Shown here piece by piece: positions 1 to 32,000 of a stretch of DNA of 32,000 bases. The DNA is from Candidatus Methanophagaceae archaeon (GTDB taxonomy: Archaea > Halobacteriota > Syntropharchaeia > Alkanophagales > Methanospirareceae), in NCBI GenBank assembly GCA_003194425.1, contig PQXB01000001.1:160444-192443 (forward strand). Reading direction: 5' to 3'. The notes under the pieces were generated by a model that was not told the origin of the DNA, did not search any database, and saw only the letters and a list, made by a program, of their open reading frames with translations. Position 1 is the stretch's first letter. Each line of letters begins with the position of its first letter. A program made the translations under genes and the position numbers.

Positions 1-228
1 GCCGATTGCGAAGCCCATCTTCTCGCCCTGTCTCTGCGCCAGCTCGCCCATCACGAACTCCACCTTCTCGTCCATCGCTGTCAACCTGCCCTGTAGTTTC
101 GTGTGCTCTGGCGGTGTAATCGCGACCGGAACCGCTAACTCCTTCAGCTCCTCCTCCAGCTTCTCCAGCACCTCTGTCTCTACTTCTTTCTCTATCTTCT
201 CCTCTCCTCCTTTTGATTTTTCGCTCAT
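1..228 (-). CDS. mtrG: tetrahydromethanopterin S-methyltransferase subunit G (C-terminus runs off the left window edge)
   Basis: My own reverse-strand translation from the ATG at 228-226 gives MSEKSKGGEEKIEKE...GRLTAMDEKVEFVMGELAQRQGEKMGFAIG. The KVEFV..ELAQR.G stretch and the position after mtrF fit MtrG. It is absent from the ORF track because the window truncates it. Confidence 0.7.
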   Translation of the reverse strand, partial: MSEKSKGGEEKIEKEVETEVLEKLEEELKELAVPVAITPPEHTKLQGRLTAMDEKVEFVMGELAQRQGEKMGFAIG

Positions 229-309
229 TTTCTCTTCCTCCTTTTCTTTCCTTGTCTCTCCTCTCCTTGTCTTTCTCCTTCCTTTCCTCGTCCTTCCCTT
301 CTCCTACTC

Positions 310-498
310 CTACATAATTCCAAGCCCGGCGAGAAGCAGACTCACGAAAATACCGATTGCCAGCCCTTTCACGAACCCGACCCAGAGACCTGCTGCGAAC
401 CGCGAGTCCCTACCGATCAGTGTTATGTTTTTTCTTAAGTCCTCAATTCTCGCGGTTAGGAGCGCTGTTTCCGGCGTCTGTTGAATTACTTTTGCCAT
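310..498 (-). CDS. mtrF: tetrahydromethanopterin S-methyltransferase subunit F
   Basis: 62 aa with an ATG start. The IEDLRKNITLIGRDSRFAAGL motif followed by one C-terminal TM helix is as in MtrF. The gene abuts the mtrA stop with 0 nt gap. Confidence 0.75.
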   Translation of the reverse strand: MAKVIQQTPETALLTARIEDLRKNITLIGRDSRFAAGLWVGFVKGLAIGIFVSLLLAGLGIM

Positions 499-1242
499 TT
501 AGACCACCCCCTGTAAGCCCCAGTAAATGAGTGGCAGAAGGAACACGACTGCGATTAGTAGCCCAGTAAAAAGCCCCAACGTAGCGTTCATCGAAATCCC
601 TGACGATAACTTCTGGTCTCTCGCGATTAACTGTGCCTTGTACTGAATGTCAGTCGCGGCGTGATTTATCACTTCCATATAAGGTGTGGCGGGCATTGCC
701 AAAGGCATCTCCAAGACTGCACCCAGCGCCTCCTCTTCGCCCACCTTCACAATCATCGGGTCTTCAGGAAAAGCACCAGGGTCCCTCGCTTTCAGCTCGT
801 TCACCTTCGCATTTATCGCACCGTAGTCCTCCACCCCGATCATATCGATTACTTCTACTTGGTTTCTGAACCGCTCGACCGCAGCGTCAGGTAGGTTCTC
901 AATGAACGGAATCGCACCTGTTGTGTCAATTATTTTACGGTTAGACGGGTCAATGCCGTTCTTCCAGAGTGCGAGCATCGAACCGCCGCTAATGTGCCCC
1001 GGAACCTCCGCTCCTGCGATGATGAGGAATCTGATGTTCGGATTTGAAATGATGTTTGTAATCATCTTCTCTAACCCGATGTTCTCTGTCTTGTCAGGTC
1101 CCTGAATCGCAATTCCTTGCAGGTTCTCGATGTGGAAGTACGAGCCTGTCGAGGAAATCGCGACGCAACTCTTCGGGTCGCCGACCTCGTAGTCACCTGT
1201 AACGAGCGGCCAACCATCTGGAACTTCTTTCTTCTCTACCAT
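499..1242 (-). CDS. mtrA: tetrahydromethanopterin S-methyltransferase subunit A (corrinoid-binding)
   Basis: 247 aa. The N-terminus (PDGWPLVTGDYEVGDP), NPNIRFLIIAGAEVPGHISG and a C-terminal TM anchor are typical of MtrA. The operon context agrees. Confidence 0.95.
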   Translation of the reverse strand: MVEKKEVPDGWPLVTGDYEVGDPKSCVAISSTGSYFHIENLQGIAIQGPDKTENIGLEKMITNIISNPNIRFLIIAGAEVPGHISGGSMLALWKNGIDPSNRKIIDTTGAIPFIENLPDAAVERFRNQVEVIDMIGVEDYGAINAKVNELKARDPGAFPEDPMIVKVGEEEALGAVLEMPLAMPATPYMEVINHAATDIQYKAQLIARDQKLSSGISMNATLGLFTGLLIAVVFLLPLIYWGLQGVV

Positions 1243-1245
1243 TTT

Positions 1246-1563
1246 TTATGCTCCTCCCACTTTCAGCCCTATTCCCAACTTGAACAACGCAAGCGTCACC
1301 GCCAGCACGCCAAAAATCACGCCGAAGACGAGCATCGTCACGAAGCCTGCGGTGTTCAACGCTCCTTCTCTGCGTGGCTGCGACATTACAAACCCGCTTG
1401 TAGGGTCAAGGCAGTTGAAGAGGTCGTCTACTGAAGTTTCCAATGCTGTTATCTGCTCCTCTATCGGTGCGAGGTTTACCTTGTAAAATCCTGGTCTTGC
1501 CACACCCACGGTAAGCGAGTCAGGATCCAGAACCACACCAAATTTCTCATTTATTACCAACAT
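1246..1563 (-). CDS. mtrB: tetrahydromethanopterin S-methyltransferase subunit B
   Basis: 105 aa. EEQITALETSVDDLFNCLDP followed by a C-terminal TM helix is MtrB-like. The stop lies 3 nt before the mtrA ATG. Confidence 0.9.
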   Translation of the reverse strand: MLVINEKFGVVLDPDSLTVGVARPGFYKVNLAPIEEQITALETSVDDLFNCLDPTSGFVMSQPRREGALNTAGFVTMLVFGVIFGVLAVTLALFKLGIGLKVGGA

Positions 1564-1678
1564 TTTCCTTCTTCTCTCTCCCTCCTCTCTTCTCCTTTTT
1601 CCCTCCTCTTCTCTACTCCTTCATCCTCTCTTCTCATCTTCAATTTCATTTCTTCCCTCCCCTTTTCTCTCCTGTCTC

Positions 1679-2545
1679 CTACTCGATCGTCTTGATCATC
1701 CCTGTACCTACTGTCGAGTACGCTTCCTCAAAGCACATTCTCACGAACTTCACGAAGCAGACCAACCACACGACCGCGCCGAAAATCACTAAAAGCACTC
1801 CGTCTACTACTCCACTAACGCCCCAGGTCGTAGTCGCGACCGCTGCCACCACAATTCCGAGAATTACGCAGAGCAGCCCTGAAACCTCAACCGAGACAAT
1901 CATCGTTCGCGGTCTTCGCTCGTCAGGACCGAGGCAGGCGTTGTACGGGTGAAACATTGCCATACAAGAGAGAATGAACATCACTGCGATGAGCCCGTTG
2001 CTAATTGCCTTGTCCAGCACTACATCAAAGTTCAGCGAGCCTGCCACGATTGAGAATTGAAGCAGCATCGCGATCGTCCCCGCCATTCCAAGTTCCGTCA
2101 TCCCCTGCTCCAATTTCGGAATCTTCATTCCGATTATCTTCTCGTGGTTCGAGAGCACGCCCGAGACCAGTCCGACAACGCCCATCAGCAGAACGCCGCC
2201 TAACGCCGCCGCTGGGGCAAGCACCGAGTCTCCGACCTTACTAACGACCTTGCTAACTAACGCGATTCCAACTAACGCCCCTACAATGCCGTAGCCCATT
2301 GCCAGCACGCCGATTGACGGAACGCCGGTTCCCAGCCCGTATTTAGAAGTCTTCCGCACGGAATCCATTCCCCAGACAAGAGCCAAAATCAAGCCCACCG
2401 CTTTTATCACTGCGGGCAGCCCTGGAAAAATCAGAATCACCGCCGAAATCACCCCTGCAATTATTCCCAACTGCTTTACATCGGGCGGAATTGTGAACCC
2501 CTCCGCCTTTTCTTCTTCTACTACCGGTCCTCCTCCGACTGTCAT
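1679..2545 (-). CDS. mtrC: tetrahydromethanopterin S-methyltransferase subunit C (polytopic membrane)
   Basis: 288 aa, glycine- and hydrophobic-rich polytopic protein, located between mtrD and mtrB in the canonical mtrEDCBAFGH order. Confidence 0.85.
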   Translation of the reverse strand: MTVGGGPVVEEEKAEGFTIPPDVKQLGIIAGVISAVILIFPGLPAVIKAVGLILALVWGMDSVRKTSKYGLGTGVPSIGVLAMGYGIVGALVGIALVSKVVSKVGDSVLAPAAALGGVLLMGVVGLVSGVLSNHEKIIGMKIPKLEQGMTELGMAGTIAMLLQFSIVAGSLNFDVVLDKAISNGLIAVMFILSCMAMFHPYNACLGPDERRPRTMIVSVEVSGLLCVILGIVVAAVATTTWGVSGVVDGVLLVIFGAVVWLVCFVKFVRMCFEEAYSTVGTGMIKTIE

Positions 2546-2546
2546 T

Positions 2547-3239
2547 TTATCCCGTCAGCCCTCCTAAATTCACTACCAGCACTACAAGAACGCCGCACAA
2601 GAGCGAAATAACGCCGCACGAAACTAGCGCCTTCGGCAGTCGCTTGAACTTCGGGTCTTGGAAGCCTTCGATCGTGCCGCCGATGTTGTAGGCTGCGATG
2701 ATCGCGTTTGCCACGAAGATTCCCATCGCCGCTATTCCTGCCATCGTCTCCTCGAAGTGCGCGTAGTTGAGCAGACCGAAGTACATAATTGCACCCCCGA
2801 AACCGCCTAACAACGCACCCACCATTCCCGAAATGTAGCTCACATTTGGCACCCCGTGCCCGTCGCACTGCGGTGTCTTGTAGGCTTTCTGCGGTTCTTT
2901 CGTTATCGGGTCTACATCCACTCTGCCCGAGACGGGAACGATGCCGGTTCCGAAGACATAAATCACATTCGCTACGAGCATCGTGACGCCCATCATCAGC
3001 CACGAGCCGACGCTGCCCGAGAGCGAGACAAGCAGAATATTATCGCTGAATGTCGCGACCGAAGACGCCGTAAAAAGACCGCACATCGCCGCGCCGAACA
3101 TTAGCATCACCGTTCCCGTTGCTACTCCTGTCGCTGTTCCCATCGCTGCTGGCGCTCCTCCTACAGGCAGCAGGTGAACGCCGAGACTCGCTAACACTCC
3201 CCCCAATATCACACAAACCAATATCAAAATTGGGTCCAT
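2547..3239 (-). CDS. mtrD: tetrahydromethanopterin S-methyltransferase subunit D
   Basis: 230 aa. The N-terminus MDPILI...HLLPVGGAPAAMGTATGVATGT matches the conserved MtrD N-terminus. There is a 1-nt gap to mtrC. Confidence 0.9.
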   Translation of the reverse strand: MDPILILVCVILGGVLASLGVHLLPVGGAPAAMGTATGVATGTVMLMFGAAMCGLFTASSVATFSDNILLVSLSGSVGSWLMMGVTMLVANVIYVFGTGIVPVSGRVDVDPITKEPQKAYKTPQCDGHGVPNVSYISGMVGALLGGFGGAIMYFGLLNYAHFEETMAGIAAMGIFVANAIIAAYNIGGTIEGFQDPKFKRLPKALVSCGVISLLCGVLVVLVVNLGGLTG

Positions 3240-3309
3240 TTTTCTCGCTCACTTCCTCTCCTTTCTCTCTTCCTCTCCTTTCTCTCTTCTCTCTTTTTCA
3301 TCTTTCATC

Positions 3310-4260
3310 TTACTCTCCTACAAAAGTCCCGTACCTCTTTCTCGCCCATCTCACCAGGACTAAATTCCCGACTATCATCGCTACTCCAATCACCAGTCCA
3401 ACTACGATTCCGATTACCGCTGCAGAGTCTCCAGCTGCGGCTTCTAAGTTCGGCAAATACCTTGCAACCTGCATCCCAACGAGCGTCCTCCAATTCTCGA
3501 AGAGAATTATCACGCCGAAGGTCAGTCCAGTGCAGGGACCGCCGAACTTCGCACAAAACGCCGCAATGTCCTTCTGTGTCCGCACGCCGCAGTCAGCGTA
3601 GCGCGTTATTTTGCCGTGGTAGACTACCCGCTTGCCCTCACCGAAAGGTCTGTCCTGGAACTCTCGCTCGGTGCCGTAGTGAATATCGCCTGTAGACGAC
3701 CCGATTGCCCCGACTGTGATGCCCCAAATAAAAGCGAGCATCGGCAGAGCGAAGGGGTGGTCCAAACCGGGATTTCCCGAGAGCGTCCCAAGATTGCTCT
3801 GAATGTATGCTATCGCCGTAATGCAGAGTGTTGCCATAAATCCATGCGTTGCGATTGGCATTATGTGCCCGTACAAGACATCGAGGTAAATCGGTTGCTC
3901 GAATCGTTTCTGTGCCGTCGTCCTGCCCACGTGCGCCGTTACCGAAAAAATCACATGAACTGCTTCGCCGACCACTGCCCCGATGGGAATCGCGATAATC
4001 GGGTGCGCCCCTTTGGAGAGCAGCACCCACGCGATAACGCCCGCTACGGTGCAGTAGAGTGCGTAGGCCGGTGCCTCACCAGAAATCGCCTTGTTGAAGA
4101 ACCGATGCACTTGTCCTACTTGTGGTGCCAGTTGCACTTGCGAGTTCGGATTGCTCTGTGACCCAACATCAGACTCGAGGTCCTCAAACATGCACGCTAC
4201 CAATGCCAAAAAAACTATCAGCAACATCCACGCAAACAGCATTGCTATTTCTATTGGCAT
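3310..4260 (-). CDS. mtrE: tetrahydromethanopterin S-methyltransferase subunit E
   Basis: 316 aa. EDLESDVGSQSNPNSQVQLAPQ, FNKAISGE, IWGITVGAIGSSTGDIHYG and CAKFGGP are hallmark MtrE motifs. Confidence 0.92.
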   Translation of the reverse strand: MPIEIAMLFAWMLLIVFLALVACMFEDLESDVGSQSNPNSQVQLAPQVGQVHRFFNKAISGEAPAYALYCTVAGVIAWVLLSKGAHPIIAIPIGAVVGEAVHVIFSVTAHVGRTTAQKRFEQPIYLDVLYGHIMPIATHGFMATLCITAIAYIQSNLGTLSGNPGLDHPFALPMLAFIWGITVGAIGSSTGDIHYGTEREFQDRPFGEGKRVVYHGKITRYADCGVRTQKDIAAFCAKFGGPCTGLTFGVIILFENWRTLVGMQVARYLPNLEAAAGDSAAVIGIVVGLVIGVAMIVGNLVLVRWARKRYGTFVGE

Positions 4261-4282
4261 AACGAAAAATATAGGGACGCCT

Positions 4283-4290
4283 CTTTAAAA
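4283..4290 (-). promoter_or_regulatory. candidate TATA box (TTTTAAAG on the minus strand) for the mtr operon
   Basis: The A/T element lies 23-30 nt upstream of the mtrE ATG (4260). This geometry fits a leaderless or very short-leader archaeal transcript. Confidence 0.3.
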
Positions 4291-4311
4291 GGTTTTCTAT
4301 TTTTTTACGCT

Positions 4312-5808
4312 TCAAACTTCCAAGCCCTCCAGAATCTCTGCGAATTTCCTGTCCGCGTTCCTCTTTTTCAGCTTTGCGAGCTTCACAATCTCGCTCTTGT
4401 CCACTCCAAATTCTCCCCCGCGAACGAACTCGGTCGCGTCCAAAAGCCGCTTCCCCACCCGAGACCGCACGACAACCGTCGAAAAGCCGTCTGGACTCCC
4501 GACCGAGCCGACCGAGATGTCTGCGAGCCGCGAGACGAAGTCGTCGCAGTAGGGACAGCCCTCCCGCACAACTCCCTCCAACTCCCGCACGTCGCAGGAA
4601 AAAACCTCTCCGTCCGCTGCGGTGACGATGAACTTCCCTTTTGTAATTTGCGTCTTCTCTGCGCGGTCGAGGTCAACGCCGAACCGCCGCCTCGTCTCCT
4701 CCTTCAGACCCTCGTAGTCAAAACTCTCAAGGCAGAACAAGCCCAGCACCGTGATTTCTGCCCCCGGGAATTCTCGTTCCAATTTCCGTACCGCTCTGAC
4801 CTCGCAGGGCGTTCCTACGACCGCAAGTCGCCTCTTGCTCTTGCTCTTACCCCCCTTTTCTTCCTCTTCCAACGCTCCTTCTTTCAACGCAGCCGCAATC
4901 TTTGAAACCATCGGGACACGCAGGTATTTCGTCCCGCTCGCGCTTCTCACCCCTGCCGCGTCCTCAACCACGACCGCCTCTGCCTTGTAGCCCTCTCCCC
5001 GCTGCACCACGACCGCGCTGTCAAAAAAACCGTTCTCCAGCCCTGCGACGAGCAGAGCCGAGACCATTCCTCCGTCCTGCCCTTGCACAACTGAACTCTT
5101 AGCCGCGACCAAATCGCTGTAAACGCCCAGTGCCTCGTCTCGCTTACTCCCTGCCCCTAAATCCAAGAACCTGTTTTCAATTTCCCGCTCGTCCTCCGCG
5201 GTCGTCGGAAAAATATTCTTCGCCAATTTTATCGCTTCTGTGGGGCAGACGAGAGCACACGAGCCACAACCCACGCAGTCGTCGGAGGGCTCTTTGTACG
5301 GCGTGCCGACCTCCCGCTCCACGCCACGACCCAGAACATTTATCGCCGAGACGCCGACCAACTCCTCGCAGACCCGCGTGCACAACCCGCAGAGAATGCA
5401 GTGCTCCTCTGCTTCGTCCTTTTTCGCTGCCAACTCCAGCCTGAATCTCGGCTTCCCCTCTCCCTCTCTCACCCCGTACTCCCTCGCCAGACTTTGAATT
5501 CTGCCCTCCCCAGGACACCTCGCGAGCAGCAGTTCCAGGAGCATTTTCCTTACTTCGACGACCTCTGGAGATTTGGTCTTTACCACCAGCCCCTCCTCGG
5601 CAGGGTAGTTGCAGGCGGTGACAATTTTCTTCCTGCCTCTCCCTCCTCGCCACTCAATCTCAACCGAGCAGAGCCGACAAGCGCCAAACGGCTCCAACGC
5701 GGGGTGGTAGCACAAAGTCGGAATTTCAATGCCAACGCTTCTCGCCGCGTCCAATAAGGTAGCTCCTTCCTCTATTTCCACTACCTCCCCGTCAATTTCT
5801 AATTTCAT
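4312..5808 (-). CDS. fusion protein: N-terminal NuoG/HydA-type [2Fe-2S] plus 2x[4Fe-4S] ferredoxin domains, C-terminal FrhB/FdhB-type F420-binding domain
   Basis: 498 aa. The N-terminus MKLEIDGEVVEIEEGATLLDAARSVGIEIPTLCYHP...GACRLC resembles the 2Fe-2S domain of NuoG/HydA. It is followed by CILCGLCTRVCEE and CVGCGSCALVCP. The C-terminal half has GQDGGMVSALL, VVGTPCEVRAVRKL, LGLFCLESF and CPYCDDF..LADISVGSVG, as in the FrhB_FdhB N and C domains. The ATG overlaps the upstream stop (ATGA). Confidence 0.8.
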   Translation of the reverse strand: MKLEIDGEVVEIEEGATLLDAARSVGIEIPTLCYHPALEPFGACRLCSVEIEWRGGRGRKKIVTACNYPAEEGLVVKTKSPEVVEVRKMLLELLLARCPGEGRIQSLAREYGVREGEGKPRFRLELAAKKDEAEEHCILCGLCTRVCEELVGVSAINVLGRGVEREVGTPYKEPSDDCVGCGSCALVCPTEAIKLAKNIFPTTAEDEREIENRFLDLGAGSKRDEALGVYSDLVAAKSSVVQGQDGGMVSALLVAGLENGFFDSAVVVQRGEGYKAEAVVVEDAAGVRSASGTKYLRVPMVSKIAAALKEGALEEEEKGGKSKSKRRLAVVGTPCEVRAVRKLEREFPGAEITVLGLFCLESFDYEGLKEETRRRFGVDLDRAEKTQITKGKFIVTAADGEVFSCDVRELEGVVREGCPYCDDFVSRLADISVGSVGSPDGFSTVVVRSRVGKRLLDATEFVRGGEFGVDKSEIVKLAKLKKRNADRKFAEILEGLEV

Positions 5809-7757
5809 CTTCTTCTCTCACCTCCACTCCGCACCTTTCTCCTTTCTATTTCCCGCTCCGCTTCAGGCACCGGCGGAGGAACCGGCACGCCAGAAATCTT
5901 CTTCACCGCCCTCACCTTCGGCGGACAAACATCAAAACAAATCCCGCACTTTACGCACTTACTCTGGTCAATTACGTGCACTTTTTTCTTCCCGCCCGAA
6001 ATCGCACCCTCAGGGCAGTTCTTCAGGCAAAGCAGACAAGCAACGCACTTCTCCGGCTCGATGTAGTACGAAATCAAGTCCTTACAAAACAACGCAGGAC
6101 ATCTCTTCTCCGCGATGTGCGCCTCGTACTCGTCCCTAAAGTAGCGGAGCGTGCTCAAGACCGGGTTCGCCGCGGTCGTCCCCAGAGCGCAGAGTGACGC
6201 CTTTTTCATCACCTCTCCAATCTCCTCGAGCATTTCAATGTCGCCCTCCTTCCCCCTACCCGCCACGACACCCTCCAAAATCTCTCGCATTCTCCTCAAA
6301 CCCTCTCGGCACGGCACGCACTTGCCACACGACTCGTCGCAGAGGAAATCCACGAAGTAGCGCGCCAAATCCACGATGCACGTCTCCTCGTCGATCACGA
6401 TCATTCCGCCCGAGCCCATCATCGAGCCCAGCCTCGTGAGTTCGTCAAAATCAACGGGTGTGTCGAGGAACTGCTCTGGAATTATTCCGCCTGAGGGACC
6501 GCCGGTCTGGACGCTTTTGAACCGTTTTCCGCCGCGAATCCCTCCCCCGATTTTGTAAATAATTTCACGCAGCGTCGTCCCCATCGGGACCTCCACCAAG
6601 CCCGTGTTGTTCACTGTGCCGACGAGCGAGAAGATTTTCGTGCCCTTGCTGCCCTCGGTTCCGATTGAGTTGAACCAGTCCGCGCCTTTGGCGATGATTA
6701 GCGGCACGTTCGCCCAGGTCTCGACATTGTTGAGGTTGCTCGGTTTGTCCCAGACGCCGCTCTCGGAGGTGTGGATGTATTTTGGTCGTGGTTCGCCGAC
6801 TTTTCCCTCGATCGCATTCATCAAGGCACTGGACTCACCGGAGACGAAGGCACCCGCACCCCTGTGCACTTTCACATCGAAATTGAAGCCCGAGCCCAGA
6901 ATATTCTCGCCAAGAAATCCGTACTCCTTCGCCTGCTCGATAGCGACCCCCAGATTTGCGATCGCGATTGGGTATTCCTGTCGCACGTAAACGAAGCCCT
7001 GGTGAGAGCCGATTGCGTAAGCGCCGATTGTCAGCCCCTCGAGGACGCGGTGCGGGTTGCCCTCCATAATTGACCTGTCCATATAAGCACCCGGGTCGCC
7101 CTCGTCGCAGTTTACGATTACATATTTTGGTTCTCCTGCTGCGTTCCGAGTGGTTTCCCACTTCCTGCCAGCGGGAAACCCGCCGCCACCCCTGCCTCGC
7201 AAATTCGCTCTCTTCACCTCTTCCAGCACCTCCTCGGGCGTCTTCTCCTCCAACACCTTCGCTAACGCCTTGTAGCCGCCGAGAGCGAGGTAGTCCTCGA
7301 TTTTCGTCGGGTCGATCCAGAGGTTTCCCTTGAAGACGAGGCGGGTCTGGTGCTTGTAGAACGGAATGTCCTGCTCGTGAACGCTTCGTTCGCCGGTGCT
7401 GGGCTCGGCGTAAAGCAGCCGCTCAATAATCCGCTTCCCTTTTATCGTCTCTGAAACAATTTCCGGCACGTCCTCGGGCGTTACTCCAAGGTAGCAAATC
7501 TCCTCAGGATAAATCACAAGAATCGGACCACGCTCGCAGAACCCGTGGCAGCCCGTCCTCCGAACGCCCACCTGCTCAGTCAGACCTTGCTTCTCCAACT
7601 CCTCCTGAATCGCAGCAGCAACCGCGTCGCTGCCCGTCGCGTGGCACGCCGTCCCAGAGCAGAGCGTGATGAACGGCTTGTTCAAGTCCCGCCCTGCCAC
7701 AATCTTTCTTCTCAACTCCCTCAATTCTTGCCCTGAGTTTAGTCTCGTTCTTGGCAT
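5805..7757 (-). CDS. NuoF/HydB-type flavoprotein subunit (NAD(P)H-binding, FMN, multiple Fe-S clusters)
   Basis: 650 aa. It has an N-terminal thioredoxin-like 2Fe-2S region (CSGTAC...GCHGFCERGP), RGRGGGGFPAGRKWE (FMN/NADH site), CGKCVPCREG (N3-type 4Fe-4S) and a C-terminal 2x4Fe-4S region (CVACLLCLKNCP, CVKCGICFDVCP). Confidence 0.9.
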   Translation of the reverse strand: MPRTRLNSGQELRELRRKIVAGRDLNKPFITLCSGTACHATGSDAVAAAIQEELEKQGLTEQVGVRRTGCHGFCERGPILVIYPEEICYLGVTPEDVPEIVSETIKGKRIIERLLYAEPSTGERSVHEQDIPFYKHQTRLVFKGNLWIDPTKIEDYLALGGYKALAKVLEEKTPEEVLEEVKRANLRGRGGGGFPAGRKWETTRNAAGEPKYVIVNCDEGDPGAYMDRSIMEGNPHRVLEGLTIGAYAIGSHQGFVYVRQEYPIAIANLGVAIEQAKEYGFLGENILGSGFNFDVKVHRGAGAFVSGESSALMNAIEGKVGEPRPKYIHTSESGVWDKPSNLNNVETWANVPLIIAKGADWFNSIGTEGSKGTKIFSLVGTVNNTGLVEVPMGTTLREIIYKIGGGIRGGKRFKSVQTGGPSGGIIPEQFLDTPVDFDELTRLGSMMGSGGMIVIDEETCIVDLARYFVDFLCDESCGKCVPCREGLRRMREILEGVVAGRGKEGDIEMLEEIGEVMKKASLCALGTTAANPVLSTLRYFRDEYEAHIAEKRCPALFCKDLISYYIEPEKCVACLLCLKNCPEGAISGGKKKVHVIDQSKCVKCGICFDVCPPKVRAVKKISGVPVPPPVPEAEREIERRKVRSGGERRR

Positions 7758-7764
7758 TTTTCAC

Positions 7765-8256
7765 CTACGCGTACTTTTCTAAAATCCCCGCTACCATCGC
7801 GGGCGTAATCTTGCCGTGGTAATTCCCGTCAACCACCACCACCGGTCCCATCGCACAGCAGCCCAGACAATTCACCCGCCGCAGACTAAACCGCCTGTCC
7901 AGCGTCGTCTCGCCCTCTTTTATCCTCAGCCGCTCCTCCAGCCTGTCCAGAATCTTCGGCGCACCACGAACCTGACAGGCAGTGCCAAGACAAACCTGCA
8001 CCGTGTGGCGACCCGCCGGAGTCAGGCTCATCGCTTCATAAAAACTCGCCACGCGGTAGATTTTGCTCTTTGGAACTCGCAACCGCTCGCTTATTCGTGC
8101 AATCGCCTCTCTTGGAATCCAGTTGAACTCGCTCTGAATGTCCAGCAGTAACTGAATCAAAAACCCCTCCTCGCCCCGCTCCTTGTAGCCCTCAATTATT
8201 TCCTCCACCCTCTCCAACCCTGTTTCCAACTCGGTTTTCAAGTTTGTTTTTCCCAT
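7765..8256 (-). CDS. NuoE/HydC-type thioredoxin-like [2Fe-2S] subunit
   Basis: Homology starts at the internal ATG (MGKTNLKTELE...). Motifs are QLLLDIQSEFNWIP, VCLGTACQVRGA and VNCLGCCAMGPVVVVDG. The 5' extension of the track ORF (to 8607) overlaps queE and is rejected. Confidence 0.85.
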   Translation of the reverse strand: MGKTNLKTELETGLERVEEIIEGYKERGEEGFLIQLLLDIQSEFNWIPREAIARISERLRVPKSKIYRVASFYEAMSLTPAGRHTVQVCLGTACQVRGAPKILDRLEERLRIKEGETTLDRRFSLRRVNCLGCCAMGPVVVVDGNYHGKITPAMVAGILEKYA

Positions 8257-8281
8257 TTGTTTAAATGAGTGTTTGGAACAG

Positions 8282-8289
8282 TTTATAAA
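8282..8289. promoter_or_regulatory. palindromic TATA element TTTATAAA in the divergent nuoE-like/queE intergenic region
   Basis: Perfectly self-complementary octamer. It lies 26-33 nt from the nuoE-like ATG (8256), which fits a leaderless transcript, and 64 nt upstream of the queE ATG (8353). Confidence 0.35.
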
Positions 8290-8352
8290 TTTTGCGGTTT
8301 TTTCTGATTTGACGGCTTTAGATTTGACGGCGAAAGAAGGGAAAGCGGGAAA

Positions 8353-9180
8353 ATGACACGGGGCTACGTAACCGAAATGTTCAGCTCCTTCCAGGGTGAA
8401 GGACCCTACGCAGGCAGGAGGCAGGTCTTTCTTCGGTTTGCGGGCTGTCCCCTCTCTTGTTTTTACTGCGACACCGCCTACGCAAGAGAGCCCAGACCAA
8501 AGTTCTGCAACCTGCTCCGCCCTGACAAGAAGACCCGCAAAAGAAACCCGCTGTCCGCGAGCGAGGTGCTGGACTGCGTAAAAGCGCTGCTCTCTCCCGA
8601 CCTGCACAGCGTCTGCTACACCGGCGGCGAGCCGCTCACACCGTCTTCCGCGGGGTTCGTAAAAGAAATTGCAAACGCGGTAAAAGAGACGGGGCTAAGG
8701 AATTTTTTAGAGACGAGTGGGTGCTCGGCACGGGCGTTCGCGTCTTTAGCCGACTGCTTTGACTTCGCTTCGGTTGACATAAAACTGCGGGGTCACCAAG
8801 CGGTGCAGGGGGAAGACAGCTACGAGGCGTTGTACAGGAACGAGCTTGAGTGCGTAAGAATCGCGGTTGAGCGGGGTGTAGAGACGGTGGTGAAGGTGGT
8901 AGTGCTAAAGGGCACGCCCGCGGCGGAAATCGAAGAAATCTGCAGAGACCTTTCGGGGTTTGAATTTGGGTTAGAGGAGAGAGGAAGGGGCAGGGAAAAG
9001 GGTAGGGGAAGGGGCAGGGAAAAGGGTAGGGTAAAGTTTGTGTTGCAGCCTGTTACTGCTCCGCGGTCGGGGGCAGTGCCGAGCACAGAGGAACTCTTTG
9101 AACTTTCCGAAGTGGCGGGGCGGTTCTTACGCGATGTTGCGGTGATTCCGCAGGTGCATAAATTTTTGGGAGTTTTATGA
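8353..9180 (+). CDS. queE: 7-carboxy-7-deazaguanine synthase (radical SAM, archaeosine/queuosine precursor pathway)
   Basis: 275 aa. The N-terminus YVTEMFSSFQGEGPYAGRRQVFLRFAGCPLSCFYCDT (CxxxCxxC) is typical of QueE. It carries an in-frame GRGREKGR x2 insertion. Confidence 0.8.
   Translation: MTRGYVTEMFSSFQGEGPYAGRRQVFLRFAGCPLSCFYCDTAYAREPRPKFCNLLRPDKKTRKRNPLSASEVLDCVKALLSPDLHSVCYTGGEPLTPSSAGFVKEIANAVKETGLRNFLETSGCSARAFASLADCFDFASVDIKLRGHQAVQGEDSYEALYRNELECVRIAVERGVETVVKVVVLKGTPAAEIEEICRDLSGFEFGLEERGRGREKGRGRGREKGRVKFVLQPVTAPRSGAVPSTEELFELSEVAGRFLRDVAVIPQVHKFLGVL
8984..9031 (+). repeat. perfect 24-bp x2 tandem repeat inside queE (encodes GRGREKGR twice)
   Basis: Positions 8984-9007 and 8008+1000-9031 (that is, 9008-9031) read identically: gaaggggcagggaaaagggtaggg. 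Confidence 0.9.
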
Positions 9181-9190
9181 AAAAACTTTT

Positions 9191-9244
9191 TTGCAAGCAA
9201 AAACCTTTACTAAAAAATTGCAAGCAAAAACCTTTACTAAAAAA
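9191..9244. repeat. 27-bp x2 tandem repeat in the convergent queE/aIF2-gamma intergenic region
   Basis: ttgcaagcaaaaacctttactaaaaaa occurs twice back to back, flanked by aaaaactttt on both sides. The A/T runs are compatible with archaeal oligo-T terminators on both strands. Confidence 0.85.
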
Positions 9245-9258
9245 CTTTTCTTATTTTT

Positions 9259-10482
9259 TTACAGAATTCTGCCTGAGCCGATTAAGTGCCACCGTGCGCC
9301 GATTTTCCGTCCGATTGCGACACGAGCTCCATTTTCCGCGCAAATCGGTCTGCTCAGTTTCACATCAACTGTCTCTCTCGCTTTCGTCACCCGCTTCACC
9401 TCGCCCATTGTGATTGCGGTTCCTACGCTCAGCATCACTTTCTCGCCCAGTTTTATCGCCTGAATCCCCTCCTCTTTCGCTACGCCGACGACACGGTCCA
9501 GCAAGTGAAATTCGATTCGGAGTTCGTTCCGAGTCGGAGGTAGCGACCCAAGCGTGCCGACGCACTGCCCCACCAACGAGTCTTCGATTGTCAAGCTGGG
9601 GTCCAGTTTTGTGCCGACGCCGATTAGACCGCCTGGGGTCACTTCTTTTACCCGCTCGCCGCCTGCGATTATTGAACTTATCTCGGTCTCAATCGGCTGC
9701 CACGTCTCCTTCTCCTTTCCTCCCGCTTCCTTTCCTCCCGCTGTCGCCACCCGACCCGGTCGGATTTCCAGCCTGTCGCCTTCTCGCAGCCTGCCCTGAA
9801 GCAGCGAACCGCCGATTACCCCGCCCTTCAGATTTTTTATCGGCGTTCCGGGTTTGTTTACATCAAAGGAGCGAGCAATGTGCATAATTGGAGGCTTGTC
9901 AGCGGGACGCGAGGGAGTAGGAATTTCCTGCTCGATGCACTGAATTAAAATGTCAAGATTCGCGGACTGTTGGGCCGAGATTGGGACAATCGGCGAGTTT
10001 TCCGCACCCGTTCCCCTAACAAACTCTTTTATTTGGCGGTAGTGTTGCAGTGCTTCCGCCCGCGAGACGAGGTCTATTTTGTTCTGCGCAATCACGATTT
10101 TCTTGATCCCGATTAAGTTCAGAGCCATCAGGTGCTCCTTCGTCTGCGGCTGCGGGCAGGGTTCGGAGGCTGCGATTAGGAGAACAGCACCGTCCATTAT
10201 CGCGGCACCGCTCAGCATCGTCGCCATCAACGCCTCGTGCCCCGGCGAATCGACGAACGAGACAGACCGCAGCTCCTCGGTCCTTGACCCGCAGTGCTTG
10301 CAGAACTCTTCGACGGTGTAACACCCCGGCTCCTCACAGGCAGGACATTTTCTGAATGTCACGTCTGCGTAGCCGAGCCGAATTGAAATTCCGCGTTTTA
10401 TCTCCTCGCTGTGCCTGTCCGCCCACTCGCCTGACAAGGCTCTCACTAAAGTCGTTTTCCCGTGGTCTACGTGCCCGACCAT
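9259..10482 (-). CDS. eif2g: translation initiation factor aIF2 gamma subunit
   Basis: 407 aa. Motifs are [10 protein letters not shown] (G1), DSPGH (G3), NKIDL (G4) and a Zn knuckle CPAC...CKHC. The first ATG falls inside the conserved VNIGMVGH strand (see finding). Confidence 0.95.
9713..9742 (-). repeat. 15-bp x2 tandem repeat inside aIF2-gamma (encodes AGGKE twice)
   Basis: tcctttcctcccgct is repeated at 9713-9727 and 9728-9742. Confidence 0.9.
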
Positions 10483-10585
10483 TCCGATGTTTACTGACGG
10501 TTTCTTCGTTTTGCCTGCCCCCTTCCTTTTCTTTTGTGTTTCCTCTTCTATTTATTCTTCTTTGATAAGACCTTCTTTTTAAGAA

Positions 10586-11854
10586 ATGTTTGAGTTGCGA
10601 GCGGGCGAGAAGGAAATTCAGACCGCGGCGGGGCGGTTTGCGGAGGCGGAGGTCGCGCCGAGAGCGGCGGAAATCGACCGAAAGGCGAAGTTCCCGCGGG
10701 TGCTCGTGCGGAAAATGGCAGAGCAGGGGCTCTTTGGAATTCCGTTCCCAAAGAAATACGGCGGGGCAGGAGCGACTTTAACGAGCTACGTTGCCGCGGT
10801 AGAGGAGCTCTCGAAGGCGAGTGCGAGCGTTGGTTTCCTGAGTGCTGCGGGGCTTATTTCCGCGTTCCCTTTTCTCTACGCAGGCACAGAGGAGCAGAAA
10901 GAGAAATTCCTTCGACCCCTGTGTTTAGGAGAGAAGCAGGGGGCTTTTGCTTTAACTGAGCCGTCTGCTGGGTCTGACCCGCTCTCCATCAAGACAACTG
11001 CGGTTCGAGAAGGCGAAGGCGGTGGTAGAGGGGGAGGCAAGGATGAATTTGTGCTGAACGGGCGGAAGGCGTTTGTCACTAACACCGCGGTCGCAGACAT
11101 TTACTTGGTCTTCGCACAGACAGAGAAGGGTAGAAAGGGTGAGGAGAAGAGCGGAGAGAGAGAGAAGAGCGGAGTGAGAGAGAAGAGCGGAGTGAGAGAG
11201 AAGAGGAGAGAAGGAGGGAGGGGGGGAGGTTTGAGTGCGTTTGTCGTTGAGAAGGGGACGAAGGGCTTCTCGTTCGCTAAAATCGAGGAGCTGCTGGGAA
11301 TGCGAGGCTGTCTCGTTGGCGGGCTGACTTTCGACGACTGCAGAGTTCCCGCGGAGAACCTGCTCGGGAAAGAGGGCGACGGGTTCAGGATCGCGATGGC
11401 GACGCTGGACAGGGACAGAATCGCGATGAGTAGCATCGGCGTCGGCGTTGCTCAAGCCTGCCTCGACGCCTCAAAGAAGTACGCAAAAGAGCGGAGGCAG
11501 TTCGGACAGCCAATCGCAAACTTCCAAGCAGTCCAGTTTATGCTCGCTGACATTGCTGTGGAGACTGAGGCAGCGCGGCTACTCACCTACAAAGCCGCTT
11601 CTCTCGCAGACAAAGGCGACGGAAGAAAAGGCGGAGGAGCGGAGAAAATCACGAAAGAGGCGGCGATGGCGAAGCTCTACGCCTCGGAAGTTGCCCAGCG
11701 GGCTGCCACAAACGCAGTTCAGATTCACGGCGGGTTCGGCTGCACGAAGGACTGCCCCGCGGAACGGTATTTCCGGGACGCACGGGTGCTCGGCATCGCG
11801 GTAGGGACTTCAGAGATTCAGCGGCTCGTGATCGCGAGGGAAGTGCTGAGGTAA
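10586..11854 (+). CDS. acyl-CoA dehydrogenase
   Basis: 422 aa. Motifs are FALTEPSAGSDP, FVTN, the C-terminal QIHGGFG and TSEIQRLVIAREVL. It contains a low-complexity EKSG(E/V)R repeat insertion. Confidence 0.9.
   Translation: MFELRAGEKEIQTAAGRFAEAEVAPRAAEIDRKAKFPRVLVRKMAEQGLFGIPFPKKYGGAGATLTSYVAAVEELSKASASVGFLSAAGLISAFPFLYAGTEEQKEKFLRPLCLGEKQGAFALTEPSAGSDPLSIKTTAVREGEGGGRGGGKDEFVLNGRKAFVTNTAVADIYLVFAQTEKGRKGEEKSGEREKSGVREKSGVREKRREGGRGGGLSAFVVEKGTKGFSFAKIEELLGMRGCLVGGLTFDDCRVPAENLLGKEGDGFRIAMATLDRDRIAMSSIGVGVAQACLDASKKYAKERRQFGQPIANFQAVQFMLADIAVETEAARLLTYKAASLADKGDGRKGGGAEKITKEAAMAKLYASEVAQRAATNAVQIHGGFGCTKDCPAERYFRDARVLGIAVGTSEIQRLVIAREVLR
11144..11206 (+). repeat. 18-bp x about 3.5 tandem repeat inside the acyl-CoA dehydrogenase (EKSGEREKSGVREKSGVREK)
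   Basis: gagaagagcggag(a/t)gaga units occur at 11144, 11162 and 11180, with a partial fourth unit. Confidence 0.9.
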
Positions 11855-11857
11855 AGC

Positions 11858-11910
11858 GGAGAAGAGGAAAGGGGAGAAGAGGAAAGGGGAGAAGAGGAAA
11901 GGGGAGAAGA
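11858..11910 (+). repeat. 15-bp x about 3.5 polypurine tandem repeat in the intergenic spacer
   Basis: ggagaagaggaaagg units occur at 11858, 11873 and 11888, with a partial unit after them. The repeat lies between the ACAD stop and the phosphohexomutase ATG. Confidence 0.9.
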
Positions 11911-11958
11911 AATGATGAATAGAGATATTATGAGTAGGAGAAGGAGGGAGTATTATTT

Positions 11959-13605
11959 ATGAAAATAGACCGAAACACCTACCGTGCGAACGACATTAGA
12001 GGAATCGCAGACTCTCAGCTCAGCGACGAGTTTTGCCGTTTGACAGGGTTGGCGTACGTGGAACTGCTGCGGAGAGAGCGAGGTAAAGAGCCGCAAGAAC
12101 TCACGGTCGTCGTAGGAAAAGATGTCAGGAACAGTTCGCCGCGGCTGAAGAGCGCGTTTGCCGAGGCTCTCGTGAGTCGAGGGGTTCGTGTCGTTGACAT
12201 TGCCCCGGGGGAGAAGGTGAGTTCAACGCCGCTGATGTATTTCGCGACTTGGCTCTTCGGTGCCGACGGCGGTGTTGAAATTACGGGTAGCCACCTCGAG
12301 AAGGAGTGGAACGGCTTCAAACTCTGCGTCGCCTCGGAAAGCACCACAGAGCAGCAAATCAGCGAGATGTTTCAGACCGCGAAGAGGCTGGCGGAGGACG
12401 GAGAAAAAGAGGGGTTCAAGGCTTCTGAAGGCACGAGCGAGGAGGTCGACGTCCTGCCCGCCTACCACGAAATGGTGGTTGCGAATGTTGTTCTGCGGGA
12501 GAGGTGGGAGGAGCTGGCGTTAGGCTCGCTTTCAGGGAAGACTTCTCTGAAGGCTGCGATTTCCACCGCAACTCGCGAGGTGGAGAAGCTGTCCGAGGAG
12601 AGTAGGAGACCGTTAGCGGGCTTAAAAATCGTTTACGACGCAGGAAACGGGACTACAGGAGTAGTTGCACCACCGATTTTCAAGGCTTTGGGTGCAGAGG
12701 TTTTTGAGCTTTACTGCGAGCCGGACGGTAATTTCCCGCACCACCTGCCCGACCCCACGATTCCGCGATTTCTGAAAGACTTGCACTCCGAGGTGGCTCG
12801 CAGAGAGGCGCACCTCGGGCTCTCCTCTGACTGCGACGGCGACCGTGCAGGCGCGGTCTCGCCGGGTGGAAAGAATGTAATCGGGGAGCAAATCCTCGCT
12901 CTGCTCTGCAAACACATTTTAAAAGACCACCCGCGTGCGAAAATCGTTTACGACACAAAATGCTCGGACGCGATAAAAGAGGTGGTGGTTGAGAGCGGTG
13001 GCGTGCCGGTTGAGTGGAAGACAGGGTTCTCTTTCATTAAATCCAAAATGGTCGAGGTCGGTGCGGTCGCGGGCGGCGAAATGTCAGGGCACGTCTACTT
13101 CGCGAAGAACAACCGCGCAGACGACGCGGTCTTCGCATTCTCCGAACTTCTACTGCTCACCGCCGAGGAGTTGCGTCTCAAAAAATTCAAAGACAGAACC
13201 GTGCTTGACGGGTTGCTTGCGGACTTTTCGAGCAGGTACGTGAATACGCCGGAGATAAGAATTCCGGTGGTTAGCGACGCGGAGAAGGAGCGTGTCTGCG
13301 ACGCCGTTGAAGGTTACTACCGAGGGCTTGCGACTGGAGAGCCTGAAAAGTACCGCAGAAGAACCGACGAGAGCGGGCGGGACATTGACGGCGTGAAGAT
13401 TGATTTTCTGCAGGAGGACGGCTGGGCGCTCGTGCGCCGCTCGAACACTTCTCCTGTGATAATTCTCAGAATGGAAGCGAGGACCGAGGAAGGGCTTGGT
13501 AGGATTGGAAAGCATTTAATAAAAAAGTTTCGGGAGTTCAAGACCGTGGACCTGAACGCAGACGAGTTCGTAAAGAGAATAAACAAAAAATTTAAAAAGT
13601 GCTAA
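11959..13605 (+). CDS. alpha-D-phosphohexomutase family protein (phosphomannomutase/phosphoglucomutase-like)
   Basis: 548 aa. Motifs are the ITGSH..NGFK catalytic-serine loop (variant SHLEKEWNGFK), the DCDGDR metal-binding loop, the GEMSGH sugar loop and RRSNTSP (phosphate-binding loop). Confidence 0.85.
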   Translation: MKIDRNTYRANDIRGIADSQLSDEFCRLTGLAYVELLRRERGKEPQELTVVVGKDVRNSSPRLKSAFAEALVSRGVRVVDIAPGEKVSSTPLMYFATWLFGADGGVEITGSHLEKEWNGFKLCVASESTTEQQISEMFQTAKRLAEDGEKEGFKASEGTSEEVDVLPAYHEMVVANVVLRERWEELALGSLSGKTSLKAAISTATREVEKLSEESRRPLAGLKIVYDAGNGTTGVVAPPIFKALGAEVFELYCEPDGNFPHHLPDPTIPRFLKDLHSEVARREAHLGLSSDCDGDRAGAVSPGGKNVIGEQILALLCKHILKDHPRAKIVYDTKCSDAIKEVVVESGGVPVEWKTGFSFIKSKMVEVGAVAGGEMSGHVYFAKNNRADDAVFAFSELLLLTAEELRLKKFKDRTVLDGLLADFSSRYVNTPEIRIPVVSDAEKERVCDAVEGYYRGLATGEPEKYRRRTDESGRDIDGVKIDFLQEDGWALVRRSNTSPVIILRMEARTEEGLGRIGKHLIKKFREFKTVDLNADEFVKRINKKFKKC

Positions 13606-13620
13606 AAACAATTGAAAAGT

Positions 13621-14334
13621 ATGAAGAAAAATGTGAAATTGATGGAGGGAGTGATTTTTGGGTTGTTGGTGTTGGCGAGTGCGAGCATGCAGGTGACAGT
13701 GGTAGCGGCGGAGACAACGCAGACTTGGTTTCTTTCGTCAGAGGGTAAGCCAAGCGGTGCGCCGACCGCGAACGACGGACTAACACACGCGAAGGACAAT
13801 CTGATGCAGAAAGATTCAAGAACTGGTACAGGTTCGTATTTTACGCTTCCTTATGATAAGGTCGCGTGGTTTTATGCGGACACAGGGGCAGAATGTGGCT
13901 TGGGGTTTGGAGAGTACTCTTGGAGAGCACACATTCGTACAGGGGAAAAAGTAGACGGGGATGAAGTAGGTTCTAATCTTACCGTTGAAATCTGTAGGTT
14001 GGAGAAAGACACAGGAAATGTAACTGTTCTGGCAAGCCACACAGAGACATTGACAGCACAAGAGACGCATTTTGACTGGAACATTTCTTGCACAGACAAC
14101 GGAACCACAACTCAGGATTTCAGCACTGGCGACTGGTTAGCCGTTCGATTGTCGTGGGACTGCACGGACGGTCTTAGAGTAGACTACAAAGCCGAGGCGG
14201 GTCTAGATTCCTTCATCGAAAGCCCCTCAACAGACCCCGGCTACCCTGCCCCTGAACTGCACTCCCTCGTCCTCTTCTCGACAGGCTTGCTCGCACTCGC
14301 GGGCTACAGTCTGCTGACAAAGAGAAGGGGATAA
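13621..14334 (+). CDS. secreted protein with signal peptide and PEP/PEF-CTERM-like C-terminal sorting signal
   Basis: ATG at 13621 (the track uses TTG at 13612). The N-terminal hydrophobic signal is GVIFGLLVLASASMQ. The C-terminus is YPAPELHSLVLFSTGLLALAGYSLLTKRRG, i.e. a P-E-x motif, a TM helix and a basic tail. Confidence 0.6.
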   Translation: MKKNVKLMEGVIFGLLVLASASMQVTVVAAETTQTWFLSSEGKPSGAPTANDGLTHAKDNLMQKDSRTGTGSYFTLPYDKVAWFYADTGAECGLGFGEYSWRAHIRTGEKVDGDEVGSNLTVEICRLEKDTGNVTVLASHTETLTAQETHFDWNISCTDNGTTTQDFSTGDWLAVRLSWDCTDGLRVDYKAEAGLDSFIESPSTDPGYPAPELHSLVLFSTGLLALAGYSLLTKRRG

Positions 14335-14378
14335 AAGACGGAGAAGTTAAGTCAGGAGCTTACCGGTTTTAACCTAAC

Positions 14379-14420
14379 CGGTCGAGTCCGGCGGTCGAGT
14401 CCGGCGGTCGAGTCCGGCGG
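14379..14420. repeat. 13-bp x about 3.3 tandem repeat (cggtcgagtccgg), intergenic
   Basis: Units occur at 14379, 14392 and 14405, plus a partial unit. Each unit carries the self-complementary CCGG and TCGA tetramers. Confidence 0.9.
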
Positions 14421-14508
14421 ATCGGAGGCTTGCGTGCGAAGCCGAGCTGAGGCTTACGAGCAACGCTGTGCTGGAGAACTCTCCAGCTCTTCAGAAGGAA
14501 AAAGAAAA

Positions 14509-14862
14509 ATGAAACCAACCTACTGGTACAAGGCGAAATTGGGGAGGGTCGTGGACGGCGACACTTTGGACTTGGTAATTGACCTCGGATTTTATGTGCA
14601 GTTGCGGGAGCGAGTTCGGTTGGCGGGAATTGACACGCCTGAAATTCACGGCGTTCCCAAGAGCAGCGAGGAGTACAAGAAGGGACTGGAAGCGAAGGAA
14701 TTCGTCGAGCGACGGCTGAGCGAGAACGAAAATGAAATGGTGATTGAGACAAGGAAGCGCGGAAAATGGCGACGCTGGATTGCGAAAATCTACCTTGAAG
14801 ATTCCGAAAAAACCTTGAACGACGAATTAGTTGAGCAGGGTCTAGCTGTGGTCGTGTCGTAG
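14509..14862 (+). CDS. thermonuclease (staphylococcal nuclease, SNase-like) family protein
   Basis: 117 aa from the internal ATG. VVDGDTLDL...VRLAGIDTPE is the SNase Ca-binding/active-site signature. The upstream part of the track ORF is low complexity. Confidence 0.75.
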   Translation: MKPTYWYKAKLGRVVDGDTLDLVIDLGFYVQLRERVRLAGIDTPEIHGVPKSSEEYKKGLEAKEFVERRLSENENEMVIETRKRGKWRRWIAKIYLEDSEKTLNDELVEQGLAVVVS

Positions 14863-14895
14863 CAGAAGAAGAAGAAGGAAATAGAAGAAGGAAAT

Positions 14896-15687
14896 TCAAA
14901 AATAATACGGAGCGACTAAAAAGAGAATGACATTTATAATTCCGTGAGAAAGGCTTATTCCAAAAATCGAACCTGTCTGCTCCCGAATTACTGAATACAA
15001 AAAGCCAACGGAAAAAGCAAGAACGCAGTCCAAAACCGCGAGGTTGCCAATGTGAAGCACGCTGAAGAGAATTGAGACAAAAAAAATCCCCCACCTCCTG
15101 CTCATCAGTTTCCGGGCGTTGTGTTGAATCAAGCCCCGAAACACGAGCTCTTCCAAGAAACCCGTGCAGACAACGAAAACTGCTGCTGCAACGACGAAAT
15201 TCGCGGCTAAGCCTGCCCCTTCCCCCGCCGGCAGGGGAGCGGGCTTCAAAATCTGAAATTCTATTATTCCTGCAGGAAAGGCAAGGAGAACCACGCCTGC
15301 GTTAATTGGCACGTGCTTCAACTTTGGTAACGAAAATCCGAGGTCTTTTAGGCGGAGTCCTTGCACCAACATTCCGGTGAAGGTTGCGAGAAATATCGGA
15401 ATGGAAATGAAAAGGAAGCCAAAAATCTTACTAACTTGAGCGAAAGGCATTGAGAGGCTTAGAATTCGAATAAGCGGTGCGAGAAGAAGAACCACGAGAA
15501 ACTGGGACAGATTTTTCTCGGTCTCTGTTTTGGTTTCTCGTGCAGAATAGAAAAGCAGTGCGAAGAGGATGGTTGCGTGAAAAGCGATGCCTGCTTTTGG
15601 GTGGTAACACGTCAGTGTCTCTGCGCTTGTTACCAGAAGCAAGAAAACCGCACAGATGTGTTTGATTTTTAAGGCGATTCTTTTCAT
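14896..15687 (-). CDS. CPBP family intramembrane glutamic endopeptidase (CAAX protease/Abi)
   Basis: 263 aa, polytopic. Motifs are EELVFRG, FSVLHxxN and HGIINV. Confidence 0.85.
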   Translation of the reverse strand: MKRIALKIKHICAVFLLLVTSAETLTCYHPKAGIAFHATILFALLFYSARETKTETEKNLSQFLVVLLLAPLIRILSLSMPFAQVSKIFGFLFISIPIFLATFTGMLVQGLRLKDLGFSLPKLKHVPINAGVVLLAFPAGIIEFQILKPAPLPAGEGAGLAANFVVAAAVFVVCTGFLEELVFRGLIQHNARKLMSRRWGIFFVSILFSVLHIGNLAVLDCVLAFSVGFLYSVIREQTGSIFGISLSHGIINVILFLVAPYYF

Positions 15688-15725
15688 TTCCTCTTTTAAT
15701 CTGCTGTTATTAATTTGTTTAGTAA

Positions 15726-16652
15726 ATGAAAAACGCAGAGGGAGAAGACGAGGCAGCAGCAGAAGAGGAGGAAGAAGAGGAGAAGAGGTTGAGCGTTGTT
15801 CTGGCTGTGGGAATGGGATTTTTTATCGTTCTTACCGCGGTGGTTGCGTTGCTGCTTGCGGCGCCGTTTGAAGCCGCTGGCGTAAAAGCGTTTGAGAACT
15901 CGGAGTCGGTCTGGACCCCGCTCTATTTCCTTGCTCTCGTTGTCGGCTTCACGGTGGTTATTCTCGTAGTGCTAAAACTCGGGGACAGGGGCGAGAGGCT
16001 CCTCTATTTTTTGATGCTTGGTGCGGTGGCGGTGACGCTGTACTATGTTTTTGCGGTTCTCTTTCCTGCTCCTCTCGGCAGTCTCCCGCTGGTCAGCACC
16101 CTCGCGGTCTGTCTGCTGCTCTACAAATTTCCAGAGTGGTACGTTCTCGACGCGACGGGTCTACTAATCGGGGGCGGAGCGGCGGCGATGTTTGGCATTT
16201 CGCTCGGCGTGGCTTCTGTCGTGCTGTTGTTGGTGATTTTGGCGGTTTACGACGCGATTTCGGTTTACAAGACGAAGCATATGATTGTGTTGGCGGAAAG
16301 CATCGTTGAAATGCGAGTTCCGATTCTTTTTGTCCTGCCGAGGCGGCGGGGGTTCTCTTTGGTGCGGGGGGGACGAGGGGCAAAGTCCCACAAGAGCAGC
16401 AGGATGGACGAGGCGTTTTTAATGGGGCTTGGGGACGCGATTATTCCGACGATGCTGGTCGTGTCTGCGAATTTAATGCCCGCGTTCGCTCGCTACTGGG
16501 GTTTAATAAACGCGCCTGCTTTGGGTGCGCTGTTAGGGACACTTGCGGGCTACGGGGCGCTGGTCAGAATTGCGGGCAGAGGGACGCCGCACGCGGGGCT
16601 GCCGTTTCTCAATTTAGGTGCGATTCTCGGGTTTGTCGTTGGGTTGGCTTGA
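15726..16652 (+). CDS. presenilin/signal-peptide-peptidase homologue (A22 family GxGD intramembrane aspartyl protease)
   Basis: 308 aa, polytopic. Motifs are AVYDAISV (YD), MGLGDAIIP (GxGD) and NAPALGALLG (PAL). Confidence 0.85.
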   Translation: MKNAEGEDEAAAEEEEEEEKRLSVVLAVGMGFFIVLTAVVALLLAAPFEAAGVKAFENSESVWTPLYFLALVVGFTVVILVVLKLGDRGERLLYFLMLGAVAVTLYYVFAVLFPAPLGSLPLVSTLAVCLLLYKFPEWYVLDATGLLIGGGAAAMFGISLGVASVVLLLVILAVYDAISVYKTKHMIVLAESIVEMRVPILFVLPRRRGFSLVRGGRGAKSHKSSRMDEAFLMGLGDAIIPTMLVVSANLMPAFARYWGLINAPALGALLGTLAGYGALVRIAGRGTPHAGLPFLNLGAILGFVVGLA

Positions 16653-16910
16653 CAACTTCCTCACGCCGTCTGCCAACCCGTGAGCGTAATTTATGCAGCC
16701 GAAGGCGGTAAAGAAATCCCCTTTTTCAAGGTAGTATTTCGCGTCCTCAAAATATGCCTTCGCAAGGCTCAACACCTCTTCTCTTGCTCCTGCAGCACTC
16801 GCAGCACCTGCAGCACTCGCAGCACCTGCAGCACTCGCAGCACCAAGCGACAACGCTTCAAAAAGTGCGATGTCTTTCTTTATCCTACCCGCTTCTTCGT
16901 TCAACTTCAC
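16614..16910 (-). CDS. DUF357-like small protein
   Basis: 98 aa with a GTG start overlapping the methyltransferase stop (GTGA). AKAYFEDAKYYLEKGDFFTAFGCINYAHGLADG resembles archaeal DUF357. It carries a GAASAA x3 insertion. Confidence 0.55.
   Translation of the reverse strand: MKLNEEAGRIKKDIALFEALSLGAASAAGAASAAGAASAAGAREEVLSLAKAYFEDAKYYLEKGDFFTAFGCINYAHGLADGVRKLSSQPNDKPENRT
16791..16844 (-). repeat. perfect 18-bp x3 tandem repeat inside the DUF357 gene (GAASAA x3)
   Basis: tgcagcactcgcagcacc occurs at 16791, 16809 and 16827. Confidence 0.95.
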
Positions 16911-17896
16911 GATCCTATTTTAAGTTGCCACGTCTTATTTTTCTTCCCATTCTTTTTTATAGCATCTTCCTCTTCCAGACCCTTAAACTCTAACAAGAAT
17001 TCGCGGATCCGCCTCTCCGCCAATTTCACATATTCTTCGCCTGTCTCGTAGCCAACATAATGGCGTCGGGTTTTTATCGCCGCTATTCCCGTCTGCCCGC
17101 TCCCCGCGAAAGGGTCTAAAACAACCTCGCCCTCGAAGGTGTAAAGTTGAATCAGCCTGTAAGGAAGTTCCACAGGGAACGGTGCTGGGTGTCCAACCCT
17201 ACGAGCAGATTCCGCAGGGAACGTCCAAACGCTTTTAGTAAACTCAAGAAACTCCTCCTTTGAGATTGTGCTTTTTCTTCTTCTTTTCTCGTTCTTGCTC
17301 TCTCCTCGGCTAAACCCGCTTTTAGAAAAGACCAAAATATATTCGTGAATGTCCCGCAGCGTGGGATTAGCAGCAGAAAGCCAGCTCCCCCACGCCGTTG
17401 AAGGGCTCGCACTCGCGGCTTTGTTCCAAATGATTTCCCCTCGCATCAAAAACCCTAAACCGAGCAGGTCCTCAAGCACAAAAGCGTGAAGAGGAATGTA
17501 CGGCTTTCTTTCTAAATTCGCGATGTTTACGCAGGCTCTACCGCCGGGCACGAGCACCCTGAAGACCTCTTTCCAAACCGTTCTTAAAAAATTTCTGTAT
17601 TCTTCAAGCGTTAAATTTTCGTCGTATTCTTTGCCCGCGTTGTAGGGCGGCGAAGTGACCATTAAATGAACGCTGTCATCTGGCAACTCGTCCATCTGTT
17701 CGCTCGATTTACAGAAGATTTTATCCAACAACTGCGGTGGAATGCGATTTTCCAGAAATTGCACTTTCTTTTCTTTTTCCCCTGGCAAACTTTCGTATAA
17801 TTTGCTGGCATAAAACGCGGTGGAATTATGATTTATTCGACCGGGCGAGCCAAACGAGCTTGTTTGCGTCCCTCTTTTTCTTTGACTGTTTGTCAT
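16907..17896 (-). CDS. beta-class DNA methyltransferase (SPPY motif; N4-cytosine or N6-adenine), no adjacent endonuclease
   Basis: Motif IV (LMVTSPPYNAGKEY) precedes motif I (VLDPFAGSGQTG), which is the beta-class order. The start is placed at ATG 17896, because the TTG at 17950 sits only a few nt from the TATA box. Confidence 0.85.
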   Translation of the reverse strand: MTNSQRKRGTQTSSFGSPGRINHNSTAFYASKLYESLPGEKEKKVQFLENRIPPQLLDKIFCKSSEQMDELPDDSVHLMVTSPPYNAGKEYDENLTLEEYRNFLRTVWKEVFRVLVPGGRACVNIANLERKPYIPLHAFVLEDLLGLGFLMRGEIIWNKAASASPSTAWGSWLSAANPTLRDIHEYILVFSKSGFSRGESKNEKRRRKSTISKEEFLEFTKSVWTFPAESARRVGHPAPFPVELPYRLIQLYTFEGEVVLDPFAGSGQTGIAAIKTRRHYVGYETGEEYVKLAERRIREFLLEFKGLEEEDAIKKNGKKNKTWQLKIGS

Positions 17897-17953
17897 TGTA
17901 TAATAAAGAGGATTTTGAAAAACCCCCGAAAACGAGTGAAAATGCCACAAAAG

Positions 17954-17961
17954 TATATAAA
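17954..17961 (-). promoter_or_regulatory. candidate TATA box (TTTATATA on the minus strand) for the methyltransferase gene
   Basis: The TATA-like octamer lies about 60 nt upstream of ATG 17896. Confidence 0.35.
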
Positions 17962-18097
17962 GAAGAGAGTGTTACGAGGAGTAAATCAAAATCCTCTAAA
18001 GTAAAATATTTCGCAGTCTTGAAATTTCCAAAAGGGGATTTTTGACGAAGCGGTGAAGCGTAGCGAAACCAAATACGCTCTGTTATACGCTGTGTCT

Positions 18098-18286
18098 TTA
18101 TTGGACTTTCTTAACTTGCTTCCCCAACAATTTGATATATTCAAGAAAACTTAACCCTTCGAATTCCGCTTCCTTAGCAATAATTTTCCTCGCGATATGA
18201 ACTTGCTGTAAAGCCGGGTCGTCTGGGAACTCCGCTTCCACCGCTCTTCTTATTTCCTCAATATCCTTCTCTTTGACCTTGCTCAT
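18098..18286 (-). CDS. small alpha-helical hypothetical protein downstream of the PIN gene (possible TA partner)
   Basis: 62 aa, charged, with a 15-nt gap after the PIN stop. I recognised no family. Confidence 0.4.
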   Translation of the reverse strand: MSKVKEKDIEEIRRAVEAEFPDDPALQQVHIARKIIAKEAEFEGLSFLEYIKLLGKQVKKVQ

Positions 18287-18301
18287 ATTTTCCCCCCCTT
18301 C

Positions 18302-18766
18302 CTATAACAATTCCGCAGGTGTCATAATCTCTATTTGCCTCAGGTTATTTAAAGTATTTACCCTCCTCACTCTGTCTCTCGTTTTTCTCCTTACAATGTG
18401 CCTAAAGTTCCAACTCAAAAGACAGTCTATCTCGTTTATCGCTGCGATAGCAATATGGTAGGCATCTTCAGGGTAACCCGCGGGAACTGCGTCATAGCGA
18501 ATATATTCGCTCGCTACCCTTTCAACGTCGTCAGTTAAAGCGAGGAGTGAAAATTGCGCGACTGCATCCTTCATTTTGCTTCGGAGTTCTATGTCTGGGG
18601 TTCGTTCAATCTCGGCAACCGTAATTTCGGAGATGAAAGTCTCAAAGTTACCTTTTTCCGCGAAAAAAGATTCTGTGAGCGATTTCCTCTCCGGATTCCG
18701 CTCATCAAACCGTGCTGAAATTACTGAGGTGTCTAAATACACTTTCCCTCTTCTTCTCAGTTTCAC
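18302..18766 (-). CDS. PIN-domain protein (VapC-like ribonuclease toxin)
   Basis: 154 aa. VYLDTSV (N-terminal Asp), SEITVAEIE, EDAYHIAIAA and LLSWNFRHI are arranged as in PIN domains. Confidence 0.75.
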   Translation of the reverse strand: MKLRRRGKVYLDTSVISARFDERNPERKSLTESFFAEKGNFETFISEITVAEIERTPDIELRSKMKDAVAQFSLLALTDDVERVASEYIRYDAVPAGYPEDAYHIAIAAINEIDCLLSWNFRHIVRRKTRDRVRRVNTLNNLRQIEIMTPAELL

Positions 18767-18835
18767 TTTCCTTTACCTCTTAGGCATTGCATAACTTCGG
18801 TATCCACTCGAGTTCACACATCCTCAAAATAAGTT

Positions 18836-19144
18836 TTATAGTCCCGTTGCATATTTTACACTCCCTAAAAGGTACGGACGAAGTCCGGGTTTCACCGTCC
18901 CATAAATTACAAGGTCAACCCTGCATTTGAATAAATCCTCAAGGAAAAGTTTTAATTCAATGTAATTGTCAAACGTTTTCTTACTCTTCTCAAATTCCAC
19001 CAGTATGTCTATGTCACTCCCTCTTCTTTGTTCATTTCTTACATACGAGCCAAATAATCCTATCTCTTTAACACCAAATCTTTTTATTATCGCTTTGCTC
19101 TCCTCGATTTTCTTCAATATTTCGTTTTCGTCCGCTGTTATCAT
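18836..19144 (-). CDS. minimal nucleotidyltransferase (MNT/MntA-type)
   Basis: 102 aa. GLFGSYVRNEQRRGSDIDILVEF is the GS-x10-DxD signature. Confidence 0.85.
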   Translation of the reverse strand: MITADENEILKKIEESKAIIKRFGVKEIGLFGSYVRNEQRRGSDIDILVEFEKSKKTFDNYIELKLFLEDLFKCRVDLVIYGTVKPGLRPYLLGSVKYATGL

Positions 19145-19273
19145 TTCTTCTTCACCTCTTTGGCAGAGACGGGCATTTTATAGGGCAAAATGTCCAGAAG
19201 GACAAGCTACTTAAGTGAGCATAGCGTAAACTTGTATTCTTATACTGTGCCACATCTCTTTATTAACCATAAC

Positions 19274-21106
19274 CTATGTGCGATCGATACACGTATATCT
19301 AAATTTCTTTTTTACATTCCACACTTTCACTACTGCCCATGTTAAGGCAAGGAACCATGCACTTGGTGAGATTATCTTAGCAAGGATAGCTGAGATAATA
19401 CACACAACAATAAAGAGCCCTATTTCGCCACCCATTAAGAATTGTTTTTCTTTTTCGACCTTGGATTTACACATAGCAATTATTTCATTCTCCTTAATTT
19501 CATTCTCCTTATCCCTCTCCTTGTTTTTTACATCTGACTCAACAACACCTAACGCTTTTTTAATTTTGCCAACTTCTGTTAGACATTGATCTTCACGTTT
19601 TTTGTCTTCTGCTATATTAAACACCTTGCTAAGTGATTCTAAACAATTTACTAATGTAATACTATCGCCGCATTGCTTAGCATAGCCACCAGCTACAAAC
19701 AATCTTTTCTGAGCTAAATCCATTCTACCTTTCCTTAGATAGCATAGCCCCGCAGCGTAGCTGGAAAGTCCAAGACAATAGGGGTCATAGGTTTTTCCAG
19801 AAAGCCATGAAGTCCAGAACAGAGGATCATTCCCCCTCCACTCCCACTCACCCGGAATCTTGGCAACCATCATGCTGAGGCACTCGATTACCTCCCTATG
19901 CCGTCCCATATTCATATACCGATCTGCGGTTTTTAATAAGGATTCAAGTGCTTTTTCATACTCTTTTAGAACAATCAGCGCAAGCCCATGATTCTTTAGT
20001 GCCTTAGTAACAAGCCATGGATCATCACTTCCACGGATGATCTTATCTGACTGTGCTGCAATAAAAGTAGCTTCCTCCTTTGATGGGTCAAGAAGAATTA
20101 TTTCAGAAAAGAAGTTCTTCCATGCCATTTCATTGATACCCGAAGCCCACCTGAGTAGGAATTTATTTTGGCGAGTTTTCATTTTATCTTCTTTACCCTG
20201 ATCATATTTTTCGTCGGCGTCTTTATCTAAGAGTCTTGCAAAAATACTCTTTTGGTCCGCGCCTACTAATTTACAATTAGGGCATTCGCGACCAAAAGCT
20301 TTGATGTTACCTGTTAGGCTGACCTCATTATTCCGCAGCACCCAATAAACACCCTTCGCCGTTTTGGCAGTGCTTAGGATTACTGGAAAAATATCATCGT
20401 CGTTGCCACTGTATCCTACAATTAAAACGGTGTAGGATCTAAAGACGACACGAAGAAGGTCTGAAAGATCTTTTTTTAGATTAAGTCCTGCCAGTCTAAG
20501 AGTAAATATTATGCTTGCTTTTTCGTCTAAAGTGCCATGAAGCTTAACTACGGGCAGGTGTGACTCGTCTGACCCCTTATTATTCAAGGAGTTTAACAAG
20601 CCTTGACGCACAGAATTCACATAAAGTTTGTATTTATTAAGGCTTACTTTCTCTAATGCTTTCTCTATATATGTATCAAAATTCGTTGTTAGGACAATTG
20701 GTATCTTATATTCACGAGCGATATATGCGATATTGGAGTGGTTGCAATTGGGTATGCCCATATTCAAAATATCTATAAAACCAAAGAAATTCTCTCGAAG
20801 ATTACTATGCAAAATTTGACAGAACAATTCAGGTTTTATTCTTTTTGTACGACAATTAATAAAACTGTGGAAGTCATCAAGTCCGCTGTGTGCACTTTTT
20901 GCGGAATCTATTACAAGATCCATTAGCTCCTTCGAGAGTGGACAAGAGGAAGGAGGATCCTTAGAAATCCCCGCACCCACAAAGATAACAAGTTCATTCG
21001 ACTTTGCTTTTTTAAGCTCTTGAACAGCACTCTCAAGATCAACCAACTCTCTTAATTCATTTTTTACCATATCTTGCCTTTGACAATTATCTTTTTCTTT
21101 AATCAT
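19274..21106 (-). CDS. SIR2-family (SIR2_2/defence NADase-type) protein with helical-repeat (TPR-like) middle region and C-terminal TM hairpin
   Basis: 610 aa. Motifs are VIFVGAGIS, IVLTTNFDTYIEKAL (Asn), VVKLHGTL (His) and LIVGYSGNDDDI. The helical-repeat region spans roughly residues 330-520. There is no Walker A motif. The C-terminus IGLFIVVCIISAILAKII...AWFLALTWAVVKVW forms two TM segments. The ATG overlaps the upstream stop (ATGA). Confidence 0.8.
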   Translation of the reverse strand: MIKEKDNCQRQDMVKNELRELVDLESAVQELKKAKSNELVIFVGAGISKDPPSSCPLSKELMDLVIDSAKSAHSGLDDFHSFINCRTKRIKPELFCQILHSNLRENFFGFIDILNMGIPNCNHSNIAYIAREYKIPIVLTTNFDTYIEKALEKVSLNKYKLYVNSVRQGLLNSLNNKGSDESHLPVVKLHGTLDEKASIIFTLRLAGLNLKKDLSDLLRVVFRSYTVLIVGYSGNDDDIFPVILSTAKTAKGVYWVLRNNEVSLTGNIKAFGRECPNCKLVGADQKSIFARLLDKDADEKYDQGKEDKMKTRQNKFLLRWASGINEMAWKNFFSEIILLDPSKEEATFIAAQSDKIIRGSDDPWLVTKALKNHGLALIVLKEYEKALESLLKTADRYMNMGRHREVIECLSMMVAKIPGEWEWRGNDPLFWTSWLSGKTYDPYCLGLSSYAAGLCYLRKGRMDLAQKRLFVAGGYAKQCGDSITLVNCLESLSKVFNIAEDKKREDQCLTEVGKIKKALGVVESDVKNKERDKENEIKENEIIAMCKSKVEKEKQFLMGGEIGLFIVVCIISAILAKIISPSAWFLALTWAVVKVWNVKKKFRYTCIDRT

Positions 21107-22182
21107 AGATAGCCTCTATCGAATATAGCAGCAGTAGGAATTCTTTTACGCACTTCGGACAGAAGGATTTTTTCATCACGCTTTGACAGGGTCGAGGTAT
21201 TGTATGCCCACCTAAGTCCGTTTTTTGAATATAAAACCAGAAGCCTGTCAGTTCCAGAAATAATGTTATGCCTTTCGCGTAGGGTTGCTTTCTCAATATC
21301 TGACCACCGCAAGCCAAATGGCCTGCCTAAACCGGAAATAAAAATTCCTTCATCAAGTAATGTTATCTTTTGTAAATGTACAATAATTGTTTGAAGAATA
21401 AGATAAAGGGAGGATAATCCCCCTAAAACGCCCAAGAGGATACTAATTAATCCTGTTTTTTCATACCTGAACCTGATATAAATCAGTAATAAGGCTGTTA
21501 CAGCGGGGGAAATAGTCCAAATAAATGACCGAATAAACGAACGCATAGTTGGTTTAAAAGTTTGACCCATAATCTTTGGTAGAGCAGGGGGTTGGTGACC
21601 TTTTATGTACTTTACTAATTCTCCTATGGTTGTGCCGTAAGGGAAACTTAGCATAAACAGAAACAGCGATAATTCGCCCAGTAGCTGACCCTCTAAGTTT
21701 ACAAGGCTCCAAATAAAGAGATAAAAAGATGAAGTGAGTAAGGCAATAATTGGAGCTCTTTTGTAGAGATGAAAGCCCATTAGTTCAAACATCAGGCTCA
21801 TCTTATCTGTCCAATCTATATTTTCAGTAAGAAAGATTCTCTCCATTTCGACACCCTTTTCAAGTTCAATCAATTGTGCTGCCCGAAGATTATATTCCTC
21901 ATCCCTTAGCTTAATTCTCTGCGAAAATGTATCGAATGGATTAATAGAAACTCGTGTTGACCGGCCACAAATATAACCTATTGCAAAAGGAATTGCTACT
22001 GTTATTATTCCCAATGGATGAAAAGGTGCCAAAAGAAAAGAGATTATGATGGCTACTAAATGAGGAACTCCAGCACGCCTAATTCTAAATATTTTGAAAA
22101 TGACCCAGAAGAATACAAAACTTACGCACAAAGTGGTGCCTATGACATACAAAAGTGTCATGTTCTCGTTCATGGTAATCAT
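21103..22182 (-). CDS. polytopic membrane protein with a roughly 80-aa soluble C-terminal domain (possibly PH-like)
   Basis: 359 aa with multiple hydrophobic helices. The C-terminal LLDEGIFISGLGRPFGLRWSDIEKATLRE...LLVLYSKNG is reminiscent of bacterial PH-like domains; this is a weak call. Confidence 0.55.
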   Translation of the reverse strand: MITMNENMTLLYVIGTTLCVSFVFFWVIFKIFRIRRAGVPHLVAIIISFLLAPFHPLGIITVAIPFAIGYICGRSTRVSINPFDTFSQRIKLRDEEYNLRAAQLIELEKGVEMERIFLTENIDWTDKMSLMFELMGFHLYKRAPIIALLTSSFYLFIWSLVNLEGQLLGELSLFLFMLSFPYGTTIGELVKYIKGHQPPALPKIMGQTFKPTMRSFIRSFIWTISPAVTALLLIYIRFRYEKTGLISILLGVLGGLSSLYLILQTIIVHLQKITLLDEGIFISGLGRPFGLRWSDIEKATLRERHNIISGTDRLLVLYSKNGLRWAYNTSTLSKRDEKILLSEVRKRIPTAAIFDRGYL

Positions 22183-22188
22183 CTCCTT

Positions 22189-22674
22189 CTATTCTCTTTG
22201 TGCTTTGATAATACTATCGAGAATAATAGAGCAAATTATCCCTCCTGTATACCCTATACTTGGCGCAAGGAGAAAAAAGATAGTGTTGAATTTTAAAATG
22301 CCAATAGCCTCAAGCCATTCTTGGCCGATATCTTTGTTAATGAAGAATGATAATGCGGCAGAAAGAATAGCTATGTTAGCCATAACTATACAAAACCACC
22401 CAATACCAAAGAATTTTGCAGGTGTCAAGATATCAGAACCCATTGCTGAATAAGATAATACGGAAATACTTGAAAATCCGATTCCGAAGATAACGGCAAT
22501 CACAGGATAAATCACCAACAACATTTTCATTTTATTTTCGTACTCTCCGAGGATCTCCCATGAGTTGCTGATTGTACCTTGAAATATTTCCATTGCAATC
22601 CACAATGTTAAGTAGAAAAAGAACAAGTAGCCAAATATAAAGCCGAAGGTTGATGCTTTACTTATTTTTTGCAT
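22189..22674 (-). CDS. small polytopic membrane protein (4-5 TM), no recognised family
   Basis: 161 aa with an ATG start. It overlaps the upstream gene by 13 nt, and AAGGAG lies just before the next ATG. Confidence 0.5.
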   Translation of the reverse strand: MQKISKASTFGFIFGYLFFFYLTLWIAMEIFQGTISNSWEILGEYENKMKMLLVIYPVIAVIFGIGFSSISVLSYSAMGSDILTPAKFFGIGWFCIVMANIAILSAALSFFINKDIGQEWLEAIGILKFNTIFFLLAPSIGYTGGIICSIILDSIIKAQRE

Positions 22675-23498
22675 TCTGATTCATCTGCCTTTGAGCTTTT
22701 AATCTGTTTGATTTCATCCAGCATACTTTCTGTTAGTTTTATGTCTTCATATTTTCCTATTTCTCTGTCTATATAAAGACTACGTTCATATTTCTCTTTC
22801 GCCATCTCATATTTTCCCTGAATATGCTCTATTTCGGCGAGCCTAAAGATAGCACCGCTTATGACAGAAAGTATTTCATGGTTGTTTGGTGACTTGCTGT
22901 TCAGTGATTCCGCAATCACAAGTGCCTTTTCTACTGCCCCGGCTGCTTTGTCTAAATACTGCTGCTGACGATACAGAAGCGACAACTGATAATAAACAGC
23001 TACAACGTTTAATTCATGGCAGATAGATTCCGCATCTGTTTCAGACTTACTCGTAAGACGCTTCTGAATTTCGAGAGCTTGGAGATATAAGAACTCCGCC
23101 TTTTTCAACCTATTATTATTCCGAAGCTCTTCAATGAATTTTTTGGATCTTGGATTGTGCCAGTTTCCGGTGTAAGTGGTCTCATGGAGAAACTTGGCAC
23201 GGTTATAGAGACGCTGAGATTTCGGAGTAAGAAATCGAGAGATAAAAAAGACAATTAGTCCACACATAGGAAACGAGATGCTTTCCCAAGAATTGAGGGA
23301 GAATTCCAATTTACCGATTGACTGCCACACCATCATTCCAATAAAGCAAAATAGAGCAAATGTTACTTTTTTGTTTTTCTGACCCTCCAATCCTAACCTT
23401 ATCCAACCTTTCTTCCCAATTTCCCAACCAATCAAAGCATTTGCTATTAATCCCACTACAATAAAGCAATACAGATCGAAAATAAATTGTTGTGTCAT
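22662..23498 (-). CDS. membrane-anchored (3 TM) TPR-repeat protein
   Basis: 278 aa with three N-terminal hydrophobic helices. These are followed by TPR-like helical repeats (AEFLYLQALEIQKRL, VAVYYQLSLLYRQQQYLDKAAGAVEKAL, GKYEMAKEKYERSLYI). Confidence 0.6.
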   Translation of the reverse strand: MTQQFIFDLYCFIVVGLIANALIGWEIGKKGWIRLGLEGQKNKKVTFALFCFIGMMVWQSIGKLEFSLNSWESISFPMCGLIVFFISRFLTPKSQRLYNRAKFLHETTYTGNWHNPRSKKFIEELRNNNRLKKAEFLYLQALEIQKRLTSKSETDAESICHELNVVAVYYQLSLLYRQQQYLDKAAGAVEKALVIAESLNSKSPNNHEILSVISGAIFRLAEIEHIQGKYEMAKEKYERSLYIDREIGKYEDIKLTESMLDEIKQIKSSKADESECKK

Positions 23499-23537
23499 TT
23501 TTTTATGTTATTTCCAAACTTGAGCTCGCACACACTT

Positions 23538-25796
23538 TTATTTATCATCAGAACCCTTCTCTGTTACCAACCTCGGCACGAGCGTCGAGTACCGCCCCAA
23601 CTGAATCCCGTATTTTTTGTTGTACTCTGCCATTTCCATCAGTTCGCCAGACCTGTGCCTCGCCCGTTTTATCCGCATTCCCTCAATCTCCCACCCGTGC
23701 TCCTCCTTCAACTTCCGCAGCAACTCCGCCCGCCGCATCACATGCAACTCCTGCTCGGACCGCACGAACAAGTGCCAGTCGTCTGAATATTCGCCAAAGA
23801 AATTTTTGTAAGCCTCGTTCTCCGCCTCCAGACTCGCAAGCCTGGGGTCTCGCAAGGCAAGCGGGCGGTGCAGCAGTTTCGCACTCATCGCGATCGCCTC
23901 CTCCTTCGTCTCCACCGGCACGAGCATGTGCACTGGACACGGTTCGACCTCCTTCTTCTCACCCGTCACACCGTCGTACATCCACCACTTGCTCCTGTCG
24001 TTTTTGTCGCCCAGGAAGAACCGCTTGAAGTTGCTTGAACACGAAGGTGAACACGAAGGTGAACACGAAGGTGAACACGAAGGACCGACGACGACAGGAA
24101 TGCCCGACCTGACGAGACCCGACGCAACCGCGAACATCGTCTCCGTCCACGCACCCCAAATTATCGCGACCACGGGCAGCCGAGCGTAGAGGTAGTCGGC
24201 AATCTGCGTCCAGTTCGCTTTCGGCACGTAGCCACTCCCAACCAACGCACCGCGGTAGACCGCAGCAGGAACGTGCGAAATCGCAGTGCAGCCCCCGAAA
24301 TTCACCAACCCCTTCAGCACTCCAGCCGCGATGTACTGCTCGAACAAGAACTTCCGCCCCCCTTCCTCCTCGTCAAAATACTTCGCAACGTCCGCAGCAA
24401 CGCAGCCCGAAACCGTGACAAGAGCGTTCCGCTCCAGAAAATACCTCGCAATTTCCGCTACTTCTTTCCCGTTCCCTGAACCCTCGCAGTCTCCGCGGTC
24501 TCCACAGCCCAGAATATTTATCATTCCCGGCCCGTTCCCGCCTAAAATAATCCCGAAGGTCAGGTCCCGCCACTCCAACTCCGACATCGGACCCCGCCCA
24601 GCCCGCATAAGAAACTTGTCTTGCTTTATTTTACCTTTTTTCTTTGGTATTTTTTTCACCCCCACCACCAGCCGAACAGCGAGTTCGCCCGCCTTCTCTG
24701 GACCAGAAATTCGCACGCCCGGCAGGTCCTTCTCCAACACCTCGCTGACCAAATCCTGCACCGTCTTCGCTGACCTCTCCTCTAACTCCAAATCCAACCC
24801 GCAGGCGACCACCTTCGCACCCACCCGCTTCGCCTCCTCTAAAACATCAAGCTCAAAGCACAATTCTCCGCTGACCACGACCACATCGGGAATGCCTGCT
24901 CTGAAAACCTCCCTCGCCTTCACCGCCGACGCGAGAACCTTTCCGCGTTTGTAAAATCTTGGAATGTCGTGCCCCACCGCACCGACGCCGCAAATTTCTA
25001 CCGCCTCCTCCAATCCCGCTCCCGACCTTCTCAAATACTCAACCGCGAACCACGCCGGCAAGAAATCGCTGCCAAGAAAGACCACAACCGGCTTGCTCGT
25101 GTCAGCCGCACCGAGACCAACTTCGGTCTCGACCGGCGGGAAGTCAGTGTACTCGGTCGCAGGACGCGTGCCTGCGTTGTAGAACCCGAAGCAGCACATT
25201 TTTAGCGTCTCTGCAATTTCCATCGCGAGAAATGTAAGCGAGCCCGCGTGCAACGCCTTCTCTTCAAATTCCTCCGCACTCTCTCCGCCCTGTTCTTGAG
25301 CGAGAAGCAATTTTGAGAGCTGCGATTCCGCGTAGCACAACGCCCTCTCCGCCTCGCCCAAATCTTTCGTGTAAAACCCGGTCAGCAGTGAGGTGTTCAT
25401 TGAGGGGTAGGTAACTGACTTCCCAATCTCAAGTTCCTTCTCTCGCCCAAACCGTTCTACCGAAAAATCAAGCAGACGCCTCGCAACCCCCAACTGCCGA
25501 GACAGCCCTTTACAAGCCTCCTGCAAACTCTGCCTCGCTTGCTTCGCCTGCTCTTCCTTTTTCAGCTTTTCTTCCTTTTTCAGATTTAGTTCGGCGTTCG
25601 CGTAGACCGCGGGGTACCTGTTCAGAAGCACGCTGTCCCACTCTTCGATGTCCGCAGCGTCTGCAAAAATGTTCAACCTCGGCTTCCACTGTTCCAGCTG
25701 TCCTCGCTCGCCCATTTCCCTGAGTATTTCGCGGGCGATTCGTTCCTTCTCTTTCTCTTTCTCCTTCTCTTCCCCCTTCCCCTTCTCTTCCTCCAC
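23538..25796 (-). CDS. CdhA-like protein (CO dehydrogenase/acetyl-CoA decarbonylase-synthase alpha family), apparently degenerate
   Basis: 752 aa. As I recall CdhA, it is collinear: LLNRYPAV, LMRAGRGPMSE, INILGCG, TVSGCVAADV, NFGGCTAISH, DWHLFVRSEQEL and LLRKLKEEHGWEIEG. The N-terminal Cys cluster and the internal 2x4Fe-4S insert are absent. Confidence 0.7.
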   Translation of the reverse strand: MEEEKGKGEEKEKEKEKERIAREILREMGERGQLEQWKPRLNIFADAADIEEWDSVLLNRYPAVYANAELNLKKEEKLKKEEQAKQARQSLQEACKGLSRQLGVARRLLDFSVERFGREKELEIGKSVTYPSMNTSLLTGFYTKDLGEAERALCYAESQLSKLLLAQEQGGESAEEFEEKALHAGSLTFLAMEIAETLKMCCFGFYNAGTRPATEYTDFPPVETEVGLGAADTSKPVVVFLGSDFLPAWFAVEYLRRSGAGLEEAVEICGVGAVGHDIPRFYKRGKVLASAVKAREVFRAGIPDVVVVSGELCFELDVLEEAKRVGAKVVACGLDLELEERSAKTVQDLVSEVLEKDLPGVRISGPEKAGELAVRLVVGVKKIPKKKGKIKQDKFLMRAGRGPMSELEWRDLTFGIILGGNGPGMINILGCGDRGDCEGSGNGKEVAEIARYFLERNALVTVSGCVAADVAKYFDEEEGGRKFLFEQYIAAGVLKGLVNFGGCTAISHVPAAVYRGALVGSGYVPKANWTQIADYLYARLPVVAIIWGAWTETMFAVASGLVRSGIPVVVGPSCSPSCSPSCSPSCSSNFKRFFLGDKNDRSKWWMYDGVTGEKKEVEPCPVHMLVPVETKEEAIAMSAKLLHRPLALRDPRLASLEAENEAYKNFFGEYSDDWHLFVRSEQELHVMRRAELLRKLKEEHGWEIEGMRIKRARHRSGELMEMAEYNKKYGIQLGRYSTLVPRLVTEKGSDDK
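24037..24084 (-). repeat. 12-bp x4 tandem repeat inside the CdhA-like gene (PSCS x4)
   Basis: gaacacgaaggt occurs at 24037, 24049, 24061 and 24073. The last base of the fourth unit differs. Confidence 0.95.
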
Positions 25797-25818
25797 TGCC
25801 TCTTCCTCCGCGGGGTTG

Positions 25819-26055
25819 TTAAAAAATATCCACCTCTGCCACGCAGTTCGGACAGACGACCCGCTTTTTTACCGCTTCTCCTGTAATTCCGGGGGTCGTA
25901 ACGCCTTTTATTCGGTGCGCAGGGTGCGTGTCTTCCACCGTTACCTCCACCGAGCAGGTTTCACACAGCGGAACGCCGCAGAGACTGCACTTCGCTCTCG
26001 CTTCCCGCTCTTTACAAACTCCGCAAACGCCGCAAACGCCGCAAGCCTCTCCCAT
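25819..26055 (-). CDS. small cysteine-rich zinc-ribbon protein
   Basis: 78 aa with several CxxC pairs (CGVCGVCGVC, CSLCGVPLCETC, CPNC). The stop lies 22 nt upstream of the CdhA-like ATG on the same strand. Confidence 0.5.
   Translation of the reverse strand: MGEACGVCGVCGVCKEREARAKCSLCGVPLCETCSVEVTVEDTHPAHRIKGVTTPGITGEAVKKRVVCPNCVAEVDIF
26021..26047 (-). repeat. 9-bp x3 tandem repeat (GVC x3) at the 5' end of the Zn-ribbon gene
   Basis: ccgcaaacg, ccgcaaacg, ccgcaagcc. Confidence 0.85.
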
Positions 26056-26084
26056 CTTTTCTACAAATCATTTAAAAAATAAAA

Positions 26085-26101
26085 AATTGTTAGGAACAAT
26101 T
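26085..26101. promoter_or_regulatory. perfect inverted repeat AATTGTT-AGG-AACAATT between the A/T-rich promoter and the ACAD ATG (candidate operator)
   Basis: 7-bp arms with a 3-nt spacer. The repeat lies downstream of the TTTAAAAA element (26071-26078) and ends 5 nt before ATG 26107. Confidence 0.4.
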
Positions 26102-26106
26102 CAGCA

Positions 26107-27381
26107 ATGAAAAAAGAAGAGGTTCTCTTCTCTGCGGAGGAGTGCGAATTCAGAGCCGAGTTGCGAGATTTTCTTGAGCGCGAGGACGCGAAGGGGGCAG
26201 AGCGGGAAATATTTGAGCAGGATTTTTATCCGCGGGAACTTTACGAGCGGTTGGGGAAAGCGGGTTTCTTGGCGCCGGTGCTGCCCGCGGAGTTCGGCGG
26301 TAAGGAAGAGGAAGGCGGGAGTAAAAGAGGAGGGAGTGAGGGAGGGGGTAAATTGGTGTACGAGGCGGTGTTGGCGGAGGAGCTCGGTGCTGCCTGCGTG
26401 CCGCTTGCCTGGATTCACTCAACCTCCTCCTACGCCTACGCGACGATTTTGAGGTACGGGAGCGAGGAGCAGAAGAGGCGGTTCTTGCCCGCGATGAAAC
26501 GGGGCGAGAAGGTCGGTGCTGTCGCGATAACCGAGCCAGAGGCGGGGAGCGACGTAATGCGGATTCAGACGAGGGCGGAGTTGCGAGCGAGAGGCGGTGA
26601 ATTTCTGTTAAGCGGCGAAAAGCGAAACATCACAAACGGGAGCCAAGCAGACTTGCTTTTGGTCTGGGCGGTGACGAACCCCGAGGTTGACCCTGCGCGG
26701 GGGCTGAGCGTTTTTATCGTGGAGCCTGGTGAAGGTGGAGGACCTGGTGAAGGTGGAGGAGAAGGGTTTGAAGTAGTGGAGGATTTCAAGTTGTTAGGCG
26801 GGTTTCCGGGGACTGTAAATTCTCGCCTGCGGTTTGACGAGTTGAGCGTGCCGAGGGGGAACTTGCTCGGCGAAGAGAGCGGGGAGAACGCGGGAGCGAG
26901 GATTTTGTTCGACGAGCTCACGGTTGAGCGGGTCTTGTACGCGGCGATGCTGGTCGGCGAGGCGAGACCTGTGCTCGAACTCGCAGCGGACTACTCGGCA
27001 GAGCGGGAGCAGTTCGGAACGCAAATAAGCAGGTTCGAGGCGGTGAGCTTCAAAATCGCAGACGCAGCTGCAAAGTTAGAGGCTGCAAAGTTGATGATTT
27101 TTTACACTGCGAGGTTGCTCGACGCGGACGCGGGCTTCAGTGCAGAGAAGGAGTCAGCAATCTCGAAACTGCTCGCTTCCGAGGCGTTCTACGAAGTCGC
27201 TCACAGCACCCTCCAAATTCTCGGCAGCAGAGGGGTCTCCGACGAGTACCCTGCTGAGTGGGCGTTCAGAATGGCGAGGCTCTCAATGATTCCCGCAGGG
27301 ACGAACGAGATTATGCGGTTCATCGTGCAGCGCGAGATTTACAAGGAGCGCAAGGAGCGTAAGCGTAAGACAAAAACATGA
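26107..27381 (+). CDS. acyl-CoA dehydrogenase (second copy)
   Basis: 424 aa. Motifs are [16 protein letters not shown], a C-terminal TLQILGSRG and [14 protein letters not shown]. It has two low-complexity insertions and a [12 protein letters not shown] tail. Confidence 0.9.
26725..26760 (+). repeat. perfect 18-bp x2 tandem repeat inside the second ACAD (PGEGGG x2)
   Basis: cctggtgaaggtggagga occurs at 26725 and 26743. Confidence 0.95.
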
Positions 27382-28242
27382 ATAAAACAGAAATAGGGTC
27401 TGCAACTGCGAAGGGAGGATTTGTAAATGAAAAGAGTATTTGCAAGAAGTTTAACAGTTGGAAAAAGGATAAAGAGGCTCAAATTTGGCTCAGGATTATG
27501 GGATATAAAGTAGAAAAGATTGATTCTGTAGAAGCAATTCAAATTCCAACCAGAATTAAGAAGAGTGAAATAGAAAAATTTGGGATAAGCGAAGAGGATT
27601 TTGAGGGTTAGCGAAGAGGATTTTGAGGGTTTGATGCGATTCAAGAAAGCCGACGCTCAGATAAGAATTGTCATTACTATCGGCGAGATTTTGAAGGTAG
27701 AGAATTTGTCTTTAAAGAAGGCTAATTCTGACGCAGATTATAATCAGGTGGATAAGCGGAGGGTTGATTCGTATCAAAAGATGTGGAGTTTTGACGACGA
27801 AATAGCCTACTGGTTAAAGCTTTTCACGGGTGAGAACAATCCTAAATCGTTTGCTAAACTCGTGGGTGAAGTTGAATTGAGAGACAAAAGGAGGTTATTT
27901 TTTGATGAAATGCCTGAGGAGATTTGGACTAAAATTATAACATTTTTTGAAGAAAATAGGATAATTGTTGTTAGCGATATTTTAAAGGGGCGAGGCGGAC
28001 TTTCAGCCAACTGGATGCTGGTCACGAGGTACAACAAAAATGAGGAGACTACTACTTGGACACTCAAAGATATTAACACCGTTATGAATTTCTTTGGTGG
28101 GGGGGAGGTAAAAATATCGCCGAGAGGAAGTTTGTATTTAGGTAAAATCACAATGCAGAGAAAAGGCGGAACTCCAGACCCTACAAAACTACAGTTCAAG
28201 ATAAAACCCTGTCAGTTGTTTAGCCTGGGGGAACGACAATGA
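27378..28242 (+). pseudogene. type II restriction endonuclease (HinP1I/MspI-like as far as I recall those sequences) disrupted by a 22-bp tandem duplication
   Basis: Track ORFs 27378-27611 and 27601-28242 are in different frames. Both contain SEEDFEG, encoded by the duplicated 22-mer. Removing one copy gives one 280-aa ORF. It is adjacent to, and overlaps (ATGA), a methyltransferase gene. Confidence 0.75.
27587..27630 (+). repeat. perfect 22-bp x2 tandem duplication causing the frameshift in the endonuclease gene
   Basis: agcgaagaggattttgagggtt occurs at 27587-27608 and again at 27609-27630. Confidence 0.95.
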
Positions 28243-29045
28243 AAGGAATGAAAATGGAAGTAGACAAAGTGTATTTAGGCGACTGCGTAAAGATTATGAA
28301 GACTTTACCAAATAAATCTGTAGATTTAGTCTTTGCAGACCCGCCGTTCAACATTGGGCTAAAATACGATGTTTATAACGATAACCTTTCGTATGAAAAA
28401 TATTACAAGTGGTCTGAAGAGTGGGTAAAAGAGGCTTGCAGGCTACTTAAAAACAGTGGGGCAATTTATGTCGCGATCGGAGACGAATTCGCAGCAGAGC
28501 TAAACATAATTCTAAAACGAAGAGGCTTCTATTTCAGAAACTGGATCGTGTGGCACTACACCTTCGGTCAAAATCAGCGGAAGAAATTTACCCGCGCACA
28601 CACTCACATTTTATATTTCACCAAAGACAAAGCACGATTTACATTTAACGACAAGCACATTCGCGTGCCCTCGGCAAGGCAACTCGTCTACAAAGACAAG
28701 CGAGCAAACCCGCTTGGAAAGATTCCCGACGATGTCTGGCAGTTTTCGAGAATTTGCGGAACGTTCAAGGAGCGTCTCGGAAGACACCCTTGCCAAATGC
28801 CAGAATCCTTACTTGAGCGAATAATAAGCGTCAGTTCCAACGAGGGCGACACGGTCTTAGACCCTTTCGGCGGGACAGGGACAACAGCAGCAGTCGCGAA
28901 GAAATTGAAGAGACATTTCATCACGATGGAAATATCCGAAGAATATTACGACATCATCTTGAGAAGGTTGAATTTAAGAAGAGTGAAGAGTGTGTCAGAG
29001 GACGAGGAAGAGGAGCAGAGGACTTTATTTGCGGTTTTAAGATAA
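28239..29045 (+). CDS. beta-class DNA methyltransferase (DPPF motif; N4-cytosine or N6-adenine) of the R-M cassette
   Basis: 268 aa. Motifs are DLVFADPPFNIG (motif IV) followed by VLDPFGGTGTT (motif I). The ATG overlaps the endonuclease stop. Confidence 0.9.
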   Translation: MKGMKMEVDKVYLGDCVKIMKTLPNKSVDLVFADPPFNIGLKYDVYNDNLSYEKYYKWSEEWVKEACRLLKNSGAIYVAIGDEFAAELNIILKRRGFYFRNWIVWHYTFGQNQRKKFTRAHTHILYFTKDKARFTFNDKHIRVPSARQLVYKDKRANPLGKIPDDVWQFSRICGTFKERLGRHPCQMPESLLERIISVSSNEGDTVLDPFGGTGTTAAVAKKLKRHFITMEISEEYYDIILRRLNLRRVKSVSEDEEEEQRTLFAVLR

Positions 29046-29178
29046 TACCTCCGCTAATTCCCGTCTATTTATAGAAGGGATACAGCGGATAATATAAAAA
29101 GTTTTCGGAATAAAAAGCGGAAACACCTTCCAAGCGCCGGTAAACCCCTTTGTGCCTTCGCAGGTCTTTATTTATTCT

Positions 29179-30411
29179 TCAAAACGCTCCCCTAACGCAC
29201 TCTTCGGTCCTGCACAACCTCGCCCTAGCACCACCGCACAGAAGCGGCACGTACCTCAGCATTTTACCCGAGTTCGTCAAAACACAGTCGTAGCCCTCAA
29301 ACGCGGGCGAGACCACGAAACAAGTGTCGCAAATTACTTTTACCTTAACCCCGAAATTCTCAATCTTCTCCACTAACCCTTCCCTCCGCACGCTCTCACT
29401 CTCTTTTATCGCCCGCGCGGTAAAGACGAAGAAATCCTTTCTTACTTTCCTTCCCCTGCCCTCCTCCTTCAAGAGTCCGTAAATGCGTCTCAATTCCGCG
29501 GGAGAGCAGTGCGGACAGCCGAGTGCGATTGCTGTCCCCTCGGGTTCGCAATTCTCATCTTCAGCACCACCAAAAACCGCCTTTAAATCCTCCTTTCCTA
29601 TTTTTATCTCCTCCTCTGGCAGCTCCTCCTCTTCCGCCTCTGGCGTCACTCCTTTTATGTGAAACATTCCCACAGACCCGGTCGCCCCCACCGCCGCGGA
29701 CAAATGCTTCAACTCGTCTCTGCTCGGCGGACGGGAAGAAACGGGAAGTTCAATCGCGGGTATTTTGTCCCCTACAAGATTGCCAATCAAAAATCCCAGC
29801 GCACTGTAGTCCGCGTCCGCGAGCTCGCACTTCTCTCTCTCGCACACCTTCACCCGCACAGTTGGCTTCCTGTTCTCGGCTTGGTGAAGCCCGTAAAGAG
29901 GCGTCTTCCCGATTAACGCGGCGGCGAGGGCAGAAGGCGCCCCCTCCATATTCGTCCGCGCACCCAGGACCGAGTTAGCGAACAAGACCGCCGAAGACTC
30001 TGCCCACGCCAAATGCTCGCCTTTTTTCGGCAGGTCACCCCCACCAAGCAGGTAAGGGACGCAGGTGCATTCTGCGGAGACGCCCAGACTCTTGTAAGCC
30101 GCGAGCACCGCCAGCTGCTTCTTCGCAAACGGCTCTAAAACGCCCATTTCCCGCCATTTCTCCTTTTCCAAATCCATTCCGACGGGATTTAGAGTGCTTT
30201 CAACCGCTACCCTGCCTTCAAGACTGTTGATGAACTCAAAGGCGTCGCCGATGGTCTTGTAGGACGCGCCCGACAAGTGTGCGGTCTTTATCGGAATTAG
30301 CATTGAGGCGTCGTTTATTTCGCCGATTGCGACGAGGATTTCCATCGCCTTCTGCCTCGTCCAGCCCGCCTCCCCTTCGTAAATCCGCTCTTCTTCTCTC
30401 GTGAGGTGCAT
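29179..30411 (-). CDS. aconitase X (AcnX/DUF521) large subunit, probably the phosphomevalonate dehydratase large subunit of the archaeal mevalonate pathway
   Basis: 410 aa. The N-terminus MHLTREEERIYEGEAG..RQKAMEILVAIGEI...LIPIKTAHLSGASYKTIGDA is typical of AcnX large subunits. Confidence 0.75.
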   Translation of the reverse strand: MHLTREEERIYEGEAGWTRQKAMEILVAIGEINDASMLIPIKTAHLSGASYKTIGDAFEFINSLEGRVAVESTLNPVGMDLEKEKWREMGVLEPFAKKQLAVLAAYKSLGVSAECTCVPYLLGGGDLPKKGEHLAWAESSAVLFANSVLGARTNMEGAPSALAAALIGKTPLYGLHQAENRKPTVRVKVCEREKCELADADYSALGFLIGNLVGDKIPAIELPVSSRPPSRDELKHLSAAVGATGSVGMFHIKGVTPEAEEEELPEEEIKIGKEDLKAVFGGAEDENCEPEGTAIALGCPHCSPAELRRIYGLLKEEGRGRKVRKDFFVFTARAIKESESVRREGLVEKIENFGVKVKVICDTCFVVSPAFEGYDCVLTNSGKMLRYVPLLCGGARARLCRTEECVRGAF

Positions 30412-30530
30412 TTTCTTGTTGCTAGAAAAGTAGTCGATAACTATTTGGGCTTCCCTCCTTCACGCCTAAATACGCTAGCTTCTTGCTGCTCCTACCTTCC
30501 TGTCTTCTCTTCCTTGTCCTCTTTCTGCAT

Positions 30531-30971
30531 TTAACTCGAATTCCTCTTCCCCTCCCAATCTACTTGAACCTCTACCTCCACCTCTGTCTTTGGCACGGTC
30601 TGCTCTCTAAAATACTCGGCATCAAATTCTACACGAACTGCACCCTTTGGAAGCAAATCTGCACCTTCTACCACCCTTTTTCTAACCACGCTGTCGTGTG
30701 CAGCGTCTGTAAATATCAGAGTTACTGTCACATTTTTTGCCTCTTTATCTCCGATGTTCCAGACCTCTCCCTGCACTTTCACGCTCTCCATTCCGCTGAC
30801 GCTGAGGTTCTCTGCTGCTCCCTGTGTAGCTCCCTGTGTAGTAACAACATCATAAGCAATGTTCACTTCGCTCTCTCTTTCTTCTCTGATTTGGAGGAAA
30901 AGGAGAACACCACAAAAAATAATCCCCGCTATCACCACACCAAGTACAAATCTCTTGATTTTACGCTCCAT
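30531..30971 (-). CDS. membrane-anchored beta-rich hypothetical protein
   Basis: 146 aa with an N-terminal TM helix (FVLGVVIAGIIFCGVLLFL) followed by a beta-strand-like ectodomain. It is preferred over the low-complexity antisense ORF 30483-31091. Confidence 0.45.
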   Translation of the reverse strand: MERKIKRFVLGVVIAGIIFCGVLLFLQIREERESEVNIAYDVVTTQGATQGAAENLSVSGMESVKVQGEVWNIGDKEAKNVTVTLIFTDAAHDSVVRKRVVEGADLLPKGAVRVEFDAEYFREQTVPKTEVEVEVQVDWEGKRNSS

Positions 30972-31124
30972 TTTTATTCTCCTTTTCTTCTATTGATATT
31001 GTACAAACCCACATATTCCAAGAAACCTTTATTTGTTTTATGTTTCGCCAAATACACTATGAATGGAATAAGCGTAGCTAATAAAAGTTGAGATATTGTA
31101 TTTACGATTTCTTGAACTAACATC

Positions 31125-31958
31125 TCAGCCCCCCCTTTTTCTCGGCTTACCTGTCTTAATAATCGCGTAAACCAACCCCGCAATCACGCTTATCGCTAAT
31201 ATCGGCAGGGGGAAGAAAGCGAAACCGAAACCTTCCGCTGAGCTGTGAAAGTCAAAAATCGTGAAGAGACTTTTCGCGGGTCCGATTGTAAAAGATTCTA
31301 CTCCCAAAATATCAAGAGCCATTGGCGCTGTTCCCATCAGAAGCCCCAGCGCAAAAAAACAGAGAATAAATACTTTGAAAAATTTGGAGGCAAATCCTGT
31401 TGCAGAGATATTCAGGAGCTTGTCTGTTTCTCTGCCATAAATTATCAGCCCGTTTTTTCGGTCTTCCAGCAATACTTCTTTCGGATATCTCAGCACGTTA
31501 CGGGTCACCCACAGATCGCCCACCGCTCCGGAAGCGTTTACTACAAGCGGTAGCAGGATCCAGTGCGCAACCGAAGGGAAAGCAGCCATTAAACCAATCC
31601 CCGCCAGAGAAATCACGACCAACGGCGCAATCGCGATCACAATGAACTGGTTGCGTCGAAAAGCAGTTTTTGTTGTGGCGTAGAAATAGGGGAGGATGAA
31701 ATATGCAATGCCCGCGCCGTAACTCGGCTTGCCACCATATTTTGTCATAAATACGCCGTGAATGAGTTCGTGCAGCACCAGTGTGCCAATGAAGAGTGCT
31801 GCTGAAATGAGAATTGTGCCGCCGCTCGTGAAGTCAAAGTTAAAGCCAACTTTCCCTGTAAATTGAGAATAGAGTGCAGTGAAAAAAAATGCAAACGCAA
31901 ACAGAGCCAATGTCCCCACCCCAATTAGCGTAACTACAACCTCTTTTGACATCTCCAA
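31125..31958 (-). CDS. DUF3267-like putative membrane zincin peptidase
   Basis: 277 aa, polytopic. An HELIHG motif follows a TM helix. The start is TTG at 31958 or ATG at 31952. Confidence 0.6.
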   Translation of the reverse strand: MEMSKEVVVTLIGVGTLALFAFAFFFTALYSQFTGKVGFNFDFTSGGTILISAALFIGTLVLHELIHGVFMTKYGGKPSYGAGIAYFILPYFYATTKTAFRRNQFIVIAIAPLVVISLAGIGLMAAFPSVAHWILLPLVVNASGAVGDLWVTRNVLRYPKEVLLEDRKNGLIIYGRETDKLLNISATGFASKFFKVFILCFFALGLLMGTAPMALDILGVESFTIGPAKSLFTIFDFHSSAEGFGFAFFPLPILAISVIAGLVYAIIKTGKPRKRGG

Positions 31959-32000
31959 CCTGCCAAGCTCTTTACGCCCGTCAACGTCAAGGTTGAGTGG

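Follow-up and report, generated by a model that had tools for sequence, protein, structure and literature searches.

Which enzyme is encoded by three genes that combine NuoE- and NuoF-type subunits with an FrhB-like module, and does their position directly upstream of the mtr genes bear on its function? This question is raised by a 32,000-nt stretch of DNA (the window) from a Candidatus Methanophagaceae archaeon (GCA_003194425.1). Our analysis confirmed three minus-strand genes in the order bfuC, bfuB and bfuA::frhB (C-B-A), precisely where the initial annotation had placed a NuoE-type protein, a HydB-type NuoF and a third subunit (Table 1). These genes are translationally coupled: 7 nt separate the bfuC stop codon from the bfuB ATG, with a GGTGA motif overlapping the former, bfuB and bfuA overlap in ATGA, and GGAGGTGA sits 9 nt 5' of the bfuA ATG. 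While Shine-Dalgarno-like motifs are present at the internal genes bfuB, bfuA and mtrD, a direct reading of the sequence upstream of bfuC revealed none. Judged by the established architecture of archaeal promoters, the TATA-box-like element TTTATAAA found there likely serves as promoter for a bfuCBA transcript with a short leader or none at all, and the operon appears to be a self-contained transcription unit with its own putative promoter.

Table 1. Features of the bfuCBA locus and its mtr neighborhood, in window coordinates.
Feature	Position	Strand	Description
TATA-box-like TTTATAAA	8282-8289	-	-33 to -26 relative to the bfuC ATG; follows an A-rich BRE-like stretch
bfuC	7765-8256	-	163 aa; NuoE/HydC-type thioredoxin-like [2Fe-2S] subunit; PF01257
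bfuB	5805-7757	-	650 aa; HydB-type NuoF with predicted FMN/NAD(H) site
bfuA::frhB	4312-5808	-	498 aa; HydA/NuoG-N-terminus::FrhB fusion; PF13510, Fer4 families, PF04422, PF04432
BfuA residues 2-80, HydA/NuoG-type [2Fe-2S] domain	5569-5805	-	Ligands C33, C44, C47, C66; PF13510, E = 5.7e-18
BfuA residues 134-195, 2x[4Fe-4S] ferredoxin-like domain	5224-5409	-	C137/140/143/147 and C178/181/184/188; Fer4_7, Fer4_21
BfuA residues 226-487, FrhB/FpoF-type FAD, [4Fe-4S] and F420-site module	4348-5133	-	C335, C359, C418, C421
bfuA-mtrE spacer	4261-4311	-	Exactly 51 nt; holds TTTTAAAG and a T5 run
mtrE, D, C, B, A (A with a fused F-like domain)	499-4260	-	MtrE (4e-105), MtrD, MtrC, MtrB, MtrA+MtrF (Pfam)

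BfuC matches PF01257 (E = 1.8e-48) and is predicted to carry the mobile [2Fe-2S] cluster C1, with C89, C94, C130 and C134 as ligands. Each of its top six PDB matches is the C subunit of a Bfu-type enzyme (7t2r_C at 8.3e-42, 9mqx_C, 8a6t_C, 7p5h_C, 9n5u_C and 9bov_C; E-values from 1e-42 to 1e-32). A longer bfuC reading frame from a GTG at 8607 was rejected; the 163-aa ATG start is used in the gene calls of six relatives, and the GTG is also disfavored by the Pfam domain, which begins at residue 17 of the 163-aa form. In BfuB, Pfam detected the N-terminal thioredoxin-like 2Fe-2S domain (PF01257, residues 27-103), PF01512 (1.6e-43), SLBB, PF10589 (9.2e-34) and two C-terminal Fer4 motifs, bearing out the extra clusters described in the initial annotation, to which we add a 3Cys+His (B2/Zn) site. 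An alignment with HydB of A. mobile, whose bifurcating nature is proven structurally (7t2r_B; 56.1% identity over 585 gap-free positions), served to map the ligands. BfuB would accordingly hold, next to its NAD(H)/FMN site, the B1 [4Fe-4S] cluster (C477/C480/C483/C523), the thioredoxin-like metal site B5 (C33/C38/C70/C74), the B2/Zn site (C460/H547/C553/C558) and the C-terminal [4Fe-4S] clusters B3 and B4 (C571-C581, C601-C611). In solved relatives, this C-terminal pair is the ferredoxin-side branch. BfuB ends in a conserved Pro-rich, basic tail of about 35 aa.

Does this core resemble that of electron-bifurcating enzymes? Bifurcating B subunits match BfuB with E-values from 1e-233 to 1e-191, compared with 1e-112 for Nqo1. 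BfuB shares with A. mobile HydB the B1, B3, B4 and B5 ligands and four of the five B2 ligands, including the diagnostic His; 19/19 family members retain the mapped ligands unchanged, and the fifth B2 position is Val here and Cys or Thr in other BfuB proteins. Save for this variable residue, all published ligands and signatures of bifurcating BfuBC are present. Losey et al. (PMC7311640) distinguished bifurcating from NADH-only beta subunits by three signatures (A..M, Phe rather than Tyr, and GGPSG), and BfuB is of the bifurcating type in each of them (DPGAYM at 221, GAGAF at 300, GGPSG at 419). The B2-B5 sites are missing from non-bifurcating homologs, and deletion of B3/B4 abolishes bifurcation; the B2 site, which holds Zn in later structures, is dispensable for it (PMC11829005).

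The third subunit proved to be a fusion. Its N-terminus, likened by the initial annotation to NuoG/HydA, indeed comprises PF13510 and a dicluster domain, and residues 3-195 find their best PDB sequence match in 9mqx_A, the BfuA of a bifurcating WOR-Bfu (2.6e-40). Two details refine this picture: in the alignment to 9mqx_A, the His-ligated [4Fe-4S] cluster of HydA/NuoG is absent between the [2Fe-2S] and 2x[4Fe-4S] domains, and BfuA has an extra cysteine, C98. This residue and the 16 cluster cysteines are invariant in 118/118 homologs. The C-terminal half is of the FrhB type, as had been proposed (PF04422, 7.8e-15; PF04432, 3e-38), so that all six Pfam families named at the outset (PF01257, PF01512, PF10589, PF13510, PF04422, PF04432) were recovered. 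Its PDB sequence matches include FrhB (9r51_B, 3.8e-38; 3zfs_C, 1.7e-34) and Fsr (7np8_A, 2.2e-33), and Foldseek retrieved 9r51_B (E = 2e-22, target TM 0.79) with an AlphaFold model of pLDDT 79.5 overall and a low 49-68 in the ferredoxin-like region. None of the three proteins reached an NCBIfam equivalog cut-off; BfuA matched the FrhB and FpoF models with scores below theirs (164 versus 331 and 148 versus 475). We predict that a wire of one [2Fe-2S] and two [4Fe-4S] clusters leads to an FrhB-type module in which FAD and a [4Fe-4S] cluster accompany an F420 pocket. For all three subunits, the nearest PDB relatives are subunits of Bfu-type enzymes (for BfuA, this applies to the N-terminus).

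We regard it as reasonably probable that bfuCBA encodes a soluble heterotrimeric (or higher-order) flavin/iron-sulfur BfuABC enzyme of the F420-Bfu type, a reversible NAD(H) and ferredoxin:F420 oxidoreductase. Every sequence test run supports the NAD(P)H/ferredoxin:F420 oxidoreductase, possibly bifurcating or confurcating, that the initial annotation envisaged, and an enzyme of this kind has been predicted before (PMC9304861). Activity, stoichiometry, preference for NAD or NADP and direction are all inferred, since no member of the subfamily has been purified. By homology, the reversible reaction would read 2 F420 + NADH + 2 Fd(red) + 3 H+ <-> 2 F420H2 + NAD+ + 2 Fd(ox). The published potentials speak for such a scheme, F420 standing between NADH and ferredoxin. 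The BfuA clusters would relay electrons between the FrhB FAD and the "flavobicluster" B1-FMN-C1, and the low-potential branch would leave from C1 via B3/B4 to ferredoxin.

The C-B-A order is kept in 12/12 informative ANME-1/Methanolliviera loci, in agreement with the expected joint conservation of the three genes, and also in more distant Bathyarchaeia-like loci (L027, L029, L030, L031). Loci of the ANME-1 GoMg1/GoMg2 type (L004, L016) hold the same cluster at 68-86% identity, and the family comprises >1,300 clusters at 90% identity from ANME-1, Methanolliviera, Bathyarchaeia-labelled and other archaeal MAGs. The association with mtr is of a different nature. The distance of 51 nt to mtrE given in the initial annotation is exact; within this spacer, TTTTAAAG forms a TATA-like box (4283-4290; -30 to -23 from the mtrE ATG), and no Shine-Dalgarno sequence for mtrE is found there. 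The spacer is thus likely a putative independent mtr promoter and mtr a separate unit. The promoter suspected for mtr is also consistent with a natural 1242-nt insertion that, in two strains (L021, L026), separates the bfuA stop codon from TTTTAAAG and leaves the mtrE-adjacent 46 nt intact. Adjacency of bfuA and mtr occurs only in the window's own genus (L020-L026) and in 0/10 other loci with >2 kb downstream of bfuA. Synteny points to insertion or relocation of the mtr block at the bfuA-flanking site. The suggested link to the methyl-H4MPT branch through this adjacency is consequently not supported: the neighborhood is a lineage-specific rearrangement, a local accident outside the enzyme mechanism.

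The proposed supply of NADH from the acyl-CoA dehydrogenase side cannot be upheld either. Acyl-CoA dehydrogenases reduce ETF, not NAD+, and the neighboring acyl-CoA dehydrogenase genes are therefore no source of NADH. Given the physiology of this ANME-1-type host, the enzyme probably works, on balance, by confurcation toward F420H2: electrons of NAD(P)H, supplied for instance by MetF, and of ferredoxin reduced by Fwd or CODH would come together in F420H2, and this would then feed the membrane F420H2:quinone oxidoreductase (Fqo) for energy conservation. Fno is universally absent from ANME-1 (PMC9012536), which makes F420-Bfu a candidate for the missing NAD(P)H-F420 link; Rnf is lacking as well, and the route of NAD(P)H electrons back to catabolism has been published as an open question. 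A precedent for funnelling electrons into F420 via FrhB-like modules exists in alkanotrophs (PMC11493965). Transcripts of the ANME-1 FrhB8 cluster have been detected at 0.5-2.8, compared with 4.3-7.1 for Mtr on the published scale, a moderate level, lower than a main catabolic route would suggest.

Such moderate expression would suit a pool-balancing role, and the enzyme could then be a non-bifurcating NAD(P)H:F420 oxidoreductase, an iron-sulfur stand-in for the Fno missing throughout ANME-1 (PMC9012536). Electrons from FMN would reach the FrhB FAD, and then F420, by way of B1 and the BfuA clusters; ferredoxin would not be a substrate, and B3/B4 would be vestigial or structural. The potential of F420 (-360 mV) lies between those of NADH (-280 mV) and ferredoxin (-500 mV) (PMC9304861); as the NADH and F420 couples are only about 20-80 mV apart, coupling to ferredoxin is thermodynamically non-obligatory and not strictly needed, and NADH-dependent non-bifurcating relatives of HydABC are known (PMC7311640). 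We nevertheless consider this alternative unlikely, given the strict retention of the B2-B5 ligand sets across the family, sites that known non-bifurcating homologs lack (PMC11829005), the bifurcating type of all three Losey et al. signatures, and closest solved B and C relatives that are exclusively bifurcating.

The FrhB half invites two further readings. It might serve another acceptor through its FAD/[4Fe-4S] site, or link the complex to a partner enzyme whose gene lies elsewhere, without using F420; the ferredoxin-dependent HCAR shares the FrhB fold (5dqr, Foldseek E = 5e-16), FrhB-like subunits are attached to Hdr, CODH and Fwd complexes, and the FrhB and FpoF equivalog cut-offs were missed. 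This is very improbable in view of nearest sequence and fold relatives that are all F420-reactive (FrhB, Fsr, FpoF), FrhB motifs kept family-wide, hosts that are all F420/H4MPT-using archaea, the F420-dependent mtd <3 kb from the cluster in Bathyarchaeia-like loci, and the lack of a conserved fourth gene in the loci inspected. Resemblance of NuoE, NuoF and the NuoG N-terminus to the complex I N-module, together with matches of the FrhB half to FpoF models (NF040616, 3.1e-43; PRK09326, 9.2e-43), would fit a detachable electron-input module whose FpoF/FqoF-like half docks a NuoEF-like dehydrogenase onto an Fqo/Nuo-like membrane complex without NuoEFG, passing electrons from NADH to the quinone pool with proton pumping. 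To this we assign hardly any likelihood: no fqo or nuo membrane-subunit gene adjoins the cluster in the window or any locus inspected, BfuA has neither the C-terminal domain of NuoG nor the His-ligated cluster, the parts through which the Q-module is reached, BfuB misses the NuoF equivalog cut-off (473.9 versus 558.65), the closest relatives are soluble Bfu enzymes, and ANME-1 already express a dedicated FqoF/FpoF.

How does the preferred F420-Bfu enzyme compare with known systems? We found no biochemical characterization or purification of an F420-Bfu-type enzyme in the literature, but the architecture is already described there as the predicted "F420-Bfu" (Schut et al., 2022; PMC9304861) and as the ANME "FrhB8/NuoF-Trx" cluster (Chadwick et al., 2022; PMC9012536). 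The former (Type 1, BfuB clade 45) joins the same BfuBC core to an F420-reactive FAD-containing BfuA, and the same reaction was proposed for it (NADH + Fd(red) <-> F420H2); going by the published description of clade 45, its BfuA has only a [2Fe-2S] and two [4Fe-4S] clusters, as does ours. It was represented by two Methanosaetaceae sequences only, with no ANME-1 member, compared with the >1,300 clusters reported here. The FrhB8 cluster, in which an ANME-1 FrhB paralog lies beside a divergent NuoF gene and a "thioredoxin" gene of the NuoE type, was called almost exclusive to ANME and was neither given a function nor tied to the Bfu family or the missing Fno (PMC9012536); by gene content and the L004/L016 loci, it is almost certainly the same cluster as bfuCBA.

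HydABC, NiFe-HydABCSL and WOR-Bfu (7t2r, 8a6t, 7q4v, 7p5h, 9mqx) provide the best matches for BfuC and the BfuA N-terminus, but the present enzyme has no H-cluster, NiFe subunit or tungstopterin subunit, and differs in its fifth B2 ligand (Val), the extra BfuB tail and the invariant Cys98 of BfuA. Its FAD/[4Fe-4S]/F420 module shares fold and motifs with FrhB of the F420-reducing hydrogenase, with FpoF/FqoF and with Fsr (N-terminal half); here, however, that module is joined to an N-terminus of the HydA/NuoG type and accompanied by NuoEF-type subunits. Fno (F420H2:NADP+ oxidoreductase) possibly does an overlapping job in nicotinamide-F420 hydride exchange, yet it is an unrelated small cofactor-free enzyme with direct hydride transfer, devoid of Fe-S clusters and a ferredoxin branch. 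In Ca. Ethanoperedens, an alkane-oxidizing relative without Rnf or Ech, F420-reducing CODH and Fwd (8RIU, 8RJA; PMC11493965) divert electrons normally destined for ferredoxin into F420 through FrhB-like modules; these sit on CODH or Fwd rather than on a NuoEF/Bfu core, and NAD is not involved. The best mechanistic analogue is NfnABC/Nfn-Bfu (Stn) of S. ovata, C. saccharolyticus and T. sibiricus (PDB 9n5u and others), which has the same BC core (1.2e-198 for BfuB, 1.7e-33 for BfuC). In this characterized enzyme, BfuA has more clusters than in ours and ends, in place of a hydrogenase, in a flavin module for a mid-potential hydride carrier; the carrier is NADPH, served by an NfnB/GltD-like FAD module, whereas the predicted counterpart here is F420, served by FrhB.

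The three minus-strand genes bfuC, bfuB and bfuA lie directly upstream of mtrEDCBA, and their initial annotation was borne out in every particular, from the genes and their domains to their coupling and the 51-nt spacer that follows them. A GGTGA motif overlaps the bfuC stop codon, with 7 nt from there to the bfuB ATG, and bfuB and bfuA share a 4-nt ATGA stop/start overlap with GGAGGTGA upstream; as read from the DNA, the three genes are translationally coupled. A longer open reading frame for bfuC with a GTG start was set aside; gene calls in the relatives give a protein of 163 aa. The window holds no tRNA or Rfam families, and the repeat search returned no tandem repeats inside 4312-8256.

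Genes of the bfuCBA cluster and their predicted products (positions are those of the window)
Gene	Position	Strand	Product
bfuC	7765-8256	-	163 aa; NuoE/HydC-type thioredoxin-like [2Fe-2S] protein (PF01257, E 1.8e-48)
bfuB	5805-7757	-	650 aa; NuoF homolog with extra N-terminal thioredoxin-like domain, PF01512, SLBB, PF10589 and two C-terminal 4Fe-4S motifs
bfuA	4312-5808	-	498 aa; PF13510 [2Fe-2S], 2x[4Fe-4S], FrhB_FdhB_N (7.8e-15), FrhB_FdhB_C (3e-38)

The FMN/NAD(H) domain is present in BfuB (PF01512, 1.6e-43; PF10589, 9.2e-34; GRGGGGFP at 188), and 585 of its residues align without a gap, at 56% identity, to HydB of the NiFe-HydABCSL enzyme from Acetomicrobium mobile (PDB chain 7t2r_B). Matches to solved structures fall into an upper tier formed by the Bfu-type B subunits of 7t2r, 8a6t, 9mqx, 7q4v, 9bov, 9n5u, 8oh5 and 7p5h (E 1e-233 to 1e-191), among which the WOR-Bfu chain 9mqx_B stands at 6e-225, and a lower tier with NuoF/Nqo1 of complex I at about 1e-112. 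In the alignment with 7t2r_B, the ligands C477/C480/C483/C523 of the B1 [4Fe-4S] cluster correspond to C455/458/461/501, and C460, H547, C553 and C558 of the B2/Zn site to C438, H525, C531 and C536. The sole ligand that differs is the fifth of B2, V498 in BfuB and C476 in 7t2r_B; this position is occupied by Thr in two-thirds of BfuB sequences. The B2-site His is reported to occur in nearly every BfuB and to be missing from homologs that do not bifurcate. Later Bfu structures have Zn at B2, a site that is dispensable for bifurcation (PMC11829005). Two CxxCxxCxxxCP motifs (C571/574/577/581 and C601/604/607/611) provide B3 and B4, and C33/C38/C70/C74 the thioredoxin-like site B5. The ligands of B1, B3, B4 and B5 and the four of B2 are unchanged in 19/19 family members; non-bifurcating NuoF, HoxF and FdsB proteins lack the N-terminal B5 and the C-terminal B3 and B4 (PMC11829005).

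All three signatures of the bifurcating type are found in BfuB, at positions matched by motif without direct alignment to HydB of T. maritima: DPGAYM (221), GAGAF (300) and GGPSG (419). Bifurcating beta subunits carry Ala/Glu..Met close to the NADH site, Phe in place of Tyr close to FMN and, within the SLBB region, GGPSG; these signatures set them apart from NADH-only beta subunits (Losey et al., 2020; PMC7311640). The sequence is compatible with a preference for either NAD or NADP; its GESSAL motif also occurs in the NADH-using WOR-Bfu. BfuC possesses the [2Fe-2S] motif of site C1 (CX4C...CX3C at 89/94/130/134), and its top six PDB matches are without exception C subunits of Bfu enzymes.

The 16 cluster cysteines of BfuA, which account for one [2Fe-2S], two ferredoxin-type [4Fe-4S] and the FrhB [4Fe-4S] cluster, are invariant in 118/118 full-length homologs; the His-ligated cluster known from HydA/NuoG is missing. 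The nearest relative of the N-terminal half is the BfuA subunit of the bifurcating tungsten aldehyde oxidoreductase (9mqx_A, 2.6e-40), with 8a6t_A at 1.8e-35, and those of the C-terminal half are FrhB (9r51_B, 3.8e-38), Fsr and FpoF. Scores for FrhB_FdhB_N (55.2 bits; Pfam cut-off 22) and FrhB_FdhB_C (131.5 bits; cut-off 23.3) are well above threshold, and the FrhB [4Fe-4S] ligands C335, C359, C418 and C421, again invariant in 118/118 homologs, reside in motifs common to 9r51_B. An AlphaFold model of BfuA (pLDDT 79.5) superposes on FrhB 9r51_B (Foldseek E 2e-22, TM (target) 0.79, rmsd 2.9) and also on the N-termini of HydA and BfuA proteins. By homology to F420-reactive enzymes, we infer that the FrhB half binds FAD and binds and turns over F420. 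Two features are specific to the family: Cys98 of BfuA (window 5515-5517, 'LLARCP'), which is present in 118/118 homologs outside every predicted cluster, and a conserved, Pro-rich and basic BfuB tail of about 35 aa (window 5805-5915; ISGxPVPPxxPE...) that is missing from the structurally known HydB chains.

BfuCBA misses the NCBIfam equivalog cut-offs for NuoF (TIGR01959, 473.9; cut-off 558.65), NuoG (TIGR01973, 102.9; cut-off 470; only residues 3-192 of BfuA are covered), FrhB (TIGR03289, 164.3; cut-off 331.5) and FpoF (NF040616, 148; cut-off 475). Neither frhA/G nor fpo/fqo neighbours occur in any locus inspected, no nuo genes lie near the cluster, and BfuA lacks the C-terminal domain of NuoG. 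Judged by these missed cut-offs, BfuCBA is a subfamily in its own right, and its proteins are not stray subunits of complex I or Frh; for annotation, the message is that these genes should be labelled neither as complex I nor as Frh hydrogenase subunits.

Relatives of the BfuA-FrhB fusion comprise more than 1,300 clusters at 90% identity (E <= 1e-10) from sources labelled ANME-1, Methanophagales, Methanolliviera, Halobacteriota and Bathyarchaeota, among others. The fusion family appears to be compact, because at 50% clustering only two full-length fusion representatives are found among the best 150 matches of the whole-library search. The gene order C-B-A is kept in 12/12 ANME-1 and Methanolliviera loci whose contigs extend far enough upstream to be informative; it also occurs in the distant members (about 56% identity) L027, L029 and L030, and partially in L031. 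Of the subunits, BfuB shows the highest conservation (72-86% identity), and BfuA stands at 59-72%. In three Bathyarchaeia/MSBL1-like loci (L027:5863-8570, L028:2772-5545, L029:1-2445), mtd, the gene for F420-dependent methylene-H4MPT dehydrogenase (PF01993), lies at most 3 kb from bfuCBA, together with a dehydrogenase carrying an Mpt_N domain; this is a second, independent neighbourhood link of the enzyme to the H4MPT C1 pathway. A match labelled 'candidate div...' suggested bacterial membership; its contig, with mtd, an Mpt_N protein and an XPB helicase, is an archaeal context, and we have no evidence for bacterial members of the family. The search for recurring functional neighbours in the ANME-1 loci yielded housekeeping or restriction-modification genes only, including those for adenine deaminase, rhomboid and MiaB-like proteins, primase and others. 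The family is far wider than the two papers that mention it state (PMC9304861; PMC9012536), a modest point that appears to be new.

The initial annotation tied the enzyme functionally to mtr and to beta-oxidation, and neither connection is supported. The bfuA-mtrE linkage is confined to contigs from the genus of the window (L020-L026); of ten ANME-1/Methanolliviera loci that extend more than 2 kb past bfuA, none carries an mtr gene. Rhomboid and MiaB-like genes come after bfuA in the ANME-1 loci L004 and L015, and in the relatives of the window this same pair is located just past mtrEDCBAFGH and two further genes; on the simplest reading, the site downstream of bfuA received the mtr block by insertion or relocation. 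The linkage also tolerates interruption, as two strains (L021 and L026) carry a 1,242-nt insertion (regions L021:8708-10000 and L026:6922-8214; equivalent to the site between 4306 and 4307 of the window) between the bfuA stop codon and the conserved 46 nt preceding mtrE. Neither Pfam nor NCBIfam has a match for its 348-352-aa open reading frame, which is on the opposite strand, and terminal inverted repeats are missing. The insertion may represent a mobile element of an unclassified kind.

The bfuA-mtrE spacer is exactly 51 nt long, with TTTTAAAG at positions -30 to -23. Read directly from the DNA of this archaeal host, a TATA-like box is located about 25-33 nt upstream of the ATG of both mtrE and bfuC, and both genes are devoid of a Shine-Dalgarno sequence, which is present at the internal genes bfuB, bfuA and mtrD. 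A TATA-like box without a Shine-Dalgarno sequence is the usual pattern of a leaderless first cistron in archaea. On account of its own TATA-like box, the missing Shine-Dalgarno sequence at mtrE and the presence of such sequences at internal genes, we conclude that mtr is probably a unit separate from bfuCBA, with some read-through being possible.

Several other features of the window deserve mention. MtrA (window 499-1242; also L022:13035-13967) carries a C-terminal MtrF-like domain (PF09472, 1.8e-16), and the relatives have a separate 62-aa MtrF-like gene after MtrA, resulting in two MtrF-type segments in one operon. Purine-rich in-frame tandem repeats encode Glu/Lys/Gly/Arg-rich inserts in several unrelated proteins: a QueE-like radical SAM protein (8983-9036), eIF2-gamma (9713-9742), an acyl-CoA dehydrogenase (11139-11213) and BfuA (4830-4870), whose insert 'EEEEKGGKSKSKRR' is not shared by homologs. 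Comparable repeats rich in pyrimidines or purines occupy the spacers between the mtr genes, and the lineage appears to have this habit throughout its genome. The low-GC island at 16900-23500 (GC 0.38-0.42 vs 0.50-0.57 elsewhere) resembles a defence island gained by horizontal transfer; besides genes for a type II DNA methylase, a PIN protein and a TPR protein, it contains two family-less open reading frames and the gene for a SIR2-like protein of 610 aa that weakly matches models of SIR2-type defence. At 27601-29045, an endonuclease resembling R.HinP1I (5e-53) and an N4/N6 methylase make up a complete type II restriction-modification pair. The 752-aa CdhA-like protein (23538-25796) matches the CODH/ACS alpha model only over its C-terminal part (381 bits; cut-off 781), has a weak Prismane match, and may be a divergent CODH, for example of the FrhB7-associated type described for ANME-1. 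There are two acyl-CoA dehydrogenase genes (10586-11854 and 26107-27381), and the closest named relatives of the genome are labelled ANME-1/Methanophagales; the window is compatible with either methane or longer-alkane oxidation by the host. Assignment of the host to Ca. Alkanophaga, suggested by the acyl-CoA dehydrogenase genes and Guaymas-type relatives, was rejected: the Alkanophaga paper lists neither these genes nor the MAG ex4572_4, and proteins identical or nearly identical to those of the window are named 'Methanophagales archaeon' and 'ANME-1 cluster archaeon ex4572_4' at NCBI. We therefore regard the host as an archaeon affiliated with ANME-1/Methanophagales and build no argument on beta-oxidation.

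The architecture is already known and named, only as a prediction. Schut et al. (2022), who defined the BfuABC family, predicted a Type 1 'F420-Bfu' from two Methanosaetaceae sequences with an F420-reducing FAD domain in BfuA, placed it with Wor- and Bam-Bfu in BfuB clade 45, and suggested that it makes F420H2 by oxidising NADH and ferredoxin, noting that it was uncharacterised (PMC9304861). BfuB of the window may belong to this clade, as indirectly supported by the closeness of the BfuA N-terminus and of BfuB to WOR-Bfu. Within the freely accessible literature searched, neither a biochemical characterisation nor a three-substrate assay of any F420-type Bfu was found, and the later Bfu papers covered do not mention F420. 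ANME-1 transcripts of the three genes are moderate, at 0.5-2.8, where Mtr reaches 4.3-7.1 and the subunits of Fqo 0.7-3.2 (Chadwick et al.; PMC9012536).

The proposal of the initial annotation that these genes encode an NAD(P)H/ferredoxin:F420 enzyme on a Bfu scaffold is supported by sequence and agrees with these published predictions. Its conserved ligands and motifs show every cofactor site that a bifurcating BfuBC core has, as well as a wire of clusters leading to the FrhB module. By analogy with solved Bfu enzymes, hydride would be exchanged with NAD(H) at FMN. A mid-potential route would connect F420 with the FrhB FAD, the FrhB [4Fe-4S], the two BfuA [4Fe-4S] clusters, the BfuA [2Fe-2S] and B1/FMN, and a low-potential route would lead from the mobile C1 cluster via B3/B4 to ferredoxin. 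The predicted tightly coupled three-substrate (bifurcating/confurcating) activity would then read 2 F420 + NADH + 2 Fd(red) <-> 2 F420H2 + NAD+ + 2 Fd(ox). Given the published potentials of F420 (-360 mV), NADH (about -280 mV) and ferredoxin (about -500 mV) (PMC9304861), this reaction should operate near equilibrium. It would make F420-Bfu the first Bfu enzyme with a deazaflavin as third substrate and, because the F420 potential lies between those of NADH and ferredoxin, a clean system in which to study the flavobicluster mechanism.

The main alternative, a non-bifurcating NAD(P)H:F420 oxidoreductase that would do without ferredoxin, is in our view unlikely, as the B2-B5 sites are strictly conserved and BfuB bears the signatures of the bifurcating type. 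Still less probable are a role as an input module that docks onto Fqo, and, on a nearly equal footing with it, a third substrate other than F420; gene context and nearest relatives contradict both.

Coupled F420-Bfu activity would be of particular interest in ANME-1, where Fno is universally absent, MetF replaces Mer, Rnf is lacking as well, and the re-entry of electrons from NAD(P)H and ferredoxin into energy conservation was called an important open question (PMC9012536). Viewed from this physiology, a confurcating F420-Bfu feeding Fqo would fill the electron gap; neither Schut et al. nor Chadwick et al. propose it, and the idea that F420-Bfu is a candidate link between NAD(P)H and F420 in ANME-1, which lack Fno, appears to be a second, likewise modest, new point. 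Considerably more tentative is the possibility that F420-Bfu is a central catabolic confurcation step of anaerobic methane oxidation. For ANME-1-type archaea, and possibly for Bathyarchaeia, it would then be the missing connection of the F420 pool with the pools of ferredoxin and nicotinamide, in place of the absent Fno, Rnf and Ech. During the oxidation of methane or alkanes it would confurcate NAD(P)H made by MetF with the reduced ferredoxin of Fwd/CODH, forming F420H2 for the proton-pumping Fqo. If true, F420-Bfu would be a central energy-conserving step of methane oxidation and not a side reaction. In Bathyarchaeia, whose F420H2 source was called unclear (PMC7886697), the enzyme would work in the same direction, supplying F420H2 for Mtd/Mer, and would thereby account for this source. 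A strictly conserved and widespread NuoEF-type bifurcating core with a fused F420 module offers a concrete, purifiable candidate for the problems posed by both groups. Extracts of ANME-1 exhibit no direct CO- or formyl-dependent F420 reduction; in Ca. Ethanoperedens, by comparison, the FrhB-like subunits sit on CODH and Fwd, where they serve F420 reduction (PMC11493965).

Follow-up and report, generated by a model that had tools for sequence, protein, structure and literature searches.

The window analysed here, a 32,000-nt stretch from the genome of a member of the Methanophagaceae (ANME-1; ~55% GC), carries at positions 19274-23498 a cassette of four co-oriented, coupled minus-strand genes, A-B-C-D (Table 1). 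An earlier note, made from the letters alone, had described four minus-strand open reading frames with the geometry of translational coupling, and both were recovered: A and B overlap by 13 nt, the B/C junction reads TAG-AAGGAG-ATG, and C and D share an ATGA overlap. The 359-aa frame that the note gave for C is present, but gene callers start this gene at the second ATG, 22173, which yields 356 aa and is more likely the true start, since the AAGGAG hexamer then lies upstream at a plausible distance instead of abutting the start codon. Gene callers also shorten B to 134 aa, cutting off its N-terminal transmembrane (TM) helix; homologues keep the longer N-terminus, and thus the 161-aa frame is correct.

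Table 1 Positions in the window of the cassette genes, their domains and the neighbouring features
Feature	Position (nt)	Strand	Residues	Basis and remarks
Low-GC islet with cassette, MNT and PIN genes	18000-23537			~37-42% GC vs 52-59% in flanks
Gene A	22662-23498	-		ORF, 278 aa
A, ~3 N-terminal TM helices	23226-23498	-	1-91	Hydropathy, AlphaFold2; second TM weak
A, cytoplasmic TPR domain	22665-23225	-	~92-278	Pfam TPR models
Gene B	22189-22674	-		ORF, 161 aa
AAGGAG Shine-Dalgarno-like hexamer, B/C gap	22183-22188	-		0 nt before ATG 22182; 9 nt before ATG 22173
Gene C	21103-22182	-		ORF, 359 aa
C, N-module	21589-22182	-	1-198	~5 TM (AlphaFold2 helices) + ~65-residue cytoplasmic helical insert
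C, C-terminal module	21103-21588	-	199-359	TM hairpin + PH-like domain
C, PH-like domain	21118-21375	-	~270-355	AlphaFold2, Foldseek
Gene D	19274-21106	-		ORF, 610 aa; GenBank PXF51026.1, annotated 'hypothetical'
D, SIR2 domain	20222-21046	-	~21-295	PF13289
D, TPR-like helical repeats	19550-20200	-	~303-519	AlphaFold2, Foldseek
D, C-terminal membrane anchor	19298-19486	-	~541-603	Hydropathy
MNT gene	18836-19144			Downstream of cassette; PDC-S09 2.7e-33 (PADLOC)
PIN gene	18302-18766			Downstream of cassette; Pfam/PADLOC
Orphan N6/N4, type II-like methylase gene	16907-17950			Downstream of cassette; MTase_II 7.6e-140

The AT-rich island beside PIN and MNT genes that had been proposed corresponds to a low-GC islet (~38% overall) in which both neighbours have profile matches. 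Its left edge is abrupt, 39 nt past the stop codon of a CdhA-like gene, and on the right GC content rises gradually through 17.5-18.5 kb, with the methylase gene just outside this edge at ~46-51% GC. The MNT, PIN and methylase genes are treated as context of the cassette, not as parts of the system.

Protein D combines a SIR2_2 enzyme domain, its catalytic Asn/His pair intact, with TPR-like repeats and a C-terminal membrane anchor. Residues 137-261 match SIR2_2 (PF13289) with 58.5 bits (cut-off 24.5 bits; E 1e-15), and across 21 homologues, with identity down to 30%, N142, D144, H190 and GYSGxDxD are invariant and GAGxS nearly so. The closest PDB sequence is KomC (5e-12), followed by FAM118B, SPARSA SIR2, DSR2 and SIR2-HerA; the catalytic Asn and His align with the TTNYD and FHG motifs of KomC, including its H146N mutant entry, which aligns to the same His. 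Structural comparison of the AlphaFold2 model (pLDDT 84, pTM 0.80) by Foldseek retrieved SPARSA (8jl0, 1.8e-6) and DSR2 (3.5e-6), and the middle region resembles the TPR proteins LGN and Rap. The solved structures closest to D by sequence and by fold, namely KomC, SPARSA SIR2-APAZ, DSR2, SIR2-HerA and FAM118B, are thus antiviral SIR2 proteins that process NAD+ or non-canonical proteins related to these, and KomC, SPARSA and DSR2 are antiviral SIR2 NADases. The anchor comprises a strongly hydrophobic helix (562-580; Kyte-Doolittle 2.66) and a weaker second one. These results uphold the SIR2 assignment and catalytic alignment made earlier, as well as the proposed helical-repeat region and TM hairpin, and the stated lack of a P-loop agrees with a motif scan in which neither D nor A showed a Walker A motif.

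The partner proteins likewise conform to their initial description as a 3-TM TPR protein, a 4-5-TM protein and a polytopic protein with a soluble, PH-like C-terminal domain. In A, profile search identified TPR_2 (4e-9), with TPR_12 and TPR_8 also above threshold, so that both expected domains, SIR2_2 in D and TPR here, were found; homologues of A occur in loci L005, L006, L035 and L071. B spans the membrane with 4 TM helices (hydropathy, AlphaFold2) and matches no family in Pfam, PADLOC or NCBIfam. C, with ~7 TM helices and a C-terminal PH-like domain (hydropathy, AlphaFold2), is a fusion of two modules, a new observation. The N-module has a conserved GRST motif in its helical insert, with S75 and T76 invariant, and also exists as a separate protein of 170-205 aa (P0050, P0051, P0055, P0058 and P0068); in a Foldseek search with C it had no PDB fold match, only the PH part being matched. 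That part is a beta-sandwich followed by a C-terminal helix, predicted confidently in the best AlphaFold2 model only (pLDDT 78.5; 59-65 in the others), and its top Foldseek matches are the PH domains of Rtt106, SSRP1 and Pob3 (probability 1.0, with E-values reaching only ~1e-2). The TM hairpin and PH-like domain together, or 2TM-PH half, also form a free-standing family of ~150 aa (alignment A4), in which 9 of 30 relatives have weak Pfam bPH_6 matches. Its PH module has invariant charged residues (RER...D), and C ends in a conserved tail, FD-x-G-x-L-COOH.

Judged by the positive-inside pattern, the TPR, PH and SIR2 domains probably all lie on the cytoplasmic side, and A-D have no sizeable external domain, hence no pointer to a specific envelope ligand. 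With such a topology, the envelope-level sensing proposed earlier would take place within the membrane or at its inner face, not outside the cell.

As the earlier note had anticipated for a genuine unit, the same gene order recurs elsewhere. Loci L005/L072 (D 47% identical), L006/L007 (32%), L035-37 (32%), L071 and L032 all preserve A-B-C-D, and the recurrence of this order in independent lineages at 31-62% identity indicates that the arrangement is more than chance. Locus by locus, the identities of C and D to the window follow a parallel trend (61/62, 49/50, 53/49, 49/47, 29/36 and 32/31%). The cassette is inherited as a unit and located in defence islands: neighbours in L006 are a CBASS cyclase (5.6e-97), NucC (3.6e-108), Cas10 and recombinases; in L005 McrBC, PDC-S02 and a resolvase; in L071 an RHS toxin and HTH genes; and further copies adjoin the conjugation genes TrbI and CagX. 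Its spread is patchy: the carriers are ANME-1, a second uncultured archaeon and contigs that are apparently bacterial, with degraded or frameshifted copies in L016 and L035-37. Full-length homologues of D are very rare, ~22 in 5.8 billion clustered proteins, with one intact copy in the GTDB representative genomes, so that context statistics are thin.

What is invariant across these loci is not the set of four genes but D together with the 2TM-PH half of C, D always lying directly 3' of the TM-hairpin and PH-like module. The 4-TM B, the 5-TM N-half of C and the 3-TM TPR protein A are the usual further companions, yet one lineage has C and D only, another B, 2TM-PH and D, and in a third C is split in two and A is missing; the A-less variant L081/L082 retains a B homologue (E 2e-20). 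Some lineages thus dispense with A, B or the N-half of C; these parts may have accessory roles or roles peculiar to a lineage.

The free-standing 2TM-PH family places the operon in a wider setting. All six contexts sampled combine 2TM-PH with a single protein, or a set of proteins, that carries TPRs together with SIR2, TIR_2 or CHAT. Three of these have an effector that is itself anchored in the membrane (SIR2, TIR and the fused CHAT of L076); in the remaining two CHAT contexts, a separate TM-TPR protein supplies the TM segment. The TIR variant adjoins DUF4062 genes and integrases, and the N-terminus of its TPR-TIR proteins is collinear with the TPR part of A (profile E 2e-9 to 1e-10; BLASTP 25% over 142 aa, E 2e-6). 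The constant TPR partner identifies 2TM-PH plus an anchored TPR-effector as the conserved core, around which A, B and the N-half of C vary. The SIR2 operon belongs as one branch to a larger modular class, in which TIR or CHAT takes the place of SIR2 in the other branches, and such exchange of effectors is typical of immune systems; the class as a whole looks like a set of undescribed membrane-resident immune sensors.

The suspicion that the operon was uncatalogued proved justified. Full-text searches of the literature found no description of the cassette, and PADLOC-DB v2.0.0, Pfam and NCBIfam contain no system matching it as such: A, B and C match no family there, and D matches, partially, only SIR2-domain models of other systems. 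Also new are the two-module nature of C and the recognition of its 2TM-PH half as a free-standing family with TPR-carrying partners.

Given the conservation of the enzyme, the reality of the operon, the defence neighbours, the patchy spread and the modularity, we propose, with a probability of roughly 0.55, that the cassette is a membrane-resident antiviral system of the abortive-infection type that would act by NAD+ hydrolysis through the SIR2 domain of D. The same islands could instead harbour an addiction-like or non-viral conflict module, in which membrane partners silence a SIR2 toxin that stabilises the mobile islet or serves in plasmid or inter-cell conflict. The toxin-antitoxin-type MNT and PIN neighbours in a horizontally acquired low-GC islet, and the resolvases or recombinases, RHS toxin and conjugation genes beside other copies, would fit this, but a toxin-antitoxin module is normally a pair of small soluble proteins, a membrane complex of several proteins that include TPR and PH domains is more sensor-like, and CBASS, Cas10 and McrBC neighbours indicate antiviral islands. 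We therefore regard it as unlikely, though it and the defence reading are not mutually exclusive. Equally doubtful is that D serves as an ADP-ribosyltransferase, deacylase or signal generator acting on a membrane partner or viral protein and not as an NAD+-depleting effector. SIR2 folds can carry out several kinds of NAD+-dependent chemistry, deacylase and ADP-ribosyltransferase activities among them; D has weak NCBIfam matches to NAD-dependent deacylases (E 1e-3), with classical sirtuins lower among its structural matches, and the invariant RER...D of the constant PH partner could mark a substrate or ligand site. Its best sequence and fold matches, however, are KomC, FAM118B, SPARSA and DSR2 and not deacylases, PF13289 is the defence-type branch, and the replacement of SIR2 by TIR or CHAT fits interchangeable terminal effectors, not a specific modifying enzyme.

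A housekeeping role, with a PH membrane complex regulating a sirtuin in membrane stress or envelope homeostasis, would account for every partner being a membrane protein without a nucleic-acid or virus-related domain, and membrane proteins with PH domains are widespread in bacteria, most of them uncharacterised. We nonetheless consider it very improbable, because the extremely sporadic spread across domains of life, the atypical-GC islet, the defence-island setting, the exchange of effectors and the decayed copies are typical of accessory immune genes. The slimmest chance is left to Thoeris- or CBASS-like signalling, with D as a responder only and the PH or TPR modules receiving a second messenger made elsewhere. 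For new Thoeris types, it has been proposed that TPR domains receive cADPR (10.64898/2025.12.03.692087), and in L006 the CBASS cyclase is ~6 kb away; against this, that CBASS already has its own effector in NucC, the conserved SIR2 cassette itself includes no cyclase, TIR or other signal-producing gene in any locus, and Pfam and PADLOC detect no SLOG, Macro, SAVED or CARF domain in D.

Under the proposed abortive-infection reading, inactive D would be held at the cytoplasmic membrane face of the uninfected cell, as part of a complex that also contains the PH module and the polytopic partners. This complex would be altered, probably by oligomerisation as in other defence SIR2s, upon a virus-dependent membrane cue. 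Such a cue could be a perturbation of the bilayer or of membrane proteins during virus entry, assembly or egress, or alternatively the capture of a viral protein by TPR domains; the released NADase would then drain NAD+ and halt virus production. By analogy with carboxylate-clamp TPRs, the partner TPR domain might bind the PH-module tail, D-x-[P/G/A]-x-[I/L/V]-COOH, as its peptide ligand, an idea weakly suggested by co-occurrence and the conserved terminus: 83 of the 108 2TM-PH members stop exactly four residues past a conserved Asp.

The four minus-strand open reading frames that the earlier note had placed at 19274-23498 are present there, and their tight junctions were confirmed from the sequence: A and B overlap by 13 nt, B and C are joined as TAG-AAGGAG-ATG, and C and D share an ATGA overlap. 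The AAGGAG abuts the ATG at 22182 directly, and the next in-frame ATG (22173) lies 9 nt downstream. Given this spacing and the choice of independent gene callers, which begin C there (356 aa), ATG 22173 is the more plausible start. Gene callers also shorten B to 134 aa; since the extra N-terminal hydrophobic helix is conserved among homologues, we regard the 161-aa form as right. The stretch holding the cassette (~18.0-23.5 kb) has a GC content of 37-41% in surroundings of 52-59%, and the left edge of this islet is abrupt, 39 nt past the stop codon of a CdhA-like gene. Downstream of the cassette, a PIN protein and a DNA methylase of the N6/N4 type accompany an MNT nucleotidyltransferase (PADLOC PDC-S09, 2.7e-33). 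The islet was also examined for the marks of a mobile element; neither flanking repeats, whether direct or inverted, nor a tRNA or an integrase was found. The methylase has a signal-peptide peptidase as its neighbour and no adjacent endonuclease; on an unrelated metagenomic contig, P0015, another methylase directly adjoins a SIR2 cassette in which C is split. This proximity may be a coincidence or a recurring link.

Features of the window and of loci holding relatives, each in the coordinates of its own sequence
Sequence	Feature	Coordinates	Strand	Details
Window	A	22662-23498	minus	ORF, 278 aa
Window	B	22189-22674	minus	ORF, 161 aa
Window	C	21103-22182	minus	ORF, 359 aa
Window	D	19274-21106	minus	ORF, 610 aa; GenBank PXF51026.1, annotated 'hypothetical protein'
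Window	Methylase downstream of cassette	16907-17950	minus	PADLOC MTase_II 7.6e-140
Window	9-nt repeat run	16786-16844		
Window	CdhA-like gene, upstream	23538-25796	minus	752 aa
Window	Perfect 12-nt tandem repeats	24036-24083		code for (PSCS)x4
Window	Second low-GC islet	27601-29045	plus	39-43% GC
Window	R.HinP1I-like endonuclease	27601-28242	plus	PF11463 5e-53
Window	N6/N4 methylase	28239-29045	plus	1.7e-64
P0015 contig	N6_N4 methylase beside split-C cassette	4352-5374		340 aa
L006	TPR-CHAT protein	4367-7375	minus	1002 aa
L016	B, 2TM-PH and SIR2 copy	8882-11755		many frameshifts
L035	Apparent C frameshift	1757-2846		
L036	Apparent C frameshift	479-1568		
L037	Apparent C frameshift	2489-3578		
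L073	Two DUF4062 genes	10831-12243		flank TIR-branch system
L081	Second SIR2-TPR protein and 196-aa protein	581-3320		SIR2-TPR protein of 625 aa

Profile searches bore out the assignment of D to the SIR2 proteins. The Pfam family SIR2_2 (PF13289) matches residues 137-261 with 58.5 bits (gathering cut-off 24.5, E 1e-15) and is carried by all 22 full-length homologues. The catalytic Asn and His are aligned too, as is the Gly-rich NAD loop: across 21 members of the family, with identities as low as 30%, there is no variation in N142 and D144 (TTNFD), H190 (HG) or GYSGxDxD, and hardly any in GAGxS. In a sequence profile search of the PDB, KomC of the Kongming system came first (5e-12), followed by FAM118B, the SPARSA SIR2, DSR2 and SIR2-HerA; the motifs of D align with TTNYD and FHG of KomC, and the KomC H146N mutant (entry 9xvc) aligns at the same histidine. 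The AlphaFold2 model of D is confident (pLDDT 84, pTM 0.80), and Foldseek ranks SPARSA SIR2-APAZ first (8jl0, 1.8e-6, 320 aligned columns) and DSR2 next (3.5e-6), with the central region (~303-519) resembling LGN, Rap and similar TPR proteins. Towards the C-terminus lie a strongly hydrophobic helix (562-580) and a weaker second one, both conserved in the family; D has no Walker A motif. By its sequence, D is an intact defence-type SIR2 protein with a predicted membrane anchor.

Its three partners are all membrane proteins by prediction. In A, about three TM helices at the N-terminus precede a TPR domain that exceeds the Pfam thresholds, and B has four TM helices and belongs to no family known to Pfam, PADLOC or NCBIfam. 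AlphaFold2 predicts about seven TM helices for C, followed by a beta-sandwich (strands 272-328) with a helix cap (334-347); since its ~30 best Foldseek matches are PH domains (Rtt106, SSRP1, Pob3, Spt16; probability 1.0, with modest E values of ~1e-2), the 'PH-like' label used in the earlier note holds. Judging from the distribution of Lys and Arg around the TM segments, the SIR2-TPR portion of D, the TPR domain of A and, in C, both the PH domain and a 65-residue insert appear to face the cytoplasm; the TM6-TM7 loop of C, which has three basic residues, fits this topology imperfectly. An external domain of sizeable length is absent from all four proteins.

A set of 5.8 billion clustered proteins contains about 22 full-length relatives of D, every one of them metagenomic, and GTDB representative genomes hold only one intact copy, in an uncultured archaeon. 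Wherever the contig is long enough, the neighbours of D are conserved. Co-occurrence of the four genes in other genomes, proposed earlier as a check, was indeed found: the order A-B-C-D is kept in five lineages, namely L005/L072 (D 47% identical to that of the window), L006/L007 (32%), L035-37 (32%), L071 and L001-4/L032 (near-identical), and more C-D pairs are evident on shared contigs. Across loci, C and D vary in parallel in their identity to the window, as expected under co-inheritance. Reduced variants also occur. An archaeal MAG (L008/L039) has C and D only; L081/L082 combine B, D and a separate 154-aa protein that corresponds to the C-terminal half of C, a TM hairpin with a PH-like domain (hereafter 2TM-PH), without A and without the N-terminal half of C; and the P0015 contig, with genes of 160, 196, 168 and 667 aa, has C split in two and lacks A. 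From these variants, the invariant pair is the 2TM-PH module and the anchored SIR2-TPR protein. A PH-type membrane module is inherited together with D, usually alongside three more membrane elements. No 2TM-PH neighbour was found in the 8-10-kb flanks of other SIR2-TPR proteins (L009-L070), the linkage being confined to the subfamily of membrane-anchored D proteins. The TPR domains of A and D show generic similarity only (hhalign probability 11%). Searches of plasmids and phages by tblastn with D, C and a PH protein from a CHAT-containing locus gave no full-length relatives, and IMG/VR yielded only two SIR2 matches, both distant.

Two loci have disrupted reading frames. In an Acidobacteriota MAG (CAVWIZ01, locus L016), the PH open reading frame runs into that of SIR2. 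We rejected this copy as a natural PH-SIR2 fusion, as frameshifts abound on the contig and one of them, at the PH tail, precedes the read-through; the breakage most likely reflects decay or an error of long-read assembly. Three contigs from different soil samples (L035-37) share an identical apparent frameshift that puts the N-terminus of C out of frame with the remainder; it could represent a population-fixed pseudogene or a programmed frameshift.

When 1.84 billion representatives were scanned by HMMER with a profile of C, 136 proteins were returned, and they showed C to be bipartite: its N-terminal half (positions 4-195) also occurs alone, in proteins of 170-205 aa, and its C-terminal half alone constitutes a much larger family of ~150-aa 2TM-PH proteins with the motifs KPTxxSF, W..I, RER.N..S.TD.LL and a D-x-P-x-I tail. 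The C protein of the window matches no Pfam bPH model; bPH_6 is found sub-threshold in 9 of 30 free-standing relatives (best 1.7e-4), no 2TM-PH member reaches the gathering score, and PADLOC gave no consistent match for these 30. The N-terminal half is also found inside very large proteins with GDPD, NAGPA, radical-SAM or APH kinase domains, and C-terminally in proteins of 400-480 aa. The proteins of these two kinds are P0134 (1754 aa), P0170 (1924 aa), P0141 (1036 aa), P0140, P0153 and P0162; they may represent genuine fusions or gene models that run on too far.

A TPR-carrying protein adjoins the 2TM-PH gene in six of six sampled contexts, and in sister systems the SIR2 head is exchanged for TIR or CHAT. 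The SIR2 branch (L081/82) has a B homologue, 2TM-PH and a D homologue. In the TIR branch, L073-75 encode a 5-TM protein, 2TM-PH and a ~885-aa TPR-TIR_2 protein with C-terminal TM helices, whose gene is convergent to the other two and which is accompanied by DUF4062 genes and integrases; in a Micrarchaeota MAG (L083/84), the 5-TM, 2TM-PH and TPR-TIR_2 genes are co-directional. The CHAT branch comprises 2TM-PH with a 1438-aa TM-TPR-CHAT protein (L076), or with two proteins, TM-TPR (~370 aa) and TPR-CHAT (915 aa), next to TrbI/CagX genes (L077, L080). The entire soluble part of A is collinear with the N-terminal TPR of the TIR proteins (profile E 2e-9 to 1e-10; BLASTP 25% identity over 142 aa, E 2e-6). 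Homology of the 5-TM partner in the TIR branch to B or to the N-terminal half of C was ruled out (hhalign probability 0.2%). At the other end of the 2TM-PH module, 83 of the 108 members that reach its end stop exactly four residues past the conserved Asp (D-x-[P/G/A]-x-[I/L/V]-COOH), and 84 have I, L or V as their final residue. The constant pairing of a fixed carboxy-terminal motif with a TPR partner suggests an interaction of the TPR-peptide type, in which the 2TM-PH tail may bind the TPR domain of its partner. Two DUF4062 genes flank the TIR-branch system of L073; according to a 2026 preprint, DUF4062 proteins are the TIR-like NADases of a defence system named 'Swarozyc'.

A match to an already catalogued system, which would have spoken against novelty, did not emerge: A, B and C correspond to no entry in PADLOC-DB v2.0.0, Pfam or NCBIfam, and for the four proteins and 30 free-standing PH proteins together the matches were to the SIR2 domain of D and otherwise to TPRs, the PADLOC comparison ending with that 2023 release. 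In the literature available as full text, a body that omits much subscription work, we found neither a SIR2 protein with membrane partners nor a PH-TPR-effector class, nor any description of a linkage between the 2TM-PH family and TPR-effector proteins; Aravind-lab papers on conflict systems, a TIR/Thoeris survey and modularity screens contain no description of the cassette.

DSR2, with an N-terminal SIR2 NADase followed by all-helical repeats, is among the best fold matches of D and also a sequence match, and the two likely share a common logic in which the repeat domain senses and SIR2 depletes NAD+ (for D, by analogy). However, DSR2 is a single soluble protein of ~1000 aa that binds the phage tail tube, whereas D has 610 aa, a predicted anchor, TPR-type repeats and obligate membrane partners; the PADLOC Dsr2 model covers only D residues 138-202, and the NCBIfam equivalog NF041819 (SIR2, MID and CTD solenoid, ~1000-1200 aa) gives 19 bits against a cut-off of 1400. 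Avs5 and SIR2-STAND proteins also join a SIR2 effector to a TPR-type sensor, and are activated by oligomerisation, but the present cassette is multi-gene and predicted to be membrane-bound, and contains no P-loop and no NACHT, NB-ARC, AAA or STAND match. KomC, the closest solved-structure sequence match of the SIR2 domain (E 5e-12), differs from D as a stand-alone SIR2 of 264 aa without TPR or membrane parts. It is reportedly activated by a modified nucleotide, the product of KomA/KomB. Nothing resembling KomA or KomB was found among A-C by Pfam, NCBIfam or PADLOC, whose 2023 release (v2.0.0) predates the 2025 Kongming paper. SPARSA provides the top structural match (8jl0) and, with the Aga_SIR2 models, the best PADLOC matches (2.5e-13), but these are confined to residues ~112-261 of 610, and neither an APAZ (PNTD) region in D nor a short pAgo gene in the window region was found. 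Thoeris offers a SIR2 NADase effector in type I SIR2-SLOG ThsA and a membrane-inserted one in type II TM-Macro ThsA; ThsA models in PADLOC match D weakly (3.5e-7), the hallmarks TIR ThsB, SLOG and Macro are absent from A-D and flanking genes by Pfam and PADLOC, and in the sister variant TIR is fused to the TPR/TM protein itself. As for SIR2-HerA, the cassette has no ATPase gene and no Walker A motif.

With Zorya ZorAB and Kiwa KwaA/KwaB the likeness is one of concept, integral membrane detectors licensing a cytoplasmic effector; there is no sequence relationship, the effector types differ, and the one KwaA match in PADLOC among 30 PH-family members is at chance level (E 0.03). The modelled C-terminal domain of C shares its fold with bacterial PH domains (bPH_6, PF10756 and relatives) but does not reach the Pfam gathering score; a TM hairpin with a PH domain is a common layout in bacterial PH proteins. 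The mode of action is probably that of DSR2 or Avs5, in which repeats act as the sensor and SIR2 as the effector, but the cassette belongs to neither system.

The genomic surroundings of relatives were inspected as well. In L006 the cassette lies between a CBASS operon (cyclase 5.6e-97, NucC 3.6e-108), a Cas10 fragment, a TPR-CHAT protein and serine recombinases; in L005 it adjoins McrBC and a PDC-S02/DUF1016 gene; and in L071 HTH regulators and an RHS toxin are nearby. Counting the islet of the window with MNT, PIN and methylase genes, at least three independent loci are defence or mobile islands. The TPR-CHAT gene of L006 is divergent and ~200 nt from gene A, and may be either a separate system or a second effector of the SIR2 cassette. 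Directly upstream of the B/2TM-PH/SIR2 variant in L081 lies a second, different SIR2-TPR protein, with a 196-aa protein that has a weak phosphoribosyltransferase match; the two could be a NAD-related pair.

The reading of the earlier note, a defence system, is supported as a candidate and can be narrowed to a core of 2TM-PH and an anchored TPR-effector, with what appear to be variable membrane accessories and cytoplasm-facing domains. NAD+ depletion by SIR2 is an established antiviral strategy. We propose, with a probability of roughly 55%, that D would be held inactive within a membrane complex until it is released or made to oligomerise, either by a virus-linked membrane event or by a viral protein that the TPR domains bind, whereupon D would hydrolyse NAD+ and the infection would abort. 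The cassette might instead be an addiction module or a module for some other conflict, which we consider unlikely, and to a similar degree it seems doubtful that the SIR2 domain of D modifies or signals instead of depleting NAD+. That the cassette is a housekeeping membrane system is quite improbable, and a role for D as responder to an external second messenger is the least probable of these alternatives.

Beyond virus-triggered NAD+ hydrolysis by a membrane-held D, we tentatively suggest, at somewhat less than even odds, that the window represents the SIR2 branch of an unrecognised cross-domain class of membrane-resident immune systems built from 2TM-PH and an interchangeable effector head. 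The conserved tail of 2TM-PH would dock onto the TPR of its partner, itself a membrane-anchored effector or the companion of one; the heads would be a SIR2 NADase, TIR or a CHAT/caspase-like protease; and A, B and the N-terminal half of C, or the unrelated 5-TM protein of the TIR branch, would tune which membrane event is sensed. If true, archaea and bacteria would share a new sensing principle, in which a PH-TPR switch on the inner face of the membrane reports viral entry or egress. To our knowledge, the sensors of known SIR2 systems are all soluble (SLOG, helical solenoids, Argonaute, HerA, STAND), and a membrane-anchored SIR2 with up to three dedicated membrane proteins would reveal infection detection at the membrane, a poorly understood step. 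The 2TM-PH module, tied to SIR2, TIR and CHAT, offers a handle for finding related systems, and binding of the PH tail to TPR is a concrete interaction hypothesis. The hosts, an ANME-1 methane-oxidising archaeon and, for the sister TIR variant, a Micrarchaeota MAG, are little studied, and we know of few archaeal defence systems besides CRISPR and restriction-modification that have been experimentally tested; apparent bacterial homologues (L005, L006, L071) make laboratory work feasible.

Elsewhere in the window, the second low-GC islet consists of a complete type II restriction-modification pair with overlapping genes. The upstream CdhA-like gene encodes a divergent CODH/ACS alpha subunit that scores 381 bits with TIGR00314, below the cut-off of 781, and holds the perfect 12-nt tandem repeats; the 9-nt repeat run is separate from these.
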